A stretch of 63,179 nucleotides of DNA from Asaia bogorensis (lineage in GTDB: Bacteria; Pseudomonadota; Alphaproteobacteria; CACIAM-22H2): assembly GCA_945892765.1 (NCBI GenBank), contig CAMDDQ010000003.1, positions 1 to 63,179 of the forward strand, written 5' to 3'. Made by a program: the position numbers and the translations under genes. Within the stretch, counting starts at the first letter, position 1; every line of letters starts with the position of its first letter. The notes under the pieces were generated by a model that saw nothing but the letters and a program-made list of their open reading frames with translations, had not been told where the DNA came from and did no database searches. Below are positions 1 through 63,179 of the stretch, one piece after another.

Positions 1-1066
1 CTCCATGTGGGCGAGGCCTATATGGACGGACATCTCACGGTTGAGCACGGCAGCCTTTACGACTTCGTCGATCTGATCATGTCCAATCTCGCTGCGGTGC
101 AGGCGCCATGGGCCATGCGGCTCTACCGGGACTTCGGACCATGCGTTCCGGGTATTTCAGCAATACAATCCCGCCGCCAGGGCCCGCGCAAACGCCGCGC
201 ACCACTACGATCTGTCCGGCAAACTTTACGACCTGTTCCTTGACGCCGATCGTCAGTATTCCTGCGCCTATTTCATCTCTGCAAGTGACAGCCTTGAGGT
301 TGCCCAAGCAAACAAGAAGCGACACATCGCGGCCAAGCTGGCGCTGCGACCGCGGCTAAGGGTTCTCGATATCGGCTCCGGTTGGGGCGGGTTGAGCCTA
401 TATCTGGCGCGGGAAGCGAACGTGGAGGTCACCGGCATCACGCTTTCCAGCGAACAGGAGGCCGAGTCGAATCGCTGCGCCCGTGAAGCGGGCATGGGAA
501 ATCAGGTGCGTTTCCATCTTCGGGACTATCGAGAGCAGACGGGCACGTTCGACCGAATCGTTTCTGTCGGCATGTTCGAACATGTTGGCGTCGCTCATTA
601 TGCCGAATTCTTTGCCAAGATCCGCGAAATGCTGACCGAGGACGGCATCGCGCTCTTGCATTCGATCGGTCGCAGCGACGGACCGGGGTTCACCAATCCT
701 TGGATTCGCAAGTACATCTTCCCGGGCGGCTATTCGCCCGCGCTATCCGAAGTGACGGCGGCCGTGGAGCGGTCCGGGCTGTTCATGACCGACATCGAAA
801 TTCTACGCTTTCACTATGCCGAGACTCTCCGGGAATGGCGGCGGCGATTCGCCGCCAGGCGCAACGAGGCGCGCAAGCTCTATGACGAACGATTTTGCCG
901 CATGTGGGAACTTTACCTGACCGGAAGCGAGCTTGCCTTCCGGCGGCAGGGGCAAATGGTCTTCCAGATGCAGCTCGCGCGGCGGCAGGACACCGCTCCT
1001 CTGACCCGAGACTACATCGTCGATTGGGAGCGCACTCAAACATCCGCCGCTAACCTCGCGGCGTGA
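1..1066 (+). CDS. cfa: cyclopropane-fatty-acyl-phospholipid synthase family SAM-dependent methyltransferase (5' end outside window; reading frame appears broken near nt 120-160)
   Basis: Frame 2 from nt 77 reads ..NAAHHYDLSGKLYDLFLDADRQYSCAYF..VLDIGSGWGGLSLYLA..FDRIVSVGMFEHVG..WIRKYIFPGGYSPAL, typical CFA synthase motifs. The preceding conserved GEAYMDG..LYDFVDL segment is in frame 1. Frame 2 has TGA at 74-76 and frame 1 has TGA at 241-243. Confidence 0.8.
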
Positions 1067-1142
1067 ACTATCCCCATGTTTCACTCTATGCACCGATAGC
1101 TTGTCACAACGCCTCGGGCGCGATCCTGCTAATGTTCGAATC

Positions 1143-2675
1143 ATGGAGACTGCATCAAAAAGTGTGATTCTTTCCGTCGCCCGTCGCAACGACGACGTAA
1201 CGACCGAACGCCTTCCTCCCCACAACGCCGAAGCGGAAATGGCTCTTCTCGGGGCCATCCTTTCAAACAATCGTGCGTTCGAGAAGGTCGCGGAATTCCT
1301 GCGGCCCGAGCATTTCGCCGATGACGCCCATCGGCGCGTGTTCGAGGCCATCGCCCGCATCATCGACCGTGGCCAGATCGCCAACCCGATCACGCTCAAG
1401 ACCTATCTCGATCAGGATGGCGCTCTCAACGCGATCGGCGGCCTGCAATATGTCGCCCGGCTGGCGGCTGCGGTTCCCAGTATCATCAACACCGAGAATT
1501 ACGGCCGGCTGGTCCATGATCTCTACCTGCGGCGGGAACTGATCGCGCTGGGCGAGGACCTCGTCAACCGGGCCTACGCGCCGGATTCAGACAGCCGCGC
1601 GATCGATCAGATCGAAATGGCCGAGCAGCTGCTTTACGATCTGGCCTCCACCGGACAATTTGAAGGCGGTTTCCAGGATTTTTCACGGGCACTCGCGGCC
1701 GCCATCACCATCGCCGAGGCCGCTTACAAGCGCGATAGCCACGTCACCGGAGTCTCGACCGGACTCGTCGATCTCGACAAGAAGCTTGGTGGTCTTCATC
1801 CTTCCGATTTGATCGTCTTGGCCGGACGGCCATCGATGGGCAAGACCGCTCTGGCGACAAAGATCGCCTTCAAGGCTGCCTGCGCGTATCGCGAGACACC
1901 CGACGGTGCCGGTGGCATCAAGGTCGTCGACGGCGCCAAGGTCGCCTTCTTTTCATTGGAAATGTCGGCCGAACAGCTTGCCACCCGCCTTTTGGCCGAG
2001 GAAACTCAGGTTCCTTCCGACAAGATACGGCGCGGAGAGGTACGCAAGGAAGATTTCCCCCGCTTCATCGAAGCCAGCCAACAATTGGCGCGAATCCCGC
2101 TCTATATCGATGACACGCCGGCCCTGACGATTTCCGCGGTACGCACACGTGCGCGCCGTTTGAAACGCCAACATGGTCTCGGCTTGATCGTCATCGACTA
2201 TTTGCAGCTCTTGCGACCGTCGCACGGTTCGAAGCCTGAAAACCGAGTCCAGGAAGTGTCCGACATCACGCGCGGATTGAAGGCGTTGGCCAAGGAACTC
2301 CACGTCCCCGTCGTCGCCCTTTCCCAGCTTTCGCGTGCTGTCGAACAACGCGAAGACAAACGGCCTCAGCTCGCCGATTTGCGCGAATCGGGCACCATTG
2401 AGCAAGACGCCGATGTCGTGATGTTCGTCTATCGGGAGCAATATTATCACGAGCGGGCCGAGCCGACCCGCCGGCCAGACGAAAACGACGATCGTTTCAA
2501 CGATCGCATTGAAAAATGGGCGGAGCGCGGCGAGAAAATCCGTAACATCGCCGAAGTGATCATCGCCAAACAGCGTCATGGTCCGATTGGAGCGGTGAAG
2601 CTGTTGTTCGACGGTACATTCACGAAATTTGACAACCTAGCGACGCCGATGCAGGGAGATGATGCTCCCTTCTGA
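1143..2675 (+). CDS. dnaB: replicative DNA helicase DnaB
   Basis: N-terminal PHNAEAEMALLGAIL motif, Walker A GRPSMGKTALA, and IVIDYLQLL, SQLSRAVEQR and IIAKQRHGP motifs. ATG at 1143 is in frame with the ORF that opens at 1101. Confidence 0.95.
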   Translation: METASKSVILSVARRNDDVTTERLPPHNAEAEMALLGAILSNNRAFEKVAEFLRPEHFADDAHRRVFEAIARIIDRGQIANPITLKTYLDQDGALNAIGGLQYVARLAAAVPSIINTENYGRLVHDLYLRRELIALGEDLVNRAYAPDSDSRAIDQIEMAEQLLYDLASTGQFEGGFQDFSRALAAAITIAEAAYKRDSHVTGVSTGLVDLDKKLGGLHPSDLIVLAGRPSMGKTALATKIAFKAACAYRETPDGAGGIKVVDGAKVAFFSLEMSAEQLATRLLAEETQVPSDKIRRGEVRKEDFPRFIEASQQLARIPLYIDDTPALTISAVRTRARRLKRQHGLGLIVIDYLQLLRPSHGSKPENRVQEVSDITRGLKALAKELHVPVVALSQLSRAVEQREDKRPQLADLRESGTIEQDADVVMFVYREQYYHERAEPTRRPDENDDRFNDRIEKWAERGEKIRNIAEVIIAKQRHGPIGAVKLLFDGTFTKFDNLATPMQGDDAPF

Positions 2676-3753
2676 GGCCACGCGGTCCGTCCTCCATATC
2701 GATCTCGACGCGCTTGTCGCCAATTATCGCCTGCTGGTAAGCCGCCTTTCCGGCGCGCGTTGCGGCGCGGTTGTGAAGGCAGATGCTTATGGGCTCGGTG
2801 CCGAAAAAATTGCGGTTGCCCTAGCCGGCGCCGGTTGCGAAGATTTCTTCGTCGCGTCGGTCGATGAGGGAATCGAGCTTCGCCAATATCTGCCGGCTAG
2901 GCGAATATTCGTGTTGGACGGCGTCGGCTCCGACGATGCCGCGGAGGCGGCGGCGCACGGGCTTATTCCCGTTCTCAACCATCGCGGTCAGATTGAGGCT
3001 TGGATGCGGGCCACGGCGGCAAAGCCGTCGCCAAGCGCCATCCATGTCGATACCGGGATGACGAGGCTGGGCCTGTCGGCGGCTGATATAGAACCGATGA
3101 TTGCGTCCGGTGCTTTCGAGCGCGTTGGCCCCCAACTCCTGATTAGCCACCTGGCTTGTTCAGAGGACGCCGCTCATTCGATGAACCAAACCCAACGGTT
3201 GGCGTTTGTGCGGGTGCTCGACCGGCTGGCGCCGGTTCAAGCGAGCCTCGCCAACTCGTCCGGCATCTTCCTGGGCGGCGATTTTCATTTCGATCTCGTC
3301 AGACCCGGGGCGGCACTTTATGGTATTAACCCGACCCCAAATGCACCCAACCCCATGCGTCAAGTTATTCAATTAAAAGGAAAAATCGTCCAAGTCCGTG
3401 ACATTGACAGCCCCCGGACCGTTGGTTATGGTGCAACCCATCGCCTAAACGGTACCGCCCGCATCGCCACGATTTCGGTTGGCTACGCCGACGGTTATTT
3501 CCGTGCCCTTAGCAATCAAGGCAGCGGCCATATTGGCAATGTTCGGGTACCGGTTGTCGGGCGCATTTCGATGGATCTGACAACCCTCGATGTCACGGCG
3601 GCCCCGCTCGCGGCCTGCCAACCCGGAGAATTCGTCGACCTGATCGGCCCGCACAATCCGGTCGACGACGTCGCCGCCAAAGCCGGCACGATCGCCTATG
3701 AATTGCTGACCCGCCTTGGCCCGCGTTTGGCGCGCGTCTACGAGGGCGGCTGA
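2659..3753 (+). CDS. alr: alanine racemase
   Basis: PLP-lysine motif VVKADAYGLG and C-terminal VGYADGY..VVGRISMD. Length 364 aa. Overlaps the dnaB stop. Confidence 0.9.
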   Translation: MMLPSEATRSVLHIDLDALVANYRLLVSRLSGARCGAVVKADAYGLGAEKIAVALAGAGCEDFFVASVDEGIELRQYLPARRIFVLDGVGSDDAAEAAAHGLIPVLNHRGQIEAWMRATAAKPSPSAIHVDTGMTRLGLSAADIEPMIASGAFERVGPQLLISHLACSEDAAHSMNQTQRLAFVRVLDRLAPVQASLANSSGIFLGGDFHFDLVRPGAALYGINPTPNAPNPMRQVIQLKGKIVQVRDIDSPRTVGYGATHRLNGTARIATISVGYADGYFRALSNQGSGHIGNVRVPVVGRISMDLTTLDVTAAPLAACQPGEFVDLIGPHNPVDDVAAKAGTIAYELLTRLGPRLARVYEGG

Positions 3754-3757
3754 AAAC

Positions 3758-4531
3758 ATGGGTTTTCTCGCGGCGGTCGGCCGTATCTTCCTGCATTTTC
3801 TCCAAGCCATCGGGCGGGTCACGCAGTTCACCGGCACCGCCCTCTTCCACTGCGCCGCCCCCCCGTACTACCTGGCCCATGTTGGCCGGCAGATGCTGGA
3901 GATCGGCTATTTCTCCCTTCCCGTCGTCGGGCTGACCGCGCTGTTCACGGGCATGGTGCTCGCTCTGCAGAGCTACACCGGTTTCGCGCGATTTTCGGCC
4001 GAGGGCGCGGTGGCGACGGTCGTCGTGCTGTCGGTGACCCGTGAACTGGGTCCGGTCATCGCGGGATTGATGGTTGCCGGCCGCATCGGTGCGTCGATGG
4101 CGGCGGAAATCGGTACTATGCGCGTGACCGAGCAGATCGATGCACTCTCCACGCTGTCAACCGATCCGTTCAAATATCTGGTCGCACCCCGGTTGATCGC
4201 TGGGCTTACCATGCTCCCCCTGCTTGTCCTCGTCGCCGACATCATCGGCGTTTTCGGCGGCTATCTAGTGGGCGTCTACAAACTCGGCTTCAATCCGGCG
4301 ACCTATCTGAAGCGCACTGAAGAGTTTCTAGAGGCGATGGACGTGATCTCGGGCCTGGTCAAGGCCGGCGTCTTCGGCTTCATCATCTCGCTCATGGGCT
4401 GCTACCACGGCTATCATTCGCGTGGCGGCGCTCAGGGAGTCGGCGCCGCCACGACCGACGCGGTGGTCTCCGCATCGATTCTTATCCTTGTTTTCAACTA
4501 TGCGATCACCGAAATCTTCTTTGCGAAATGA
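3758..4531 (+). CDS. MlaE-family ABC transporter permease
   Basis: Multi-pass hydrophobic protein with the RELGPVIAGLMVAGRIGASMAAEIGTMRVTEQIDAL signature of MlaE/Ttg2B permeases. ATG at 3758 follows the alr stop. Confidence 0.85.
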   Translation: MGFLAAVGRIFLHFLQAIGRVTQFTGTALFHCAAPPYYLAHVGRQMLEIGYFSLPVVGLTALFTGMVLALQSYTGFARFSAEGAVATVVVLSVTRELGPVIAGLMVAGRIGASMAAEIGTMRVTEQIDALSTLSTDPFKYLVAPRLIAGLTMLPLLVLVADIIGVFGGYLVGVYKLGFNPATYLKRTEEFLEAMDVISGLVKAGVFGFIISLMGCYHGYHSRGGAQGVGAATTDAVVSASILILVFNYAITEIFFAK

Positions 4532-5304
4532 CAGAGAACCGCCCGAAGATTCGCATTCGCGGACTGGTCAAACGATTCGGCAAGAAAGTCGTGCTGAACG
4601 GTGTCGACCTCGACATCGGCTATCGCGAATCGGTCGTCATCATCGGCGGATCGGGCACGGGGAAATCGGTGATGCTGAAATGCATCCTGGGTTTGCTCGC
4701 GCCGGATGCGGGAAGCATCCAGGTCGATGGCGAGGAAGTCGTCGGCGCCCGGCGCGCGGTGCGAGAACGGGTAAGTCGAAAGATCGGTATGCTGTTTCAG
4801 GGAGCCGCCCTGTTCGACAGCCTTAGCGTCTGGGAAAATGTCGCTTTTGGGCTGATTCAGGCCGAAGGCATGGGCCGCGCCCAGGCACGCAAGATCGCGG
4901 AAGAGAAGCTGGCCGCGGTTGGATTGGGGAAAGAAGTTGCCGTTCTCTCGCCGGCGGAGCTTTCCGGCGGCATGAAGAAGCGCGTCGGGCTGGCCCGCGC
5001 CATCGCCACGAATCCGGAAGTCATTTTCTTCGACGAACCAACGACCGGATTGGACCCCATCATGAGCGACGCGATCAACGACCTGGCGGTGAAGAGCGTC
5101 AAGGAACTTGGCGCCACGGCTCTGTCGATTACCCATGACATGGCTTCGGCGCGCAAGATCGCCCATCGCATCGCCATGCTCCATGCCGGGCGCATCATCT
5201 GGGCCGGACCGGTCGCGGCGATCGATCATGTCGACAACGCCTATGTGGATCAGTTCATCCACGGCCGCGCCGAAGGGCCCATCAAGATGGAAGTGCGCGC
5301 CTGA
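4528..5304 (+). CDS. ABC transporter ATP-binding protein (MlaF-like)
   Basis: Walker A GGSGTGKS, signature LSGGMKKRVGLARA, Walker B IFFDEPTTGLD. Start overlaps the permease stop. No MCE/MlaD gene follows. Confidence 0.9.
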   Translation: MTENRPKIRIRGLVKRFGKKVVLNGVDLDIGYRESVVIIGGSGTGKSVMLKCILGLLAPDAGSIQVDGEEVVGARRAVRERVSRKIGMLFQGAALFDSLSVWENVAFGLIQAEGMGRAQARKIAEEKLAAVGLGKEVAVLSPAELSGGMKKRVGLARAIATNPEVIFFDEPTTGLDPIMSDAINDLAVKSVKELGATALSITHDMASARKIAHRIAMLHAGRIIWAGPVAAIDHVDNAYVDQFIHGRAEGPIKMEVRA

Positions 5305-6740
5305 TGCCGCGCGCCCAACCCCTGTTCGTTTGTCAGGAATGTGGGGCGAGCCACCGAAAATGGAGCGGCAAATGCGACGCCTGCGACGCCTGGAATAGCA
5401 TTGTCGAGGAGACTTCCCGCGAAACAATACCCCGAGGAATGTCAACGGGCGGGGGGCGCCCGCTCGTTTTTTCCGGATTGGCCGACGCCGTGGAAACACC
5501 TGCGCGCCGCGTCACCGGGAACGCCGAATTCGACCGTGTCTGCGGCGGCGGCTTGGTCCCCGGATCGGCCGTGTTGATCGCCGGAGACCCGGGAATCGGC
5601 AAATCGACGTTGTTGTTGCAGGTCGCGGCGGGTCTGGCTGGAAATGGAAATACGCCTGGGATTCGCACCGCCTATGTTTCCGGGGAAGAAGCGATCGATC
5701 AGGTTCGCCTGCGCGCCGCTCGTTTGGGGCTGGTCGGATCGCGGATCGAGCTGGCGTCGGCCACCAGCCTGCGCGACATTTTGGCAAGCTTTGACTCGGC
5801 GGATAGTCCCGATGCCCTTGTCATCGATTCGATCCAAACGATGTATATCGACAATTTGGATACCGCCCCCGGCACGGTCGGCCAGGTGCGCGCATGTGCA
5901 CAAGAGCTCATTCGGGTTGCCAAGCGGCGCGGCGCGATCGTCTTTATTGTTGGCCATGTTACCAAGGAAGGCACGATCGCCGGCCCGCGCGTGCTCGAAC
6001 ACATGGTCGATACCGTGCTGTATTTCGAGGGCGATCGGGGACACCAGTTCCGCATCCTGCGCGGCGTCAAGAACCGCTTCGGGCCGACCGACGAGATCGG
6101 CGTCTTTCAGATGACCGGGCGCGGCCTGCTGGAGGTCGCCAATCCATCGGCTCTATTTCTTGCCGAACGTAGCCGCGAATCGAGCGGCAGTGTCGTTTTC
6201 GCCGGTATGGAGGGCACGCGGCCGGTCCTCGTTGAAATCCAAGCCCTCACCGCGCCCGCCGGCTATGGCACCGCGCGACGGGCGGTCGTGGGCTGGGACT
6301 CGGCGCGGCTCGCCATGATTCTGGCCGTGATTGAAACCCGCTGTGGCCTCGCCTTTGGCGGTCGTGACGTATTTCTGAACGTCGCGGGCGGGCTGCGTAT
6401 CGCCGAACCGGCGGCAGACCTCGCCGTCGCGGCGGCCCTGATTTCGTCGCTGCTCGATCGGGCGGTTGCCGCGGATACGGTCGCTTTCGGAGAAATCGGG
6501 TTGTCCGGCGAGGTCCGCGCCGTGGGGCAAACGGAGCCGCGACTCAAGGAAGCCGCGAAGCTCGGTTTCACGCGCGCCCTGATTCCGGCTCGGCGGCACG
6601 ATCAAGGCGCCGAATTGGGCGGAGCCATATCCATGCGCGGACTCAGGGACCTCAACGATCTGATCCGCGTGTTGGACCCAACCCCGCCTCGTCGCGCGGC
6701 ACGATCTGCACCCGAACCCGCACCGGCGCGTGAATCATGA
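5304..6740 (+). CDS. radA: DNA repair protein RadA/Sms
   Basis: N-terminal zinc finger CQECG..KWSGKCDACDAWN, Walker A GDPGIGKST, KNRFG motif, Lon-like C-terminal domain. Confidence 0.95.
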   Translation: MPRAQPLFVCQECGASHRKWSGKCDACDAWNSIVEETSRETIPRGMSTGGGRPLVFSGLADAVETPARRVTGNAEFDRVCGGGLVPGSAVLIAGDPGIGKSTLLLQVAAGLAGNGNTPGIRTAYVSGEEAIDQVRLRAARLGLVGSRIELASATSLRDILASFDSADSPDALVIDSIQTMYIDNLDTAPGTVGQVRACAQELIRVAKRRGAIVFIVGHVTKEGTIAGPRVLEHMVDTVLYFEGDRGHQFRILRGVKNRFGPTDEIGVFQMTGRGLLEVANPSALFLAERSRESSGSVVFAGMEGTRPVLVEIQALTAPAGYGTARRAVVGWDSARLAMILAVIETRCGLAFGGRDVFLNVAGGLRIAEPAADLAVAAALISSLLDRAVAADTVAFGEIGLSGEVRAVGQTEPRLKEAAKLGFTRALIPARRHDQGAELGGAISMRGLRDLNDLIRVLDPTPPRRAARSAPEPAPARES

Positions 6741-7411
6741 GCGGCATTGCCATCAACCTGACCGACTTCGGCGTTGTCGCCATTATCCTGATATCGGGGT
6801 TGCTTGCCCTGGTACGGGGTCTGGTGACCGAGGTCTTTTCGGTGGCGGGTTGGGTGGGTGCCGCGCTCACCACACTGCATGGCTTTCCGCGTGCTCGTCC
6901 AGAAGCCAGGGCATGGATCGAAAATGCCCTGCTTGCCGATATCGTCACCGGAGCCACGATTTTTCTGGTCACGCTGGTGGTCCTTTCTCTCATCAGCCAA
7001 GCACTTGCCCGGCGGGTCCGCGACAGCCGTTTGAGCGCACTTGACCGCAGCCTTGGCTTTGTCTTCGGGCTGGCGCGCGGCGCCGTGCTGGTCTGTCTGG
7101 CCTATCTTGGGATCGTCTTGGTGACCCCGCAGGACGAATATCCGCATTGGCTCGTCGGCGCCCGTTCGGCCCGGCTTATCGAAAGCGGCGCTGAAATGCT
7201 CATGACGCTGGTGCCGCGCGAGTTCCGCAGCGGCACCGCCGCGGCAGGCGGGGCGGTCTCCGCGGGCGGCGGCGACGAAAGGGCGTTCAATAGCCTTGCC
7301 AATCCCTTGCCGAAAGGACCTGCGGCGCGTGACGATCCGGGATATAAGGTTGAAGAGCGCAAGGGATTGGACCGTCTAATCCAGACGCTGCCCGGCAAAC
7401 CGGACGGTTGA
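6737..7411 (+). CDS. cvpA: CvpA family protein
   Basis: Small membrane protein with several TM helices, in the conserved position immediately upstream of purF. Confidence 0.75.
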   Translation: MSGIAINLTDFGVVAIILISGLLALVRGLVTEVFSVAGWVGAALTTLHGFPRARPEARAWIENALLADIVTGATIFLVTLVVLSLISQALARRVRDSRLSALDRSLGFVFGLARGAVLVCLAYLGIVLVTPQDEYPHWLVGARSARLIESGAEMLMTLVPREFRSGTAAAGGAVSAGGGDERAFNSLANPLPKGPAARDDPGYKVEERKGLDRLIQTLPGKPDG

Positions 7412-7421
7412 AACGAGGGCG

Positions 7422-8879
7422 ATGTCGATGCTCACAACCCATCCCTTCGATGACGACAAACTACGCGAGGAATGCGGCCTGTTTGGCATCCACGGTGCCA
7501 AGGATGCTGCAGCCCATACCGCACTTGGCCTGCACGCGCTTCAGCACCGCGGACAAGAGGCCGCGGGGATCGTCACTTATGACGGCGCCCGTTTCCACAG
7601 CCATCGTGGATTGGGACATGTCGCGGACAACTTCGGAACCGAGTCGATCATGGCCAAGCTGCCGGGTCACGCGTCGATCGGTCATGTCCGTTATTCGACC
7701 ACCGGCGAAACTGTCCTGCGCAATGTCCAGCCGCTTTTCGCCGAATTCAACGAGGGCGGCTTCGCCATCGCCCATAACGGCAACCTGACCAACGCAGCCA
7801 CCGTGCGGCGGCGGCTGGTCAAGCAGGGCTGCCTGTTCCAATCGACGACCGACACCGAGGTCATTAACCATTTGATGGCGATCGGACCGGAAAGCAACGT
7901 CGTCGATCGCCTGGTTGGCGCTCTGCGCCAGGTTGAAGGCGCCTATTCCCTGGTCGCGCTCGCCAACGACATGGTTATCGGCGTTCGGGATCCCTTGGGC
8001 GTACGTCCACTTGTCATCGGGCGCCTGGAAGATGCAACGGTTCTCACGTCTGAGACCTGCGCCCTCGACATCATCGGCGCCACCCAAATTCGCGATGTCG
8101 AACCCGGCGAGATGGTCGTGCTCGATCGCAGCGGTATGCGAAGCATCCGCGCCCTGCCGTCGACGTCGCAACGTTCTTGCGTGTTCGAGTTCATCTATTT
8201 CTCGCGGCCCGACAGCGTTGTGGGCGGCATCAGCGTCTATGAGACACGCAAACGCATCGGCGCCGAAATCGCGCGCGAGAGCCCGGTCGATGCCGACATG
8301 GTCATTCCGGTTCCCGATTCCGGGGTGCCCGCGGCGATCGGTTATGCCGAGGAGTCCAAGATTCCGTTCGAACTCGGCATCATCCGCAACCACTATGTCG
8401 GTCGCACATTTATCGAGCCGAACGACCACATCCGCCACCTCGGTGTCAGACTAAAACACAATGCCAATCGCGCCCAAATCGTGGGCAAACGTGTCATCCT
8501 CGTCGACGACAGCATCGTACGCGGCACGACATCGAAGAAGATCGTTGAAATGGTTCGTCAGGCCGGCGCACGCGAAGTTCACATGCGCGTGTCGAGTCCG
8601 CCCACGACCCATTCGTGTTTCTATGGCATCGACACGCCGCGGCGCGAAAAGCTTCTCGCGTTTCACTACGACCTCGCCGATATGGCGCGTTTCATTGGCG
8701 TCGATAGCTTGGCTTTTGTGTCGATCGACGGCCTCTATCGTGCGATGGGAGCGACGGGCCGCAATTCCGCGGCGCCCCAATATTGCGACGCGTGCTTCAC
8801 CGGTGACTACCCGACGCCCCTGACCGATCATGACGGCGATGGCGGCCCCACCCAGCTCTCACTTTTGGAAGTCGCGTGA
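7422..8879 (+). CDS. purF: amidophosphoribosyltransferase
   Basis: N-terminal ECGLFGI (Ntn Cys), GHVRYSTTG, PRTase motif ILVDDSIVRGTT, Fe-S cysteines near the C-terminus. Confidence 0.95.
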   Translation: MSMLTTHPFDDDKLREECGLFGIHGAKDAAAHTALGLHALQHRGQEAAGIVTYDGARFHSHRGLGHVADNFGTESIMAKLPGHASIGHVRYSTTGETVLRNVQPLFAEFNEGGFAIAHNGNLTNAATVRRRLVKQGCLFQSTTDTEVINHLMAIGPESNVVDRLVGALRQVEGAYSLVALANDMVIGVRDPLGVRPLVIGRLEDATVLTSETCALDIIGATQIRDVEPGEMVVLDRSGMRSIRALPSTSQRSCVFEFIYFSRPDSVVGGISVYETRKRIGAEIARESPVDADMVIPVPDSGVPAAIGYAEESKIPFELGIIRNHYVGRTFIEPNDHIRHLGVRLKHNANRAQIVGKRVILVDDSIVRGTTSKKIVEMVRQAGAREVHMRVSSPPTTHSCFYGIDTPRREKLLAFHYDLADMARFIGVDSLAFVSIDGLYRAMGATGRNSAAPQYCDACFTGDYPTPLTDHDGDGGPTQLSLLEVA

Positions 8880-8907
8880 TCCTGCGCGAAGCCGGTTCGC
8901 TGCGACC

Positions 8908-9633
8908 GTGACCGTCGACGCGAGGCCCTCGGGCCGACTCGTTGGCCGCGTCGCCCTCATTACCGGCGCCTCCCGCGGCATAGGCGCGGCGGTCGCCGTT
9001 CGCTTCGCCCGTGAGGGAGCACACTGCGTGCTCGTCGCGCGCACAGTCGGTGGCCTCGAGGAGACCGATGACCGCGTTCGCAGCGCCGGCGGGACCGCCA
9101 CGCTTGTGCCATTCGACCTAGCCGAACCCGACCGTATCGAACAGTTGGCGCCGGCATTGGCCGAGCGTTTTCGGCGCGTCGATGTCATCGTCGGTAACGC
9201 TGGTGTTCTCGGCGTCCTCGGCCCCGTGGCGGATCAGGATATTGAAACCTGGCAGAGGGTGATGGACGTCAACCTCACGGCAAATTGGCGGTTGATTCGG
9301 TCGTTCGATCGGGCCTTGCGTGCCTCGGACGCCGGCCGCGCCATTTTTGTCACTTCCGGCGCGGCGGAGACGGTGTTTCCGTATTGGGGTGCGTACGCTG
9401 CCAGCAAGGCCGCATTAGAGATGATGGCAAAGGTCTATGCTGGCGAAGTTGCGCGCACCCGTGTGCGCGTCAATTTGATCGACCCCGGGGGCGTGCGCAC
9501 GGCGATGCGCGCGCATGCCTTCCCGGGCGAGGACCCGACCAGACATCCCCCGCCGGAAAACGTCGCCGGCCTGTTCGTCGATTTGGCCGCGCCCGACTGC
9601 ACGCGCCACGGCACGGTATTGCGCGCCTATTGA
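8908..9633 (+). CDS. SDR family oxidoreductase
   Basis: TGASRGIG cofactor motif and YxxxK (YAASKAALE). GTG at 8908 is in frame with the longer ORF from 8830, which would overlap purF. Start is uncertain. Confidence 0.8.
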   Translation: MTVDARPSGRLVGRVALITGASRGIGAAVAVRFAREGAHCVLVARTVGGLEETDDRVRSAGGTATLVPFDLAEPDRIEQLAPALAERFRRVDVIVGNAGVLGVLGPVADQDIETWQRVMDVNLTANWRLIRSFDRALRASDAGRAIFVTSGAAETVFPYWGAYAASKAALEMMAKVYAGEVARTRVRVNLIDPGGVRTAMRAHAFPGEDPTRHPPPENVAGLFVDLAAPDCTRHGTVLRAY

Positions 9634-10973
9634 TTCTTCACATAAGGATTGTTGCCGGCGCGCAGGAACCAGCGAACCGGAACGCCGGGTAGATCGAATA
9701 CGTCCCGAAGCGAGTTCGTGAGATAACGCAAATAGCTCTCGGGCAGCTTCTTGGCTTTGGCGGCAAATAAGGCGAAACCGGGGGGCCGTGTCGATACCTG
9801 GGTCATGAACCGAAGCCGCGGCCGCAGCCCCTCGACAATCGGCGGCGGATTTGCGGACGTCGCCTCCCCGAGCCAGCGATTGAGCGAGGGTGTCGGCAGC
9901 CTCCGCGACCAGACTTCGTGTATCTGCAGGACCGTGGTCATGAAACGGTCCACCTTTTCGCCGGTCAGCGCCGAGAGCGTCACGAAGGGAATGCCTCTAA
10001 CCTGCGTCAGCGACGTCTCCAGGCGGTCGCGGAGCCGGCGCAGCGCCGCGTCGCGATCGGCGACGATGTCCCACTTGTTGACCACGATAACCAAGGCTCG
10101 ACCTTCCTCGATTGCCATTCCCGCGATGGTCAAATCCTGCTTCTCGAGCATGGTTTCACCGTCGAGGACCAGTGCCACGACTTCGGCGCGGCCGATGGCC
10201 CGGATGGTGTCGCCGGTCGAAAGCTTCTCAAGCCGGTCTTCAATTCGCGCCTGACGCCGAAGGCCGGCCGTGTCGACCAGCCGCACGCGCCTGTCGCCAA
10301 ATGTCCATTCGATATCGATGGCGTCGCGTGTGATGCCGGGCTCCGGCCCGACCAGCACTCTGTCTTCGCCGACCAGACGATTGATCAAGGTCGATTTGCC
10401 GACATTGGGACGACCGACCACCGCAAGCCTGAGCGGGCGGTTCGCGACACTTTCTTCAGTGTCCTCGAACGCCGCGCGCCCGATTTTTTCGACGAGGGCG
10501 GCGTGCAGATAAGCCAGGCCGTCACCATGTTCGGCCGAGATAGCGATTGGCTCGCCGAAGCCCAGTCCGTGGCCCTCCGCCACACCGGTCGCGACGGCCT
10601 TGACCGACTCGCATTTATTGGCCAGGAGCATCACAGGATGGCCTCGTTTGCGAAGCCACTGCGCGAAATGCCGATCGACCGGCGTGACGCCAGCGCGCGC
10701 ATCGATGACAAACAAGGTGAGGTCAGCGGTATCGACGGCGTATTCGGTCTGACCCCGCATCTTGGAAGCCAGGCTGTCTGGTGGCGCTTCCTCCAGACCG
10801 CCGGTGTCGACGACGGTGAAGGTCAAATCGCCGAGCTGCGCCTGGCCTTCGCGGCGATCGCGCGTCAGCCCCGGCGTGTCGTCCACCAAAGCCGTGCGGC
10901 GCCCAACGAGGCGATTGAACAACGTCGATTTTCCGACATTCGGCCGGCCGACAATGGCGACGACGAAAGCCAT
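9627..10973 (-). CDS. der: ribosome biogenesis GTPase Der (EngA)
   Basis: Two tandem GTPase domains (GRPNVGKSTL twice; DTGGL and DTAGL) plus a KH-like C-terminus. Confidence 0.95.
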   Translation of the reverse strand: MAFVVAIVGRPNVGKSTLFNRLVGRRTALVDDTPGLTRDRREGQAQLGDLTFTVVDTGGLEEAPPDSLASKMRGQTEYAVDTADLTLFVIDARAGVTPVDRHFAQWLRKRGHPVMLLANKCESVKAVATGVAEGHGLGFGEPIAISAEHGDGLAYLHAALVEKIGRAAFEDTEESVANRPLRLAVVGRPNVGKSTLINRLVGEDRVLVGPEPGITRDAIDIEWTFGDRRVRLVDTAGLRRQARIEDRLEKLSTGDTIRAIGRAEVVALVLDGETMLEKQDLTIAGMAIEEGRALVIVVNKWDIVADRDAALRRLRDRLETSLTQVRGIPFVTLSALTGEKVDRFMTTVLQIHEVWSRRLPTPSLNRWLGEATSANPPPIVEGLRPRLRFMTQVSTRPPGFALFAAKAKKLPESYLRYLTNSLRDVFDLPGVPVRWFLRAGNNPYVKNQ

Positions 10974-11021
10974 GAATTCCTTTAATTCCGAAAGACAGAG
11001 GCGCGCAGGGCGGCGCCAAGT

Positions 11022-12356
11022 CTAACGCAGGGCAACCAGATCCGCGTTGTCCGTGATCACGTAAAGCGTGCCGTTGGCGGCCACCGGCGACACCATCGTG
11101 GCATCGGGCAACGCCTGCCTGCCGACAATAGCACCGCTTTCCGGAGCCACCCACACGGCCTCACCGAGCGAGTTGGTCAACAGAAGCCGCCCGCCCATCA
11201 ACAACGGCCCCGTCCAAATGATGCGGCTGCTTTTGTTGTTCTCATCGCGGTAGCGACGCAACTGAGTCACCCAGCGCACCCGCCCTTCGCGACGCGTCAG
11301 ACAAACCAGTTCGCCGTCGACGCCCACGACGAAAATGAAATCCCCCGCCATCCACGGCGTTTGGATACCGGCGAGTGTATGGTCCCAAATGCGGTTTCCG
11401 GTTCGCAGGCTAATTGCTGCCATTCGGCCGCCATGGCTGATAGCAAGGACCAGATCACGGTCGATCACCGGATGGGCGCGAATATTTGAGAATGACGCGG
11501 CGGCGTTGGCCCTGCGGTCGCCGGCGAGGGAATCCGACCAAAGAACGCGGCCATTTTCGACGCGGAGGGCAAAAATCTCGCCCGAGGAATAGGCAACCAC
11601 AACGATGCCGCCTTCCACGGCGGGGCTCGCCCCGCCGAAGACTCCGGCCACCTCAACGATTCCTGTGTGTGTCCATTGCTTTCGCCCGTTGCCGACATCG
11701 AAGGTATGGAGTTGATTATCGATGCTCACGGCGAAGACGCGACCGCCGCTGACCGTCGGCGCCGTCCGCACCGGGGCGCTGACCGGCTGACGCCAGATTT
11801 CTTTGCCACTTACCGCGTCCAGCACCAATACTTGGGCGTAGCCGGTCGCCACGTAGACCCGGCCGCCGTCAAAGGCAACGCCGCCGCCTTGCCCGCCGGT
11901 GCCATGGTTGCGCGGTGTAACGTCGAAGGTCCACAAGCGACGGCCGGTATTGGCTTCGAAGGCACTGACAGTGGTTTCGGCGTCCATTGTAAAAATCCGG
12001 CCACCACCGATGACGGGCGAAGCCGTCAGCCGGCTTTCGTCGCTAACGCCCTCACCAATTTCGGCGCGCCAAATTTCGCGGGGGGCCGAGCCGATCGCGA
12101 GGTGCTGGACGAGGTGGTTGGGCGGCCCGCCCGCTTGGGGCCATTCGATATTTGTTGTCGCGGGCGGCAGGCGCACGGCTAAATCGGCCAAGCCCCGGTC
12201 GGGCTCGATCGACTGCTGTTGGCTCATGATGCTGATCCGCTGGCCCGGCAACGGCGGCGCCTTGCGCGCGGCGAGCAGGTCCGAATCGCAGGCGCCAGCG
12301 AGCAAGCCTGCCACCATCAGAGCCAAAATCGCACGGTGACCGGAAAAAATTATCAC
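11022..12356 (-). CDS. bamB: outer membrane protein assembly factor BamB (PQQ-like beta-propeller lipoprotein)
   Basis: Lipoprotein signal with LLAGAC lipobox and repeated beta-propeller blades. Conserved position between the yfgM-like gene and der. Confidence 0.85.
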   Translation of the reverse strand: MIIFSGHRAILALMVAGLLAGACDSDLLAARKAPPLPGQRISIMSQQQSIEPDRGLADLAVRLPPATTNIEWPQAGGPPNHLVQHLAIGSAPREIWRAEIGEGVSDESRLTASPVIGGGRIFTMDAETTVSAFEANTGRRLWTFDVTPRNHGTGGQGGGVAFDGGRVYVATGYAQVLVLDAVSGKEIWRQPVSAPVRTAPTVSGGRVFAVSIDNQLHTFDVGNGRKQWTHTGIVEVAGVFGGASPAVEGGIVVVAYSSGEIFALRVENGRVLWSDSLAGDRRANAAASFSNIRAHPVIDRDLVLAISHGGRMAAISLRTGNRIWDHTLAGIQTPWMAGDFIFVVGVDGELVCLTRREGRVRWVTQLRRYRDENNKSSRIIWTGPLLMGGRLLLTNSLGEAVWVAPESGAIVGRQALPDATMVSPVAANGTLYVITDNADLVALR

Positions 12357-12997
12357 CCGCCGAGGCCCGCCAACATTTCGGCCGCGCGCGCACGAATACC
12401 CGGCGGGGTCGCGGGATCGTCGGCGAGGCGCAAGAAAACCTCGGTGGCCTTGCCCGTGTCGCCGGTTCGATGCGCCAACACCGCCAACAACTCGAATGCT
12501 GCGTGGCGCCAGGGGTTCGTTTCGACGGTCAGGGCATTGAGCCGCGTAGCGAGACTTGTCGGCTCTTCGGTTTCGATAACAACGAGCACCGACTGCAACA
12601 ACGCGACATCGCGCAGTGCCGGATCGACACCGCTATCGGCGGCGATCATCCGGTAGAGAATAGAGGCCGCGGCCACGTCGCCGGCGCGTGCCTTCAGCCC
12701 CGCCTCCTGCAACCGCGCTAGTGTCGCGTATCCCGAACTCGCGTCGCGGGCAAGCGATTCAAACGCTTTGGCCGCCTCCGCGCCAACTCCCGCACGCGCC
12801 AGATCGGTGGCGGCTAGATATGTCGTCGCTTCGCCTGCCCGAATCCGTGCATCGTATTCGCGCCAGAAAACCACGACCGCGGTCGCGGCGACGAGGACGA
12901 CCAATCCGACCAGGACGTAATTGCCATAGTCCTTCCAAAGCCTGAGATACCGGTCGTGTCTCAGGTCTTCATCGACTTCGCGGAAAATGTCGCCCAC
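12353..12997 (-). CDS. YfgM-like tetratricopeptide repeat membrane protein
   Basis: One N-terminal TM helix followed by Ala-rich TPR-like helices. Stop overlaps the bamB start, the conserved yfgM-bamB-der order. Confidence 0.7.
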   Translation of the reverse strand: MGDIFREVDEDLRHDRYLRLWKDYGNYVLVGLVVLVAATAVVVFWREYDARIRAGEATTYLAATDLARAGVGAEAAKAFESLARDASSGYATLARLQEAGLKARAGDVAAASILYRMIAADSGVDPALRDVALLQSVLVVIETEEPTSLATRLNALTVETNPWRHAAFELLAVLAHRTGDTGKATEVFLRLADDPATPPGIRARAAEMLAGLGG

Positions 12998-13057
12998 GTT
13001 CCTACCCGAAATTTGCTGGTGAGAGTTGTCTTGCGGCGGCGGAATCGGCCGGTTCGG

Positions 13058-13612
13058 TCACGCGGCCTGACGCCACTTGATGGAGCAACCCATGCTTGGC
13101 GTTTGGTCTCGCGGTCCTTGCCCGGTCGCCCCTATCGCTGTCATTGCCTCGAACAGTTCACGACGGGCGCCGGCCACGAGTTCGCGGCGCGAAGCATCCA
13201 TGCGTCCGCGATATTGTAACTCGAGACTCGCATTGAAACCGAAGAAATCCGGCGTGCAAACAGCACCATAAGCCTGGGCCACGGCCTGCGTCTCGTCGAT
13301 GACGTAGGGAAAGACGAAGTTGTGCTGGCGAGCGAATTCCTTCATTTTGTCAAAGGAGTCTTCGGGATAGGACGATACGTCATTGGACATAATGGCAACA
13401 CCGCCAACCCCGTGGGCCTGCAATTCACCGACTTCACCCACCAGGCGATCAATAATGGCGCGCACATAAGGGCAGTGATTGCAGATGAACATGACCAATG
13501 TGCCCTTCGGGCCGCTAATGTCGGCCAGGCGGTATCGCTTGCCATCCACCCCTTTTAGGTCGAAATCGACGGCTCGCCGCCCGAAGTCGCAAACCGGCGT
13601 CTCCGCTGCCAT
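13058..13612 (-). CDS. thioredoxin-fold protein (AhpC/TSA-like)
   Basis: CxxC motif FICNHCPYV within a thioredoxin-like fold. ATG at 13612 is preceded by GGAAGGAAG. The ORF is open up to 13738, but that extension is unlikely to be coding. Confidence 0.75.
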   Translation of the reverse strand: MAAETPVCDFGRRAVDFDLKGVDGKRYRLADISGPKGTLVMFICNHCPYVRAIIDRLVGEVGELQAHGVGGVAIMSNDVSSYPEDSFDKMKEFARQHNFVFPYVIDETQAVAQAYGAVCTPDFFGFNASLELQYRGRMDASRRELVAGARRELFEAMTAIGATGQGPRDQTPSMGCSIKWRQAA

Positions 13613-13731
13613 GGTACTTCCTTCCGTCATTGACGCGGGCCGACAATATTTCGCAAAATTGCGGCCACAACAAGACCGCGGCACGGAATGATGAACGGAC
13701 GCTGGGGGAATTGGTGGAAGGCCGTGGGGAA

Positions 13732-14055
13732 ATGACAAACCGATTTCTCTGGATTGCCCTTGCCTTGCTTACCGCAGGTTGCCAAACCCCGATCGAGTTT
13801 GGGCTGAACGGGCTCGGCTTGATGACCTATATGGGCACAGGAAAAGGTCTGTCCGACCACGTCGTTTCGTACGTTTCTGGCCGCGATTGTTCAATGCGTG
13901 GATTGATTTCGGACGGTCGACTATGCCGAGACCTGACCCCGGACCTGCCACAGCCGGAAGAAAAGACACCGGTTTTCTGCTACCGCACTCTAGGGGTAGC
14001 GGAATGCTACACACAGCCCGATCCGTTCGCGCCGCCGTCGCAGCGCTTGAACTGA
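13732..14055 (+). CDS. hypothetical lipoprotein
   Basis: Signal peptide MTNRFLWIALALLTAGC with a lipobox. 107 aa with several Cys. No family recognised. Confidence 0.55.
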   Translation: MTNRFLWIALALLTAGCQTPIEFGLNGLGLMTYMGTGKGLSDHVVSYVSGRDCSMRGLISDGRLCRDLTPDLPQPEEKTPVFCYRTLGVAECYTQPDPFAPPSQRLN

Positions 14056-14061
14056 CGGCCC

Positions 14062-14394
14062 ATGAACAACGTCGTTCGACTGAAGGATTTTTCACGGCGT
14101 CCTGCCGGCGTGCGTTTTGAAGCGGCGGAACTGCGCCGTCTGCTCCATTTTTACGGACGCAAGGTGGCCGATGGCGCGTGGCGCGATTATGCCATCGACA
14201 GCGGCCCCCGCATGGCGGCGTTTCAGGTCTTTCGCCATGCTCGCGGCGAACCGGAATTCATCATTGCGAAGTTCCCGGCGGGATCGCGGCGCGCGGGGGA
14301 CTACGCCGTTTCCCACGGCCGCCGCCTCGTTCGGCAAGCACGGTCCGTTGACGAAGCACTTTCGGTCCTTGCGCTCAAGCTGGCTCACCGCTGA
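14062..14394 (+). CDS. DUF2794 domain-containing protein
   Basis: About 110 aa. The pattern FEAAELRRLLHFYGRKVADGAWRDYAID matches my recollection of this alphaproteobacterial conserved family. Confidence 0.6.
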   Translation: MNNVVRLKDFSRRPAGVRFEAAELRRLLHFYGRKVADGAWRDYAIDSGPRMAAFQVFRHARGEPEFIIAKFPAGSRRAGDYAVSHGRRLVRQARSVDEALSVLALKLAHR

Positions 14395-14420
14395 ACGCCG
14401 AAAAGTCTTACAGCAAGCCT

Positions 14421-15446
14421 CTAGCTCCGCCAGCGTAGAACGCGCTCCTTCACGGGGTTAACGAAGGCGCGGCCTTCGTCCTGGGCGCGAGCAAACTCCG
14501 CCTTGATTCGGTAGTACCATTTCGCGGGTCGATCGGCGTCATCGATCAGCAACAGCGCCGGGGCCCCGGCCAAGCCGAGTTGCTGGCGCGCGACGGTTTC
14601 TCGATCCTGGTCGAGAAACGTCCGCCCAAGACGGCGAGCGAGCGGTTTGAGGAGGCCCAGCCACGGAATCGTCCAATAGACCAGGTGATTGATCTGCGTG
14701 CTGTCCTTGTCGATCGGAGTCACGGCGGTCAGGTTGCAGACCACGCCATTGTCTGATTCGATGTGTTCGACCCGAATTCCGGGTAGTCGGAAGGTGATCT
14801 CAGTCGTTGGCCGGCCCAACAACTTGTAGGCTCGCGAATTGCTCGACGGCTGGTGGCGGACCATACGGAAGCCAAACGGTGATGGCTCGAATCGCCGTTC
14901 CTTCTCGTGCGCCGAGCGCCGTGATCGCCAGAACCAGGAACGATGAACGAATGGCCCGTGAGCGGGGTCCATCAGACCAACGACCGCGTGATCGACCGCG
15001 CAGGGGAAAACCATCGTCAACGCCAATTGGTAGGATCTCGATCCGACCGCCGGCACTTCCGGAATTTCGGGCAGCGGTTCGGGGGCTTCCCTCGCGCTGG
15101 GGAAAAAGACCCAGATGTTGCCCTGAACCTCGCGGCACGGATAGGCGACCGCCTTGATGCGATCGAGGTCGAAGGACTGCGCCTCGACCAGTGACGGAAT
15201 GGCGGTGCACCGCCCGGAGGGATCGAAGCGCCAGCCATGGTAACAGCATTCGATCTCGCGGCCGTCGAAATGACCAAAGGACAGCGGCATCCCACGATGA
15301 GGACAAAAGTCACGGAGGCAGAAAGGCGCGCCCGCGCTGTCGCGCCCGATGATGAGGCGTTCACCAAGAAGCGTTTTGGGCACGATCCGTCCGGGCTTTA
15401 GGCCCTCGCCGGGAAGCGCCAGGTACCATATGTCGCGAAGAAACAT
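14421..15446 (-). CDS. Rieske [2Fe-2S] non-heme-iron oxygenase (ring-hydroxylating alpha-subunit / PaO-like)
   Basis: Rieske motif CPHRGMPL..CCYHGWRF and a downstream iron-binding His cluster, AVDHAVVGLMDPAHGPFVH. Confidence 0.85.
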   Translation of the reverse strand: MFLRDIWYLALPGEGLKPGRIVPKTLLGERLIIGRDSAGAPFCLRDFCPHRGMPLSFGHFDGREIECCYHGWRFDPSGRCTAIPSLVEAQSFDLDRIKAVAYPCREVQGNIWVFFPSAREAPEPLPEIPEVPAVGSRSYQLALTMVFPCAVDHAVVGLMDPAHGPFVHRSWFWRSRRSAHEKERRFEPSPFGFRMVRHQPSSNSRAYKLLGRPTTEITFRLPGIRVEHIESDNGVVCNLTAVTPIDKDSTQINHLVYWTIPWLGLLKPLARRLGRTFLDQDRETVARQQLGLAGAPALLLIDDADRPAKWYYRIKAEFARAQDEGRAFVNPVKERVLRWRS

Positions 15447-15477
15447 CGACCCCTTGTCGCTGATGGTGATTCGCCGG

Positions 15478-16248
15478 TCAAGCCGGCGACGTTGCCGCCT
15501 GATGCCAGTGCCGGAGCAGATTCAACGAAACGACGTCCTCGCCTCGCGGATCGCCGCGGAAGATGCGAAAGGGTGTGCCGGGCTCGCCTAGGTCGGAAAG
15601 CACGGCCATGGCGCCCGTAAAGTCTTGGCCGATGGTATAGGCGCTGACCGTGATCAGCGTCGGAATCCGCGCGCCAAGAGCGGATTGCAGGCCATTGGCC
15701 GAGTCCTCGAAGGCCATGCAGGCATTCGGGGCGAGGCCCAGTTTATCCAATGCCAAAGAATAAATATCGGGCGCCGGCTTTTTCGCGGCCACCATGTCGC
15801 CGCCGACGATCGCATCGAACCAGCCAGGAGAGTCCGGACCCAGCGTCCCGACTAGAAGCTCGCGAACCGAGCGCAGGGATGTTGTCGTGGCGATGGCGAG
15901 GCGCAGCCCGCCATGCCGGGCGTCCACGATCAGGCGACGAATTCCGGGGCGCAGTGTAACGGCGCCACGCGAAATCGCGGACCAATAGCCGCGATTCTTC
16001 GCCTCATGAAGGCTTCGAATCGTGTTCTCGATCCCCGCGGTCTTGAGCAGTTCCGGCTGAAACCGAGAGAGATAGTGGCGGATACGCTCTTTACCTCCGG
16101 TGACGCCCAGAAGGTCGCCATAGAGCGCGCGGTCCCAGATCCAGGGGAAGCCATGGTCCTGGAACGCGGCATTGAATGACTCTCGGTGCGCTTCTTCGGT
16201 TTCGGCGAAAGCGCTGTCGATGTCGAACAATAGAGCGGTGAGCGCCAT
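15478..16248 (-). CDS. HAD family hydrolase (CbbY-like phosphatase)
   Basis: HAD motif I LLFDIDS, motif II IATTTS, motif IV FEDSANG. ATG at 16248 has an upstream GAAGG. Confidence 0.8.
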   Translation of the reverse strand: MALTALLFDIDSAFAETEEAHRESFNAAFQDHGFPWIWDRALYGDLLGVTGGKERIRHYLSRFQPELLKTAGIENTIRSLHEAKNRGYWSAISRGAVTLRPGIRRLIVDARHGGLRLAIATTTSLRSVRELLVGTLGPDSPGWFDAIVGGDMVAAKKPAPDIYSLALDKLGLAPNACMAFEDSANGLQSALGARIPTLITVSAYTIGQDFTGAMAVLSDLGEPGTPFRIFRGDPRGEDVVSLNLLRHWHQAATSPA

Positions 16249-16379
16249 AATTCTGCCTTCTGTTCCCGAGCTCGGCCGGTATTTGACCAGGCGCGTCATC
16301 TGGCAACCGACCTTAACCGCGGCTGAACCCGTGGCCTCGTGCGATTGCGCCGCGAACGTGGCTCCGCTATGACACCAAG

Positions 16380-17882
16380 ATGGCGACAAATCCACTGCTG
16401 CCCAACCTCGATCCCTTCGATTTGGCGCGGGCCCTCTCCGGCTCGTTGTTGATCGACGGAAAACTATGTCGCGCGGCTTCCGGCAAGACCTTTCCGGTAA
16501 TTTCTCCCGCGACGATGGACACCGTTGCCGCCGCGGCCCTTGGCGAGGCCGAAGATATCGATCGCGCGGTTTCGGCCGCCGCCACCGCGCAGCCAGGATG
16601 GGCCCGCATCGCTTCCCGTCAACGCGGCAAATTGATCGCCGAATGCGGCCGCCGGTTGGGCGAACACGCCGAGGAATTGGGGCGATTGGTGGCTTTGGAG
16701 ACCGGCAAGGCCCTGCGTACGGAAAGCCGCGTCGAGGCGTCCGTCCTCGCCGACGTCTTCCTATTTTATGGGGGCCTGGGATCGGAACTGAAGGGCGAAA
16801 CCGTGCCCTTCAGCCCCGACATGCTGACCATGACGCTGCGCGAGCCCCTGGGCGTGGTTGGAGCGATCATCCCGTGGAACGTGCCGATGATGCTGATGGC
16901 GCTCAAGATCGCGCCTGCGCTCGTCGCCGGGAACGCCGTCGTCGTGAAATCCGCCGAGGAAGCGCCATTGGCGGTCCTCCGAGTCTGCCAGATCATGAAC
17001 CAGGTCTTGCCGCCGGGCGTATTCAACATCGTTTCGGGATTCGGCCCGGAATGCGGCGCGCCGCTGGTGGCCCATCCCAAGGTCGCAAAGATCACCTTCA
17101 CGGGCTCCGTGGAAACCGGGAAGGCCGTGTCGCGCAACGCCGCCGACAAACTCATTCCGGTGACGCTCGAATTGGGCGGAAAAAGCCCGATGATCGTAAT
17201 GCCGGATGCCGATCTCGGCCGAGCGATCGCGGGTGCGGTCACCGGGATGCGTTTCACGCGCCAGGGTCAGAGTTGCACCGCGGCCAGCCGCATATTCGTG
17301 CACGCCAGCCTCCACGACGCCTTCCTGCGCGGCATGAAGGCCAAGGTGGACGCGATGAAAATGGGTGATCCACTCGACGAGGCAACCGACATCGGCGCCA
17401 TCATCTCCCAAACGCAATGCGACAAGGTGAACCGCTACATTGCGCTTGGCAGTGAAACACCGGGCGCCGTGGCCCATCGATGTTCGGCGTTGCCGGCCGA
17501 TCCCAGGCTGAAACAAGGCCTCTTCGTTCAGCCTGTGTTGTTCAGCGGTCTCACCAACCGGCACCGTGTCGCGCGTGAAGAAATCTTCGGCCCAGTCACA
17601 TGTTTGATCCCCTGGTCCGATGAGGATGACGTAATCGGAGAGGCCAATGACAGCGATTACGGCCTCGCGGCGACGGTGTGGACCCGCGACATCGGGACCG
17701 CCTTGAACGCCGCACGCCGTCTCCAAGCCGGATTTGTCCAGGTCAATCAGAACATAGTGGTGCAGCCGGGGCTCTCCTATGGCGGCATCAAGCAATCCGG
17801 CCTGGGCAAGGAAGCATCGCTGGAGGCCATGATCGAGCATTTCACGCACAAAAAGACGGTCATCGTGAATCTCGGTTCATGA
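16380..17882 (+). CDS. NAD(P)-dependent aldehyde dehydrogenase family protein
   Basis: 500 aa with LELGGKSP, the catalytic Cys context QGQSCTAASR, and EEIFGPV. Confidence 0.9.
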   Translation: MATNPLLPNLDPFDLARALSGSLLIDGKLCRAASGKTFPVISPATMDTVAAAALGEAEDIDRAVSAAATAQPGWARIASRQRGKLIAECGRRLGEHAEELGRLVALETGKALRTESRVEASVLADVFLFYGGLGSELKGETVPFSPDMLTMTLREPLGVVGAIIPWNVPMMLMALKIAPALVAGNAVVVKSAEEAPLAVLRVCQIMNQVLPPGVFNIVSGFGPECGAPLVAHPKVAKITFTGSVETGKAVSRNAADKLIPVTLELGGKSPMIVMPDADLGRAIAGAVTGMRFTRQGQSCTAASRIFVHASLHDAFLRGMKAKVDAMKMGDPLDEATDIGAIISQTQCDKVNRYIALGSETPGAVAHRCSALPADPRLKQGLFVQPVLFSGLTNRHRVAREEIFGPVTCLIPWSDEDDVIGEANDSDYGLAATVWTRDIGTALNAARRLQAGFVQVNQNIVVQPGLSYGGIKQSGLGKEASLEAMIEHFTHKKTVIVNLGS

Positions 17883-20266
17883 CCAGGGTGGCGACGTCCC
17901 GCTGGCTTCGGCGCGGCGCCCTGCTCGTGGTCGCGCTCGTCGCATTGGGTCTGAGTGGGGCTTATCTGTGGCTCCGCACGTCACTGCCGCAGGTTGACGG
18001 GACGATCCGCCTCGCCGGAATTTCCGCCCCGATCGAGATCGTGCGCGACGGGCACGCGATTCCCCATATTTTCGCTCAAACCCCGAACGACGGTTATTTC
18101 GGCCTGGGTTTTGTCCACGCTCAGGACCGTCTCGTTCAAATGGAATTGATGCGACGCCTCGGTGCGGGTCGACTGGCCGAAGTGGTGGGAGCGGCCGGCC
18201 TCGGCAGCGACCGTTTCATGCGCGTACTCGGCCTTTATCGCCTTGCGGAGGAAGGACTGCCGAACCTCTCCGCCGAGACCCGTGGAGCTTTTGACGCTTA
18301 TGCCGCCGGCGTCAACGCCTTCATCGCGGGCAATGCCGGAGCTTGGCCACTCGAATTCTACCTGCTCGGCATACATCCCGAGCCCTGGAAGGCCGCGGAT
18401 TCTTCGGTTTGGGGAAAGCTGATGGCCATGCAGCTTTCCGGAAATTGGGGAAGCGAACTGTTCCGCTCGCGCGTCCTGCGCCGGCTCACGCCGTCACAAT
18501 TCACCAGCCTGTGGCCACCCTATCCGCCGACAGCTCCGGTCACGCTCGCGGCCCTCGCCAGCGTGCCGCTCGAACGCCTGGCCGCGGCCACACCCGAAGC
18601 GCTTATTCATCAATCGGCCTCGAATGCCTGGGTCCTTGCTGGAGATCGCACCGCGAGCGGCAAGCCAATTCTCGCAAATGACCCGCATCTGAGCTATTCC
18701 GCGCCGAACCTCTGGTATCTCGCACGCATCGAGACGCCGTCATGGCGGATCGCGGGCGCCACCGTGCCCGGCGTTCCCTTCCACGTCCTCGGACACAACG
18801 GCAAGATCGCCTGGGGCATGACGACAACGGAAAGCGACACACAGGATTTGTTCGTCGAGCGCATGGCCCCTGGAGATTCGGACGGCTACGCGACGCCAAC
18901 CGGCCGGGCCGAGTTTCGTCAGCGGCAGGAGATCATCCGCGTGCGCGGCGGCGAAGACGTGGCCCTTACGATCCGGGAGAGCCGGCATGGACCTATCCTC
19001 TCGGATGTCCTGCCCAACGCCGAGCCGATTCCGGCCGAAGACGGGTCGCGTTATGTCCTGGCCCTGGCCGCCACCGCTCTAGTCGCCGACGACCCCACGC
19101 CTGACGCGATATTTCGAATCAACCACGCCAACGACGCGGCTGCAGTGGAGGCGGCCCTGGAACTTTTCCACGCCCCGCAACAGAACGTCATGTATGCCGA
19201 CCTCACCGGCACCATTGGCTTCCTAGCGGCCGGCCGCGTACCGATCCGCGCCGGCGCGGATTCATCCCTGCCGCTCGCCGGGTGGTCGGATGCGCATGAT
19301 TGGACCGGCTTTGTTCCGTTCGACCGATTGCCCCGTCTTCGCAACCCGCCCGGCGGGGTTCTGGCAAACGCGAATAACAAGGTTGTCGGCGACCTCTATC
19401 CGTTCTTTCTCACCCGCGATTGGCCACCCGCCTACCGTGCCCGGCGCCTGGAGGAGCTTCTCGCGGAGACACGCAAGCACACGATGGAAACTACCGCGGC
19501 GATACAGGTCGATTCGGTTTCTTTGGCGGCCCGCGACCTGGTCCCGTTGATGGTCGGCATCGTTCCGACGAACCCGAAAGCCGTCGCCACGCTCGCAAGC
19601 CTCGCCGCCTGGGATAGAACGATGGCGCATGATCGCGCCGAGCCTCTGATCTTCAGCTTTTGGCTGCGTGACCTCGTGCGAGCGCTTTTCGCCGACGAAC
19701 TTGGACCGCTCTTCGGCGACTTCTGGGACTTGCGCGCACCCTTGGTCGAGCGCGTCTTGCGCGACGATCAGCAATGGTGCGACGACATTGCCACGCCTGA
19801 AGCGGAAACCTGCGACCAGCAGCTTCGGACGTCGTTTGATTCCGCGATGGCCGAGCTTGAACGTCGATATGGCGCGGATTGGACACGCTGGCGGTGGGGC
19901 GACTCCCATGAGGCTCGTTTCGACAACCGCATCGTGAGCCAAATTCCGGTCCTGGGACGCTTGGCCAATATCGCCCTGCCGATTGACGGCGACGATTTCA
20001 CGTTGCTTCGTGGTCGTTCGCGAATTGGCAGCGATATCAATCCCTTCGCCGCTGCCCATGGTCCGGGCTATCGCGCGGTCTACGACCTGTCCGACCTCAC
20101 CTCTTCGCAATTCGTTCAGGCTGTCGGTCAATCGGGAAATCCGCTCTCTTCCTTTTACAGCGATCTGTCCCCACTTTGGCTGAGTGGCGGCTATGTGACG
20201 CTTGCCGGCACACGCGAAGACGTGGCGCGCCGAGGCATCGGAATTCTTCGATTGGCCCCGAATTGA
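17879..20266 (+). CDS. penicillin acylase family Ntn-hydrolase (acyl-homoserine-lactone/penicillin acylase-like)
   Basis: Signal/TM helix, DRLVQME, nucleophile context SNAWVLAG..ILANDPHL, about 795 aa. ATG 17879 overlaps the aldehyde dehydrogenase TGA (ATGA). Confidence 0.85.
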   Translation: MTRVATSRWLRRGALLVVALVALGLSGAYLWLRTSLPQVDGTIRLAGISAPIEIVRDGHAIPHIFAQTPNDGYFGLGFVHAQDRLVQMELMRRLGAGRLAEVVGAAGLGSDRFMRVLGLYRLAEEGLPNLSAETRGAFDAYAAGVNAFIAGNAGAWPLEFYLLGIHPEPWKAADSSVWGKLMAMQLSGNWGSELFRSRVLRRLTPSQFTSLWPPYPPTAPVTLAALASVPLERLAAATPEALIHQSASNAWVLAGDRTASGKPILANDPHLSYSAPNLWYLARIETPSWRIAGATVPGVPFHVLGHNGKIAWGMTTTESDTQDLFVERMAPGDSDGYATPTGRAEFRQRQEIIRVRGGEDVALTIRESRHGPILSDVLPNAEPIPAEDGSRYVLALAATALVADDPTPDAIFRINHANDAAAVEAALELFHAPQQNVMYADLTGTIGFLAAGRVPIRAGADSSLPLAGWSDAHDWTGFVPFDRLPRLRNPPGGVLANANNKVVGDLYPFFLTRDWPPAYRARRLEELLAETRKHTMETTAAIQVDSVSLAARDLVPLMVGIVPTNPKAVATLASLAAWDRTMAHDRAEPLIFSFWLRDLVRALFADELGPLFGDFWDLRAPLVERVLRDDQQWCDDIATPEAETCDQQLRTSFDSAMAELERRYGADWTRWRWGDSHEARFDNRIVSQIPVLGRLANIALPIDGDDFTLLRGRSRIGSDINPFAAAHGPGYRAVYDLSDLTSSQFVQAVGQSGNPLSSFYSDLSPLWLSGGYVTLAGTREDVARRGIGILRLAPN

Positions 20267-20390
20267 GAAGGCACCGATGCCAGCCCGCCGCGAAGAGGTT
20301 GAAACAATAACGATCATGCGCTAAACTAAATCTTAACCAAAGTTGAGGCAGTTTCTTGTTGCATCAACCGGTTTGAGCCGATTCTTCGCA

Positions 20391-20885
20391 ATGCTGTTCA
20401 TCGTCGCTGCCATTGTTGTAATGGTCAGCGTCCTCGGTGGCTATATGGCCAACGGTGGGCATCTCGCCGTTTTGTGGCAACCCTTCGAGTTCGTGATCAT
20501 CGGAGGCGCCGCCGCCGGTGCCTTTCTGATCGCCAATCCGCAGGGCTACAGCAATTGGGAGCTTTCAACCGACCGCGCCAATTCGAGCCGGCGGGCGCTT
20601 GTCGAAGCCGGCGTTCCCACGAGCAAATTCGAACGCGTCGTCGGCAAGGCAGAACGTGATCCCCTGATTGCCCAAAACGCCTTCGATCCGCGGAATCGCC
20701 GAACCAGCATTCTTATTCTGCGTGAAGCTGGCGAGCCGCCGCCGGAAGGACAATTTCCCGGCGCGCCGAGCGGCGCCACGCGCACGGGCGAGGGACCGGC
20801 GCCGGCACCCACCCGGTCGACGACGACAACCCCATCCGCCGTGCCGGTGACGGTAACGCCACTGCCAACTCAGCCGCGGCGCTAG
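20391..20885 (+). pseudogene. motA'-'motB in-frame deletion remnant (MotA N-terminal ~50 aa fused to MotB C-terminal OmpA-like tail)
   Basis: MLFIVAAIVVMVSVLGGYMANGGHLAVLWQPFEFVIIGGAAAGAFLIANPQ matches MotA TM1 and its following segment. It is followed directly by GYSNWELSTDRANSSRRALVEAGV..NRRTSILIL, the MotB C-terminal peptidoglycan-binding motif. Confidence 0.75.
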
Positions 20886-20934
20886 GGTGTGACCGCAACC
20901 GCCCAGACGGCATTGGGTCTTCGGGCGAGAGTCC

Positions 20935-21699
20935 ATGGGTGGACGTATGCGTGACGACATACACATCCAGCCGCGCTTCTACTATTCCGCACCGGCCCCC
21001 TGCCCCTATTTGCAGACCCGAACCGAGCGGCGCATCTTCACGGAATTGACCGGCGCCGGTGCCGGCGCTCGATACGATCATCTGACTCAGGCCGGATTTC
21101 GCCGTAGCCAGGATTTTGCCTACCGGCCTGCCTGTCCAGGCTGCCGGGCCTGCGTGCCGGTGCGTGTCGTCGTGAAGGGTTTTGCCACGGCCACGACCGG
21201 TCGCGGCGGAAGGTCATGGCGGCGAATAATGGCGATGAACTCGGATTTGAAGGTGTCGTCGCGGCAGGCCAAGACGACGGAGGAACAATATCGGCTGTTT
21301 TCGATCTATCAAAACACGCGCCACGGCGGCGAAATGGCCGAAATGGATTTCGCCGCCTTCGCATCGATGATCGAGACTAGCCCGGTCGACACCCAGATCG
21401 TTGAATTCCGCGATGGCGCGGGCGATCTTGTCGCGGGCTGCTTGATCGACCGCCTGGGTGATGGGCTATCGGCCGTCTATAGCTTTTTCGATCCGACACA
21501 GGATCGGCGTGGATTGGGCAATTTCATGATCTTGTGGCTGATCAATCGCTGCCGCGGCCTTCATTTGCCGTTCGTGTATCTGGGCTATTGGATCGCCGGC
21601 AGCTCGAAGATGTCCTACAAGGCCCGGTTCCAGCCCCTTGAAGCGCTTGGTCCAGAAGGTTGGCGCAGCCTAGCGCCAGCCCCCGTGCAAGCCGGCTGA
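20935..21699 (+). CDS. bpt: arginyltransferase (Bpt, aspartate/glutamate leucyl/arginyl-tRNA protein transferase)
   Basis: N-terminal PRFYYSAPAPCPYL..ERRIF, CPGCRACVP and SAVYSFFDP motifs of the ATE/Bpt family. Confidence 0.85.
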   Translation: MGGRMRDDIHIQPRFYYSAPAPCPYLQTRTERRIFTELTGAGAGARYDHLTQAGFRRSQDFAYRPACPGCRACVPVRVVVKGFATATTGRGGRSWRRIMAMNSDLKVSSRQAKTTEEQYRLFSIYQNTRHGGEMAEMDFAAFASMIETSPVDTQIVEFRDGAGDLVAGCLIDRLGDGLSAVYSFFDPTQDRRGLGNFMILWLINRCRGLHLPFVYLGYWIAGSSKMSYKARFQPLEALGPEGWRSLAPAPVQAG

Positions 21700-21712
21700 A
21701 CGCGATCGTCGA

Positions 21713-22309
21713 TCACAATCGGCGACGTTCGATGCCCCACCACCCAGCCTGCACCGCCGCGACCGCCAAGGCGATCTTCAACACATCGCCGAGCAAGAAT
21801 GGCTCCACGCCAAGCTGATAGGCCCGCGCCAAACCGACATAGCTGCCGAGCCATGCGACACCCACGGCAAAAACTAGGACATCGGCAACGATCATGGCGG
21901 CGCCGATCTTGAGCCAGTTGCGGGCCCATCCCCTTTCGGCCAACCACCCCACGACCATCGCGGCGAAGAGGAACCCAACAAGAAATCCTCCCGTTGGGCC
22001 CGTCATGTAGGCAAGCCCAATGCCGCGCTCCGGCGTTCCCGAGAAAACGGGCAGCCCTGCCGCACCCTCCAGCAAATAGAGGACCACCGTAGCCCCGGCC
22101 AGGCGCCAGCCATAAGCTGCGCCGATCAGAAGCACGACAAGGGTCTGCATGGTCATCGGCACGGGCCAAAACGGCACCTGAACCCTTGCCGAAAGATACA
22201 GAAGCGCATTGCCAATTAACGCCAGCGCAATTAAGCGAACGACCTTGCCGCTCGCGGCGGGCCACACGGCGTCGATGAGAACGGATGGCGAGGATTCGGA
22301 ACGTGCCAT
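21713..22309 (-). CDS. bioY: biotin transporter BioY
   Basis: 198-aa polytopic membrane protein with the PVPMTMQTLVVLL and GPTGGFLVGF motifs of BioY. Confidence 0.85.
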   Translation of the reverse strand: MARSESSPSVLIDAVWPAASGKVVRLIALALIGNALLYLSARVQVPFWPVPMTMQTLVVLLIGAAYGWRLAGATVVLYLLEGAAGLPVFSGTPERGIGLAYMTGPTGGFLVGFLFAAMVVGWLAERGWARNWLKIGAAMIVADVLVFAVGVAWLGSYVGLARAYQLGVEPFLLGDVLKIALAVAAVQAGWWGIERRRL

Positions 22310-22355
22310 GGGTGACTCCTTTCATGCCCGGGACGACTTGGCCCCGGGGCCAATA

Positions 22356-24581
22356 TTAGCCGAATTTATTCGCCCGCGGGAAGCCTTGCGGCGGTAGGCG
22401 TCCAGCCTGGGAGCGCGCACCGATCCAAGGCTCAATCGCGGTCTCGAGACGCACCCGGTCGCCCATCTTCCAGGACAAGCCTTCGGCGAGCGCGAAGACC
22501 TTGAGATCGGCAAGACCACCTTCGCGGTATTTCTGCAAGATCACGCCCCGTCCGCGGGACATTTCCGGAAGCTCCTCACGTTTGAAGACCAAGAGCTTGC
22601 GGTTGTCGCCCAGGACAGCGACGGCATCACCATCGGCGGGAACACAGATTTTCGCCTCGACGTCGCCCGCGACATTGAGGACTTGCTTACCGGCGCGGGT
22701 CTGCGCGATGACCTCGTCCTCGGCCACGATGAAACCGCGTCCATCGGCGGCGGCGACCACCAATTTCCGGCCAGGTTTGTGCACGAACAACGCAACGAGG
22801 TCATGGTCATTGGCGAGATCGATCATCAGCCTGAGGGGCTCGCCATCGCCGCGCCCACGTGGCAGCCGATCGGCGGCAATCGTATAAAATCGGCCGTTCG
22901 TGGCAAATACGATCAGCCTGTCCGTGCTGTCCGCGGGCAAGATGAACTTAGCCGAATCGCCTTCCTTGTATTTTAGCTCACCCGCATCGGCGAGGCGGCC
23001 GCGCATGGCGCGGATCCAACCCTTTGTCGAGCAGATGACGGTAATGGGCTCCCGCTCGATCAACGCCTCGATGGGCACGACGATCGGCGCCGGCGCGTCC
23101 CCAATTTCAGTGCGCCGGCGACCGAGTGAAGTTGCCTGCCCGAAGCGTTTCTTGATGTCGGCGATCTCGGCCGCGATGGCCTTCCAGCGCCGATCCTCGT
23201 CCCTTAGGAGTTGCGTTAACTCCTTCATCTCGGCGCCGAGGGCGTCATGTTCCTTGCGGATCGCGACTTCCTCCAGGCGGCGTAGCGCGCGCAGGCGAAG
23301 GTTGAGGATGGCCTCGGCCTGCGCGTCCGTCAGCTCGAAACGTTTGATCAAAGCCGGCTTTGGTTCTTCGGCCTCGCGGATGATCCGAATGACTTCGTCG
23401 AGATTCACATATGCGATGAGATAGCCGGCCAATACTTCGATCCGGCGTTCGATTTCGGCAAGCCGATGCCGCGTGCGACGCAGCAGCACGTCATGGCGGT
23501 GATCGAGGAAAGCCTGCAGGGCGTCCCGCAAATTCATCACGCCCGGCGTATTGGTCCGGTCCAGCACGTTGAGATTGAGCGGAATGCGGACTTCCATCTC
23601 GGTATGCCGGAACAGAGATTCCATCAACACGGCGGGATCGACATTGCGGCTCTTGGGCTCCAACACCAGCCGCACGTCTTCGGTTGATTCGTCGAGGACA
23701 TCGGCGAGCAGCGCCAATTTCTTCTCGGTGAGCAGCTCGGCGATTTTCTCGATCAGGCGTGATTTCTGAACCTGGTAGGGTATTTCCGTTACGATGATTC
23801 GGTATTGCCCAAGCCCGGTTTTCTCCGCCTCCCACCGCGCCCGCAAACGAAAGCTGCCACGCCCTGAGCTATAGGCGGCGACGACCGAGTCGCGCCCCTC
23901 GACGAGGACGCCGCCGGTGGGAAAGTCCGGGCCGGGCATGAATTCGACAAGCTTGGCGATAGTTGCCTTCGGAAACTTGATGAGGTGAACGAGCGCGTCG
24001 CAGATCTCGCCCGCGTTGTGCGGCGGAATGCTCGTCGCCATGCCGACCGCAATGCCCGCCGAGCCATTGGCGAGAAGGTTGGGGAACCGCGCCGGCAGCA
24101 CCAGCGGCTCCTCGCCTTCGCCATCATAGGTCGCCCGAAAATCGACGGTATCCTGGTCGATGTCCTCAAGCAGGGCGGCGGCGACCTCGGTCAGGCGAGC
24201 CTCGGTGTAGCGCATGGCGGCGGCGTTATCACCGTCGATATTCCCGAAATTGCCTTGGCCGTCGACCAACGGATAACGCTGGGCAAAGGACTGCGCCAGG
24301 CGGACAAGCGCGTCATAAACCGCGACATCGCCATGCGGGTGATATTTGCCGATGACATCGCCAACCACCCGCGCGCATTTCTTGAAACCGGTGGCCGGGT
24401 CGAGACGGAGTTGAAGCATGGCGTAGAGCAAACGCCGATGCACGGGCTTGAGACCGTCGCGAACATCAGGCAACGACCGCGCCATGATCGTCGACAAGGC
24501 ATAGGAGAGATAACGCTCGCCCAGGGCCTCGGCGAACGGTTTCTCGCGGATGTCTCCCGAGGGTTGGCTAGCGGCACTCAT
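22356..24581 (-). CDS. parC: DNA topoisomerase IV subunit A
   Basis: GyrA/ParC N-terminus: [22 protein letters not shown], active-site [10 protein letters not shown]. 741 aa with no GyrA box, consistent with ParC. Confidence 0.9.
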
Positions 24582-25354
24582 TTGCTAGATATAGTAGCCG
24601 AAGGCGCACTTCCCACCAAGCGTTGATAGTGCGAAACCATTCGCCCACGCGCCGCCGGCAGCGGCTTGTTCAGCCCGCCAAAGACGTGCCGATCGAGAAA
24701 GAACCCGGTCATCATCAGCCCCCGCGCAACCTGATCGATATCGGCCGGCAGCGATCCGTCCGCGAGAAACGGGGGCAGCGACAACAGCCGGTCGCGATAC
24801 GCCTCCCCGGCCGCCAGCGAAACCGCGCGTCCGCTGCGCGGCGAGACATAGGCTAAGCCGTCCTCGGAGCCGGTCGCTGCGCAAACCGAAAGATCGAGGC
24901 CGAACCCCAAATCCCTGAGAAGATCGAGTTCCCAACGCACATACAGCGCGGACCAAACCGCTACGTGGCCACCGGCCTTGTCGTCGGTCAACGCGCCGAG
25001 CAGATGAAGCATCGAGCTAAAAATCGCGGCGTGAGGTTCGCGTTCCGGCAATGCGCCGTCGGCCACCGCGCACGCCGATGACAGCACGGCGAGCCGTAGC
25101 GGGTCGTCCAAAACCGCGGCCGAATACGCACGATCAAGCTCCACTGTGTAGGTGCCGAGGTGGTCGGCCAGCCGCGCCCGCCACTCCGCATCCAACAAGT
25201 TTCCGGGTTCCATCAGACTGCGTTTGCTTCGGCCCGCACCACCCCTGACCAGGCCCATGTGCCGGCCATGATTCCGGGTCAGCAGCGAAACGATCGCGGC
25301 GCTTTCGCCATGTTTGCGGGCACGCAGCACGATGCCTTCATCGGACCAATCCAT
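24578..25354 (-). CDS. recO: DNA repair protein RecO
   Basis: [24 protein letters not shown]-fold N-terminus. Position downstream of era. Overlaps the parC start by 4 nt. Confidence 0.85.
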
Positions 25355-25513
25355 GGGCCTGCTCTATCCGAATTCGGCGGCAACCGAAAGACGCGCGGTT
25401 CGGCCTAACACCGATCTTGTAAGTTCATGTGTCGCCCGCCGCGACTCACCGGCCGCAAAATCGGTACTAAATCCGAAACGCGCCCGCGCAGGCGCCGTGA
25501 ACGCGCAGGCGTA

Positions 25514-26434
25514 CTAGGCCTCGAATTCGAGCCCCCAATCGCGATAATAACTCCGCTCCTCCGACCAATTGTCGCGATGTTTGACGTGGAGGAATAGATG
25601 CACGCGGCGTCCCAAGATGCTCTCTAGCTCTTTGCGCGCGGCGGCACCGATCTTTTTCACCTGCGAGCCGCCCTTGCCCAGGACGATGGCTTTCTGGCCT
25701 TCGCGCTGGACGTAGATCACCTGATCGACCCTGGCGCTGCCGTCGTCGAATTCCTTCCAGGATTCGGTCTCCACCGAAATCGCATAGGGCAGTTCCTGGC
25801 GCAGCTGATTGAAGACCTGCTCGCGGGTGATTTCGGCCGCCAGCAACCGCTCGGGCATGTCGGAAAGCTGATCGTCCGGATACAGCCACGGCCCACGCGG
25901 CATGTGTTCGACCAAGAACCGCTTGAGATCGGCGACTCCATCGCCGGTGATCGCCGAGATCATGAAGGTATCGGTGATGATTCCGCTTCCGACGATCTGT
26001 TCGGTCAATTGCAGCAAAACTGGCGGCTTGACGAGATCGATCTTGTTGAGCGCCAGCACCACTCGGCGATGGATGCCCTTCATTCCCTCCAGAATTCGGG
26101 CGGCATCGTCGTCCAAACCCTTGGCCGCGTCGACGACGAGAAGCACGACATCGGCATCGGTGGCGCCGCGCCACGCGGCATCGACCATGGCTCGTTCCAG
26201 GCGGCGCTTTGGTGATCTGAAAATCCCCGGCGTGTCGATGAAGACGAGTTGCGCCGCGCCGGCGACCGCGATTCCGGTAACCCGTGTGCGAGTTGTCTGG
26301 ACCCTCGGTGAAACGATGCTGACCTTGACGCCGACGAGCCGGTTGACCAGCGTCGATTTCCCTGCATTAGGCGCGCCGACGACGGCGACCAGGCCGCAGC
26401 ACCGCGTAGGGGATTCAGCCGGCTGGTCAATCAT
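25514..26434 (-). CDS. era: GTPase Era
   Basis: G1 GAPNAGKSTL, DTPG, NKID, and a KH domain (GKGGSQVKKIG). ATG at 26434 is preferred over the upstream TTG at 26455. Confidence 0.9.
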   Translation of the reverse strand: MIDQPAESPTRCCGLVAVVGAPNAGKSTLVNRLVGVKVSIVSPRVQTTRTRVTGIAVAGAAQLVFIDTPGIFRSPKRRLERAMVDAAWRGATDADVVLLVVDAAKGLDDDAARILEGMKGIHRRVVLALNKIDLVKPPVLLQLTEQIVGSGIITDTFMISAITGDGVADLKRFLVEHMPRGPWLYPDDQLSDMPERLLAAEITREQVFNQLRQELPYAISVETESWKEFDDGSARVDQVIYVQREGQKAIVLGKGGSQVKKIGAAARKELESILGRRVHLFLHVKHRDNWSEERSYYRDWGLEFEA

Positions 26435-27176
26435 CCGGCGACCGCTCCCCCTCAAGGTGGTTGAGGAGTTTCTCCGCGGCCGCCCGTTCCGCTACCCGTT
26501 TGGAGCTTCCACTGGCGATGGCTTCTTCTTCGCCCTCCACTGTCACGGCAACCGTGAAGACCGGGCGATGCGGCGGACCGTCGGCGGCTACGGTCCGATA
26601 GGTCGGCAGCGGGCGGCCACGCGCCTGCGCCCATTCCTGGAGGGCCGTCTTTGGATCGCGCGGGGGGCCATCTGCTGAATCGACCAGAGGCATCCATTCC
26701 CGCTCGATAAATCGCGTCGCGACCGTCAAGCCGCCATCCTGATAGAGGGCGGCGATCACGGCTTCCAGGGCATCGGCAAGGACTCCGGGATTGTCGCGGC
26801 CGCCGGAGTCATCCTCGCCGCGAGACAGGCGCAAATGCCGTCCGAGCTCGATCCGACGGGCGACCGTCGCCAAGGCTTCTCGACTGACCAAGGCGGCGAG
26901 GCGGCGAGCGAGTTCACCTTCACGTTCCTGGGTGAACCGGCGGACCAACAAATCGGCGACGACGAGGGCAAGAACGCGATCGCCCAAAAACTCCATGCGC
27001 TCGAATTCGTGGGCCTGTGCCGCGCTGCCGCGTTCCCCGAGGCTGGCATGGGTCAGGGCCTTGTCGAGCAGTTGCGGTCGCGCGAAATCATGGCCGAGGA
27101 TGGATGTTAGTGGTGCCGGGGTCGGGGCCACGGACTCCCGAACGGATTCCGGCGGTTGGGAGGAAACCCGGCTCAC
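26427..27176 (-). CDS. rnc: ribonuclease III
   Basis: RNase III signature ERMEFLGDRVL plus a C-terminal dsRBD. GTG at 27176 forms a GTGA overlap with the lepB stop. The ORF is open to 27236, so the start is uncertain. Confidence 0.85.
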   Translation of the reverse strand: MSRVSSQPPESVRESVAPTPAPLTSILGHDFARPQLLDKALTHASLGERGSAAQAHEFERMEFLGDRVLALVVADLLVRRFTQEREGELARRLAALVSREALATVARRIELGRHLRLSRGEDDSGGRDNPGVLADALEAVIAALYQDGGLTVATRFIEREWMPLVDSADGPPRDPKTALQEWAQARGRPLPTYRTVAADGPPHRPVFTVAVTVEGEEEAIASGSSKRVAERAAAEKLLNHLEGERSPDD

Positions 27177-27919
27177 TCGATGGATCGCAGCAACCGGCTG
27201 AATCGGATGCCATCGAACCACCGCCACACTTCCCATAATTGGGCATTACCGTTGACGGACAAAAACAGGACCTCGGCCCGGCCCACCAAGTTCTCCGCGG
27301 GCACGAATCCCACCCCAACCGCGGTCGGCATGCGGCTGTCGAGCGAGTTGTCGCGATTGTCGCCCATGGCGAAATAATGCCCTTCGGGCACGGTATAGAC
27401 CATCGTGTTGTCCAGACTGCCGAAGTCGCTCAATTCGACGATGCGGTGCGTGCGGCCGTTCGGCAGCGTTTCGATATATTGAGGAATTCGGGTCTCGTTG
27501 CCGAACCGATCACGCTCCACATAATCCTCGATGCGCTCACGCTTGACCATCTCACCATTGATGTAGAGGCTGCCCTCTCTTACCTGAATGGTGTCACCGG
27601 GAAGTCCCACGATTCGCTTGATGTAATCCGTCTTGTGGTCGCGCGGCAGCTTGAATACCACGACGTCGCCGCGATCCGGTTCGTGAAACATGACCCGTCC
27701 GGCGAAAGCGGGTTGGCTCAGGGGCAGTGAATGCCGGCTATAGCCGTAGGAAAATTTCGCCACAAATAGATAATCGCCAACCAAGAGCGTCGGGATCATC
27801 GACCCCGACGGGATATTGAAGGGCTCGAAGGCGATCGTACGAATGCCAAGTGCGATGATGATCGCGTAGACCAGGGTCTTCACGGTCTCGAACAGGCTCG
27901 ATTTCTTATGCGCGGCCAT
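27173..27919 (-). CDS. lepB: signal peptidase I
   Basis: SGSMIPTL catalytic Ser box, KRIVGLPGD, GDNRDNSLDSR boxes. Confidence 0.95.
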   Translation of the reverse strand: MAAHKKSSLFETVKTLVYAIIIALGIRTIAFEPFNIPSGSMIPTLLVGDYLFVAKFSYGYSRHSLPLSQPAFAGRVMFHEPDRGDVVVFKLPRDHKTDYIKRIVGLPGDTIQVREGSLYINGEMVKRERIEDYVERDRFGNETRIPQYIETLPNGRTHRIVELSDFGSLDNTMVYTVPEGHYFAMGDNRDNSLDSRMPTAVGVGFVPAENLVGRAEVLFLSVNGNAQLWEVWRWFDGIRFSRLLRSIE

Positions 27920-28026
27920 GGTTTCGCGTTGCCCTCATCGGCAGAAAAAATACAGGAAGCTTCAATTAATGGCCGGCCTTGCTCGAAGCAAGATCGTTCG
28001 CCGCGAGCGATTCATGAATTGTGGCG

Positions 28027-28458
28027 TCATTCTGCGGTCGCGGACTCCACGCTCTTGGGCACCGCCGAGATGATCACGATAGCCTGCGCAATCGGATGGT
28101 CGTCGGTCAGGCTGACATCGATTCGCGCTTCCATGCCCGCCGGAGTTATCTCCGACAGACGGCGCCGGGCGCCCCCGGCCAAGGTGATCGTCGGTTGCCC
28201 GCCGGGTCGATTGACGACTCCCATGTCGCGCCAGAAAACGCCCCGGCGAAGGCCGGTGCCGAGCGCCTTGGCGCAGGCCTCCTTAGCCGCGAACCGGCGG
28301 GCATAACTTGCCCCCCGATCGACGCGCCCCTCGGCGCGGCGCCGCTCGGCGTCGGTGAAGACGCGCATCGTGAACCGTTCCCCGAACCGCGCCAGAGTCT
28401 GTTCAACGCGGCGTATGTCCACGATGTCGCTGCCGATGCCGAGAATCATCGCTGCCAA
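28027..28458 (-). CDS. acpS: holo-[acyl-carrier-protein] synthase
   Basis: [15 protein letters not shown] start motif and [12 protein letters not shown]. About 140 aa. Confidence 0.9.
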
Positions 28459-28465
28459 ACCGCCG

Positions 28466-29218
28466 TCACGCCCTGAGATCTCTCATCCGCTCCCGCCTTG
28501 AATCGTCCATCAACGCCCGCATCCGCGCGATGGCCTCGCCGAGCCCACTGAAAATAGCCTCCCCGACCAGGAAATGCCCGATGTTCAGCTCAACGATCTC
28601 GGGAATGGCGGCGACCGGGCCAACGTTATCATAGGTTAGGCCGTGGCCGGCATGGCATTCCAGTCCGAGTTTCCCGCCATGTTCCGCGGCCCCGGCCAAT
28701 CGGCGCAATTCATCGACTTGCCGGCGCCCCGTCGCATCGCAATACGCGCCAGTGTGGAGTTCGATGGCCGGCGCGCCAATCTCCCGGGAGGCATCCAACT
28801 GCGCCGTCTCCGGGTCGATGAACAGGGCGACTTTAATACCAGCATCGACCATTGCCTTAACCGCTGGCGCCAATTGGCGACGACCGCCGGCCACATCGAG
28901 ACCGCCCTCGGTTGTTACCTCGCCTCGCCGTTCCGGAACCAGACAGGCGTGAGCCGGTCGCACCGCCAGGACAATGGCCAACATTTCGGGCGTCGCCGCC
29001 ATTTCAAGATTGAGCGGCAGGTCGATCTCGCCGCGCAAGCGCCGAATGTCGTCATCGCTGATGTGACGGCGATCTTCCCGCAAATGAGCCGTGATGCTGT
29101 CGGCACCGGCCTGAGCGGCGGCGCGGGCGGCGCGCAGCGGGTCGGGATGCCGGCCGCCGCGGGCGTTTCGGAGAGTCGCGACGTGATCGACGTTCACGCC
29201 CAGTCTGATTCGGTTCAT
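28466..29218 (-). CDS. pdxJ: pyridoxine 5'-phosphate synthase
   Basis: [34 protein letters not shown] and NIGH motifs. Confidence 0.95.
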
Positions 29219-29246
29219 TGGAATATGTCCACGCGCGATCGATCGT

Positions 29247-31391
29247 TCAACCGCGCGCCCGTTCGACCGAATTGATCGCCGGCGTTGCCCGCAACGCGGC
29301 GATGATGTTGGACAAATGTTTGGCGTCGCGGACCTCGACGTCGATCAGCATTTCGAAAAAATCGCGCGAACGGGTTGTGATCTTGAGGTTGGCGATGTTA
29401 CCGAGATTCTTGGCGATGACGGTCGACAGACTGCCCAGGCTCCCAGGTTCGTTGGCGACGACGAGGCTGATTCGCCCGACGTGGAGACCGTCATCCTCGG
29501 CGCCGGGATTCCAGGCGATGTCGAGCCAGCGCTCCGGCATGTCGGCAAAACCTTCCAACGTATCGCAGTCGATTGTGTGGATCGTGACGCCCTTGCCGGT
29601 CGTGACGATGCCCACGATGCGGTCGCCGCGCAAGGGATGGCAACAACCGGCGAAATGGACGGCCATGCCGGGAATAAGCCCAAGGATTGGCACCGCCATA
29701 TCGCGTTCGGCCGGCTTGGCGGCGCGCGCCTTGGCCAATGACACGACATTGGCTGGCTTCTTCGCGCGCTCGGACGGAAAAACCGCGTTTAGGATCTCAC
29801 GGCCCGTGTGCAGCCCTTCGCCGACGATCGCGTAGAGATCGTCGACGGTCGCAGCGTTGAAGTTGGCGAGGACACCCTCCAGGGCCTTTTCGGTCAGGTC
29901 GCGACCCTCCTGGCGAAAGGCTTTTTGCACAATCGAGCGGCCAAGATCGGTGTATTGGGCGCGCTGTTGCGTGCGGACAAAACGACGAATGCGGGCCCGG
30001 GCCTTGCCGGTGACGACGAAGCGTTCCCAGGTCGGTGACGGCGTCTGCGCCTTCGAGGTCACGATCTCGACCTGATCGCCATTGGTCAGGGCCGTTCGCA
30101 ACGGCATCATGCGCCCATTGATCTTGGCGCCGACGCAATGATCGCCGACCTGTGAGTGGACGGCGTAGGCGAAATCCACCGGCGTGGCGCCCCGCGGCAT
30201 CGAGATGATTTCGCCCTTGGGCGTGAAGCAGAAGACCTGGTCCTGGAACATTTCCAGCTTGGTGTGCTCGAGAAATTCCTCCGGGCCCGATGCGTGTTCG
30301 AGAATATCGAGCAATTCGCGAAGCCAGCGATATTGACGCCCATCCCGCCACCCGGCGCCTTGTTTGTAGATCCAATGGGCGGCTACGCCGAATTCGGCGA
30401 CTTCATGCATTTCGCGCGTGCGTATCTGAATCTCGATGCGCTGGCGCTCCGGGCCGATCACGCCGGTGTGCAACGATTTGTAGCCATTGGGCTTGGGTGT
30501 GCTGATGTAGTCCTTGAACCGTCCCGGTACCACGGGATACTTGCCGTGAATAAAGCCGAGGGCCCGATAACAGTCGCCAATGGAATCGACCGCCACGCGG
30601 AAGGCCATCACGTCGGAAAGCTGCTCGAAAGTGATGTTCTTCTGCTGCATCTTTTGCCAGATGGAATAGGGCGTCTTCTCCCGGCCGGAAACGGTCGCGT
30701 CCAGCCCATTGTCGACCAAATTCCGGCTCAATTCCTGAGTAATCCATCCGATGAGATCGCCCCCCTGGTCACGCAGAAATTTCAGCCGTGCCAAGATTGA
30801 GTCGCGCGCGTCCGGCTGAAGCTCCGCGAAGGCGATATCGTCGAGTTCGTCCTTAATGGCGTGCATGCCGATGCGTTCGGCCAGCGGCGCGTAGATTTCC
30901 ATGGTCTCGCGCGCGATGCGGCGCCGCTTTTCGGGTGCCGTGATGTGCGCCAGCGTACGCATGTTGTGCAGCCGGTCGGCGAGCTTCACAAGAAGGACGC
31001 GAATGTCCTCCGACATCGCCAGCAAAAGCTTGCGGAAATTTTCCGCCTGGGTCGTCTGTTCCGATTGCAGCTCCAGCCGCGAGAGCTTGGTCACGCCGTC
31101 AACCAGGCGAGCAATCTCCCGCCCGAAATGGCTCTCGATTTCCAGTAATGTCGCGAGCGTGTCTTCGACCGTATCATGCAGAAGTGCGGTGGCGATGGTC
31201 GCGGCGTCTAAGCGGTATTGGGTCAGAATACCGGCCACTTCCAGGGGGTGCAAAAAATACGGATCGCCCGACGCGCGCAGCTGCTTGCCATGCGCCTTCA
31301 TGGAAAAGACATAGGCGCGGTTGAGCATGTCCTCATCCGCGGTGGGATCGTATTGTTTGACGCGCTCGACCAGCTCGAACTGACGAATCAT
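29247..31391 (-). CDS. spoT: bifunctional (p)ppGpp synthetase/guanosine-3',5'-bis(diphosphate) 3'-pyrophosphohydrolase (RSH)
   Basis: HD domain (HPLEVAGIL..LLHDTVEDT), synthetase domain (PNGYKSLHT..EIQIRT), and TGS and ACT domains. 714 aa. Confidence 0.95.
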   Translation of the reverse strand: MIRQFELVERVKQYDPTADEDMLNRAYVFSMKAHGKQLRASGDPYFLHPLEVAGILTQYRLDAATIATALLHDTVEDTLATLLEIESHFGREIARLVDGVTKLSRLELQSEQTTQAENFRKLLLAMSEDIRVLLVKLADRLHNMRTLAHITAPEKRRRIARETMEIYAPLAERIGMHAIKDELDDIAFAELQPDARDSILARLKFLRDQGGDLIGWITQELSRNLVDNGLDATVSGREKTPYSIWQKMQQKNITFEQLSDVMAFRVAVDSIGDCYRALGFIHGKYPVVPGRFKDYISTPKPNGYKSLHTGVIGPERQRIEIQIRTREMHEVAEFGVAAHWIYKQGAGWRDGRQYRWLRELLDILEHASGPEEFLEHTKLEMFQDQVFCFTPKGEIISMPRGATPVDFAYAVHSQVGDHCVGAKINGRMMPLRTALTNGDQVEIVTSKAQTPSPTWERFVVTGKARARIRRFVRTQQRAQYTDLGRSIVQKAFRQEGRDLTEKALEGVLANFNAATVDDLYAIVGEGLHTGREILNAVFPSERAKKPANVVSLAKARAAKPAERDMAVPILGLIPGMAVHFAGCCHPLRGDRIVGIVTTGKGVTIHTIDCDTLEGFADMPERWLDIAWNPGAEDDGLHVGRISLVVANEPGSLGSLSTVIAKNLGNIANLKITTRSRDFFEMLIDVEVRDAKHLSNIIAALRATPAINSVERARG

Positions 31392-31454
31392 TTTAGGCGA
31401 TCCCGTTCTGCCGGCCCGCCCCCGGCCGCGCCGGGGGCACTGTTGCCGCCGCTG

Positions 31455-31841
31455 CTATTCCTTTTCCTCGGTACCGTCGGCGACGCCGCCCTCGGCGGAG
31501 GCTTCGCTCAAATCCTCGGCATCGTCGGCACCCGTGCCAGCCACGATCGCGTCGTCAGACAGGTCCGGCTTAGGGGCCAGAAGCTCCATCCGATCCTCCT
31601 CCGGTTCGTCCGGTTCGACATGCTTTTGCATGCCTTGGATCAGGGTTTGCTTCAGCACGGCGAGATCGACGGTCTCGTCGGCGATCTCGCGCAGAGCAAC
31701 AACCGGATTCTTGTCGTTGTCGCGATCGAGCGAAAGCGGCGCACCAGCCGCGATTTGGCGCGCACGCTGCGCGGCCGTCATCACCAACTCGAATCGGTTC
31801 GGTATCTTAAGGATGCAGTCCTCGACGGTAACACGGGCCAT
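31455..31841 (-). CDS. rpoZ: DNA-directed RNA polymerase subunit omega
   Basis: [24 protein letters not shown]. Upstream of spoT, as is usual. Confidence 0.95.
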
Positions 31842-32091
31842 ATGGCAACTTTCCCCAATACTCTCTGAAAAGATTCAATATATGAACGATTTAGAGCAGA
31901 GGCAAGGAAAGTTGGCCGAATGCAGGGCGGGAAAACGAATCCGGCCGCCTCCTACAATGCGAGGCGGGAACAAAATCGCTCGACGCCGCCTCGTCCCGAG
32001 CCCGCCCAGCGATGAAAAGCGATGGCGGGGGTTCGGCCAAACGGCTATGGTCGGCAGAGTGTAAGTTTAAAAAATAATAGGATTTTTCATT

Positions 32092-32682
32092 ATGAATTTT
32101 CATTCGACTGAAAGAATCGCTCTATTCATAGACGGTTCTAACCTTTATTCGGCGGCTCGATCTCTGGGTTTCGACATCGACTATCGCCGGCTTCTCGACC
32201 AATTCTCTGAAAAAGGCAGATTGATTCGAGCTTTCTACTATACGGCCCTGGTCGAGGATCAGGAATATTCACCGATGCGGCCTCTGGTCGATTGGCTCGA
32301 CTATAACGGCTACACCATGGTTACCAAGCCAATCAAGGAATTCACCGACGCCTTCGGCCGCCGCAAGATCAAGGGCAACATGGATATCGAGCTGGCCATC
32401 GACATGCTCGAAATGGCGCAGCACCTCGACCACATTGTGTTGTTTTCTGGCGACGGTGACTTTCGCCGGTTGGTCGAGGCCGTGCAACGTAAAGGTGTTC
32501 GCGTCACCGTCGTTTCCACTTTGCGCTCGCAGCCCCCGATGATCGCCGACGAACTGCGCCGACAGGCCGATGTTTTTGTCGAGTTGCAAGATTTGATGCC
32601 GGCGATTAGCCGCGGCACGGTCGCGCGCGACGCACCGCCGAGCAACAATCCGCAGGGGCCGCGGCTGTTCGAAAGCGCGTGA
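32092..32682 (+). CDS. NYN (LabA-like/DUF88) domain-containing protein
   Basis: IALFIDGSNLY..., GNMDIELAIDM and LFSGDGDF, the acidic residues of the PIN-like NYN fold. The 5' end and leader are AT-rich. Confidence 0.8.
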   Translation: MNFHSTERIALFIDGSNLYSAARSLGFDIDYRRLLDQFSEKGRLIRAFYYTALVEDQEYSPMRPLVDWLDYNGYTMVTKPIKEFTDAFGRRKIKGNMDIELAIDMLEMAQHLDHIVLFSGDGDFRRLVEAVQRKGVRVTVVSTLRSQPPMIADELRRQADVFVELQDLMPAISRGTVARDAPPSNNPQGPRLFESA

Positions 32683-33314
32683 AGGCTCCCGAACACGACT
32701 GCCCGTTTTGTCCGCGCCTTGTCGAATTTCGCCGGGCAAATCACGCACAGTCGCCCGATTGGCACAATGGGCCGGTCCAATCCTTCGGCGGGTTTGATGG
32801 CCGGCTGCTCGTTGTGGGTCTGGCGCCCGGGCTGAAGGGCGCCAATCGAACGGGAAGACCCTTCACCGGCGACGAAGCGGGCAATCTGCTTTACCCCACA
32901 CTGCTCCGCCATGGCTTCGCCGAGGGCACATTCAAAGCGCGGGCCGATGACGGTTTCACGCTGCGCGATTGTCGTGTGACCAACGCCGTGCGTTGCGTGC
33001 CGCCGGCCAATCGCCCGCTACCGGCCGAGATTGCGGCGTGTCGTGGATTCCTGAGCGATGAAATCGCGGCTTTGCCCAATCTGTGTGTGATCCTAGCCCT
33101 GGGTGGCATTGCACATGCGGCGGTGCTCGCCGCGCTGTCCGTCAAGCCGCGGGGCTTTGCCTTTTCCCACGGCGCCCGGTACGTTCTTCCTTCGGGACTG
33201 GCGCTGGTCGACAGCTATCACTGTTCACGGCTCAATACGAATACCGGCCGGCTGACGCCGGCTATGTTCGATGCGGTCGTGGCCGGATTACGCCAATCAA
33301 TCGAGGATTTTTAG
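32679..33314 (+). CDS. uracil-DNA glycosylase family protein (family 4/5, UdgB-like)
   Basis: CPFCPRL Fe-S cysteines and GLAPGLKGANRTGRPFTGD motif. GTG 32679 overlaps the NYN TGA (GTGA). Confidence 0.8.
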   Translation: MKAPEHDCPFCPRLVEFRRANHAQSPDWHNGPVQSFGGFDGRLLVVGLAPGLKGANRTGRPFTGDEAGNLLYPTLLRHGFAEGTFKARADDGFTLRDCRVTNAVRCVPPANRPLPAEIAACRGFLSDEIAALPNLCVILALGGIAHAAVLAALSVKPRGFAFSHGARYVLPSGLALVDSYHCSRLNTNTGRLTPAMFDAVVAGLRQSIEDF

Positions 33315-34735
33315 ACCTTCATGGCCTTCCAGCCGCCGCGGCGGAACATCGCGACGCTGGCAAGGGCGTGAAGAGAATAAGCGGCGGCAATGGCGTAAAA
33401 GACTCCCGACGGCCCCATCTCCAGCGTCAGCGCCAGGACATAGGCGAGCGGAATCTTGAACAGCCAGAAACTCACAAGGCTGAGATAGGTTGGCGTCGCG
33501 GTGTCGCCGGCGCCGTTGAAGGCCTGAACGGCGACCATCCCGCACGCATAGAAGAAAAAGCCGAAAGCAATGATGTGCAAACACTCGACGCCGAAGACGA
33601 CGACATCTTCCTCCTGCGTGAACAGGCGCACGAGCGGCTCCGTGAAGACGACGAAGCCAATACCGACCAACCCAAGAAACACCATGTTGAAGAGGGTCGC
33701 CACCCACACCGAGCGTTCGGCGCGGTCGGGCCGGCCGGCACCCAGATTCTGTCCGACCAGGGTTGCTGCCGCATTGGCCAGCCCCATCGACGGCAGCAGG
33801 GCAAAGATAGCGATACGGATGGCGATGGTGTAACCGGCAAGCGAGGCGCTGCCGAAATCCGCCAGGATGCGCACGAGGCCGAGCCAGCTCGTCGTCTCCA
33901 CGAGAATCTGTAACGTGCCCGTGCCCGCGATTCGCATCAATCCCGCGGCTGTGTCGAGATTCGCGCGCACATGGCGCGGACGCAGGCGCAGCCGGCCACC
34001 GGCGCGTGTTAACGCGGCGAGCAGATAGGCGACGCCGGTGAAGCGGCCGATATTGGTGGCGATGGCGGCGCCGGTCACACCCATCGCCGGCAGAGGCCCG
34101 ACGCCGAAGACGAAGACGGGCAGAAGAATGATGTTTAAGAGGTTGGCCAGCCACAGCGCGCGCATGGCGATGGAGGCGTCGCCGGCCCCGCGGAACACAG
34201 CGCTGAGGACAAAGAGCAGAACGATGCTGACATTGCCCCCGAGCATGAGCGTCACATAACCGGCTCCCAATTCGACCACTGCGGGCGAGGCCCCCATGAG
34301 CGCGAGCAACCGCGGTCCATTGAGCGCGCCGAGGATGCCGATGACCCCGGAAGCCAGGATGGCGACCGCGATGACCTGGACGGCCGCGATGGCGGCACCT
34401 TCCGTATCTTTCTCGCCGATACGTCTGGCGACCACAGCGGTGGCCGCGATCGAAAAACCGAGAGCCAGAGCGTAGAGCATCGAGAGAAGCGTTTCGGTCA
34501 ACCCGACGACGGCCACGGCATCGGCGCCAAGTTTGGAGACAACAAAGATATCGACCACACCGAACAGCGACTCCATGGCCATTTCCAAAACCATGGGCAC
34601 CGCGAGCAGAAAAACCGCCCGGCCGATCGGCATCTTGGTGAAATCCCGCCGGGACCCGCGGAGCGCCTCGCCGATCGTGCTCCACGCACCTTGCGCGGCG
34701 GCACCCACGGGCGCCGGGGGATCGGCATCGATCAT
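33311..34735 (-). CDS. MATE family efflux transporter
   Basis: 474 aa, about 12 TM helices, internal duplication, typical NorM/MATE composition. The longer Arg-rich ORF at 33297-34826 is an out-of-frame shadow. Confidence 0.85.
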   Translation of the reverse strand: MIDADPPAPVGAAAQGAWSTIGEALRGSRRDFTKMPIGRAVFLLAVPMVLEMAMESLFGVVDIFVVSKLGADAVAVVGLTETLLSMLYALALGFSIAATAVVARRIGEKDTEGAAIAAVQVIAVAILASGVIGILGALNGPRLLALMGASPAVVELGAGYVTLMLGGNVSIVLLFVLSAVFRGAGDASIAMRALWLANLLNIILLPVFVFGVGPLPAMGVTGAAIATNIGRFTGVAYLLAALTRAGGRLRLRPRHVRANLDTAAGLMRIAGTGTLQILVETTSWLGLVRILADFGSASLAGYTIAIRIAIFALLPSMGLANAAATLVGQNLGAGRPDRAERSVWVATLFNMVFLGLVGIGFVVFTEPLVRLFTQEEDVVVFGVECLHIIAFGFFFYACGMVAVQAFNGAGDTATPTYLSLVSFWLFKIPLAYVLALTLEMGPSGVFYAIAAAYSLHALASVAMFRRGGWKAMKV

Positions 34736-35208
34736 CCTCGGTTGCGCAGAAGCCGTGCCTTGTCCCGCTGCCAGTCGCGGTCGCGTTCGGTCTGGCGCTT
34801 GTCGTATTTCTTCTTGCCGCGGGCAAGACCGAGCTCGACCTTCGCCAGGCCTTTTTCGTTGAAATACATGGAAAGCGGAACCAGCGTCATGCCCTGCCGC
34901 TGCAATTCGGCGAGCAGCTTGTTGAGCTGACGTTTGTGGACGAGCAGTTTGCGCGGCCGCCGGGTTTCGTGGTTTAGCCGGTTGCCGCCCGCAAATTCCG
35001 GAATATAGGCGTTGAGAAGATAGAGTTCGCCCTGCTTCGGCCCGGCATAGGCGTCCTGGATATTGCTGCGGCCGGCGCGAAGGGCCTTGACCTCGGTGCC
35101 GGCGAGCGCGATTCCGGCTTCGAGCGTGTCGTCGATGAAGAAGTCGTGACGAGCCTTGCGGTTCTGCGCCACGAGCTGGCGCTCCCCGCCGGTCTTTGCC
35201 TTGGCCAT
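34732..35208 (-). CDS. smpB: SsrA-binding protein SmpB
   Basis: VAQNRKARHDF, GTEVKALR and RPRKLLVHKRQL motifs. ATG at 35208. Confidence 0.95.
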   Translation of the reverse strand: MAKAKTGGERQLVAQNRKARHDFFIDDTLEAGIALAGTEVKALRAGRSNIQDAYAGPKQGELYLLNAYIPEFAGGNRLNHETRRPRKLLVHKRQLNKLLAELQRQGMTLVPLSMYFNEKGLAKVELGLARGKKKYDKRQTERDRDWQRDKARLLRNRG

Positions 35209-35227
35209 GGCGCTTTCGCCTTCGCCA

Positions 35228-36103
35228 TCAATTGAGGAGCCCGGCGCCGACAAGAGCCTGGCGGACCCGATCCCTGGTCGACGGCGCGACCTCGGTGAGC
35301 GGCAGGCGCGTCTCCGGGCTGCCGAGGCCAAGCAGGCTGGCTGCATACTTGACCGGGCCGGGGCTGGTTTCAACGAACAGCGCGTCGTGCAGAGGCATCA
35401 GACGGTCGCGCACGTCCCACACCGCCGTCAAATCGCCCTCGGCCCAGGCGTTGTGGAGCCTGGCACACAGGGCGGGCGCGACATTGGCGGTGACGGAAAT
35501 GCAGCCGGTGCCGCCCTGAGCCAGGAAAGCGGTGACGGTCGCGTCCTCCCCCGAAAGCTGGCAGAAGCGCGAACCAAGGGCGATTCGCGTGCGCAAAGGC
35601 CGCGCCAGATCGTTGGTCGCGTCCTTGACGCCGACGATGTTGGGGAGCTTCGCCAGCCGAGCCATCGTATCGACGCTCATGTCGACGATGCAGCGGCCGG
35701 GAATGTTGTAGATCACGATCGGCAGATCGACCGCATCGTGGATCGCCTTGTAATGCCGATACAGCCCCTCCTGTGTCGGCTTGTTGTAATAGGGCGTAAC
35801 GACCAATGCGGCGTCGGCGCCGGCCTGCTTGGCGTGATTGGTCAATTCGATCGCTTCCTCGGTCGAATTCGACCCGGTGCCGGCGATAACGGGCACCCGC
35901 CCCCGCGCGGCCTCGACGCAGAGGTCGATGACCCGACGATGTTCCTCATGGCTCAACGTCGGCGATTCGCCGGTCGTTCCGCAGGGCACCAGGCCATGAG
36001 TGCCTTCGCGCACCTGCCATTCGACAAAGGATTGAAACGCCTTTTCGTCGACCACCTTTCCCCTGAAGGGAGTGATCAAGGCGACGAGGGAACCCTTGAA
36101 CAT
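35228..36103 (-). CDS. dapA: 4-hydroxy-tetrahydrodipicolinate synthase
   Basis: MFKGSLVALITPF, GTTGESPTL, and the Schiff-base Lys context NIVGVKDA. ATG at 36103. Confidence 0.95.
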   Translation of the reverse strand: MFKGSLVALITPFRGKVVDEKAFQSFVEWQVREGTHGLVPCGTTGESPTLSHEEHRRVIDLCVEAARGRVPVIAGTGSNSTEEAIELTNHAKQAGADAALVVTPYYNKPTQEGLYRHYKAIHDAVDLPIVIYNIPGRCIVDMSVDTMARLAKLPNIVGVKDATNDLARPLRTRIALGSRFCQLSGEDATVTAFLAQGGTGCISVTANVAPALCARLHNAWAEGDLTAVWDVRDRLMPLHDALFVETSPGPVKYAASLLGLGSPETRLPLTEVAPSTRDRVRQALVGAGLLN

Positions 36104-36247
36104 CTTGGTCTCCGCTAGAGCGGCAGCGGTCGCACCATAACCGCTCGCTACACGGGCGACAAGGATAGCCGCCGGCCATGCGCCGATAGATCTCTGGCGG
36201 GCGCCGCGGCGCCCGCGTAAGATGCCGACACAAGATTCGGGGGCTGA

Positions 36248-38215
36248 TTGATCGGGCGAACGATTTCTGCGATGTCGGTGGCGGCGTTGGTCGTCGGCCT
36301 TTGGCCGGTGAAGGCCATGCCGGCCGGCGTGCTCCCGGCGCATGACCGGGCGACGGCGGCGGCCGTCTACGCGGCCGCGGTCGGCGGGAGATGGGCCGAG
36401 GCCCGCAAGCTATCGGCGCGCGCGCACGACCCCCTGCTCGGCAAATTTGTCGATTGGCTGCATTTCGTGCAGCCGCGATCCAACGCCCGGTTCGAGGACA
36501 TCGCCGCCTTCTTTGTCGCCAATCCCGACTGGCCCGACATGACCACGCTTCTTCGGCGCGCCGAGGAGGCGCTCGAGGAACAGACACCCGACCGTTTGGT
36601 CTTGTCCTGGTTTGCGAACCGCAAGCCTCTGACCACCGACGGGGCAATTCGCCTTGCCGCGGCGTTGGCTTCCACGGGAGAGAGCGAGAAAGCCAAGACT
36701 CTGGTGCGTGAGACCTGGGTCCAAGGGGTGTTCGGGGACAAACAGGAAAAACACCTACTGACCCGCTATCGCGGCTGGATAAACGCGGAGGATCATGTTG
36801 CCCGCCTCGATCGCACCTTATGGGAGGGACGGCGGTCCGAGGCTCGCCGAATGCTGCCGCGAGTCGACGCCGATCATCGAGCCGTGGCCGATGCCCGCCT
36901 CAAGCTGATGGACGCGGCGCCCGGCGTGGACGGTGCATTAAAGCGCATCCCCGCTTCGCTTCAGAACGATCCCGGCCTGTTGTTCGAGCGCGCCCGGTGG
37001 CGGCGGAAAAAAGGCCAGGACGATGCCGCGCGCCAAATCCTTCTCAATGTCCCCGATCTCGGACGTCCCGAGGCTTGGGTAACGGAGCGCTCGATTCTTG
37101 CGCGGCGCGCACTCACGGTCGGCAATATCAGCGAGGCCTATCACGTTGCCCGCGACCATCGACTGTCATCCGGCACCGCCTGGGCGGACGCCGAGTGGCT
37201 CTCGGGCTGGATCGCCCTCCGCTTCCTCAACGATCCCGCCATCGCGTTGCCGCATTTCACGAAATTGTACGAAGCCACGCGCCTGCCGGTGAGCCGCGCA
37301 CGAGGCGCCTATTGGGCAGGGCGCGCCGCCGACGCGATCGGCGACCTCGAGCGCGCAAATCTGTGGTTCGCCCGCGCGGCATCGTATTTCACGACCTTTT
37401 ACGGGCAATTGGCGGCCTCGCGGGTTCCGGCCGACGCCGTGCCCACCGGCGAAGATCGCGTCATGCCGACGGAAGCGCAGCGCGCGGCCTTCAACAACCT
37501 CGAACTTGTCCGCGCCGTCCGGCTTCTGAGCGAATTGGGCGACCGCGACTATGTTCGCCCCTTTGTCCTTAGGCTGACGGCGTTGGCGCAGACACCGACG
37601 GACCACGCCCTGGTGGTTGAGATCGGTGAAAGTCTTGGCCGCTTGGATTTGGCCGTTGCCGCGGCCAAGCGTTCCATTCAAAGCGGCGTGCTTCTAGTCG
37701 GGCCGGGATATCCGATCATCCGCCTTGACGCGCGGGCCGATCTTGAGCCGCCGCTCGTGCTGGCGACGATTCGGCAGGAGAGCGCCTTCGCGGGAGCAGC
37801 GGTCAGCAGCGCCGGCGCCCGCGGGTTGATGCAGCTGATGCCGTCGACGGCCAAGGCGGTCGCGAAGGAACTCGGACTGCCCTACACGGACCGAATGTTG
37901 ACGACCGATGAATCCTTCAACATCAGGCTCGGCACGGCGCATCTGGCCGATTTGATCGACGGCTATGACGGCTCGTATGTGCTGGCATTGGCCGCCTACA
38001 ACGCTGGCGGCTCGCGGGTGCGCCAGTGGTTGCGTGAAATCGGCGATCCACGGCGCGCCGACACCGATGTCATTGATTGGATCGAGGCCATCCCCTTCGA
38101 GGAGACGCGCAACTATATCCAGCGGGTTCTCGAAAATCTTCACGTCTATCGCCGCCGCCTCGGCGAGGTTCGGTACACGTCCGATCGCGGCTTCGACACG
38201 GCTCGCTGGCGTTAG
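36248..38215 (+). CDS. slt: lytic murein transglycosylase (Slt70-like)
   Basis: Signal peptide, long superhelical N-domain, C-terminal SLT catalytic motif IRQESAF..GLMQLMPSTA..AYNAG. Confidence 0.85.
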   Translation: MIGRTISAMSVAALVVGLWPVKAMPAGVLPAHDRATAAAVYAAAVGGRWAEARKLSARAHDPLLGKFVDWLHFVQPRSNARFEDIAAFFVANPDWPDMTTLLRRAEEALEEQTPDRLVLSWFANRKPLTTDGAIRLAAALASTGESEKAKTLVRETWVQGVFGDKQEKHLLTRYRGWINAEDHVARLDRTLWEGRRSEARRMLPRVDADHRAVADARLKLMDAAPGVDGALKRIPASLQNDPGLLFERARWRRKKGQDDAARQILLNVPDLGRPEAWVTERSILARRALTVGNISEAYHVARDHRLSSGTAWADAEWLSGWIALRFLNDPAIALPHFTKLYEATRLPVSRARGAYWAGRAADAIGDLERANLWFARAASYFTTFYGQLAASRVPADAVPTGEDRVMPTEAQRAAFNNLELVRAVRLLSELGDRDYVRPFVLRLTALAQTPTDHALVVEIGESLGRLDLAVAAAKRSIQSGVLLVGPGYPIIRLDARADLEPPLVLATIRQESAFAGAAVSSAGARGLMQLMPSTAKAVAKELGLPYTDRMLTTDESFNIRLGTAHLADLIDGYDGSYVLALAAYNAGGSRVRQWLREIGDPRRADTDVIDWIEAIPFEETRNYIQRVLENLHVYRRRLGEVRYTSDRGFDTARWR

Positions 38216-38227
38216 GATTCCCCGTCG

Positions 38228-38911
38228 ATGCCCGACGCCATTCGTGACATCGACGCATGCGTCTTCGACGCGTATGGCACACTCTTCGACCACACCTCGG
38301 CGGTCATGCGCTGCAGTGCGGCGCTTGGCGAAAAGGCCGATGCGGTGGCCGAACAATGGCGCCGCAAACAACTCGAATACACATGGCTGCGCAGCCTCAT
38401 GGGGCGCCACGCGGACTTCTGGCAAGTTACCGGCGAAAGCCTCGATTACGCCTTGGCACCGCTCGGAACGCCCGATCCCCAACTTCGGGCAACGATGATG
38501 CAGCAATATCTCAGCCTCGATGCGTATCCTGAGGTGCCGGATGCGCTCCAGCATCTGCAACAGGCCGGGATGAAAACAGCGATCTTGTCGAACGGCACAC
38601 CCACGATGCTGGCCGCCGCCCTGAACGGTTCCGGTTTGGCGCCGTTGATCGGCCTGACGCTTTCGGTGGATGCGGTCAAGGTCTTTAAGCCGCACCCCTC
38701 GGTTTATCAACATGCCGCGGATCGTTTGTCGGCTCCGGCCAACCGCATCTGCTTCGTCTCCGCCAATGCCTGGGACGCCGCGGGCGCGGCAGCCTTTGGC
38801 ATGCGCGCCGTATGGGTAAACCGCGCCAAGGCTCGGCCCGAATATCTGCCAGCCCTGCCCGAGGCCACGATTGACACACTGGCCGCGTTGCCGAACCTGC
38901 TCGGCCTATAA
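38228..38911 (+). CDS. haloacid dehalogenase type II
   Basis: CVFDAYGTLFD nucleophile motif, LSNG, KPHPSVY, and the WD..GA tail typical of L-2-haloacid dehalogenases. Confidence 0.8.
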   Translation: MPDAIRDIDACVFDAYGTLFDHTSAVMRCSAALGEKADAVAEQWRRKQLEYTWLRSLMGRHADFWQVTGESLDYALAPLGTPDPQLRATMMQQYLSLDAYPEVPDALQHLQQAGMKTAILSNGTPTMLAAALNGSGLAPLIGLTLSVDAVKVFKPHPSVYQHAADRLSAPANRICFVSANAWDAAGAAAFGMRAVWVNRAKARPEYLPALPEATIDTLAALPNLLGL

Positions 38912-38958
38912 TCGACGCGGCGGTCGCGAGGGGCGGGCCGCACGAATCGAGGCGATCG

Positions 38959-39993
38959 ATGCCATCCTCGCCGATATCCAGTCCGGACCACGCGCCACGA
39001 TTTGAGGACGTCGAGGCCGCCGCAGAACGTATCGCCGGGATTGCCGTTTCCACGCCGCTGCTCGAATCCAGCCTTCTCAACCAACGTCTTGGCGGGCGCC
39101 TCCTGCTCAAGGCAGAAGTGCTGCAGAGGACGGGATCGTTTAAATTTCGCGGCGCCTATAACCGCATTTGCCGCCTCGACGACAATGCGCGGCGCACCGG
39201 CGTGGTCGCCTATTCCTCCGGCAACCACGCCCAGGCTGTCGCGGCGGCGGCACGGCTGCTCGATTTGCCAGCGGTGATCGTGATGCCGCGGGATGCACCG
39301 GCAATCAAGATCGAGATGACGCGTGCGCAGGGCGCCGAAATCGTCTTCTACGACCGACTCCGGGATGTCCGCGAGGCGATTGGCGCCCGCCTCGCCGCCG
39401 AACGAGACGCGATCTTGGTCCCGCCTTATGAAGACCGGTTTGTCATTGCCGGCCAGGGCACGATCGGTCTGGAGCTTGCCGATCAGGCCGAGGCATTGCG
39501 CACCAAACTCGACGCCGTGCTCGTCCCCTGTGGCGGCGGCGGCCTCCTGGCCGGATGTAGTCTTGCCCTCGCCCACCGCATGCCCGGCGCTGATGTCTTG
39601 GCCGTCGAACCCGAGGGTTATGACGATACCGCTCGTTCCCTTGCCGCCGGGCACAGAATCGCCAACGCGGCTGGCCGGTCCAGCTTTTGCGATGCGCTGC
39701 TGACCCCGATTCCGGGCGAGATCACCTTCTCGATCAATGCGCGACTTGCATCCGGCGGCTTGACGGTCACCGACGATCAAGTCGCCGATGCAATGGCGGC
39801 GGCGTTCCAACATCTGAAGCTGATCGTCGAGCCGGGGGGCGCGGTTGCTTTGGCCGCGGTCCTATCGGGCCGATTTGACGCCCGCGGCAAGACGGTCGCG
39901 GTCGTTTGTTCCGGAGGCAATGTCGATTCCGGAACGTTCGCCGCGGCCCTGCGCCGGGTAGATGGAACGCGCACGTCGGGCCTGACGAATTAG
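38959..39993 (+). CDS. PLP-dependent threonine/serine dehydratase
   Basis: PLP-Lys motif QRTGSFKFRGA, SSGNHAQA, and a GGGGL glycine loop. Confidence 0.85.
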   Translation: MPSSPISSPDHAPRFEDVEAAAERIAGIAVSTPLLESSLLNQRLGGRLLLKAEVLQRTGSFKFRGAYNRICRLDDNARRTGVVAYSSGNHAQAVAAAARLLDLPAVIVMPRDAPAIKIEMTRAQGAEIVFYDRLRDVREAIGARLAAERDAILVPPYEDRFVIAGQGTIGLELADQAEALRTKLDAVLVPCGGGGLLAGCSLALAHRMPGADVLAVEPEGYDDTARSLAAGHRIANAAGRSSFCDALLTPIPGEITFSINARLASGGLTVTDDQVADAMAAAFQHLKLIVEPGGAVALAAVLSGRFDARGKTVAVVCSGGNVDSGTFAAALRRVDGTRTSGLTN

Positions 39994-41432
39994 GTCTCCG
40001 ACGCCGCCTTTTGTTCCTCGTCCCAGCCTTGACGCTTGCGGTAAATCGTCGAAGGGCTGACACCGAGATATTTTGCCGCTCTAGTGATGCTACCGCCGCA
40101 TAGCCGGATGGCGTCTTCGACCGCTTCCTGCTCCACACGCCACAGGGGACGGATCGCGGCCTCGGCATTGGCCCCAGGTCCGTCGCCGGCCTCGAGTCGG
40201 TGTCCGGCGGCGCCCGCCCCACCTGGCGCATAAAGGGGCGCGGGCAACATCGCGGGAGTGACGACATCGCCGTCGTGTAGCACCACGATGTTGCGAATGA
40301 CATTTTGGAGCTGACGCACGTTGCCAGGCCAAGAATATCCGCGCAGCAACGCCGACGCCTCGGGCGAGAACCGCGTGAATTGCTTTTTCTCCTCCCGAGC
40401 GAACCGCACCAGGAAGCGGTCGGCGATCACCAAAACATCGTCTTCGCGGTCGCGCAAAGGAGGCAGATCAATGGGGACGACATGCAACCGGTAATAGAGG
40501 TCCTCGCGAAAGCGCCCAGCGCGAACCTCGGCAAGCGGGTCTCGATTGGTGGCGCAGAGGATACGCACATCAACTTGTTCAGTCTTGGAACCGCCAACCT
40601 TTGTGAAGGTCCCCGTTTGCAGGAAGCGCAGCAATTTCGTCTGCAGGCTGGATTCCAGTTCGCAGACTTCGTCGAGAAACAACGTTCCGGCATCGGCGCG
40701 TGTGGCCGCGCCTTCGCGATCGGCCACCGCGCCGGTAAAGGCACCCTTCACATGGCCGAAGATTTCGCTCTCCATCAAATCCTTGGGAATGGCGCCGCAG
40801 TTGATGGCGAGGAAGGGCTTGGTTCGGCGAGGGCTTTGGCGGTGAATCGCCTCCGCGCAGAGCTCCTTGCCGGTTCCGCTGTCGCCGGTGATGAAAACTG
40901 TGGCTCGGCTCGGCGCCGCGCTTTCGATGATTCGATAAACCGCCTGCATGGCGAGAGACGAGCCGATGAAGCCGCCATATTCGTCACGGCCGAAATCGCG
41001 CTTGAAGCTCTCGACGATTTGGCTAAGCCGTTGCCGTTCAAGTGCGTTGCGCACCGTGACCATCAGCCGTTCCGGCGCAAAGGGCTTCACTACAAAGTCG
41101 AAGGCGCCCTCTCGCATCGCCTCGACCGCCACGTTGATCGAGCCATGCGCACTAACCACGACCACCGTGATCGGCCATTCCTGGGCGCGCACCTGTTTCA
41201 AAATGTCGATGCCGTTCATATCCGGCAATTGCAGATCGAGAAGCATGACCTGCGGCATCCGCGCCGCGATGGCGGCAAGCGCGGCGGCGCCATTCTCGGC
41301 CACACTAAGAGTACAGGCCTCGTGGCCGAGGATTTCGCAATAGGCGCGCGCCAAGGCCGGCTTGTCTTCCACCAAGAGGACAATGGGAAGATTTGCGGCG
41401 GCCATCGCCCCATGAGCGGATTCGCGCCCCAT
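39990..41432 (-). CDS. sigma-54-dependent Fis-family response regulator (NtrC/LuxO-like)
   Basis: Receiver (LLDLQLPDMNG, FDFVVKPF), AAA+ domain (GDSGTGKE, GAFTGA, ESELFGH-like), and a C-terminal Fis HTH (RAAKYLGVSPSTIYRK). ATG at 41405 is an alternative start. Confidence 0.85.
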   Translation of the reverse strand: MGRESAHGAMAAANLPIVLLVEDKPALARAYCEILGHEACTLSVAENGAAALAAIAARMPQVMLLDLQLPDMNGIDILKQVRAQEWPITVVVVSAHGSINVAVEAMREGAFDFVVKPFAPERLMVTVRNALERQRLSQIVESFKRDFGRDEYGGFIGSSLAMQAVYRIIESAAPSRATVFITGDSGTGKELCAEAIHRQSPRRTKPFLAINCGAIPKDLMESEIFGHVKGAFTGAVADREGAATRADAGTLFLDEVCELESSLQTKLLRFLQTGTFTKVGGSKTEQVDVRILCATNRDPLAEVRAGRFREDLYYRLHVVPIDLPPLRDREDDVLVIADRFLVRFAREEKKQFTRFSPEASALLRGYSWPGNVRQLQNVIRNIVVLHDGDVVTPAMLPAPLYAPGGAGAAGHRLEAGDGPGANAEAAIRPLWRVEQEAVEDAIRLCGGSITRAAKYLGVSPSTIYRKRQGWDEEQKAASET

Positions 41433-41482
41433 GGAACGACACTATCGGAACATACGGTAGCCGATCAAGCCGGCCATCGCCC

Positions 41483-42178
41483 TCAGGGGGCTGGCGCCCC
41501 ACGAAAACCAGTGGCGACGATGAAGACCTCGGCGGAGTCGGGGCGGCTAGCCGGCGGTTTGGCCCGCTTCACCGACGAAAATAGACCCTTCAACGATTCC
41601 ATCACCTCGCCCTCGTCGCCTCCCTGAAGTAGCTTGGCGACGAAAGTCCCGCCCGAAACCAGTGTTGCGGCCGCGACGCGAAGGGCCGCTTCCACGAGCG
41701 CGACCGATCGCATGTGATCGGTCTCGCGGTGGCCTGTTGCCGCCGGCGCCATGTCGCTGAGGACGATTTCGGCCCTGCCTCCCAACGCCGCTTTCACCGT
41801 TTCCGGCGCATCGGGCCTCAGGAGGTCGACTTCCAGCCCCGTCGATCCTTCGATCGACGGCAGGCGGCCGAGGTCGACCGAGAGCACGCCGCCGCCGCAT
41901 CTCTCCACCGCCACTTGGGTCCATCCACCCGGGGCGGCGCCAAGATCGACGACGCGCCTGCCGGGCTTAAAAAAATGGAAGCGATCGTCCAGGTCAAGGA
42001 GCTTGAAGGCGGCGCGCGACAGATACCCTTTGCGACGGGCCGCGGCGACAAAGGGATCACGTTGTTGGCGGCGCAACCAAAGCTGCGACGAAAGCGTCCG
42101 CTGGCGCGGTTTGGGTCGAGCCTTGCCTTCAGCGCCTTCGGTAGAGCGGCCTGACTTGCCGCCCCTCTTGCCCTTCAC
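41483..42178 (-). CDS. rlmE: 23S rRNA (uridine2552-2'-O)-methyltransferase RlmE/FtsJ
   Basis: SRAAFKLLDLD, VVDLGAAPGGW, VLSDMAP and FVAKLLQG motifs. Confidence 0.9.
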   Translation of the reverse strand: MKGKRGGKSGRSTEGAEGKARPKPRQRTLSSQLWLRRQQRDPFVAAARRKGYLSRAAFKLLDLDDRFHFFKPGRRVVDLGAAPGGWTQVAVERCGGGVLSVDLGRLPSIEGSTGLEVDLLRPDAPETVKAALGGRAEIVLSDMAPAATGHRETDHMRSVALVEAALRVAAATLVSGGTFVAKLLQGGDEGEVMESLKGLFSSVKRAKPPASRPDSAEVFIVATGFRGAPAP

Positions 42179-43299
42179 GACGCGCGCGCCGCGTCCATGG
42201 CTGCGGCTTCGATCAGGCCGAGAAGGATGCCTTCGCGCAGGCCCCGATCAGCCACCCGCAACCGACCCACGGGCCACTGCCGGCAAATCGCGTTGAGAAT
42301 GGCGCAGCCGGCCAGGGTCAAGTCGGCGCGATCGCTGCCGATACACGGAAGCGCCGCGCGCTGCGCAAAATCCAGGCCGGCCAAGCTTTCGATGATGTTC
42401 GAGATTTCGGTGAAGTCGAGAAATGAGCCGTCGACTTGGTTTCGGTCATAACGCGCCAAACCGAGCCGGATGCTCGCAAGCGTCGTAACCGTTCCCGAGG
42501 TACCCAGCATTTGCACCTGCCCGGCGGCGATGGATGCGCCGATTCGGTGGCGTTCCTCGAAGGGGCGGAGAAGTTCTTCCACTTCCTCGCCCATGCTGGC
42601 GAAGACCGCCGGCTTGATGACATCGCCCCCGTAACGCTCGGCCAGTGTGACCACGCCGCAGGGCAGCGACACCGCAGCGATGAATTCCGGGGAAAGCCCG
42701 GGGATCAGGCGCAGCCAAATGACCTCGGTGCTGCCCCCGCCGATATCGAACAACAGGGCATGGGGTTTGGCGTGATCGAGCAAAGGCGCGCAGCCCGCGA
42801 TCGCAAGCCTCGCCTCGACACCGGGCTGAATTGTTTCAAAGCGAATGCCCGTTTCCTCGAAAACGGTTTGGAGAAAGGCCTCGGCATTGCCAGCCCGGCG
42901 GCAAGCTTCGGTGGCAACAGCGCGGGCCTGCGTGACTCGACGCCGGAGCATCTTCGTGGCGCAAATACGCAAAGCATCGACGGCTCGCCCCATGGCCGCC
43001 TCACACAACATTCCGGTCGCAGCGACACCTTCCCCGAGACGCACCGTGCGCGAGAAAGCATCGATGACACGAAATCCCGGATTGCTCGGGCGAGCAACAA
43101 GCAGACGGCAATTGTTCGTGCCCAAGTCGAGCGCGGCGAATACGGGCGGATCACTGCAGTAAGACGGTGTCGCTCGTTCCTCGTATCGTGCGGTTCGAGG
43201 TCTTGAGGCGAGCTCGTACACACTCCGCTCCAAATCGATTTCGCCCCGGGCCAAGCCTAATTCACAACTTCGTGAACGATAACGCAATGCGTCGATCAC
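42175..43299 (-). CDS. Ppx/GppA family phosphatase
   Basis: ASKHA fold motifs ALDLGTNNCRLLV and LFDIGGGSTE. About 370 aa. The exact start is uncertain. Confidence 0.8.
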   Translation of the reverse strand: MIDALRYRSRSCELGLARGEIDLERSVYELASRPRTARYEERATPSYCSDPPVFAALDLGTNNCRLLVARPSNPGFRVIDAFSRTVRLGEGVAATGMLCEAAMGRAVDALRICATKMLRRRVTQARAVATEACRRAGNAEAFLQTVFEETGIRFETIQPGVEARLAIAGCAPLLDHAKPHALLFDIGGGSTEVIWLRLIPGLSPEFIAAVSLPCGVVTLAERYGGDVIKPAVFASMGEEVEELLRPFEERHRIGASIAAGQVQMLGTSGTVTTLASIRLGLARYDRNQVDGSFLDFTEISNIIESLAGLDFAQRAALPCIGSDRADLTLAGCAILNAICRQWPVGRLRVADRGLREGILLGLIEAAAMDAARAS

Positions 43300-43432
43300 G
43301 CAACCATTAAGATTATCCCGTAATGCGACAACGGATGGGCCAGCAATCTATTCCCAAGTGTCGCCGCGGGCAGCGGCCAAACTATTCAACAAAGTCCGCC
43401 TATGTTAAAAGCCCGATCCAGCGCGGCCCCGC

Positions 43433-43506
43433 TGGGGGATAGTTTAACGGTAGAACTCTGGACTCTGGATCCAGGTGTCGTGGTTCGAATCCACGTCCCC
43501 CAGCCA
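43433..43506 (+). tRNA. tRNA-Gln (anticodon CTG)
   Basis: Manual cloverleaf. Acceptor TGGGGGA/TCCCCCA, D arm GTTT-AACGGTA-GAAC, anticodon arm CTGGA-CTCTGGA-TCCAG (anticodon CUG), T arm CGTGG-TTCGAAT-CCACG, discriminator G, encoded CCA. 74 nt. Confidence 0.9.
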
Positions 43507-43520
43507 ACTTGCTCGTCAGG

Positions 43521-44396
43521 CTACGGGTTCCCCTCGACCAATGTGACCGGAAGCTTCAGGTAGCGGATACCGTTGGACTCGGGTTCTGGAAATTTTCCCG
43601 CCCGAATGTTCGTCTGAATCGACGGCAACAACAGGAGCGGCGCCCCGAGTTCCGCGTCGCGAACCTTGCGCCATGCCGCGAATTCGTCGGCGCTGCGTCC
43701 CAGCAGATGTACGTTCCGCTTTTCTTCTGCCACCGTGGTCTCCCAAGCGAAGTAGTCGCGGCCCGGCGCTTTGTAGTCGTGACACATGAACAGGCGCGTC
43801 TCGTTGGGCAAGGCCAGCAGCCGATGCGCCGAGGCATAAAGCGTTCTTGCGTCACTACCCGGGAAATCGGCCCGCGCGGTCCCGTAATCAGGCATGAATA
43901 ATGTATCGCCAACAAAAACGGCATCTTCGATCTTGTAAGCCACGTCCGCCGGAGTGTGTCCGGGTACGTACAGAACCTCGATCTCGATGTTGCCGATCCG
44001 AAAGCGTTCCCCTTCCTTGAATAGACAGTCGAACTCGGACCCATCACCGGAGATGTCGGAAAGGTTGAACACCGACCGAAAAATCCTCTGGACGTCCTTG
44101 ATGTGCTCGCCGATGCCGATCTTTGCGCCGATCTTTCGCTTGAAATACGGCGCCGACGACAGGTGATCCGCATGGGCGTGAGTCTCCAGCACCCAGTCGA
44201 TCGTCACTCCCGCTGCCTTCGCGGCCGTCAGAATCCGGTCGGCGGAAACCGTCGAGGCATCACCGGAACGGTGATCGAAGTCCAGCACCGGATCGAGGAC
44301 TGCGCCCCGCATCGTTGCTCGATCCCAAATCAGATAGCTGACGGTGTTGGTCGGCTCGTCGAAAAAAGCGCGGACAGCAAAGCTTTCGCTTTTCAT
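43521..44396 (-). CDS. MBL-fold metallo-hydrolase (type II persulfide dioxygenase-like)
   Basis: ETHAHADH metal motif, PGHTPA, and FVGDTLFMPDYGTARADFPG..CHDY, as in the glyoxalase II/PDO-like subgroup. ATG at 44396. The longer ORF upstream is a read-through shadow. Confidence 0.8.
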   Translation of the reverse strand: MKSESFAVRAFFDEPTNTVSYLIWDRATMRGAVLDPVLDFDHRSGDASTVSADRILTAAKAAGVTIDWVLETHAHADHLSSAPYFKRKIGAKIGIGEHIKDVQRIFRSVFNLSDISGDGSEFDCLFKEGERFRIGNIEIEVLYVPGHTPADVAYKIEDAVFVGDTLFMPDYGTARADFPGSDARTLYASAHRLLALPNETRLFMCHDYKAPGRDYFAWETTVAEEKRNVHLLGRSADEFAAWRKVRDAELGAPLLLLPSIQTNIRAGKFPEPESNGIRYLKLPVTLVEGNP

Positions 44397-44400
44397 GTGT

Positions 44401-45117
44401 TTAGGGGATCGCCCCGGCCGCGTAGAGGATATTGACGATCTCGCCCTGCCGCCGGCTTCGCGCATGGGTGAGCGGAGTCTTGCCGTCGCGATCACCGAGA
44501 TTGACGGAGGCGCCGGCCTCGACCAGGAGCCGGACGATCTCCGAGTGACGCACTCCGCCATCTCCCAGGATGATCGCCTCCAACAACGCGGTCCAGCCGA
44601 GGTTGTTGACATGGTCGATATTGATCGCCGTCCCGAGCAGCTCGCGCACCGTCTCGACATGTCCGTAATGCGCGGCCGGTATCAGCGCGGTTCCGCCATA
44701 ACGATTGACGCTTGCAAGATCGGCACCGCTAGCGAGGGTCAAGCGCAAGATCTCGCTGTGTCCCGATGCTCCCGCCAAAAGAAAGGGACTGTCCTCGATG
44801 TTATCCTTGGCATTCACATCCGATCTGGCCGCGATCAGGACGCGTGCGGCGTCCACGTGATTGCCCTGAGTCGCGGCCAGCAACGCCGTCCGGCCACTGC
44901 CATCGCGGGCGTTCACATCGGCTCCGCCGCCGATGAGGCGCCCGACTTCCTTGGCGTCACCGCGAGCGGCCCCCGCTATCAAGGCCTGTTCCGCAGCGAT
45001 CGTCTGCGCGGCGGCTGGCTGTTCGACAGACATCCAGAGCAGAATACCCGCAATCAACCGAATTAGCCGCACCGGCCGTAGCCCGGCCTTTCCCTGCGTT
45101 GGGTGCAATCTTGCCAT
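44401..45117 (-). CDS. secreted ankyrin repeat protein
   Basis: N-terminal signal-like helix (LIRLIAGILLWMSVEQPAAAQ), then five or more ANK repeats (G.TALL.A...GH...V..L...GA..N). Stop lies 4 nt upstream of the MBL start. Confidence 0.85.
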   Translation of the reverse strand: MARLHPTQGKAGLRPVRLIRLIAGILLWMSVEQPAAAQTIAAEQALIAGAARGDAKEVGRLIGGGADVNARDGSGRTALLAATQGNHVDAARVLIAARSDVNAKDNIEDSPFLLAGASGHSEILRLTLASGADLASVNRYGGTALIPAAHYGHVETVRELLGTAINIDHVNNLGWTALLEAIILGDGGVRHSEIVRLLVEAGASVNLGDRDGKTPLTHARSRRQGEIVNILYAAGAIP

Positions 45118-45330
45118 CCGTTGAGACTACCCCATGACCTGGGGGCCTGCATGGGGCGAGTAAGAAACGATCTCGGGCAAACACGGTGACCTTAGGCTCG
45201 GCGAAGGCGTTTCTCAAGCCCCGCCCGCTCGCCGATTTGATATGTTGCCTGATAATGATGCTGCCGTGCAGTTCAGCGAGGGACCAACCGTGCCGACCGC
45301 CCTGCAGAGATCGATGATTGCGCTCGAACG

Positions 45331-45729
45331 ATGTACAGCGCGCCGGCGACGCTCGTCTTCCCCGGTATGGATCGGCCCGGCCCTTGCGTCGCCTGCGTGA
45401 CCGAACCGCGCCTCAAGACCGAGCTATGGATTCAGAGTCAGATTCGACTCTGCGACATCAATTTCATGCCGATCGCGATCCGGCGCCGCGGTGATCCCGA
45501 CGCGGGCGTAGTGCTTCTGCGGCTGTTTCGCGACCGCGATCGTTCGCTTTTGCTGAAGCGCGCCACCGAACCGCCCGGGTGGATGATCGTGGCGGGGCGG
45601 ACCGAAGTCGACGGAGAATCAGCCGAGGCCTACATCGCCCGCGAGATATCACGGGACCGCGACCTGTGGGTGGTGGAGATCGAAGACCCGAAGGAACGTT
45701 ATGAACCGGACGGGCCGGTCCAATCCTAG
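45331..45729 (+). CDS. DUF1491 family protein
   Basis: LKTELWIQSQIRLCDINFMPIAIRRRGDPDAGVVLL resembles the conserved alphaproteobacterial DUF1491 family. Start codon uncertain. Confidence 0.6.
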   Translation: MYSAPATLVFPGMDRPGPCVACVTEPRLKTELWIQSQIRLCDINFMPIAIRRRGDPDAGVVLLRLFRDRDRSLLLKRATEPPGWMIVAGRTEVDGESAEAYIAREISRDRDLWVVEIEDPKERYEPDGPVQS

Positions 45730-45746
45730 AGCCGCCACAGTCGAAC

Positions 45747-46538
45747 CTACGACGACGGCAGCTCGGCCTGTTGCTGGGCGGGAGGTAGCACGGGGTCGGC
45801 CATGCGTTTGAACCGGCCATGGGCGCGAACACTGAACGGAATACTCGCCAGGTAGGCGGCGTTGATGATGAGCAATGTCAGCCACGGTGCGCTGACGACC
45901 GCGGCGGCAAAGGCGCCTGCAACAAGCAGGACCGGCACCATGTAACGCTGCGAAATCCGAACCTGCTTCATGGAGTAGGTCGGAATCTGGCTGATCATCA
46001 GAACCGCAACGCTACAGACGACACCGCCGGTGAAGAGCGGGGCCGAGGCTAACTCGCCGCCAAATTGAAAGCTAAACATCATCGGCAAAAGGACAAGCGC
46101 AGCACCCGCCGGCGCGGGAACGCCGGTGAAAAAACCCGCCGCCCAGGGCGGCGGCGCGGGATCCCCGAGCCGTGTGTTGAACCGCGCAAGCCGCAGGGCG
46201 CAACACACAGCAAATAGTAGAACCAACGCCCAGCCAAGTCCGCCGGCGGACTGCATCGTCCACAGATACAACAACACCGCCGGCGCCACACCGAAACTGA
46301 CGAAGTCCGAAAGCGAATCGAGTTCCGCGCCGAATTTGCTCGTTCCGCCAAGCAACCGCGCCAGCCTTCCGTCGAGCCCGTCGAGTATGCCCGCGATGAG
46401 CACGGCGAAGACGCCGAATTCCCAGCGCTCTTCCAGGCCAAAACGAATGGCCGTCAGGCCCGCGCATAAGGCCAGCACGGTCAGTACATTGGGAACAATT
46501 CGGTTGATGGCCGGCCGCCGCAACCGCGAGCCGCGCAT
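45747..46538 (-). CDS. pssA: CDP-diacylglycerol--serine O-phosphatidyltransferase
   Basis: CDP-alcohol phosphatidyltransferase motif DGLDGRLARLLGGTSKFGAELDSLSD. ATG at 46538 is preferred; the ORF is open to 46619. Confidence 0.9.
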   Translation of the reverse strand: MRGSRLRRPAINRIVPNVLTVLALCAGLTAIRFGLEERWEFGVFAVLIAGILDGLDGRLARLLGGTSKFGAELDSLSDFVSFGVAPAVLLYLWTMQSAGGLGWALVLLFAVCCALRLARFNTRLGDPAPPPWAAGFFTGVPAPAGAALVLLPMMFSFQFGGELASAPLFTGGVVCSVAVLMISQIPTYSMKQVRISQRYMVPVLLVAGAFAAAVVSAPWLTLLIINAAYLASIPFSVRAHGRFKRMADPVLPPAQQQAELPSS

Positions 46539-46569
46539 CCGAAGCCTTACGGGGCGGCGGGCAAGCACT

Positions 46570-47292
46570 TCAGCGAACCTCTCCGGCGCGCGCCGGTTCG
46601 GCGGAGGTGAGATCGGCAAGCACGGTTTCGCCGCCGATCACGCGCTGGCCCACAAGGACGAGCGGCGCAACGCCGGTCGGGAGATACAGATCGACGCGGC
46701 TACCGAATCGGATCATGCCATAACGCTGGCCCGAACGAACCGTCTGCCCTTCGGTGAGAGTACACAATATCCGGCGCGCGATCAGCCCCGCAACCTGGAC
46801 AAACGCCAGATCTCGTCCGTCGGCCAGGGCCAGCCGTACGGCCATGCGTTCGTTGGCCTCGCTGGCCTTATCGAGTGAAGCATTGATGAAACGGCCCGGG
46901 CGATAGGCCAAGGTTTTGACGACGCCATCGGCCGGGACACGGTTAACGTGAACGTCGAACGTGCTGAGGAAAATGCCTATGCGCGTGCGTGGTTCGCTCC
47001 CCATCCCGATCTCTTCCGGGGGAGGCGCGGCGGCGACGCTGACGACCCTGCCATCGCCGGGGCTGACGACGAGCCCTGGACGTGTGGGTGTCACCCTTTC
47101 GGGATCGCGAAAGAAATAAACACACCAGCCGGTGACGATCGCCCCGATCCATCCAATGGAGACATCGATCAGCGCCAGCATGATCGTCACCAGGACGGAA
47201 ATGGCGATGAACGGCCACCCTTCGGGATGAACGGGAGCAATCACTAATTTCAAAGTCTGCTGCACGGAAATGGCTGGAAACTCCCTAGTCAT
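46570..47292 (-). CDS. psd: phosphatidylserine decarboxylase proenzyme
   Basis: Short-form Psd with the MIRFGSRVD (G-S cleavage) motif, upstream of pssA. Confidence 0.9.
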   Translation of the reverse strand: MTREFPAISVQQTLKLVIAPVHPEGWPFIAISVLVTIMLALIDVSIGWIGAIVTGWCVYFFRDPERVTPTRPGLVVSPGDGRVVSVAAAPPPEEIGMGSEPRTRIGIFLSTFDVHVNRVPADGVVKTLAYRPGRFINASLDKASEANERMAVRLALADGRDLAFVQVAGLIARRILCTLTEGQTVRSGQRYGMIRFGSRVDLYLPTGVAPLVLVGQRVIGGETVLADLTSAEPARAGEVR

Positions 47293-47343
47293 GGAACGAT
47301 CGTCGGCATGCGGAGCCTAACGACGCAGCTGAAAAAATCCAGG

Positions 47344-48714
47344 TTAGTTGACTTGAGGTACGATGAAGACTTGTCCGGGATATATTATGCTCGGGTCGCG
47401 AATCTGATCGCGGTTGGCCTGATAGATAGTGGTGAAGCGAACACCCTGGCCATAGGATCGGCGGGCGATTCGCCACAAGCTATTTCCAGGCTGAACGATG
47501 ACGCGGCCCTCGCTGGGCAGTTGGAGCGAAAGATCAGCGCGGACAAACGGTACTTCGAGACGCGCAACCACCCTCCCGCCCGGCGAGATCTGATCGACAC
47601 GCAAGGTATGCACACCCGGGTCCACGGGCTCCTGCGGTGTGAGCGTCCAATCGCCCACGATACTACTCTCCGTGCGGCCGACGGGTTGGTTGTCGACATA
47701 GACTTGAACCGATTCGCCAGGAGATGACCGTCCGCCGAAGACTACGTTCCCGGCGTCGTCGTAATCGACCGTGTCGAGATTGAGCACTGGTCCTTGGGCG
47801 TTTGTGGAGGGGGCCGGCTCGACCGGCGGCGCCTGTAGGACAGTGGAACGGCCCGCTCCTTCGCGCGGAGCCAGCAACGCCAATGGAGGAGTTGGCCGCG
47901 CGGCGGCTTCTCCGGCCAGATCCCTTCCCGGTTGCGGCACCGCCAAAACGACGACGTCATCGGAGCGTTGCGCCGGCCGGCCGGGCAATTCGGCCTTCAG
48001 GCTCAACTCGCGGTTGCCAGGCGCGAGGCGTTTGTCAGGCACGCCAACCCACTCTCCACGCGTATCGGCTTTGGCCCGCGCAATCTCGGTTTCGCTGTCA
48101 TACACAGTGACAATCGAGTCGGGTGCGGCACGACCAGCGATGACCGCCTCTCCCAAGGGGCTGACCCGCACGACGTCAAAGGATGGATTGGCTGGAGCGG
48201 GCGGTGCCAGTTGAGGCACCGCCGCGGGAGCCGACGCGGCTGGACTTGCCGGTGGCGTGACAACCGGAGGAGGCGGCGTCGCCGGCTCGGGCAGAGCCGC
48301 CTGGGCCGTCGCGGGCGGCCTGGATGTGGATGTGGTCGGCGGGGTCGGGACGGGTGCAGGCCGCACCTCGGCGCCAAGCGACGGCGGAATTGGTGCGGGC
48401 ACCGCCGCCGGTGGTGGCGTCAGGGCGGGAATAGTGACCGGCGATTGTGTGGCGGGAGCCTGGGTTGCGAAGGCGGGGTTCGTGTCCGGGGGCGGGCCGA
48501 CAACAGGCGGCGCCACAGGCTCCGGCGATGCGCGCGCTGCGGTGGGTGGATCTGCGGTGGCCGTCTCGATCGCGGGAGGCGCAATCCTTCGCGGCGTTTC
48601 GGCCAGCGGCACAGGGCGCCAGTCCTCGTCGCGCAACTGAATCCACGCCAAGATCGTCGCCGCAGCGACAAGAGCGGAGCCTAGTACGACGACGACCAGC
48701 GGTCGGTTGGTCAA
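47344..48714 (-). CDS. LysM peptidoglycan-binding domain protein (Pro/Ala-rich)
   Basis: N-terminal TM helix, long P/A/T-rich low-complexity linker, C-terminal LysM (GNSLWRIARRSYG..YQANRDQIRDPSIIYPGQVFIVP). Confidence 0.85.
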   Translation of the reverse strand: MTNRPLVVVVLGSALVAAATILAWIQLRDEDWRPVPLAETPRRIAPPAIETATADPPTAARASPEPVAPPVVGPPPDTNPAFATQAPATQSPVTIPALTPPPAAVPAPIPPSLGAEVRPAPVPTPPTTSTSRPPATAQAALPEPATPPPPVVTPPASPAASAPAAVPQLAPPAPANPSFDVVRVSPLGEAVIAGRAAPDSIVTVYDSETEIARAKADTRGEWVGVPDKRLAPGNRELSLKAELPGRPAQRSDDVVVLAVPQPGRDLAGEAAARPTPPLALLAPREGAGRSTVLQAPPVEPAPSTNAQGPVLNLDTVDYDDAGNVVFGGRSSPGESVQVYVDNQPVGRTESSIVGDWTLTPQEPVDPGVHTLRVDQISPGGRVVARLEVPFVRADLSLQLPSEGRVIVQPGNSLWRIARRSYGQGVRFTTIYQANRDQIRDPSIIYPGQVFIVPQVN

Positions 48715-48785
48715 CTCAACATCCTCTCACGCCGCCCACGCAATTACGGTAGTACGCAATATCGCGGGGTGCAACGTCCATTGAG

Positions 48786-48822
48786 GAAAAAACAAGCGCG
48801 AAGAGTCTCCCCTTCGCGCTTG
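48786..48822 (-). terminator. rho-independent terminator downstream of the cytochrome pseudogene
   Basis: CAAGCGCGAAG-8 nt-CTTCGCGCTTG stem followed on the minus strand by a T6-7 run (plus-strand GAAAAAA at 48786-48792). Confidence 0.7.
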
Positions 48823-48852
48823 CCCGAAACCGAAGTATCTCTCGAAAAAAAC

Positions 48853-49317
48853 CTATCTGCTCCGGAAAGTCTCGCGGCAACCGCCGCAGGCTTGCTGAGT
48901 GGCGGTGATCTGGGCCTTTAGCGCGTTTTCGTCGGTGCCCTTGGCAGCTACGATCAACTTCGCCGATTCCGCCTCGAACTTTTTCGCGGCGGCCACGAAG
49001 TCATCCCTCTTGGACCAGATTTCGGGCTTGGCACGAGTCTCCGCGCCGGCGTTAGACCCGGCCGGAAAGAGAGAAGGAATCTGCATCCTAACGGCGTTGA
49101 GGGCCGTCGCAAATTCGACAAATCCGCCTTTGAACGTCACGGTGCCCTTGGCGAATTCGCCCATTGCACCCATGTGCGACGTGTTAGCCGTCATCAGCGA
49201 CTTCCGCTATTTGATCACATTGGCCGGTTCATCGGCGGCCTGGACCATGCCCGCGACGCCGGTTAAGCAAAAAGCGAGCCCGGCAATAATCGCCGTCTTA
49301 TTCACACGATACTTCAC
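48853..49317 (-). pseudogene. class II cytochrome c (c556/c'-like) pseudogene: in-frame TAG plus CxxCH-to-CxxCR
   Basis: GTG 49317 with upstream GGAGGAAAG opens a signal peptide, VKYRVNKTAIIAGLAFCLTGVAGMVQAADEPANVIK. TAG at 49209-49207 falls where both paralogues have Tyr (IAYRR / IRYRQ). The frame then continues RKSLMTANTSHMGAMGEFAKG... The C-terminal motif reads CGGCRE instead of CxxCH. Confidence 0.75.
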
Positions 49318-49476
49318 GGTCTTTCCTCCATGGATATTCCGACAGGGCATTCCCAGTCGACTGCACGCAATTTGAACACGTTGCCATCGACACTATTATG
49401 AACACATCGCGACCGAAATTATTCCCAACCAACCAGGGCGGGGGCTCAAATCACAACGTCTTGATCGCGAAAAGGA

Positions 49477-49502
49477 AAGCGGCGAGCCAATAGGCTCGCC
49501 GC
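49477..49502 (-). terminator. rho-independent terminator candidate downstream of cytochrome gene 49554-50042
   Basis: AGCGGCGAGCC-aata-GGCTCGCCGCT, an 11-bp stem followed on the minus strand by TTCCTTTTCG. Confidence 0.65.
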
Positions 49503-49553
49503 TCTGCCAGACCCTCGGCCCGCCACAGCAGGGCCGAGCACTGTCGAAGTTTA

Positions 49554-50042
49554 CTATTTCGCCGCGGGTGGCAGCGGCTTGCGGAAGGGCTGATGGCAGC
49601 CGCCGCAGGCCTGCGCGACCTTTCCGATCTGGTCCTTCATTGCGGCCTCATTGCCGGCCGCGGCCACTTCGGCCAGCTTCGTACCTTCTTCGCCCAGGCG
49701 TTTTGCCGCGGCCAAGAAATCCGCATTTTTCTGCCAAATCTCGGGTTTAGCGTTGGTCCTGCCGGTATCGGTGCCCGCGGGAAACATTCCGGGGAGCTCG
49801 AGGGATGTTCCAACCAACGCGGCCGCGTAGGCTTTGATCGTTTCCTTTGTCACAATCGTGACCTCGCCCTTGGCAAAGGCGTTGAGGGCCGCCAGATAGT
49901 CCGCGTTCCCCTTCATAGCTTCCTGCCGATAGCGAATCATGTCCAGGGGGCGTGCCTGGGCGAACGCCTCGGCCGCGATTCCAGCGGCCGCGAGTGCAAC
50001 GCCACCGATCATCATGCCGATCGCCAAATTGCGTCTCATCAA
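49554..50042 (-). CDS. class II cytochrome c (cytochrome c556/c'-family)
   Basis: Signal peptide, four-helix-bundle-type sequence, single C-terminal heme site ACGGCHQPFR, N-terminal Met candidate ligand (YRQEAMKG). Confidence 0.8.
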   Translation of the reverse strand: MMRRNLAIGMMIGGVALAAAGIAAEAFAQARPLDMIRYRQEAMKGNADYLAALNAFAKGEVTIVTKETIKAYAAALVGTSLELPGMFPAGTDTGRTNAKPEIWQKNADFLAAAKRLGEEGTKLAEVAAAGNEAAMKDQIGKVAQACGGCHQPFRKPLPPAAK

Positions 50043-50103
50043 ACTCCTCCCATCTTCGAATGCGCCAAATATTGAACCAAGCGAGTCGCGGTTACCCGCG
50101 ACA

Positions 50104-51048
50104 TCATCTCGGCCGCTCTATCTTGTGGTCGATCGGGGGCAGCGAAAGGATGTATTTGGACATCGCCGTCCGATCCGCGTCTGTCATCTTGCTTGTGCTT
50201 TCGCGCACGACCTCGGCCATAAGGCCGCCTACGACGTCACCGCCCGGTACCGCGCCAGTCTTCAACATGTAGGCGAAATCGATGTCGTCCCATTCGCCAA
50301 TGCCGGTCGCCTCATGTGGCGTGATATTCGGGGCCATCTCGCCTTCCGGCCCGTCGATCGATCCAGCCATCCACCTGCTGCGATCCATTCCGCCCAACAG
50401 GTTGCGCGGCGTATGGCATTCGGCGCAATGGCCGAGCGCCTCGGTCAGATACGCGCCCCGGTTCCATTCCGCGGATTTCGCGGGATCAGGCTTGTATACG
50501 CCTTCCTTGAAGAAAAGCATTTTCCAGCCGATCTGCAGGAATCGGAGATTGAAGGGGAAGCCGATGTCGTGAGGTTTGTTAGCCTGCGCGACCGGCGGCA
50601 GCGAAAAGATATAGGCCTTCAAATCTTTGATGTCCTGATCGGTCATCAAAGTAAACGACGTGTAGGGGAAGACCGGAAAATAGTGCGATCCGTTGGGCGA
50701 AATGCCCTCGCGCAAGGCGCGGGTGAAGTCGGCATCAGTCCACTTGCCGATGCCGTTCACCGGGTCCGCGGTGATATTGGGGCTGTAGAAGGTTCCAAAG
50801 GGCGTGGGCAGAGCCCGGCCGCCGGCCAGTTGGGCGCCCTTGTTCTTGGTATCGGTGTGGCAGGGCGCGCAATCGGCGGCCCTGAAGACATATTCCCCGC
50901 GCTTGATCGCATCGGCATTGGCCTGCGCCGCGGCCGGCGAGGCCGCCGCGAGCATCCCGCCCGCGATCACGAGCAGGGAGGCGAGGCCATTCAGGAGCAC
51001 GTTCGCCGGGGTGGCGGTCATCGGATCACCGTTTTGCATCGGGCCCAA
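50104..51048 (-). CDS. diheme c-type cytochrome (dehydrogenase cytochrome-c-subunit-like)
   Basis: Signal/TM segment and two CxxCH sites (CAPCH, CAECH). Resembles the cytochrome subunits of membrane-bound dehydrogenases. Confidence 0.8.
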   Translation of the reverse strand: MGPMQNGDPMTATPANVLLNGLASLLVIAGGMLAAASPAAAQANADAIKRGEYVFRAADCAPCHTDTKNKGAQLAGGRALPTPFGTFYSPNITADPVNGIGKWTDADFTRALREGISPNGSHYFPVFPYTSFTLMTDQDIKDLKAYIFSLPPVAQANKPHDIGFPFNLRFLQIGWKMLFFKEGVYKPDPAKSAEWNRGAYLTEALGHCAECHTPRNLLGGMDRSRWMAGSIDGPEGEMAPNITPHEATGIGEWDDIDFAYMLKTGAVPGGDVVGGLMAEVVRESTSKMTDADRTAMSKYILSLPPIDHKIERPR

Positions 51049-51054
51049 CGCGAC

Positions 51055-51546
51055 CTAACGATTAATGCGGAACGGCTCGTGGCAGATCGCGCAGGCGCGG
51101 CTCATGTTTTCGATCTCGCTGGTGAGCACCTGGTTATCACTACCCTTCACCGCGGCCAGCAATTTTTCGCCGGCGCCCACGACCTGGACGACAATCTTGT
51201 TGAACTCGTCGGTTTTCTGCCAAATGGCCGGATCGGCGATGGTGTCGCCGCCCTTTTCCGTGCCCTTTGGGAATACGCTCGGGATTTCCTTGGAGCCCGC
51301 GATGATGGCCTCGGTCCAACCGGCGAAACCCGCCTTGGAGGTTGTCCGCCCCTTCGCGAAGCTCGCCATCGCGTCGAGGTGGTGGCCCATGGCGAGCATC
51401 ACCGCCCGACGATAAGCAATGATTTTCTCCGGCTCGTTGGCCGCGGACGCACTGAAATCGGCGCCGAAAAGCGCCGCCAGGCCAATGCCGCCAATGATCA
51501 AACCCTTGGTAACGCTCCGTCGCATCAATTCCTCCCGTCGTCGCAA
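51055..51546 (-). CDS. class II cytochrome c (cytochrome c556/c'-family)
   Basis: Paralogue of 49554-50042. Signal peptide, AYRRAVMLAMG, C-terminal CAICHEPFR. ATG at 51525 is an alternative start. Confidence 0.8.
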   Translation of the reverse strand: MRRREELMRRSVTKGLIIGGIGLAALFGADFSASAANEPEKIIAYRRAVMLAMGHHLDAMASFAKGRTTSKAGFAGWTEAIIAGSKEIPSVFPKGTEKGGDTIADPAIWQKTDEFNKIVVQVVGAGEKLLAAVKGSDNQVLTSEIENMSRACAICHEPFRINR

Positions 51547-51714
51547 GCCAAATCTACGCTCCCAGACAGGACTTTTTGATCCAGTCTGGTTCGGCGCAAG
51601 TGAAGTCTGTATAGCAGAGCCCTAGGCAGGGTGGAAGCCCCAGCGCCGTGGACTATCCACCGCAGGCGGCGGCACCCGCGCAGGTCGTCATTTTCATGGT
51701 GTAGGACCCCGCAC

Positions 51715-52299
51715 ATGGCCGAAATCCAGTCCTTGTGCGTTTTCTGTGGATCCTCAAATTCAGGGCCAGCGGCGCACCGCGACGCCGCGGCGCAATTTGG
51801 TACGGTGCTCGCGCATTCCGGCATCCACCTGGTCTTTGGCGGCGGCCGCGTCGGCCTCATGGGGGTCGTGGCCGATGCCGCACTGGCGGCCGGCGGGCGT
51901 GTGACCGGGGTCATACCCAAATTCCTGGAGGTCATCGAAGTCGGGCATCCCGGCGCCACGCAATTGCTGGTGGTCGACAACATGCACACGCGAAAACGCA
52001 AGATGTTCGATATGTCCGAGGCGTTCGTTATCCTGCCGGGCGGCCTGGGGACGTTGGACGAGATGTTCGAAGTCTTGACCTGGAAATACCTCGGCCTCCA
52101 CGCCAAGCCGATCGTCATCGCCGATTTCGACGGCTATTGGCAGCCCCTGCTGACGCAAATCTCGAGCCAGATACAAAACGGCTACACCGCGACTGAAGCT
52201 CAAAAAATATTTTCAGTGGTCGAAAGGGTCGAGGATATTCTGCCCGCGATTGAATCTGCGCGCGTCACACTCGCCGCCCCGGCATCCGAACGGCTGTGA
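51715..52299 (+). CDS. LOG family protein (TIGR00730 Rossmann-fold nucleotide hydrolase)
   Basis: [28 protein letters not shown] motifs. ATG at 51715. Confidence 0.85.
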
Positions 52300-52352
52300 G
52301 CCAGGCGGCCCGTGCGGCCGAGACTCTTCGATTCCGCAACGGGAGTACAGAT

Positions 52353-53567
52353 ATGAAAAAGATCAAGGTCGCCAATCCCATCGTCGACGTCGATGGCGAC
52401 GAAATGACGCGCATATTCTGGAAGATGATCAAGGATCGATTGATCCTCCCCTATCTCGACATCGACGTGAAATATTTCGACCTGGGCATTGAAAATCGCG
52501 ATGCCACCGAAGATCGGGTCACGGTCGAAGCCGCCGAGGCGATCCAAAAATACCGGGTCGGCGTGAAATGCGCGACCATTACGCCCGACGAGACACGCGT
52601 GACCGAATTCAAACTCAAAAAGATGTGGAAATCGCCGAACGGCACGATCCGCAACATACTCGACGGCACCGTGTTTCGCGAACCGATCATCTGCAAGAAC
52701 GTCCCGCGCCTTATCACGACCTGGACACAACCCATCGTCATCGGCCGCCACGCTTTCGGCGATCAATATCGCGCCACCGATTTTCGGGTGCCCGGTCCCG
52801 GCAAGCTGACGATGACGTTCACGCCGACCGGCGGCGGCAAACCGGTGCAATACGACGTGTTCGATTTCCCCAGCTCCGGCGTCGCGCTCGGCATGTACAA
52901 TTTGGACGACTCAATTCGCGGCTTCGCCCGCGCCTGCTGCAACTACGCGCTGAACCGCGGCTGGCCGCTCTATCTCTCGACCAAGAACACCATCCTCAAA
53001 GCCTATGACGGACGCTTCAAGGACATCTTCCAAGAGGTGTTCGAAAAGGAATTCACCGGCCCCTTCGCGGCGAAGAAGTTGAGCTACGAACATCGGCTGA
53101 TCGACGACATGGTGGCGACGGCGCTCAAGGTCAGCGGCGGTTTTGTCTGGGCCTGCAAGAATTATGACGGCGACGTGCAATCGGATTCGCTGGCTCAAGG
53201 GTTCGGATCGCTTGGCCTGATGACGTCGGTGCTGCTAACGCCCGACGGCAAGGTAGTGGAGGCGGAGGCCGCCCACGGCACCGTCACGCGCCATTACCGC
53301 GAGCACCAGCAGGGACGCGAGACCTCGACCAACCCGATCGCCTCGATCTTCGCTTGGACGCGGGGGCTCGCCTATCGCGGCGAGTTCGACGGGACGCCCG
53401 AGGTCAAGCGTTTTGCCGACACGCTGGAAAAGGTCTGCATCGACACCGTCGAAGCCGGCGACATGACAAAAGACCTCGCCGTGTTGGTCGGGCCGAAGCA
53501 GAAATGGCTGACGACGCGTCAGTATTTCGACAAGGTCGATGCAAATTTGAAAAAGATCTTGGCGTAA
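52353..53567 (+). CDS. icd: NADP-dependent isocitrate dehydrogenase (homodimeric, eukaryote-like type)
   Basis: [21 protein letters not shown]..., [17 protein letters not shown] and NYDGDVQSD motifs. 404 aa. Confidence 0.95.
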
Positions 53568-53576
53568 GGTGGAATT

Positions 53577-53598
53577 GGGCGGGCCTCTCGGCCCGCCC
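53577..53598. terminator. GC-rich hairpin between convergent icd and alaS (bidirectional terminator candidate)
   Basis: GGGCGGGCC-tctc-GGCCCGCCC, a perfect 9-bp stem lying between the two stop codons. Confidence 0.65.
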
Positions 53599-53606
53599 TA
53601 AGAAAA

Positions 53607-56261
<2,655 letters not shown>

Positions 56262-56491
56262 GGCTTCGTCCTTGAGGAAAACCGCAGGCGCACCCGGAAC
56301 TTGGGGCCCTCAAGGCTCCCGCATCCGTGCGGCCGGTCCGGCATCGCCGTGTTGATGTAGCCTGGGGCCGGAGATGTGTCCAGAAGGCGCTCGGCGGATC
56401 GGACCCGCGCACGCGTAAGGGGTCCCGATTTGTCGCGTGACTTAAGGCCTCGGACGGCGACCGTCCAAGGCCGCGCACGCCGAAAGGAACA

Positions 56492-56515
56492 GGGCCGGGG
56501 GATTGGCCCCGGCCC
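56492..56515 (-). terminator. rho-independent terminator candidate downstream of recA
   Basis: GGGCCGGGG..CCCCGGCCC stem about 10 nt after the recA stop. On the minus strand it is followed by TGTTCCTTTCGG. Confidence 0.6.
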
Positions 56516-56524
56516 CGATTTTGT

Positions 56525-57598
<1,074 letters not shown>

Positions 57599-57651
57599 GA
57601 TGCACCTTTCCTTATTTCACAGGGTTTTAAGTGATGCAACGTAAGGCCAAT

Positions 57652-57666
57652 GTACATGATTTGTTC
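57652..57666. promoter_or_regulatory. candidate alphaproteobacterial SOS (LexA) box upstream of recA: GTAC-N7-GTTC
   Basis: tGTACATGATTTGTTC lies 54-68 nt upstream of the recA ATG. It resembles the GTTC-N7-GTTC direct-repeat LexA motif, with one half-site deviating (GTAC). Confidence 0.5.
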
Positions 57667-57708
57667 AAATATTTTCCCGCCCGGAGGCGGTTGCGTTGAG
57701 ACGGGATT

Positions 57709-57723
57709 GTACACATTTTGTTC
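57709..57723. promoter_or_regulatory. second candidate SOS (LexA) box upstream of recA: GTAC-N7-GTTC
   Basis: tGTACACATTTTGTTC is a near copy of the first box, 57 nt further upstream, in the same AT-rich recA leader. Confidence 0.5.
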
Positions 57724-57761
57724 TCACATACAAGCATTACAAAATTTTGGTTTTAGCCGGC

Positions 57762-58600
57762 CTACCCAAGGGCTTCCTTGACCGCGGTGGCGAGCACCTC
57801 GAGCGTGAAGGGTTTGAGGAGGAAATTCACATTCTTCAGATGCTCCAGGCGCTTACGTAGGGATTCCTCAGCGTAGCCGGAATGCAGATGACCTTGAGTT
57901 TGGGATGGGTTTCACGCGCATTGCGGATCAATGTCGGCCCATCCATCTGCCGCATGACGACATCGGTTACGAGTAGATCGATGCCCGCGCCATGTTGGGC
58001 GAGCAGTTCCAGCGCACCTTCGCCGCTTTCGGCCTCGATCACCCGGTAGCCCTTGTTGCGCAGAGCGCGGACGCTGAACAGGCGCACGACGTCTTCGTCC
58101 TCGACCAACAAAACGGTGCCGACTCCGGTTATATCCTTGGCTGGCGTGGAAACCGGCATGGCCGGTCGGGCGACTTCGGGCGGTGCCGCGTGGCGCGGGA
58201 GAAGGATACTGAAATTAGCCCCCTCGCCCGGCGCGCTCTCGACATAAACGAGCCCACCGGTTTGGCGAACGATGCCGTAGACCGTCGACAGACCGAGCCC
58301 GGTGCCGGAGCCGACCGCCTTGGTCGAAAAGAACGGCTCGAAGATGCGGCCGACGATCTCCTTGGGAATGCCCGTGCCGGTATCCACGACCTCGATCAAC
58401 ACATAATCCCCCGCCGGCACCGATTCGGAGCCCCGTCGCAATGGCTCCGTCACCCTCCGATTGCTGGTGCGGATCGTGAGCGTACCGCCACTGGCCATGG
58501 CGTCGCGGGCGTTAACGGCGAGATTGATGATGACCTGCTCGAATTGGCCTTGGTCGACCTTGATCTGGCCGAGGCTCGCCCCGCCCTTCGCCAGAACGTG
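57762..58600 (-). pseudogene. CckA-like hybrid sensor histidine kinase/response regulator remnant (N-terminal sensor and HisKA missing; 1-nt frameshift near 57880)
   Basis: Only the HATPase_c domain (QFEQVIINLAVNARDAM, DTGTGIP, GTGLGLSTVYGIVRQTGG) and the receiver (VLLVEDED..LLVTDVVM) are present. After KVICI the frame yields PATLRNPYVSAWSI*, whereas a neighbouring frame continues SGYAEESLRKRLEHLKNVNFLLKPFTLEVLATAVKEALG* to TAG at 57764-57762. Confidence 0.75.
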
Positions 58601-59458
58601 GTCGTCGAAGGCGCCACCATTCGCCTCGGCGATCTGTTCGACGATGCCGGCGCCAAGGCCGGCGAGCCGGTGGCCGCCGCCCCCGCCCCCGGACGTAAGA
58701 TTTTGTTCGAGGCAAGTTGGTTGAGTGACATCGCGCGGACCTACCGACTGTCCTGGCGTCCGGCAAGCCGCTATGACCGAACCGTCGTCGAACGCGCGGG
58801 CCGCCGCTTCGACGCGGCCGAGATCACCGGCCGCCTAAGGCTCGCCCTGGTCGCCGCCGGTGCCCCCGGCGATTCTGAAATCGAAATCGCCAACCGCGAT
58901 CTCGAAATGTTCGTCGCCATCGAGGCCCCGGCCACGATCGAGATCCAAAATCTTTCCTTCGATCGCAACACCAGCCGCTTTTCCGCGGTTGCCGCCGTCG
59001 GCGGCGATCATCCGAGCGCGGCGCGCACGGCCGTCAACGGCCGCATTTATCGCACGGCGCAGGTTCCCGTGTTGCGGCGCCCAATCGGCGCCGGCGACGT
59101 CATCGCCAAGTCCGACATTGAAATGGTGAGGATACGGGAGGAACGCCTTCGCCCGGGAACAATCGTCGATGCTTCGGATTTGATTGGTTTCACGCCGTGC
59201 CTGCGCGTGCGGGCCGGAGACCCGGTGCGCGAGGACGAGATCCGTCCACCGATCCTTGTCGCCAAGAACAGCCTGGTGACCATCGTTCTGCGAACCAACA
59301 GTATGATCCTGACGGTTCAAGGCAAGGCGCTCGAAGACGGGGCCAAGAACGACGTCATCCAAGTCATGAACCTGCAAAGCAAGAAGATCCTCGACGGGCA
59401 GGTCGTGGAATCGGGCACCGTCACGGTGGCCGGCCAGTCAATCCTAGCCGCCCAATGA
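58598..59458 (+). CDS. flgA: flagellar basal-body P-ring formation chaperone FlgA, lacking native start and signal peptide
   Basis: VVVEGATIRLGDLFDDAG..AAAPAPGRK.. and the C-terminal SAF/FlgA domain (VLVAKNSLVTIVLRTNSMILTVQGKALEDGAKNDVIQVMNLQSKKIL). No signal peptide: upstream in-frame sequence is antisense to the kinase remnant. GTG 58598 is only a possible surrogate start. Confidence 0.7.
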   Translation: MVVEGATIRLGDLFDDAGAKAGEPVAAAPAPGRKILFEASWLSDIARTYRLSWRPASRYDRTVVERAGRRFDAAEITGRLRLALVAAGAPGDSEIEIANRDLEMFVAIEAPATIEIQNLSFDRNTSRFSAVAAVGGDHPSAARTAVNGRIYRTAQVPVLRRPIGAGDVIAKSDIEMVRIREERLRPGTIVDASDLIGFTPCLRVRAGDPVREDEIRPPILVAKNSLVTIVLRTNSMILTVQGKALEDGAKNDVIQVMNLQSKKILDGQVVESGTVTVAGQSILAAQ

Positions 59459-59502
59459 CCCGCGAATTTTCAGGCCAAGTCCCGGCCCCGAAGGAGACTC
59501 CA

Positions 59503-59947
59503 ATGTCCCGCACCCGCCTTTCCCGTTTGATGTCTCGCGTTTTGATCGCCGTCATGGCCATTGCGCCGGGAGCATGCACGGGCACACTCGACCGCCTCGC
59601 GCAGGTCGGCGACCAACCGCCGTTGACGCGAATTCAGAATCCGCAGGCAGTTCCTGGCTATCAGCCCGTTTCGATGCCGATGCCGCCGCCCTTGCCCAAC
59701 GATCGCGGCAGCAATTCCCTGTGGCGGCCGGGCGCGCGGGCGTTCTTCAAGGATCAACGCGCGAACCAAGTCGGCGATATCGTCACTGTCTTGATCACGA
59801 TGAGCGAGAACGCGTCATTGAGCAACTCCACGGAACGCACGCGGACGAACACCGAGAGCGCGGCGATGCCCAAGCTCCTCGGCTATGAAGGAAAAGAGCT
59901 GCGGAAAGTGCTCCCGGAAGCGCTCGACCCAACGAACCTCATTGGCC
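59503..59947 (+). pseudogene. flgH: flagellar L-ring protein FlgH, 5' fragment (interrupted by IS)
   Basis: AAGGAG RBS at 59491, ATG 59503, signal peptide ending IAPGAC, then SLWRPGARAFFKDQRANQVGDIVTVLI. FlgH similarity stops at the IS left end. Confidence 0.85.
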
Positions 59948-59977
59948 TGCTGCCGGTTTTGTGGACACCGAGTTAGG
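59948..59977. repeat. IS left terminal inverted repeat (TGCTGCCGGTTTTGTGGACACCGAGTTAGG)
   Basis: Matches the reverse complement of 61153-61182 at 20/21 terminal positions and about 24/30 overall. Preceded by the GGCC target duplication at 59944-59947. Confidence 0.85.
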
Positions 59978-60000
59978 TGTTTTGATGGAACCGGAGGTAG

Positions 60001-60294
60001 GTGATGGAGAGACGGAAGTTTACGCGCGAGTTCAAGCTTGAGGCAGTGAAGCTGATCAGGGATCGCGGGGTGGGCTATGCGCAAGCCTCGCGCGATCTGG
60101 GTGTTCATCCGACGGTGCTGCGGAGCTGGGTGAAGGCGCTTGCCGATGACCCACAGCAGGCATTCCCGGGCTACGGTCAGATGAAGCCCGAGCAGGCGGA
60201 GATCGCGCGGCTGAAGCGCGAAGTGATCAAGCTGAAGGCCGAACGGGACATCCTAAAAAAAGCCGCGGCCTACTTCGCGAAGGAATCGATGTGA
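60001..60294 (+). CDS. IS3 family transposase OrfA (HTH)
   Basis: RRKFTREFKLEAVKLI..GVGYAQASRDLGVHPTVLRSWVK plus a leucine-zipper-like tail ending KKAAAYFAKES, the classical IS3 OrfA layout. Confidence 0.9.
   Translation: MMERRKFTREFKLEAVKLIRDRGVGYAQASRDLGVHPTVLRSWVKALADDPQQAFPGYGQMKPEQAEIARLKREVIKLKAERDILKKAAAYFAKESM
60255..60262 (+). promoter_or_regulatory. programmed -1 ribosomal frameshift slippery site (AAAAAAAG) of the IS3 element
   Basis: A7G run near the end of orfA. orfB (60291-61157) is in the -1 frame relative to orfA and overlaps it. Confidence 0.75.
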
Positions 60295-61157
60295 GGTTCG
60301 CCTTCATCGCGAAGCATCGAGGGATATGGCCGGCGGGATGGATGTGCGGGGCGCTCGGTGTCTCGCGGGCTGGCTACCATGCCTGGCTGATACGGCCACG
60401 CAGCCGGCGCAGTCGCGACGACGAGGAACTGGGCACGAAGGTGCGGTCGAGCTTCGTGGCGAGCGATCGGACCTACGGGGCCAGGAGGGTGTGGCACGAC
60501 CTGCTTGCCGAGGGCGTGCCGTGCGGGTTGCATCGGATCGAGCGGCTGATGCGGCGCCAAGCCCTGCGGGCGAGGCCACGCCGACGCCGCCTGCCGTCCG
60601 ACACCGGTGAGCGATCCACCAGCGCCATTGCCGCGAACGTGCTGGACCGTACCTTCGAGGCACCGGCTCCCAACCGCAAATGGATCGCCGACTTCACCTA
60701 TATCTGGACGGCGGAGGGCTGGCTCTACGTGGCGGCCGTGGTCGATCTCTTCTCCCGCCGCGTGGTCGGCTGGTCGATGAGCGCGACCATGACGGCGCAG
60801 CTCGTCACCGACGCCCTCATCATGGCGATCTGGCGGCGGGGCAAGCCCGACGCGCTGCTGCACCACTCCGATCGCGGCAGCCAGTACACCAGCGAACAGT
60901 TCCAGCGCCTGATGGCCGATCACGGCGTCACCTGCTCGATGAGCCGCTCGGGCAACGTCTGGGACAACGCGGCGATGGAGAGCTTCTTCTCTTCATTGAA
61001 GATCGAGCGCACGGCGCGCAAGACCTATCGGACACGGGACGAAGCAAAGGCCGATGTGTTCGATTGCGTCGAACGCTTCTACAATCCGAAACGGCGCCAC
61101 TCGACCATCGGCTATGTCAGTCCAATGGAGTTCGAAATGAAGGCTGAATTAGCTTAA
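60291..61157 (+). CDS. IS3 family transposase OrfB (DDE integrase core; normally made as OrfAB fusion)
   Basis: rve/DDE core: WIADFTYI (D), HHSDRGSQYTS (D), NAAMESFFSSLK (E), and a C-terminal YNPKRRHSTIGYVSPMEFE. Confidence 0.9.
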   Translation: MRFAFIAKHRGIWPAGWMCGALGVSRAGYHAWLIRPRSRRSRDDEELGTKVRSSFVASDRTYGARRVWHDLLAEGVPCGLHRIERLMRRQALRARPRRRRLPSDTGERSTSAIAANVLDRTFEAPAPNRKWIADFTYIWTAEGWLYVAAVVDLFSRRVVGWSMSATMTAQLVTDALIMAIWRRGKPDALLHHSDRGSQYTSEQFQRLMADHGVTCSMSRSGNVWDNAAMESFFSSLKIERTARKTYRTRDEAKADVFDCVERFYNPKRRHSTIGYVSPMEFEMKAELA

Positions 61158-61182
61158 CCTAGTGTCCACGAAACCGGCAGCA
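61153..61182. repeat. IS right terminal inverted repeat
   Basis: Reverse complement TGCTGCCGGTTTCGTGGACACTAGGTTAAG pairs with the left IR. Followed by the GGCC direct repeat at 61183-61186. Confidence 0.85.
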
Positions 61183-61518
61183 GGCCACATCGACCTCAGC
61201 AGCGATTCAGGCAGCAAGGGCACCGGAACCGTCACGCGAAGCGAAGCGCTGACGTTGCGCGTTGCCGCAATCATCACGCAGGTGCTTCCGAACGGCAATT
61301 TGGTCCTCCAGGGACACCAGGAAGTGCGCGTAAATTTCGAAGCGCGCGTGCTGGAACTCAACGGTGTCGTGCGACCGCAGGATATCGCGGCCGCCAACAC
61401 CATTACCTACGACAAGATCGCCGAGGCCCGCATCGGTTATGGCGGCCGCGGACAGCTCACCGACGTCCAGCAGCCGCGTTATGGCCAGCAGGTCCTCGAT
61501 ATTCTCTTCCCGTTCTGA
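61183..61518 (+). pseudogene. flgH: flagellar L-ring protein FlgH, 3' fragment
   Basis: GHIDLSSDSGSKGTGTVTRSEALTLRVAAIITQVLPNGNLVLQGHQEVRVNFEARVLELNGVVRPQDI..IAEARIGYGGRGQL..ILFPF is the conserved FlgH C-terminal core. Confidence 0.85.
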
Positions 61519-61551
61519 CCTGAAGGCTGGGCGGTAGCCGAATACGCGACC

Positions 61552-61573
61552 GCCCGCCGCGCCCAGGGCGGGC
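61552..61573. terminator. hairpin between convergent flgH and dksA
   Basis: GCCCGCC-gcgcccag-GGCGGGC, a 7-bp GC stem with a weak or absent T-tract. Confidence 0.4.
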
Positions 61574-61581
61574 TTCTCGAG

Positions 61582-62001
61582 TTAGTCGTCCCGGTTGGTG
61601 CGTTCGAGGCGTTCGTGCCGTTCCTGAGCCTCGATTGTCATCGTGGCGATCGGGCGGGCCTCGAGGCGGCGCACGTTAATCGGCTCGTCGGTGATCTCGC
61701 AATAGCCATAAGTGCCGTCTTCGATGCGGCGAAGAGCGGAGTCGATCTTGGCGATTAGTTTGCGTTCACGATCCCGAGCGCGGAGTTCGAGGGCCCGGTC
61801 GGTCTCCGCCGAGGCACGGTCGGCAAGATCAGGCGCCGCCACGGTGTCTTCCTGCAGGTGTTGCAAGGTCTCGGTTGAATCGCGCAGCAATTCGGCCCGC
61901 CAGCGCACAAGCTTCTGGCGGAAGTATTCGAGCATCGTCGGATTCATAAACGGCTCGTTGTCGGACGGCCGGTAATTTGGATTGAGAGTTGGCGCCGTCA
62001 T
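61582..62001 (-). CDS. dksA: RNA polymerase-binding transcription factor DksA (zinc-finger cysteines largely absent)
   Basis: Coiled-coil with the acidic tip DRASAETD, and C-terminal GTYGYCEITDEPINVRRLEARP. Only one of the four canonical Cys residues is retained. ATG at 62001. Confidence 0.85.
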   Translation of the reverse strand: MTAPTLNPNYRPSDNEPFMNPTMLEYFRQKLVRWRAELLRDSTETLQHLQEDTVAAPDLADRASAETDRALELRARDRERKLIAKIDSALRRIEDGTYGYCEITDEPINVRRLEARPIATMTIEAQERHERLERTNRDD

Positions 62002-62121
62002 CAACAACCTAGTCTGCTGCTTGGCTTGCGGCGCGCGGAGTATATGAACCGGCTCGGGGTCCATCAAGGCCGTCCGGGATACGGAGCAATCGGTCGCTGC
62101 ACCGGACCGAGCCTTGGAGGA

Positions 62122-62541
62122 CTAGACGTCGCGGTCGAGCTTGGCGAGTTCGACCTGGGCGCGCAAATCAATTTCGTCGAGGATTTCGGCCAAGCGCGGA
62201 TCCGATACGCCAGCTTTTTGGGTGCAAATCACGGTGACGAGTTTGTCGAGACCGGCTGCGGGAATGTCGCCGGCCAGCAACCCCTGCCAAATTTCGTCCA
62301 GCCGATCGAGAATCTCCTCGGCACGGCGGCGGCCCTTGGATTGGGGCGAATCTTCTTCGATACCTTGCAAGGCAACAAGTGCCTCGAGGCCGGATAACGG
62401 CACAGCGGAATTAACGCCAGCGGCGTTGCTCGGACCTTCGAGATGACGGGCGAAGTCGCCGCCCTTGGCCCCGCCGGATTTCTCGGTGCGGCGGGCCGCG
62501 GAGGAGCGGACTGGCGCTTTGGGATCAATCTTCATAGCCAT
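62122..62541 (-). CDS. fliX: flagellar assembly regulator FliX
   Basis: 139 aa. MKIDPK..., a basic/Gly-rich N-terminus and a C-terminal DPRLAEILDEIDLRAQVELAKL. Divergent from flgI, the arrangement known from Caulobacter-type clusters. Confidence 0.75.
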   Translation of the reverse strand: MAMKIDPKAPVRSSAARRTEKSGGAKGGDFARHLEGPSNAAGVNSAVPLSGLEALVALQGIEEDSPQSKGRRRAEEILDRLDEIWQGLLAGDIPAAGLDKLVTVICTQKAGVSDPRLAEILDEIDLRAQVELAKLDRDV

Positions 62542-62823
62542 GGGTTCGACGTCATCCTACCATAAGCTTGGATGCGGCTGCTTTGTTGACCATAGGGCAG
62601 ATGACGCAATCCCGTCACTGGGCAGTATTTGCCGCCGGCTCGGCAAGGTCGGTTCGGACCATTGGCGATTTCAGCGCCGACGGCGCCGGTCCCCAAAAAA
62701 TATTGTTTAATATCAATGTGCTATTGGACTTTCACAGGTGGCATGGCTCTCTCATATCTGGGAACGCACGCTGACCATTTCGGCAGGACGCCGCAACCGC
62801 TACCCGATCGAGGAACGAAGGTC

Positions 62824-63018
62824 ATGGTCCAACCCTGGAAAAACAAAAGGATGTTCGCCGCAGCGGTAGTTGGGCTCACGGCGATCTTCGGGACTTGCGC
62901 CGCGTCGGCCGCTTCGCGAATCAAGGACATCGCGGATTTTCAGGGCGTCCGCACGAATCAACTCATCGGTTACGGTCTGGTCGTCGGTCTGAACGGTGTC
63001 CGTCGTCAATGGATTTGA
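62824..63018 (+). pseudogene. flgI: flagellar P-ring protein FlgI, N-terminal ~58-codon fragment
   Basis: Signal peptide, then [28 protein letters not shown], the conserved FlgI N-terminus. The expected TGD... is replaced by VRRQWI* from about 62997. Confidence 0.8.
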
Positions 63019-63071
63019 GACAACGGGCGCGCTGAGTTAACGGAGGCTGCGGCTCATCTGGTGGGTTGATC

Positions 63072-63179
63072 TTATGCCGCTTGATCGCGATGGATCAAGC
63101 GGCGCTGCTGGATGGTCTGTCGTTTGATTCGGTTGCGTTCGAGCAGGATGGTTTGGGCCCTGCCGAGATAGACGTCGGC
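63072..63179 (-). other. 3' end of an unidentified ORF entering from beyond the right window edge
   Basis: Open frame ..ADVYLGRAQTILLERNRIKRQTIQQRRLIHRDQAA* ending at TAA 63074-63072. The opposite strand is also open (MDQAALLDGLSFDS..), so both strand and identity are unresolved. Confidence 0.25.

Follow-up and report, generated by a model that had tools for sequence, protein, structure and literature searches.

A remnant of the kinase gene cckA on the minus strand lies head to head with a remnant of flgA on the plus strand, within about 10 nt of each other, in the 63,179-nt stretch of DNA analysed here (the window). We consider it probable, at roughly 85%, that this junction was left by a chromosomal deletion of some 16–17 kb within a supercluster of flagellar genes, cckA and recA, and that it reflects one step by which the clade lost flagellar motility. 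The finding is one of ordinary gene decay, in an alphaproteobacterial lineage that has been sampled sparsely, and reveals no new mechanism or system. Coordinates of the features at the locus are given in Table 1.

Table 1. Features at and around the cckA/flgA junction, with window coordinates and the evidence for each.
Feature	Position	Strand	Description and evidence
recA, intact	56525..57598	-	ORF; recA of the 80 retained loci is 75–85% identical
cckA remnant, 3' of frameshift	57762..57880	-	End of receiver domain (SGYAEESLRKRLEHLKNVNFLLKPFTLEVLATAVKEALG); stop codon 57762–57764
1-nt deletion in cckA receiver	57880..57881	-	ATTTCC to ATTCC, between codons ..KVICI and SGY..
cckA remnant, 5' of frameshift	57881..58582	-	HATPase_c, beginning shortly ahead of the N-box (..SLGQIKVDQGQFEQVIINLAVNARDAM..), then the linker and the greater part of the receiver
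cckA/flgA deletion junction	58574..58585		Limits of similarity on both sides
flgA remnant	58583..59458	+	About residues 25–312 of homologues; signal peptide and start codon missing
flgH, 5' part	59504..59942	+	Residues 1 to ~145, lipoprotein signal intact; tblastn, FlgH Pfam match on L005
IS3-family element splitting flgH	59943..61187	+	orfA 60001–60294, orfB 60291–61157; Pfam HTH_Tnp_1, rve/HTH_21
flgH, 3' part	61188..61518	+	Residues ~140–251; tblastn
dksA, apparently intact	61582..62001	-	tblastn, 75% identity over 139 aa; Pfam; part of the flgH / dksA fliX / flgI block
fliX, apparently intact	62122..62541	-	139 aa; Pfam FliX
flgI, 5' fragment	62824..62997	+	tblastn, FlgI residues 15–62 only
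Terminal part of another, different IS3-family element, interrupting flgI	62998..63179		blastn; contig ends within the element

Two truncated genes meet head to head

The cckA stub (57762 to about 58582) comprises the C-terminal third of the protein alone, that is, its ATP-binding and receiver domains. Its frame-repaired translation matched the Pfam profiles HATPase_c (E = 5e-22) and Response_reg (E = 1.5e-20) and gave no Pfam match to HisKA or PAS. About 65% of the protein is gone, including the transmembrane and PAS parts and the DHp domain with the phospho-accepting histidine. Among the NCBIfam CckA equivalogs (NF046020 and NF046026), the Brucella model was matched at positions 578–867 of 868 (E = 4.8e-108, 362 bits) and the Caulobacter model at positions 400–676 of 678 (307 bits), scores that lie below the curated whole-protein cut-off of 1,000 bits. 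These profile searches bear out the initial annotation, which had read the minus strand as the HATPase_c and receiver domains only of a CckA-type kinase. With Aliidongia CckA (797 aa) as the tblastn query, the alignment began at residue 518 at position 58582 and switched frame at 57881/57857: residues 518–762 were placed at 58582..57857 and residues 755–792 at 57881..57768. The latter, 3' segment was also supported by frame translation and by an alignment with 56 CckA homologues.

What is left of the kinase is 60–67% identical to CckA from Rhodospirillales-like genomes and keeps the order of HATPase_c followed by receiver, although the receiver carries a P-to-R change within the conserved DVVMPxMDG motif and is broken, as encoded, by a 1-nt deletion. 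Such a deletion near 57,880 had been proposed earlier, and we could place it from the sequence, the frame translations and the homologue alignment: homologues read KVI(C/F)ISGY, and the window has ATT CCG GCT against the expected ATT TCC GGC. The stub shares with cckA its position directly upstream of recA and beside flagellar genes, and in 80 recA-anchored loci cckA lay directly upstream of recA in 36. Because the intact recA anchors the locus, we regard the stub as the positional orthologue of cckA. Upstream of it, on the opposite strand, lies flgA.

FlgA is a periplasmic chaperone for assembly of the flagellar P ring. The stub retains the body of the protein and its C-terminal SAF/ChapFlgA domain, and this C-terminal part matched Pfam ChapFlgA (PF13144; E = 2.4e-31, 108.7 bits against a cut-off of 23.8) and TIGR03170 (127 bits, cut-off 54.65). 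As in relatives, flgH, dksA, fliX and flgI follow downstream. In addition to its start codon and signal peptide, the stub has lost the operon promoter and its upstream partners flgF and flgG, both of which are absent across the whole window. Alignment to a 312-aa FlgA homologue by tblastn opened at residue 25 of the homologue, corresponding to position 58586. All 22 aligned FlgA homologues have a hydrophobic N-terminal leader, which is absent in the window; the in-frame sequence upstream of the stub is acidic and is the antisense of cckA.

At the junction itself, similarity to cckA was convincing as far as ..SLGQIKVDQ (S codon at 58574–58576) and similarity to flgA from ALRQNVVVEG onwards (A codon at 58583–58585), with the two remnants in the same codon register on opposite strands. 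Judged by their E-values, the matches of both stubs are far beyond chance. The earlier proposal that both genes are 5'-truncated and abut was upheld, with cckA starting from about residue 518 and flgA from codon 25; the boundaries, put then at about 58,590–58,600, lie slightly further to the left. GC content is even through the junction, where we found no filler DNA, repeat, insertion sequence (IS) or IS end indicating a deletion mechanism, and no leftover pieces of the approximately 20 genes that intervene in relatives.

Relatives carry a flagellar supercluster between the breakpoints

In the orientation of the window, the order conserved in relatives is recA(-) cckA(-) flhB fliR fliQ fliE flgC flgB(-), then fliO fliP(+), and towards the fliM side a TPR protein, cheZ, cheY, an MgtE_N-like protein, DUF6468, fliM and fliL(-), followed by flgF flgG flgA flgH(+). 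The arrangement flgF-flgG-flgA-flgH / dksA fliX / flgI was present in 32 of the 33 loci retrieved through flgA similarity, the 33rd being a short contig (2.9 kb) whose flgA match was weak and partial. On the other side, fliP / flgB..fliR-cckA occurred in more than 50 loci, about half of which had recA next; in locus L197, flhB lies between fliR and cckA. In 31 of 80 fliP-centred loci, cckA shared a stretch with the fliM/fliL or the flgF/flgG side, in the window orientation in all but two (L207 and L253), and recA was detected as well in 14 of these 31. The CckA-like match upstream of flgF in locus L094 was rejected as cckA, as it is a 29%-identical paralogue.

The spacing between the positions equivalent to the two breakpoints was 14.3–19.5 kb, with a median of 16.7 kb (13 loci). 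cckA and flgA had never been adjacent: in intact relatives, some 20 genes for flagella and chemotaxis separate the breakpoints. The relatives that define this ancestral order are only 50–60% identical in FlgA and 60–67% in CckA. We found no close relative with an intact cluster, and when species-representative genomes were scanned directly with the FlgA stub, no close relative was returned either. An alignment of 23 FlgA sequences proved too diverse as a scan seed, and one of 6 sequences took its place. By RecA similarity, the lineage is Rhodospirillales-like. Across Alphaproteobacteria, from Rhodospirillales to Caulobacter, the supercluster of flagellar genes, cckA and recA is widely conserved.

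Compared with this order, the geometry of the junction is that of a deletion rather than an inversion: removal of the segment leaves 3'-cckA(-) beside 3'-flgA(+), whereas an inversion would join 3'-flgA to 5'-cckA. The deletion would have extended from about codon 518–560 of cckA to codon ~24 of flgA. Lost with it would be genes for the export gate, proximal rod, switch and chemotaxis (~20), as well as the portion of CckA that holds the sensor, PAS and phospho-accepting DHp domains. The frameshift in the CA-REC stub would have been acquired later. The initial annotation had a single deletion removing both 5' ends and both promoters; the geometry fits this, but flgA had no promoter of its own to lose, as it is the third gene after flgF and flgG in nearly all of the related loci.

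The junction recurs in a second assembly, and sister lineages show further decay

A contig from a second assembly (L005; ENA ERZ27280297, MEGAHIT) was 99.984% identical to the window over 12,871 nt, gapless and with two mismatches, neither at the junction. It has the same junction, is without the same base in the receiver and encodes the identical 220-aa frameshifted ORF, although its reads may be shared or overlap with those of the window, in which case the confirmation would not be fully independent. In a sister lineage (ERZ1305449, two contigs), flgH lies 76 nt from a shorter kinase ORF, flgA is entirely gone and fliX is reduced to 84 aa. The kinase stub of this lineage (fragment P0122) is an uninterrupted 212-aa ORF in which the 1-nt lesion is not present; it has instead a 17-residue in-frame deletion in the receiver domain and a G-to-S change in the G2 box. 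A third lineage (GCA_947445225.1; 89.5% nucleotide identity) has no kinase remnant upstream of recA. The counter-evidence named beforehand was a relative with the same junction and full-length products; we found the opposite, relatives that are more decayed. We suggest that the deletion is older than the split of the three lineages.

With the 17-residue gap left out, the kinase stub and the sister fragment are 94.7% identical in amino acid sequence; in a comparably distant relative, AlaS is 96.6% and cytochrome c 91% identical. An earlier value of 88%, which had been taken as accelerated evolution, was withdrawn for this reason. The stub has changes at 2 of 120 columns conserved at 95% or more, a number in the range seen for intact homologues. 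Substitutions are not clearly in excess, so that it is indels and truncation, not substitution rate, that demonstrate decay. In a search of 5.8 billion proteins, the sister fragment was the only one with an identity to the kinase stub between 69% and 100%, and the window's own ORF the only one more than 54% identical to the FlgA stub. Members of the clade were present in at least seven samples. An intact cckA elsewhere in the genome is probably lacking.

Other motility genes are disrupted

The element that splits flgH has 33-nt inverted repeats (TG..CA) that are 88% complementary, and is flanked by a 3-bp target duplication (CAT at 59940–59942 and 61188–61190). Overlapping orfA and orfB, TG..CA repeats and a target duplication of 3–4 bp are features of the IS3 family, and the element has all of them. 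The partial element in flgI matched 141 alphaproteobacterial plasmid records by blastn, at 72–77% identity over all 182 nt, and two of the eight matches listed are annotated as IS3 family transposase. Elsewhere in the window, a motA'-'motB fusion remnant derives from a separate internal deletion. The clade would have lost flagellar motility and, with it, the kinase regulator of the flagellar genes, the deletion being one step; the flagellar pieces that remain are still being eroded by further deletions and IS3 insertions.

Alternative explanations of the junction

Because the clade keeps losing DNA at this locus, several successive deletions, perhaps after an earlier lesion that abolished motility, are a possible if somewhat doubtful alternative, in which case the junction would be the final one in a nested set. 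In the sister lineage the junction is different and more extensive, the third lineage has lost the stub wholly, and motA was joined to motB by its own deletion. However, the junction contains no filler, no fragment of an intervening gene and no IS, and one event is more parsimonious, even though the data fit both; we infer that the deletion was one event rather than several. That the 16–17 kb segment instead moved elsewhere, with most flagellar genes surviving there, is very unlikely. The moved segment would consist of a 3'-truncated cckA and the first ~24 codons of flgA, so that both genes would stay broken. The flagellar genes remaining in the window are wrecked (flgH::IS3, flgI::IS3 and motA'-'motB), which is unexpected for an apparatus in use, and the protein collection holds no clade-level FlgA or CckA besides the stubs. 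Less probable still is that the junction or the 1-nt deletion reflects an assembly chimera or a sequencing error. The contig is metagenomic and ends in a repeated IS, and the missing base falls within a short T run; yet the second assembly repeats 12.9 kb around the junction with zero gaps, the diverged sister lineage also has, on two contigs, a cckA stub adjoining flgH and recA, and the join, with its even GC, is not at a repeat.

We find it equally hard to believe that the stubs are functional short proteins, with an ATP-binding/receiver protein made from an internal start and FlgA from TTG 58550 or ATG 57992. Gene callers do give ORFs of 220 aa for the kinase and 302 or 488 aa for FlgA, the sister ORF is uninterrupted and substitutions at conserved kinase sites are few. 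By contrast, the kinase ORF begins inside the N-box, has no DHp histidine and is frameshifted in its receiver, and its counterparts are a sister ORF minus 17 receiver residues and with an altered G2 box and, in the third lineage, nothing. The candidate FlgA N termini are acidic and have no signal peptide, though FlgA acts in the periplasm. A sigma-70-like promoter was not found in 57500–59600, which is weak evidence. Further short CA-REC ORFs from the database are fragmented calls of full cckA genes; proteins of 292–301 aa with HATPase_c and REC domains on long contigs were accordingly rejected as a natural family, as their loci show cckA split into PAS, HisKA and CA-REC calls. There is only a very slim chance that the CckA stub once was, or in the sister lineage still is, an orphan receiver, phosphate sink or ATP-binding protein acting on the remaining ChpT–CtrA pathway; if true, this would explain the few substitutions at conserved positions. 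From sequence, the CA-REC stub, with no histidine, evident promoter or start and with a frameshift, is predicted not to work, and neither is the FlgA stub, which is without a secretion signal and operon promoter. Both are most readily regarded as pseudogenes, being truncated relative to their orthologues, not retained in this form by relatives and carrying further, independent lesions that differ between lineages.

Comparison with other losses of motility

Shigella, Yersinia pestis and Bordetella pertussis, non-motile or host-restricted bacteria that lost motility genes through deletion and IS insertion, likewise combine large deletions, frameshifts and IS insertions flanked by target duplications in their flagellar genes, and there, too, leftover fragments erode differently between sister lineages. 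The present case differs in that it concerns an uncultured Rhodospirillales-like alphaproteobacterium and that the linked regulatory kinase was deleted as well. It provides a clean, well-dated example in which an entire motility apparatus was lost along with the regulator linked to it, with three sister lineages representing successive stages of erosion.

In Rhodospirillales, the CckA–ChpT–CtrA pathway mainly controls motility and is not needed for viability, and only 27–36% of genomes have a detectable cckA (PMC8116508). Loss of CckA alongside flagella is therefore expected in such a lineage, and the significance that the initial annotation attached to it was overstated. The window resembles the Rhodospirillales without detectable cckA, chpT or divL (PMC8116508) in being Rhodospirillales-like and apparently without functional CckA, with flagellar genes as the main targets; here, the loss is visible as a remnant, so that the deletion and the flagellar co-loss can be read directly. 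It is a further natural example in line with the view that the CckA–ChpT–CtrA relay is linked to motility and, outside the dimorphic orders, can be dispensed with.

For annotation, the calls made from the scar (a 488-aa or 302-aa 'FlgA' and a 220-aa 'kinase') deserve a pseudogene label. Elsewhere in the window, rnc is intact between era and lepB, and Rfam and tRNA scans returned tRNA-Gln only. Two apparent gaps in a crude GC3-based gene list were dismissed: the one near tRNA-Gln holds ordinary genes, and that at 18.4–20.3 kb is an intact 862-aa ORF, penicillin-acylase-like by translation.

Truncated cckA and flgA genes meet within about 10 nt

Next after recA, on the same strand, a kinase frame carries HATPase_c (E = 5e-22) and Response_reg (E = 1.5e-20), and Pfam searches found neither HisKA nor PAS in it. 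Only the last third of the NCBIfam CckA equivalog models was matched; in the Brucella CckA model the match spanned positions 578–867 of 868 and scored 362 bits against a cut-off of 1000. Alignment to the full-length CckA of Aliidongia (797 aa) begins at residue 518, at window position 58582, and jumps frame between 57881 and 57857. Homologues read ..KVI(C/F)ISGYxE.. at the jump, and the window has ATT CCG GCT in place of the expected ATT TCC GGC, which amounts to the loss of a single base at 57880/57881. The frame jump and homologue alignment bear out the 1-nt receiver deletion that the initial annotation had placed near 57,880. Among 120 columns conserved at ≥95%, the cckA stub has changed 2 (one being P to R in DVVMPxMDG), a count inside the range of intact homologues.

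The plus-strand translation running from about 58583 (ALRQNVVVEGATIRLGDLF..) to a stop at 59458 matches ChapFlgA/SAF and TIGR03170. A 312-aa FlgA aligns to the window only from its residue 25, and the hydrophobic N-terminal leader found in all 22 aligned FlgA homologues is absent from the window. Because convincing cckA similarity ends at the S codon 58574–58576 and convincing flgA similarity begins at the A codon 58583–58585, the join is confined to about 10 nt, at which we found no filler, repeat or IS end. Profiles (Pfam and NCBIfam) and homologue alignments on both sides thus agree with the earlier view that a 5′-truncated kinase and flgA abut, although the true join lies about 10–20 nt to the left of the position first proposed.

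Gene callers give a 488-aa 'FlgA' at 57992–59458 (+) and, in L005 (a contig of ENA ERZ27280297), a 302-aa version at 58550–59458 (+). In both, the N-terminal extension comes from reading the cckA stub in antisense. The calls are an annotation pitfall, and a public protein collection includes the 488-aa product.

Conserved gene order points to loss of a 16–17-kb segment

The nearest FlgA relatives are only 50–54% identical, and the lineage is therefore poorly sampled. Gene order across related loci was very stable. The arrangement flgF-flgG-flgA-flgH (+), dksA and fliX (−), flgI recurred in 32 of 33 loci found by flgA similarity, the 33rd being a 2.9-kb contig with a weak partial match only; as flgF-flgG precede it in these 32, flgA never heads its operon. 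Where the locus extends upstream of flgF, it contains fliP and then, nearer flgF, fliL-fliM..cheY-cheZ-TPR protein (−). Among 80 recA-anchored loci examined, cckA was the immediate upstream neighbour of recA in 36, and the order fliP / flgB-flgC-fliE-fliQ-fliR-cckA occurred in more than 50 loci, followed by recA in about half; one locus, L197, has flhB between fliR and cckA. On 31 of 80 fliP-centred loci, cckA and the fliM/fliL or flgF/flgG side shared one stretch, with the window's orientation in all except L207 and L253 and with recA also detected in 14. The genomes concerned include Caulobacter, Devosia and many Rhodospirillales-like members. Equivalents of the two breakpoints lay 14.3–19.5 kb apart (median 16.7 kb; n = 13 loci in which both could be placed).

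Across many alphaproteobacterial orders (L204–L283, L006–L196), the order and orientation recA-cckA-flhB-fliRQ-fliE-flgCB / fliP / TPR protein-cheZY-fliML / flgFGAH / dksA-fliX / flgI are kept, and cckA sits physically inside the margin of this flagellar supercluster. L197 belongs to an unrelated genome (ENA ERZ28668984 contig_10, 1200–13700), in which the flagellar-cckA block is flanked by five different transposase genes and cckA is called in three pieces (PAS, 421 aa; HisKA, 84 aa; CA-REC, 292 aa), reflecting either another decaying cckA or long-read assembly indel errors.

Loss of a segment of about 16–17 kb and about 20 genes between cckA and flgA would leave 3′ cckA (−) beside 3′ flgA (+), exactly the window's geometry. 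An inversion would put 5′ cckA beside the flgA stub; the window shows 3′ cckA. The window holds no trace of the roughly 20 intervening genes (flhB, fliR, fliQ, fliE, flgC, flgB, fliO, fliP, TPR protein, cheZ, cheY, MgtE_N-like, DUF6468, fliM, fliL, flgF, flgG). Conserved order and geometry thus indicate that the deletion proposed initially was essentially right, and now give it a size. A single event is more parsimonious than several, in a clade that clearly accumulates nested deletions; illegitimate recombination is our default assumption for the mechanism, and the deletion may be older than the divergence of the three lineages compared below.

An error of assembly would offer a different origin for the junction. 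L005 (MEGAHIT, 31 kb) is 99.984% identical to window 47836–60706, with two mismatches and no gaps, and encodes an identical 220-aa frameshifted ORF, its reads possibly being shared with those of the window. G+C is even across the join (62% for the window). Given L005 and the states of the relatives, an assembly artefact is unlikely; the junction is real and represents ordinary gene decay.

Related lineages show further decay

In the sister lineage ERZ1305449 (two contigs, compared from gene tables), dksA and flgH are present, fliX encodes 84 aa (versus 139), flgA is absent from the locus, and a 212-aa kinase ORF begins only 76 nt past flgH, followed by recA and alaS. This kinase fragment starts later, so that the N-box is gone; it is without the window's frameshift, has lost 17 receiver-domain residues (RNKGYRVIEAESGEGAL) and carries G to S in the conserved VGSGTGLGL box. 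The third lineage, GCA_947445225.1, has 89.5% DNA identity to window 40013–57735, with similarity running out shortly beyond the stop codon of the stub. The interval upstream of recA in which the cckA stub would sit (L199, its contig, 1–593) holds an unrelated 172-aa ORF that has no Pfam match; a strong hairpin marks the distal end of this interval, immediately ahead of the ORF's start, and there the contig stops. Three related lineages thus each show a different state of the one locus, a pattern typical of dead DNA undergoing piecemeal erosion. The initial annotation had allowed for a relative with the same junction and full-length products; the relatives show further decay and no rescue.

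Gap excluded, the window and sister kinase fragments are 94.7% identical. Substitution rate gave no clear signal, and the case for a pseudogene is therefore built on truncation and indels. Identity between the window and the third lineage is 96.6% for AlaS, 99.2% for RecA and 91% for cytochrome c; cytochrome c divergence suggests that the sister and third lineages are about equally far from the window.

The window contains no intact cckA. Among 5.8 billion proteins, none had 69–100% identity to the kinase stub except the sister fragment, and apart from the ORF of the window itself none exceeded 54% to the FlgA stub. With clade members in at least 7 samples or assemblies, albeit fragmentary ones, this argues against a conserved intact cckA copy in the clade.

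Loss of cckA accompanies loss of motility genes

Further motility genes of the window are damaged (see table); dksA, fliX and the housekeeping genes are apparently intact.

Features of the window flanking the junction and other motility lesions
Feature	Position	Strand	Description
motA′-′motB, 180-aa ORF	20343–20885	plus	MotA_N positions 2–49 of 91 joined directly to OmpA 48–94 of 98 (Pfam)
alaS	53607–56261	minus	
recA	56525–57598	minus	
IS3-family element splitting flgH, apparently intact	59943–61187		33-nt inverted repeats; orfA and orfB (HTH_Tnp_1, rve); 3-bp target duplication CAT
flgI similarity end	62997		cut by end of a second, different IS3-family element, 62998–63179

The element in flgH also occurs in L005, whose assembly breaks inside it. 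The contig ends inside the second element, as would fit a repeat present in multiple copies in the genome; the last 182 nt are 72–77% identical to places on 141 alphaproteobacterial plasmid records, with an IS3 family transposase annotated in 2 of the 8 matches listed. The 180-aa ORF looks like a motA′-′motB remnant of an internal deletion, a second motility deletion scar far from the junction. The organism is presumably non-motile.

RecA is closest to those of Aliidongia and Azospirillum (82–85%), and a clustered cytochrome of a related genome carries a Rhodospirillaceae label. Rhodospirillales can grow without ctrA, the conserved targets of the pathway are flagellar genes, and only 27–36% of genomes had detectable cckA, chpT and divL (PMC8116508); an association of the three phosphorelay genes with flagellar genes is described for Rhodospirillum rubrum (PMC12363192). 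Because ctrA is dispensable, flagellar genes are the targets and the genes lie side by side, joint loss of cckA and flagellar genes is expected biology and does not amount to losing an essential cell-cycle regulator. cckA was lost together with flagellar genes that it helped to regulate, through a deletion in their shared cluster.

Elsewhere in the window (48853–51546, minus strand), three cytochrome c′ (Cytochrom_C_2) genes and one c-type cytochrome gene are clustered. These cytochromes are 88–93% identical between sister lineages, versus 97–99% for RecA, AlaS and isocitrate dehydrogenase, and one copy is called as 113, 135, 154 or 173 aa, depending on the assembly.

Follow-up and report, generated by a model that had tools for sequence, protein, structure and literature searches.

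The flagellar cluster at the end of this contig has very probably been caught early in reductive decay, with five separate events knocking out six motility genes (cckA, flgA, flgH, flgI, motA and motB). The window analysed here is the entire 63,179 nt of a metagenomic (MAG-type) contig, and the evidence on the organism comes from that one contig. Its flagellar basal-body and regulatory genes are laid out as recA, cckA, flgA-flgH, dksA-fliX and flgI. Within positions 57762-63179 the cckA remnant is followed by flgA, flgH with an IS3-family element, dksA, fliX, flgI and a second IS3-family element, inside which the contig ends, at flgI. Several independent inactivating lesions, reproducible in the population, mark this as a case of reductive flagellar loss. 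With the L-ring (FlgH), the P-ring (FlgI), its chaperone (FlgA) and the stator (MotAB) gone, this flagellar system would be able neither to assemble nor to rotate. An earlier note on this DNA had proposed that the lineage recently stopped using it, which is supported by the recurrence of the lesions, their enrichment in motility genes and their young appearance; the non-motile phenotype itself is a prediction from gene content.

Anatomy of the lesions

The features of the cckA and flgA part of the cluster are as follows:
57762-58573 (end approximate), minus strand: cckA pseudogene remnant, C-terminal part of HATPase_c plus receiver domain; TM/PAS/DHp part lost
57878-57881 (about 57880), minus strand: cckA frameshift, 1-nt deletion in the receiver domain, frame switch after ...KLKVICI
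58574-58585, no strand: deletion junction joining truncated cckA (minus) to truncated flgA (plus)
58586-59458, plus strand: flgA remnant of about 290 codons with ChapFlgA/SAF domains, without start codon and signal peptide

The cckA remnant adjoins recA, the same position as in the related contig L087 (dksA-cckA-recA) and in the contig of P0008. The CckA equivalog was its best match, with 308 bits (E 1e-91) over positions 583-829 of 868 in the NCBIfam CckA (Brucella) model and 265 bits in the CckA-Caulobacter model, compared with 192 bits for the next family. With just 247 of the 868 model positions left, the remnant falls short of the whole-protein cutoff, which is 1000. Caulobacter CckA (5IDJ) was the top PDB match of the homologue P0071. 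Pfam recovers HATPase_c positions 35-109 of 111 and Response_reg positions 1-84 of 111, and the N-terminal two thirds are missing, including the DHp histidine; no HisKA domain is found. As the full CckA architecture (TM, PAS, DHp with phospho-accepting His, CA, REC) is not retained, the gene is, judged by its domain content, a pseudogene of the CckA family and not a functional member. At the frameshift, the other frame runs on as SGYAEESLRKRLEHL...KEALG, matching the relative P0002, to the original stop codon at 57762-57764.

Hit lengths had raised the alternative that the kinase is a short, sensor-less 380-aa CckA-like paralogue, which was rejected on the basis of L087 and the model alignment. 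In L087, a frameshift-ridden contig whose recA is split too, the stretch immediately upstream encodes a PAS domain in other reading frames, and the alignment of the 380-aa CckA-like proteins to the CckA model covers its positions 477-867 out of 868. It appears that many "380-aa CckA" entries in databases are gene calls that have been cut short.

Homology to CckA starts at LGQIKVDQGQFEQV (nt 58573 or below) and homology to FlgA at LRQNVVVEG (nt 58586). One deletion took the 5' ends of the divergent cckA and flgA, together with their shared intergenic promoter region. The claim of at least five independent events stands with five confirmed; its separate counting of the kinase and flgA truncations does not, since both end at a single common junction of 12 nt or less. 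The flgA remnant matches Pfam ChapFlgA (4.6e-31) and aligns without frameshifts to Arenibaculum FlgA, in which the signal peptide MKQILVMVTAAVLFVFAVTAQA lies immediately ahead of the aligned part. A 488-aa ORF called here by one source (57992-59458) was rejected as a real gene, since its first 198 residues are antisense cckA; for annotation, such a call is a chimera, reading through the cckA remnant in antisense and on into flgA.

The second part of the cluster comprises an interrupted flgH, two intact genes and the start of flgI:
59503-59942, plus strand: flgH 5' part, lipoprotein signal and N-terminal 146 codons; Pfam FlgH positions 4-55 of 172
59943-61187, plus strand: intact IS3-family element of 1245 bp, orfA at 60004-60294 and orfB at 60291-61157
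61191-61518, plus strand: flgH 3' part; Pfam FlgH positions 64-172 of 172, 1.5e-39
61582-61998 (ORF extends to 62067), minus strand: dksA, intact, 138 aa from the conserved start, TIGR02420
62122-62541, minus strand: fliX, intact, 139 aa, Pfam FliX
62824-62996, plus strand: flgI 5' fragment, signal peptide and first residues, 58 codons; Pfam FlgI positions 1-27 of 343
62997-63179, minus strand: one end of a second, different IS3-family element, with a TG start and a transposase C-terminus at 63075-63179 (minus)

The element in flgH is bounded by 26-bp inverted repeats (25/26 matching) with TG...CA termini and flanked by a 3-bp target duplication, CAT, at 59940-59942 and 61188-61190; its in-silico excision gives back a 255-aa FlgH. 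The assignment to the IS3 family rests on the two overlapping ORFs with a -1 frameshift motif, the TG...CA repeats, the 3-bp duplication and a transposase scoring 345 bits with NCBIfam NF033516 (cutoff 160). An A7G slippery site lies at 60255, with orfB in the -1 frame relative to orfA, and Pfam identifies HTH_Tnp_1, HTH_21, rve and rve_2. Compared with the IS3 family as a whole, it shares the frameshifted orfA/orfB pair, the rve DDE domain, the termini, the repeats and the duplication, and it differs in nothing unusual; it is an ordinary member, and its closest relatives occur widely on short contigs from metagenomes.

A frameshift or plain truncation of flgI was rejected, as nucleotide homology to the intact 378-aa flgI of the nearest relative (L001) stops at 62996, exactly where the TG-initiated IS3-family end begins. 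The C-terminal peptide of this second element shares 80% identity with proteins annotated as IS3-family transposases on plasmids of alphaproteobacteria. The lack of a close FlgI match was likewise rejected as a sign that the remainder of flgI has been lost: the search scores cluster representatives only, and the relative's own FlgI was hidden behind a 112-aa representative.

The fifth event sits 37 kb from the cluster:
20343-20885, plus strand: motA'-'motB in-frame deletion fusion, junction at about 20544

Here, the domain order bears out the distant fusion described earlier, with Pfam MotA_N positions 2-49 of 91 (aa 21-67) followed by OmpA positions 48-94 of 98 (aa 69-117). Altogether, the flgA, flgH, flgI and kinase genes are indeed broken as the earlier note had it, while several of the lesion types it assigned to them were misread.

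Reproducibility, enrichment and age

Four contigs (L081, L082, L083 and L086; ERZ27280297, ERZ27280223, run ERR5863107) match the window at 99.9-100% identity across the IS and deletion junctions. L081 covers both IS junctions, L086 reads across the left junction of the IS3 element, the cckA/flgA junction and the frameshift in cckA, and the flgI/second-element junction is also present in L081 and L082. These assemblies are likely independent of the raw data behind the deposited MAG, as they come from different runs and L082 and L086 carry two mismatches each. Chimeric joins at repeats or homopolymer errors could in principle have produced such a picture, given that a whole MAG-type contig terminates in an IS and that the frameshifts in cckA and cfa are single-base events which sequencing errors could mimic. 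However, the recurrence of the junctions in separately assembled contigs and the clean target duplication around the IS3 element make an artefact of assembly or binning extremely improbable. The contig is metagenomic, as the earlier note had cautioned, whereas its concern about a low-quality or chimeric assembly is not substantiated.

The damage is strongly concentrated on motility. Broken genes account for 6 of the 7 motility genes and 2 of the 55 others (Fisher p = 3e-6), and five of the seven lesion events fall within 5.7% of the DNA (event-level binomial p = 1e-5), an enrichment well beyond chance and in line with the five-of-seven proportion reported earlier. The other two lesions, a frameshift in cfa and a truncated cytochrome c' paralogue, are plausible as described. 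These non-motility pseudogenes would also fit a general IS expansion with genome decay, in which any dispensable gene is hit and motility simply offers a large non-essential target. Two different IS3-family elements lie inside 3.3 kb, clustering at 90% identity places OrfB in a group of 589 members, most of which come from contigs of 1-2 kb, and short-read assemblies break at both elements, which implies multiple copies. IS expansion, also raised in the earlier note, would account for two of the five motility events, but the remaining three are deletions and a frameshift, not IS insertions. Furthermore, no IS was found in the other 57 kb, the enrichment has a p of about 1e-5, and sister lineages damage the same cluster by other means. 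As a sole cause we regard it as very unlikely; it overlaps with disuse of the flagellar system and does not exclude it, since relaxed selection lets IS elements persist.

The comparison of fliX and dksA with a flagellar remnant proposed in the earlier note was made against L001 and gave low dN/dS values throughout, namely 0.049 for the C-terminal part of flgH (flgH_C), 0.089 for fliX and 0.025 for dksA, with dS of 0.26-0.86 and 58-139 codons per estimate. The flgH 3' part retains 94.5% amino acid identity to L001, and no secondary stops or frameshifts were found in the flgA, flgH and flgI remnants. Low dN/dS and the lack of secondary lesions point to a recent inactivation. The element in flgH also appears young, being intact, with its frameshift site present and near-perfect inverted repeats.

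The early reductive decay that we favour comprises five events. A single deletion stripped the divergent cckA and flgA of their 5' ends and promoters, and what is left of cckA has a 1-nt frameshift. The intact IS3-family element entered flgH by simple insertion, the second element lies at codon 58 of flgI, and a separate deletion fused motA to motB. The surviving fragments would still resemble genes under purifying selection until recently.

Sister lineages and the neighbouring regulators

The nearest relative, L001, is a MAG from the hypolimnion of Lake Constance. Together with L088, it carries intact flgI, flgJ-like, flgN-like, flgK, flgL, flbT and flaF genes and two flagellin genes. In both, unrelated sequence breaks flgH at a point some 18 bp upstream from the IS site in the window, and the junction recurs in contig P0259; in L001 the far side of the break lies off the contig, so that an insertion and a rearrangement look the same there. 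In a further relative (ERZ1305449), the flgH ORF is uninterrupted (called as 238 aa), fliX is 84 aa long and the cckA remnant of 212 aa has a 17-aa internal deletion; neither flgA nor flgI was found among its gene calls and protein sequences, the form in which it is available. Two sister lineages with different lesions in the same cluster indicate parallel decay across the clade, and would suggest that selection on motility was relaxed, or reversed, clade-wide. A scan of JGI metagenomes with FliX returned no relative above 53% identity and hence no further lineages. With the relative's FlgK, the protein database gave no homologue between 42% and 99% identity, a weak negative.

The complete late-gene set beside the same cluster in L001 is also what one would expect if the organism had two flagellar systems, discarded one and still swims by a second intact flagellar/stator set elsewhere. 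Dual polar and lateral systems occur in related Azospirillaceae, and the genome is known here from one contig. Against this, the fliX-dksA-flgI arrangement of the decaying cluster is the canonical alphaproteobacterial one, as in relatives, the recA-adjacent cckA is destroyed too, and the stator pair distant from the cluster has also been deleted. Within 63 kb no affected gene has a second copy, and the rest of the genome is presumed to lack one as well. Retention of a second system therefore seems improbable to us.

The organism is an uncultured member of a little-known Rhodospirillales group, with metagenomes as the sole source. Host association, suggested earlier as a reason for flagellar loss, is not borne out: nothing points there, the closest genome is the Lake Constance MAG, and the organism is probably free-living in freshwater. 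More tentatively, the same cckA-flagellar cluster may be undergoing recent and independent dismantling in each of three sister lineages, about equally distant from one another, within a single uncultured Rhodospirillales clade, under a shared ecological pressure favouring flagellar loss (e.g. flagellotropic phage, grazing or energy cost). If so, they would offer a replicated natural experiment, and cckA would be dispensable in this order and discarded along with its motility regulon.

The two genes embedded in the cluster are full-length, as previously noted. DksA (138 aa) scores 146.5 bits with TIGR02420 (cutoff 115.5) and has the Pfam domains DksA_N and zf-dskA_traR; FliX (139 aa) scores 113.8 bits with Pfam PF10768 (cutoff 25) over positions 1-134 of 135 and is 93.5% identical, at equal length, to its counterpart in L001. 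NCBIfam FliX equivalogs were its best matches, yet remained under their cutoffs. The view that the regulators were spared holds for these two frames, but cckA, itself a motility regulator, is destroyed, and fliX is truncated to 84 aa in the ERZ1305449 sister lineage. The dksA gene, a housekeeping gene, is strongly constrained (omega 0.025) and encodes a general RNA-polymerase factor; each of the three lineages has an intact copy of about 139 aa. It survives because it is a general transcription factor and merely a neighbour of the cluster. Given the truncation in the sister lineage, the integrity of fliX here reflects recency and small target size. It would survive only through these, and its sequence gives no indication of an independently retained function.

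Comparison with known systems

FliX-FlbD is the flagellar checkpoint regulator of Caulobacter, and the flgI-fliX-dksA neighbourhood is conserved in other alphaproteobacteria as well. The window resembles it in an intact 139-aa FliX divergent from flgI, with dksA adjacent, and differs in that the partner structural genes are dead and fliX is truncated in a sister lineage. A sigma-54 activator at 39990-41432 was rejected as FlbD, being LuxO-like (618 bits versus 303 bits for FlbD).

The case is a clear but ordinary gene loss after disuse of a trait, a known kind of event which leaves the understanding of flagella and of genome decay unchanged. Its value is that of a well-resolved snapshot of the first steps, showing what types of mutation mark the onset (a deletion across a promoter, simple IS insertions whose target duplications are still intact, and a deletion in the stator genes) and how neighbouring lineages arrive at the same end by different routes. 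Flagellar gene decay is known from Shigella and Yersinia pestis as recently non-motile lineages. Brucella flagellar loci carry pseudogenes (PMC8781033, PMC7410920), and non-motile Xanthomonas fuscans has a flagellar cluster deletion (PMC3826837). As in these four, independent IS, deletion and frameshift lesions focus on flagellar structural and motor genes within intact surroundings, and differ between lineages of one clade. In contrast to these pathogen and symbiont cases, the nearest relative is a lake-water MAG, cckA decays too, and the example is known from sequence alone.

According to PMC3692519 (citing Greene 2012, Bird and MacKrell 2011) and PMC9430884, the CckA-ChpT-CtrA pathway of Rhodospirillales and Rhodobacterales governs motility and is not essential. 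The loss of a recA-adjacent cckA orthologue alongside flagellar genes fits such a non-essential motility phosphorelay; while those studies used engineered mutants, the inactivation here is natural, and cckA is the pathway gene that the contig covers. The decay of cckA together with the structural genes is consistent with a CtrA pathway that, in groups other than Caulobacterales and Rhizobiales, ancestrally controlled motility.

Lesions in the flagellar cluster

The cluster at 57762-63179 records the recent loss of a flagellar system, and this loss is real and well supported. The window has a G+C content of about 62% and is filled with alphaproteobacterial housekeeping genes (dnaB, radA, purF, der, parC, era, rnc, lepB, spoT, dapA, icd, alaS, recA). 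Among 185,579 GTDB genomes, the nearest species representative is the MAG 'Rhodospirillales bacterium CH-Jul18-20' (contig L001; FliX 94% identical, 88.8% nucleotide identity across window positions 61185-62996), whose sample label 'CH-Jul18' refers to the Lake Constance hypolimnion (PMC8547001). The Azospirillaceae are the next relatives, with a FliX identity of only ~50%, and a FliX search for a close relative in JGI metagenomes found none (top match 53%).

Five events affect six motility genes: a cckA-flgA deletion, a cckA frameshift, an IS3 insertion in flgH, an IS3-like insertion in flgI and a motAB deletion. The earlier note had counted the same total, but assigned the events differently: the truncations of cckA and flgA are one deletion, and flgI is cut by the IS3-like element.

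Features of the window bearing on the analysis
1-1066, plus strand: cfa, running off the contig start; frame changes at about nt 130-150
20343-20885, plus strand: ORF of an in-frame motA'-'motB deletion fusion; MotA_N (2-49 of 91) joined directly to an OmpA domain (48-94 of 98)
48856-49206, minus strand: one of four cytochrome c' paralogues, without its N-terminus
57762 to ~58573, minus strand: cckA remnant, with only Pfam HATPase_c (35-109 of 111) and Response_reg (1-84 of 111)
57992-59458, plus strand: 488-aa ORF called by one source (P0263; P0264 in an ENA contig)
58574-58585, between minus-strand cckA and plus-strand flgA: deletion junction; homology ends on both sides
59503, plus strand: start of flgH, with lipoprotein signal; interrupted past 59942
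59943-61187: IS3-family element in flgH, 1245 bp; TG...CA ends, 26-bp inverted repeats (25/26 matching), 3-bp CAT target duplication
61582-61998, minus strand: dksA, intact
62122-62541, minus strand: fliX, intact
62824-62996, plus strand: flgI 5' fragment; homology to the intact 378-aa flgI of L001 ends at 62996
From 62997, transposase on minus strand: second, different IS3-family-like element, beginning TG; the contig ends inside it

The kinase remnant is a cckA orthologue, beyond mere resemblance, because it matches CckA models and shares its recA-adjacent position with the homologues in a distant relative's long-read contig (L087) and in the P0008 contig. In NCBIfam it aligns to positions 583-829 of 868 of the Brucella-type CckA equivalog with 308 bits (next family, 192 bits), and an intact homologue (P0071) has the catalytic core of Caulobacter CckA (5IDJ) as its top PDB match. 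CckA homology begins at ...LGQIKVDQGQFEQVIINLAVNARDA; the remnant lacks the TM/PAS sensor and also the DHp domain, which carries the phospho-accepting histidine. Plus-strand homology to FlgA starts from LRQNVVVEG (nt 58586), and the equivalent residues of Arenibaculum FlgA come directly after the signal peptide MKQILVMVTAAVLFVFAVTAQA. Since the FlgA start and signal peptide and the N-terminal part of CckA are missing at one junction, a single deletion took both divergent 5' ends, the intergenic promoter region, and the flgA start codon and export signal. Near the cckA 3' end, the loss of one base at ~57880 shifts the frame after KLKVICI, and the alternate frame, SGYAEESLRKRLEHL...KEALG*, reaches the original stop at 57762-57764. 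The remnant also reads DVVMRQMDG, versus the conserved motif DVVMPQMDG.

The 488-aa ORF was rejected as a real gene: it is a chimera in which ~198 antisense cckA residues run in frame into the flgA remnant, and the antisense frame is open because of the high G+C. In the long-read metagenomic contig L087 (6253-10328), many frameshifts break recA and cckA each into several ORFs, and numerous 'CckA' entries in databases, at 250-383 aa, may be truncated calls of this kind, not a short kinase family.

The IS3 element in flgH is itself intact: it has orfA and, in the -1 frame, orfB, its slippery site (A7G) lies at 60255, and its transposase scores 345 bits (NCBIfam IS3 cutoff, 160). Once the element and one CAT are excised, FlgH reads through without interruption as 255 aa. 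In its transposase C-terminus, the second element shares 80% identity with annotated IS3-family transposases of alphaproteobacterial plasmids. Breaks of short-read contigs at each element imply that both are multi-copy; the 90%-identity cluster of OrfB has 589 members, mostly on contigs of 1-2 kb. A search across the window for further IS copies revealed none beyond the elements in flgH and flgI. The motA'-'motB junction lies at ~20544.

Outside motility, cfa has no start codon in 77-391 and its frame change, in a stretch covered by no other assembly, may be a sequencing error. The shortened cytochrome c' belongs to a group of four paralogues (Cytochrom_C_2) and a dihaem cytochrome c (48856-51621, minus strand); relatives keep the cluster, with the matching paralogue at 135-173 aa. 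The ambiguous ORFs that were checked proved to be intact genes, among them MatE, a PALP enzyme, BioY, Ate and an ankyrin-repeat protein. The ankyrin-repeat protein (44401-45117, minus strand, 238 aa) has four Ank_2 stretches and sits amid housekeeping genes. A sigma-54-dependent response regulator (39990-41432, minus strand) matches the Vibrio LuxO equivalog with 618 bits, below the cutoff of 800 and far better than the NtrC, NtrX and FlbD models, making it LuxO-like in a Rhodospirillales bacterium.

Enrichment, reproducibility and age of the lesions

Six of the seven motility genes are broken versus 2/55 of the others (Fisher p = 3e-6), and five of the seven events fall within 5.7% of the DNA (p = 1e-5); a null limited to dispensable genes would be fairer. 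The lesions are not artefacts. A chimeric or low-quality assembly, the objection raised beforehand, is contradicted by separately assembled contigs in which the junctions recur at 99.9-100% identity: L081 spans both IS junctions (61047-63171), L082 covers the flgI junction with 2 mismatches, the right end of the IS3 element falls within L083, and L086 (47836-60706) takes in the left IS3 junction as well as the frameshift and the cckA/flgA junction.

dN/dS versus L001 (synonymous divergence 0.26-0.86)
flgH 3' fragment: 0.049
fliX: 0.089
dksA: 0.025
flgI signal-peptide fragment: 0.27

As flgH is broken in both the window and the L001 lineages and its dN/dS is low, the neutral phase can account for no more than a few percent of the path between the two. 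No secondary stops or frameshifts were found in the flgA, flgH and flgI remnants. The recent end of flagellar use proposed in the earlier note is therefore upheld for this flagellar system by the motility-gene enrichment, the low dN/dS and the lack of secondary lesions, on one contig of the genome.

Parallel decay in sister lineages

Flagellar loss runs in parallel across sister lineages, by ordinary mutational means. The nearest relative (L001 and L088, a further contig of its lineage) has intact flgI, flgJ-like, flgN-like, flgK, flgL, flbT, flaF and two flagellin genes. Its flgH frame breaks just before LDPTNLI, followed by unrelated sequence whose far end opens an ORF, MKGVELYGRVRH; the P0259 contig has the same junction. 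This breakpoint (L001 11357-11519) lies ~18 bp from the IS site of the window (59940-59942), and the sequences involved are unrelated; the closeness may be chance or may mark a local hotspot for insertions.

The FlgK of this relative (L001 6405-7814; L088 3706-5118) has only 470 aa, so it either has an internal deletion or is an unusually short protein; its nearest database homologues, 580-700 aa long, match 63% of the query at 37-41% identity. The same query returned no homologue of 42%-99% identity, a weak indication that flgK is absent from the window organism. A missing FlgI match was dropped as evidence, being a false negative of a search that scored cluster representatives only. In L088 (6585-12699), three large TPR + GT41 (O-GlcNAc-transferase-like) genes, which may act in flagellin glycosylation, have flbT on one side and flaF/flagellin on the other.

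In the third lineage (ERZ1305449), known from gene calls only, the order is OsmC, SIR2, FliX (84 aa), DksA, FlgH, a 76 bp gap, a CckA remnant (212 aa; P0002) and RecA, and therefore flgA and flgI are gone and fliX is truncated. Its FlgH ORF is uninterrupted, with an internal Met taken as the start in the 238-aa call. The CckA remnant has lost more of its length than that of the window and has a 17-aa internal deletion, in frame within the receiver domain, with short repeats RAL and (G)AL on either side, which suggests slippage. The three lineages are about equidistant (FlgH 95-96%, DksA ~98% identical). Outside the gap, the window and ERZ1305449 CckA remnants are 94.7% identical. If synonymous divergence between these two lineages resembles that measured against L001, the remnants would be too alike for neutral drift since the lineages parted, and their truncations would be independent.

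The DksA protein is a general RNA-polymerase-binding factor. Its gene is intact in all three lineages, and in L087 it adjoins cckA-recA without flagellar genes between. There is no sign of an independent role for fliX. The claim that embedded regulators remain intact hence holds for dksA and fliX in the window, but not for cckA, destroyed together with the flagellar genes, nor for fliX in one sister lineage.

Probable loss of motility and the CckA relay

A Gram-negative flagellum does not work without every one of FlgH (L-ring), FlgI (P-ring), FlgA (a P-ring chaperone that needs export) and MotAB (stator). Because they were lost together, this flagellar system is predicted to be non-functional. 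This is a familiar process, and flagellar loss in this lineage is a new example of it. In Rhodospirillum centenum and in Rhodobacterales, the CckA-ChpT-CtrA relay governs motility but is non-essential, and Magnetospirillum can do without ctrA (PMC3692519, PMC9430884). Given this role of the relay, the natural loss of cckA alongside flagellar genes is coherent.

What the first reader, a model, noticed from the sequence alone, without database searches (positions are those of the whole stretch)
59503..61518. flgH is split by an intact IS3-family element; in-silico excision restores the reading frame
FlgH similarity runs from ATG 59503 to ..DPTNLIG at 59947 and resumes at 61187 (HIDLSSDSGSKGTG..VLPNGNLVLQGHQEVRVN..). 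The intervening 1,235 bp has TG..CA ends, terminal inverted repeats matching at 20/21 positions, and a direct GGCC on both sides (59944-47 and 61183-86). It also has uninterrupted orfA and orfB frames with an A7G slippery site. Removing the element plus one GGCC copy (1,239 nt, or 413 codons) joins the two halves in frame. The clean target duplication and undecayed transposase suggest a recent, possibly still active, insertion that knocks out the L-ring protein.
Basis: seen in the sequence. Interest (0 to 1): 0.65.

Follow-up and report, generated by a model that had tools for sequence, protein, structure and literature searches.

The report
IS3-family insertion splitting flgH
A common "jumping gene" of the IS3 family has landed in the flagellar L-ring gene flgH of an uncultured freshwater alphaproteobacterium.

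Summary
The split flgH and the inserted IS3-family element are real. Independent short-read assemblies and Logan contigs from runs of three studies reproduce both junctions at 99.99-100% identity.

The boundaries need correcting:
- The element is 1,245 bp (59943-61187), not 1,235 bp.
- Its ends are TGGCC...GGCCA.
- The true target-site duplication is the 3-bp CAT (59940-42 and 61188-90).

Four lines of evidence support this:
- A close relative has the uninterrupted site, ...AACCT-CAT-CGACC..., and its protein reads DPTNLIDLNSDSG.
- All 36 related elements examined carry the extra 5 bp at each end.
- Other copies of this element diverge from the window exactly after 61187.

The corrected FlgH is 255 aa. 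A 3-bp duplication argues against the IS407 subgroup.

The element looks active. It has intact orfA and orfB, an in-frame A_AAA_AAA heptamer, a predicted 384-aa OrfAB, a DD(35)E triad and at least three other insertion sites. flgH carries no other lesion, and its differences from the relative are mostly synonymous, so the insertion is recent. flgI, 1.5 kb downstream, is cut by a second IS3-family element.

This is an ordinary kind of event and of low interest.

The parts
58550..59458 (+). flgA (P-ring assembly chaperone, 302 aa), the gene upstream of flgH
   Evidence: Pfam ChapFlgA and SAF match the C-terminal part of ORF 57992-59458. The independent assembly L205 calls a 302-aa gene here. tblastn similarity to relatives' FlgA starts at about 58586.
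59503..59942 (+). flgH 5' fragment. It holds native codons 1-146 plus the first two bases of Ile147. The truncated ORF reads on into the element (tail GLLPVLWTPS) and stops at 59974-59976, giving 157 aa.
   Evidence: L205 calls a 157-aa FlgH-domain product.
59940..59942 (.). Left copy of the 3-bp target-site duplication, CAT
   Evidence: The uninterrupted allele in X3, X4 and X6 reads AACCT-CAT-CGACC with a single CAT. Relatives of the element have 3-bp duplications at the equivalent position.
59943..61187 (+). IS3-family insertion sequence, 1,245 bp, ends TGGCC...GGCCA
   Evidence: The ends are shared by 4 plasmid and 32 metagenome relatives. Other copies diverge from the window exactly after 61187. 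Empty-site contigs join 59942 to 61188.
59943..59968 (+). Left terminal inverted repeat (IRL), TGGCCTGCTGCCGGTTTTGTGGACAC
   Evidence: It matches the reverse complement of 61162-61187 at 25 of 26 positions.
60004..60294 (+). orfA (96 aa from the ATG; a GTG at 60001 is an alternative start). It is the HTH DNA-binding protein of the IS.
   Evidence: Pfam HTH_Tnp_1, 61 bits. L205 calls a 96-aa product.
60255..60261 (+). Slippery heptamer A_AAA_AAA in the orfA frame (CTA AAA AAA G), the site of the programmed -1 frameshift
   Evidence: All four plasmid relatives carry A_AAA_AAG at the same position and in the same frame, and 24 of 32 full-length relatives carry an A6G run there. The window differs by a synonymous AAG>AAA change.
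60261..61157 (+). orfB frame (-1 relative to orfA), encoding the DDE/rve catalytic domain. The stand-alone ORF runs from GTG 60291. The OrfAB fusion is predicted to be 384 aa.
   Evidence: Pfam rve, HTH_21, rve_2 and rve_3, and NF033516 at 345 bits. DDE residues are D134, D194 and E230 in OrfB numbering, and the fusion is 384 aa. Annotated fused forms in the database are also 384 aa.
61162..61187 (-). Right terminal inverted repeat (IRR)
61188..61190 (.). Right copy of the target-site duplication, CAT
61191..61518 (+). flgH 3' fragment: last base of the Ile147 codon, codons 148-255 and the stop. It has no start codon or signal peptide of its own. A GTG at 61162 inside IRR opens a 118-aa ORF.
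   Evidence: tblastn with relatives' FlgH is colinear: residues 30-150 map left of the element and 148-256 map right.
61582..62067 (-). dksA-like gene, convergent with flgH. flgH is therefore the last gene of its transcription unit and the insertion has no downstream gene to affect.
   Evidence: Pfam DksA_N and zf-dskA_traR. The synteny is conserved in 53 of 80 related loci.
62122..62541 (-). fliX (class II flagellar assembly regulator), intact
   Evidence: Pfam FliX, 114 bits. An identical protein occurs in 5 independent contigs.
62824..62996 (+). flgI 5' fragment (P-ring protein, about 57 native codons ending ..[10 protein letters not shown]), cut by a second IS
   Evidence: L206 and L207 call a 64-aa FlgI-domain product.
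62997..63179 (-). Terminus of a second, different IS3-family element, with its transposase on the - strand. The window ends inside it.
   Evidence: It is 69-77% identical to 134 plasmid records, annotated 'IS3 family transposase' where any feature is listed. Logan unitigs end exactly at 62997 in four runs. ENA contigs cross this junction at 99.9-100%.

Best explanation
A 1,245-bp IS3-family insertion sequence (59943-61187) transposed into codon 147 of the chromosomal L-ring gene flgH of an uncultured freshwater alphaproteobacterium, duplicating the 3-bp target CAT.

Shown from sequence:
- Ends TGGCC...GGCCA, with 25/26 inverted repeats.
- orfA (HTH) and orfB (DDE) in the 0 and -1 frames.
- An in-frame A_AAA_AAA heptamer.
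- A predicted 384-aa OrfAB transposase with an intact DD(35)E triad.
- Several other insertion sites of the identical element in the same communities.

Inferred from what is established for the IS3 family (IS911, IS2, IS3):
- OrfAB is made by programmed -1 ribosomal frameshifting.
- The element moves by copy-out-paste-in through a circular intermediate, and integration produces the 3-bp duplication.

Consequence (inferred). The gene now encodes a 157-aa product made of 147 native residues plus a 10-residue IS-encoded tail. It lacks residues 148-255, the most conserved part of FlgH, which aligns with the solved L-ring subunit. The 3' fragment has no signal peptide. No L ring can form. There is no polar effect, because the next gene (dksA) is convergent.

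Timing. flgH has no other lesion, the duplication is perfect, and the differences from a 96%-identical relative are mostly synonymous. The insertion is therefore recent relative to that split. It is nevertheless established in the population, since it appears in runs of three studies.

flgI, 1.5 kb away, is also cut by a second IS3-family element. The lineage has therefore most likely lost, or is losing, flagellar function.
For: Family assignment:
- NF033516 at 345 bits against a cutoff of 160; Pfam HTH_Tnp_1 and rve.
- OrfAB of 384 aa, and D134/D194/E230 with 35 residues between the second D and the E.
- The heptamer sits at the same position and in the same frame as the A_AAA_AAG of relatives.

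Boundaries and duplication:
- Contigs of 352, 372 and 295 bp in X3, X4 and X6 match 59883-59942 and continue directly at 61188, sharing a single CAT.
- P0121, on a syntenic 28.9-kb contig and 96% identical, reads DPTNLIDLNSDSG.
- All 4 plasmid and 32 metagenome relatives end TG[G/A][G/C]C...G[C/G][T/C]CA. Three-bp duplications flank 3 of 4 plasmid copies and 5 of 26 metagenome copies, against 1/64 expected by chance.
- Contigs of other copies leave the window sequence exactly after 61187.

Reality of the junctions.

Multiple copies:
- The 100%-identical unitig 60962-61187 has depth 27 against 7.4-8.2 for the flanks in X1, and 20.8 against 4.2-5 in X2.
- Three different foreign flanks are seen.

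Recency:
- The corrected ORF is open and full length.
- It differs from P0121 at 10 of 238 residues.
- 14 of 17 listed nucleotide differences in the 5' half and 26 of 33 in the 3' half fall at codon position 3.

Structure: the query aligns to solved L-ring FlgH chains (7BGL, 7CBL, 9YDO) over residues 51-247.

Transcription unit: flgA-flgH followed by a convergent dksA is the conserved arrangement.
Against: - Transposition activity, frameshifting and the non-flagellate phenotype are inferred, not measured.
- The window's heptamer is A_AAA_AAA rather than the lineage's usual A_AAA_AAG. This could change frameshift efficiency.
- The predicted hairpin downstream of the heptamer is no better than shuffled controls (z = -0.96).
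- Twenty-one of 26 metagenome relatives show no 3-bp duplication. I attribute this to chimeric flank joining in short-read assemblies or to recombination between copies, but did not test it.
- The copy-number estimate comes from community depth, and other hosts could contribute.
- Only this one locus of the genome is visible. A second flagellar system or a second flgH cannot be excluded.
- No promoter-like site was found in the element by the simple scan.
Confidence: 0.93

Rival explanations
1. One reading: a 1,235-bp element (59948-61182) with a 4-bp GGCC target duplication, typical of the IS407 subgroup, whose excision gives a 258-aa FlgH.
For: GGCC does flank the TG..CA core on both sides, and removing 1,239 nt keeps the frame. 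The 258-aa product still passes the FlgH equivalog cutoff.
Against: - GGCC is its own reverse complement and extends the inverted repeat to TGGCC/GGCCA.
- All 36 relatives carry these 5 bases at both ends. The outer bases covary as TGAGC/GCTCA in two relatives, which a target duplication would not do.
- The empty site in relatives lacks GGCC.
- Homologues lack the IGH residues.
- Other copies of the element keep GGCCA before diverging.
Confidence: 0.02
2. Assembly artefact: a repeated IS was wrongly placed between two halves of an actually intact flgH.
For: The element is multi-copy. The short-read contigs break inside it (L205 ends at 60706 and L206 starts at 61047), so no short-read contig spans the whole element.
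Against: - Both junctions are reproduced with 0-2 mismatches in independent assemblies and in runs of three studies.
- The two junctions carry matching CAT duplications and the correct left and right ends in one orientation, as expected of a simple insertion.
- No contig at 99% or higher identity joins 59942 to 61188 in X1, X2, X5 or X10. Logan contigs can, however, drop rare variants.
Confidence: 0.02
3. Reversible switch: the insertion acts as a phase-variation device, and precise excision between the CAT repeats restores flgH and motility when needed.
For: Precise removal of the element plus one CAT would regenerate a perfect 255-aa ORF. The element appears active.
Against: - Copy-out-paste-in leaves the donor copy in place (established for the IS3 family).
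- Precise excision across a 3-bp repeat is expected to be very rare.
- No empty-site contig was seen at 99% or higher identity.
- flgI is independently disrupted, so restoring flgH alone would not restore the LP rings.
Confidence: 0.03

Closest known systems
IS3-family insertion sequences that make 3-bp target duplications (IS3, IS51 and IS150 subgroups, for example IS911, IS3, IS629)
   Same: - Length about 1.25 kb, with TG...CA termini and imperfect terminal inverted repeats.
- orfA (HTH) and orfB (DDE, rve) in the 0 and -1 frames.
- An A-rich slippery heptamer in the overlap.
- A DD(35)E triad and a 3-bp target duplication.
   Different: - No close named relative was found. The nearest full-length DNA copies in PLSDB plasmids and in the 120 metagenome contigs returned were 77% identical or less, and the best OrfB match was 89% identical at the protein level.
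- The heptamer is A_AAA_AAA rather than A_AAA_AAG.
- The subgroup within the 3-bp set could not be assigned, because ISfinder was not available. My recollection that the inverted repeat resembles those of the IS51 group is a lead from memory, not a test.
IS407 subgroup of the IS3 family
   Same: Similar size (about 1.2 kb), the two-frame organisation and TG..CA ends.
   Different: The subgroup's defining 4-bp duplication (PMC10045372) is not met. The duplication here is 3 bp.
IS-mediated inactivation of flagellar genes in lineages that are losing motility (for example Shigella, Aeromonas salmonicida, Brucella; papers listed)
   Same: Insertion sequences disrupt structural flagellar genes in a lineage that carries more than one such lesion.
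   Different: Here the host is an uncultured free-living freshwater alphaproteobacterium rather than a host-restricted pathogen. Only one flagellar locus is visible, so the extent of the decay is unknown.

Membership tests
IS3 family | Transposase matches the curated IS3 model above its cutoff | tested here: met
   OrfB scores 345 bits against NF033516 (cutoff 160), covering profile positions 90-369. OrfA covers positions 1-86.
IS3 family | Two consecutive, partly overlapping ORFs in relative frames 0 and -1, with an HTH domain in OrfA and an rve/DDE domain in OrfB | tested here: met
   orfA lies at 60004-60294 and orfB at 60291-61157, offset by 2 modulo 3. Pfam finds HTH_Tnp_1 and rve.
IS3 family | Slippery heptamer of the A_AAA_AAG type in the orfA frame within the overlap, giving an OrfAB fusion | tested here: met
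   The orfA frame reads CTA AAA AAA G at 60253-60262. The predicted fusion is 384 aa, the same length as annotated fused relatives. Frameshifting itself was not assayed.
IS3 family | DD(35)E catalytic triad | tested here: met
   D134 (DFT), D194 (SDRG) and E230 (DNAAME) in OrfB, with 35 residues between the second D and the E.
IS3 family | Terminal inverted repeats ending 5'-TG...CA-3' | tested here: met
   The ends are TGGCCTGCTGCC...GGCAGCAGGCCA, with a 25/26 match.
IS3 family | Short target-site duplication of 3-5 bp | tested here: met
   CAT lies at 59940-42 and 61188-90. The empty site carries a single CAT.
IS3 family | Copy-out-paste-in transposition through a circular intermediate | not testable with these tools
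   This would need circle-junction reads or an experiment. Multiple insertion sites of identical copies are compatible with replicative spread.
IS407 subgroup | 4-bp target-site duplication (PMC10045372) | tested here: not met
   The duplication is 3 bp. The apparent GGCC belongs to the inverted repeats.
FlgH (flagellar L-ring protein) | The joined flanks match the FlgH equivalog or Pfam model end to end, without loss or gain at the junction | tested here: met
The corrected 255-aa join aligns without a gap to P0121 (96% identical) and to 12 homologues.
FlgH (flagellar L-ring protein) | Lipoprotein signal peptide with a lipobox cysteine | tested here: inconclusive
   The N-terminus is MSRTRLSRLMSRVLIAVMAIAPGAC. 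Its Cys aligns with the Cys in the ..[GA]C motif of homologues. No signal-peptide predictor was available.
FlgH (flagellar L-ring protein) | Flagellar gene neighbourhood | tested here: met
   The order flgA-flgH, then convergent dksA, then fliX divergent from flgI, recurs in related loci. Of 80 loci, 76 have flgA, 53 dksA, 46 fliX and 43 flgI.

The most novel reading that the evidence does not exclude
The flgH insertion may be one of several independent, recent lesions that remove the flagellar LP-ring genes in a clade of freshwater alphaproteobacteria.
- In the window's population, flgH is cut by one IS and flgI by another.
- In a sister population (96% FlgH identity), about 1 kb carrying flgA and the first 17 codons of flgH (its signal peptide) is missing.
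- Yet the coding sequences differ mostly at synonymous sites.

That pattern would indicate ongoing, possibly selected, parallel loss of flagellar motility in a free-living planktonic lineage, with IS elements as the main mutagen. Possible drivers are cost saving or escape from flagellum-dependent phages or grazers.
Probability: 0.3. Interest if true: 0.4.

Novelty: new member of a known kind. Interest (0 to 1): 0.2.

Why it matters
For annotation, flgH and flgI here should be recorded as IS-disrupted pseudogenes. The element should be recorded as a 1,245-bp IS3-family IS with a 3-bp duplication, not as an IS407-type element.

For method, this is a clean example of a palindromic tetranucleotide at the tip of an inverted repeat being mistaken for a target duplication. 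'Frame restored' does not distinguish two parses that differ by a multiple of 3. An empty site, or the ends of sister elements, is needed.

For biology, the locus suggests that a free-living freshwater alphaproteobacterial lineage is shedding flagellar ring genes through IS activity. That is a familiar process in host-restricted pathogens and is only modestly surprising here.

Tried and rejected
- Exact look-ups of the window's OrfB and DksA in the gene index found nothing. RecA and FliX did work.
- The genome-contig scan with FlgH gave only relatives of about 60% identity or less, so neither the source genome nor a close species representative was found.
- The DNA of the P0121 contig, the close relative, is not held. 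The relative's flgA-less layout therefore rests on gene coordinates plus Logan contigs.
- I tried to assign an IS3 subgroup three ways. A full-text search for the inverted-repeat sequence returned only unrelated eukaryotic papers. A distant blastn search of E. coli genomes gave short 65-82% matches, plus one 39-bp match at 92%, to generically named IS3-family transposases. The names attached to the protein hits were only 'IS3 family transposase' or 'putative transposase'. The subgroup is left open.
- The RNA fold downstream of the heptamer shows a hairpin, but it is not better than shuffles (z = -0.96), so I make no claim of a frameshift stimulator.
- The promoter scan found no sigma-70-like site in or around the element.
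- The window holds no second copy of the element, and no long repeat of any kind.
- The joints reported at 59762>61279 and 58872>59593 have only 20-21 matching letters on one side, and I treated them as spurious.
Full report
**1. The observation**

- An ORF starts at ATG 59503 and carries FlgH-like sequence up to ..DPTNLIG.
- A block follows with two ORFs: 60001/60004-60294, and 60291-61157 in the -1 frame.
- FlgH-like sequence then resumes and runs to the stop at 61518.

Pfam and NCBIfam identify the pieces.
- The joined flanks are FlgH. They score 302 bits against NF001305 (cutoff 255) over 5-239 of 239 profile positions.
- orfA is HTH_Tnp_1.
- orfB is rve, and scores 345 bits against NF033516 transpos_IS3 (cutoff 160).

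The 21-mer TGCTGCCGGTTTYGTGGACAC occurs exactly twice in the window, in inverted orientation at 59948 and 61182, with none expected by chance. GGCC flanks it on both sides, and deleting 1,239 nt leaves an open frame.

**2. The junctions are real**

Several independent sources reproduce the junctions.
- An ENA MEGAHIT contig (ERZ27280297 k141_416635, 31 kb) matches window 46525-60706 with 2 mismatches in 14,182. It carries recA, flgA, the 157-aa FlgH stump, orfA and part of orfB.
- A second contig of that assembly (k141_1719539) equals window 61047-63171 at 100%.
- Logan contigs give the same junctions with 0-1 mismatches. The runs are X1, X2 and X5 (study P1), X3 (P2) and X6 (P3), all lake or freshwater metagenomes.

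No short-read contig bridges the whole element, as expected for a repeat. However, the two junctions have the correct ends, the same orientation and matching duplications.

**3. The boundaries are 5 bp further out, and the duplication is CAT**

The homologues read DPTNL-[V/I/L/F]-x. That prompted a search for an uninterrupted allele.

*The uninterrupted allele.* I laid Logan contigs on each flank separately at 80% likeness.
- In X3, X4 and X6, a single contig (352, 372 and 295 bp; depths 12, 18 and 6) matches 59883-59942 (59863-59942 in X4).
- It then continues directly at 61188. The three bases CAT fit both 59940-42 and 61188-90.
- The relative's sequence is ...GACCCGACGAACCT CAT CGACCTCAACAGCGATTCC..., which translates to DPTNLIDLNSDS.

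A protein search with the corrected 255-aa join then found P0121. It is 96% identical and lies on a 28.9-kb ENA contig with the same gene order: cytochromes c', icd, alaS, recA, a kinase fragment, flgH, dksA, fliX. It reads ...EALDPTNLIDLNSDSGSKG....

*The corrected parse.* The target was ..CTCAT|CGAC... The duplication is CAT. The element is 59943-61187 (1,245 bp), with ends TGGCC...GGCCA and an inverted repeat matching at 25 of 26 positions. GGCC is its own reverse complement, so the same four bases can be read as a direct or as an inverted repeat.

*Three further tests agree.*
- Four 77%-identical full-length relatives on Bradyrhizobium, Xanthobacter and Methylovirgula plasmids carry TGAGC...GCTCA or TGGCC...GGCCA outside the TGCTGCC core. 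These outer bases covary between the two ends. Three of the four are flanked by 3-bp duplications: CGG, AAA and ACC.
- A metagenome scan with the 26-nt end returned the 120-locus limit. All 32 full-length copies had TGGCC/GGCCA at the end the pattern did not force. Five of 26 testable copies had a 3-bp duplication, against 0.4 expected by chance. The 21 without one are a caveat. I attribute them to flank mixing in short-read assemblies or to recombination between copies.
- In X1 and X5, contigs of other copies of the identical element follow the window up to exactly 61187 and then run into three different flanks.

Both 1,239 and 1,248 are multiples of three, so frame restoration could not distinguish the two parses.

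**4. What the element is**

All testable defining features of the IS3 family are met; the membership table lists them.
- A -1 shift at the in-frame heptamer A_AAA_AAA (60255-60261; 0-frame CTA AAA AAA G) gives a 384-aa OrfAB. Annotated fused relatives in the database have the same length.
- The DDE residues are D134, D194 and E230 in OrfB numbering, with 35 residues between the second D and the E.
- Relatives carry CTA AAA AAG at the same place. The window's A7G therefore arose by a synonymous G>A change, not by an extra base. From my own knowledge, AAG in the second codon is what makes the motif most shifty in E. coli, so the efficiency here may differ. This was not tested.
- The downstream hairpin is not significant.

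The OrfB lineage is very abundant. Of the 8,000 candidates scored, 7,984 had E-values of 1e-40 or better, and the best full-length matches were 85-89% identical. At the DNA level, nothing above 77% identity was found in plasmids or in the metagenome contigs returned. It is therefore probably an unnamed member of a common clade.

According to PMC10045372, 4-bp duplications mark the IS407 subgroup, 5-bp duplications mark the IS2 subgroup, and 3-bp duplications mark the rest. The corrected 3-bp duplication argues against IS407. I could not narrow the subgroup further.

**5. Activity and age**

- The 100%-identical unitig 60962-61187 has 3-5 times the depth of the unique flanks in X1 and X2. At least three other insertion sites are visible. 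Both point to recent transposition, although other hosts in the community could contribute to the depth.
- flgH has no lesion other than the insertion.
- The corrected protein differs from P0121 at 10 of 238 residues, all conservative.
- 14 of 17 listed nucleotide differences in the 5' half, and 26 of 33 in the 3' half, fall at third codon positions.

Both halves, including the part downstream of the element, therefore evolved under purifying selection for nearly all of the time since the split from the relative. The insertion is young on that scale. It is not a one-off, however, because the IS-bearing junction appears in runs of three studies and in three ENA assemblies.

**6. Consequence**

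- The 5' fragment encodes residues 1-147 plus the tail GLLPVLWTPS, 157 aa in all. The independent assembly calls the same product.
- The 3' fragment (residues 148-255) is the best-conserved part of FlgH. It aligns to the solved L-ring subunit in 9YDO, 7BGL and 7CBL, and it has no signal peptide.
- dksA is convergent, so flgH is the last gene of its unit and no polar effect is expected.
- Loss of the L ring, and hence of external flagellum assembly, is inferred from established knowledge of flgH mutants in enteric bacteria. It was not tested here.

**7. Context found on the way**

*The window.* It is core chromosome, carrying radA, purF, der, bamB, parC, recO, era, lepB, spoT, rpoZ, smpB, alaS and recA. 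GC content is 62%, and the element's is 63.5%.

*flgI is also disrupted.*
- It starts at 62824 and is cut after ..[10 protein letters not shown] at 62996 by the end of a second, different IS3-family element, which runs to the end of the window.
- Two ENA contigs cross that junction at 99.9-100%.
- Logan unitigs stop exactly at 62997.

Both the L-ring and the P-ring genes are therefore disrupted.

*The relative has its own lesion.*
- In the relative that has the uninterrupted target site, similarity to the window is lost between 58490 and 59553.
- Its contig has only 75 bp between the kinase fragment and a flgH that begins at MAIAPGAC.
- flgA and the first 17 codons of flgH, which encode the signal peptide, therefore appear to be deleted there.
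- flgA-flgH adjacency is conserved in 76 of 80 distant loci, so the window's arrangement is the ancestral one.

This suggests independent lesions of the LP-ring locus in two sister populations. I give that reading as the 'novel case' rather than as a conclusion, because only one flagellar locus is visible.

**8. Verdict**

This is a genuine, recent insertion of an apparently active IS3-family element into flgH. It is ordinary in kind. The element length, the termini, the target duplication and the restored protein have been corrected, and a second IS hit in flgI has been added. Interest is low (0.2). In novelty terms it is a new member of a known kind.

Noticed in passing
window 62824-63179: flgI (P-ring protein) is cut after about 57 codons (..[10 protein letters not shown], last native base 62996) by the terminus of a second, different IS3-family element. 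That element's transposase lies on the - strand, and the window ends inside it. ENA contigs L206 and L207 cross this junction at 99.9-100%, and Logan unitigs end exactly at 62997.
   Followed up: yes
window 58490-59553, compared with the P0121 contig and X3/X4/X6 contigs: The close relative that has the uninterrupted IS target site lacks about 1 kb present in the window. The missing stretch holds flgA and the first 17 codons of flgH (the signal peptide). Only 75 bp separate the kinase fragment from a flgH that starts at MAIAPGAC. This looks like an independent lesion of the same locus in a sister population. The relative's DNA is not held, so the deletion end points were not seen.
   Followed up: partly
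window 57836-58498 (- strand): A 220-aa ORF consists only of the C-terminal part of a HATPase_c domain (profile positions 35-109) plus a truncated receiver domain (1-84 of 111). It lies between recA and flgA and looks like a remnant of a hybrid histidine kinase. The relative has the same fragment with a 51-bp in-frame deletion (58013>58065).
   Followed up: partly
window 1-1066 (+ strand): A cyclopropane-fatty-acid synthase (CMAS) gene appears frameshifted near nt 130-160. The N-terminal part reads in frame 1 (..LHVGEAYMDGHLTVEHGSLYDFVDLIMSN..) and the rest in frame 2 (..AAHHYDLSGKLYDLFLDADRQYSCAYF..). This could be a pseudogene or a sequencing error.
   Followed up: no
window 48853-51546 (- strand): A cluster of three cytochrome c' (Cytochrom_C_2) paralogues sits next to a dihaem-type c cytochrome. 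The relative's contig conserves the cluster, with four such genes.
   Followed up: no
window 57599-58550 and the related loci L001-L080: In distant relatives, other genes precede flgA that have no counterpart in the window. Here recA and the kinase fragment abut flgA. The flgA-flgH / fliX-flgI block is therefore detached from any other flagellar genes in this genome.
   Followed up: partly
L085-L204 (metagenome contigs) and P0001-P0120: The element's lineage is extremely common in environmental data. More than 120 contigs carry the exact 26-nt terminus, and the scan stopped at its limit. Thousands of OrfB homologues score E-values of 1e-40 or better. Sizes cluster at 1,239, 1,241 and 1,245 bp, with a few at 1,277-1,280 bp.
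   Followed up: partly
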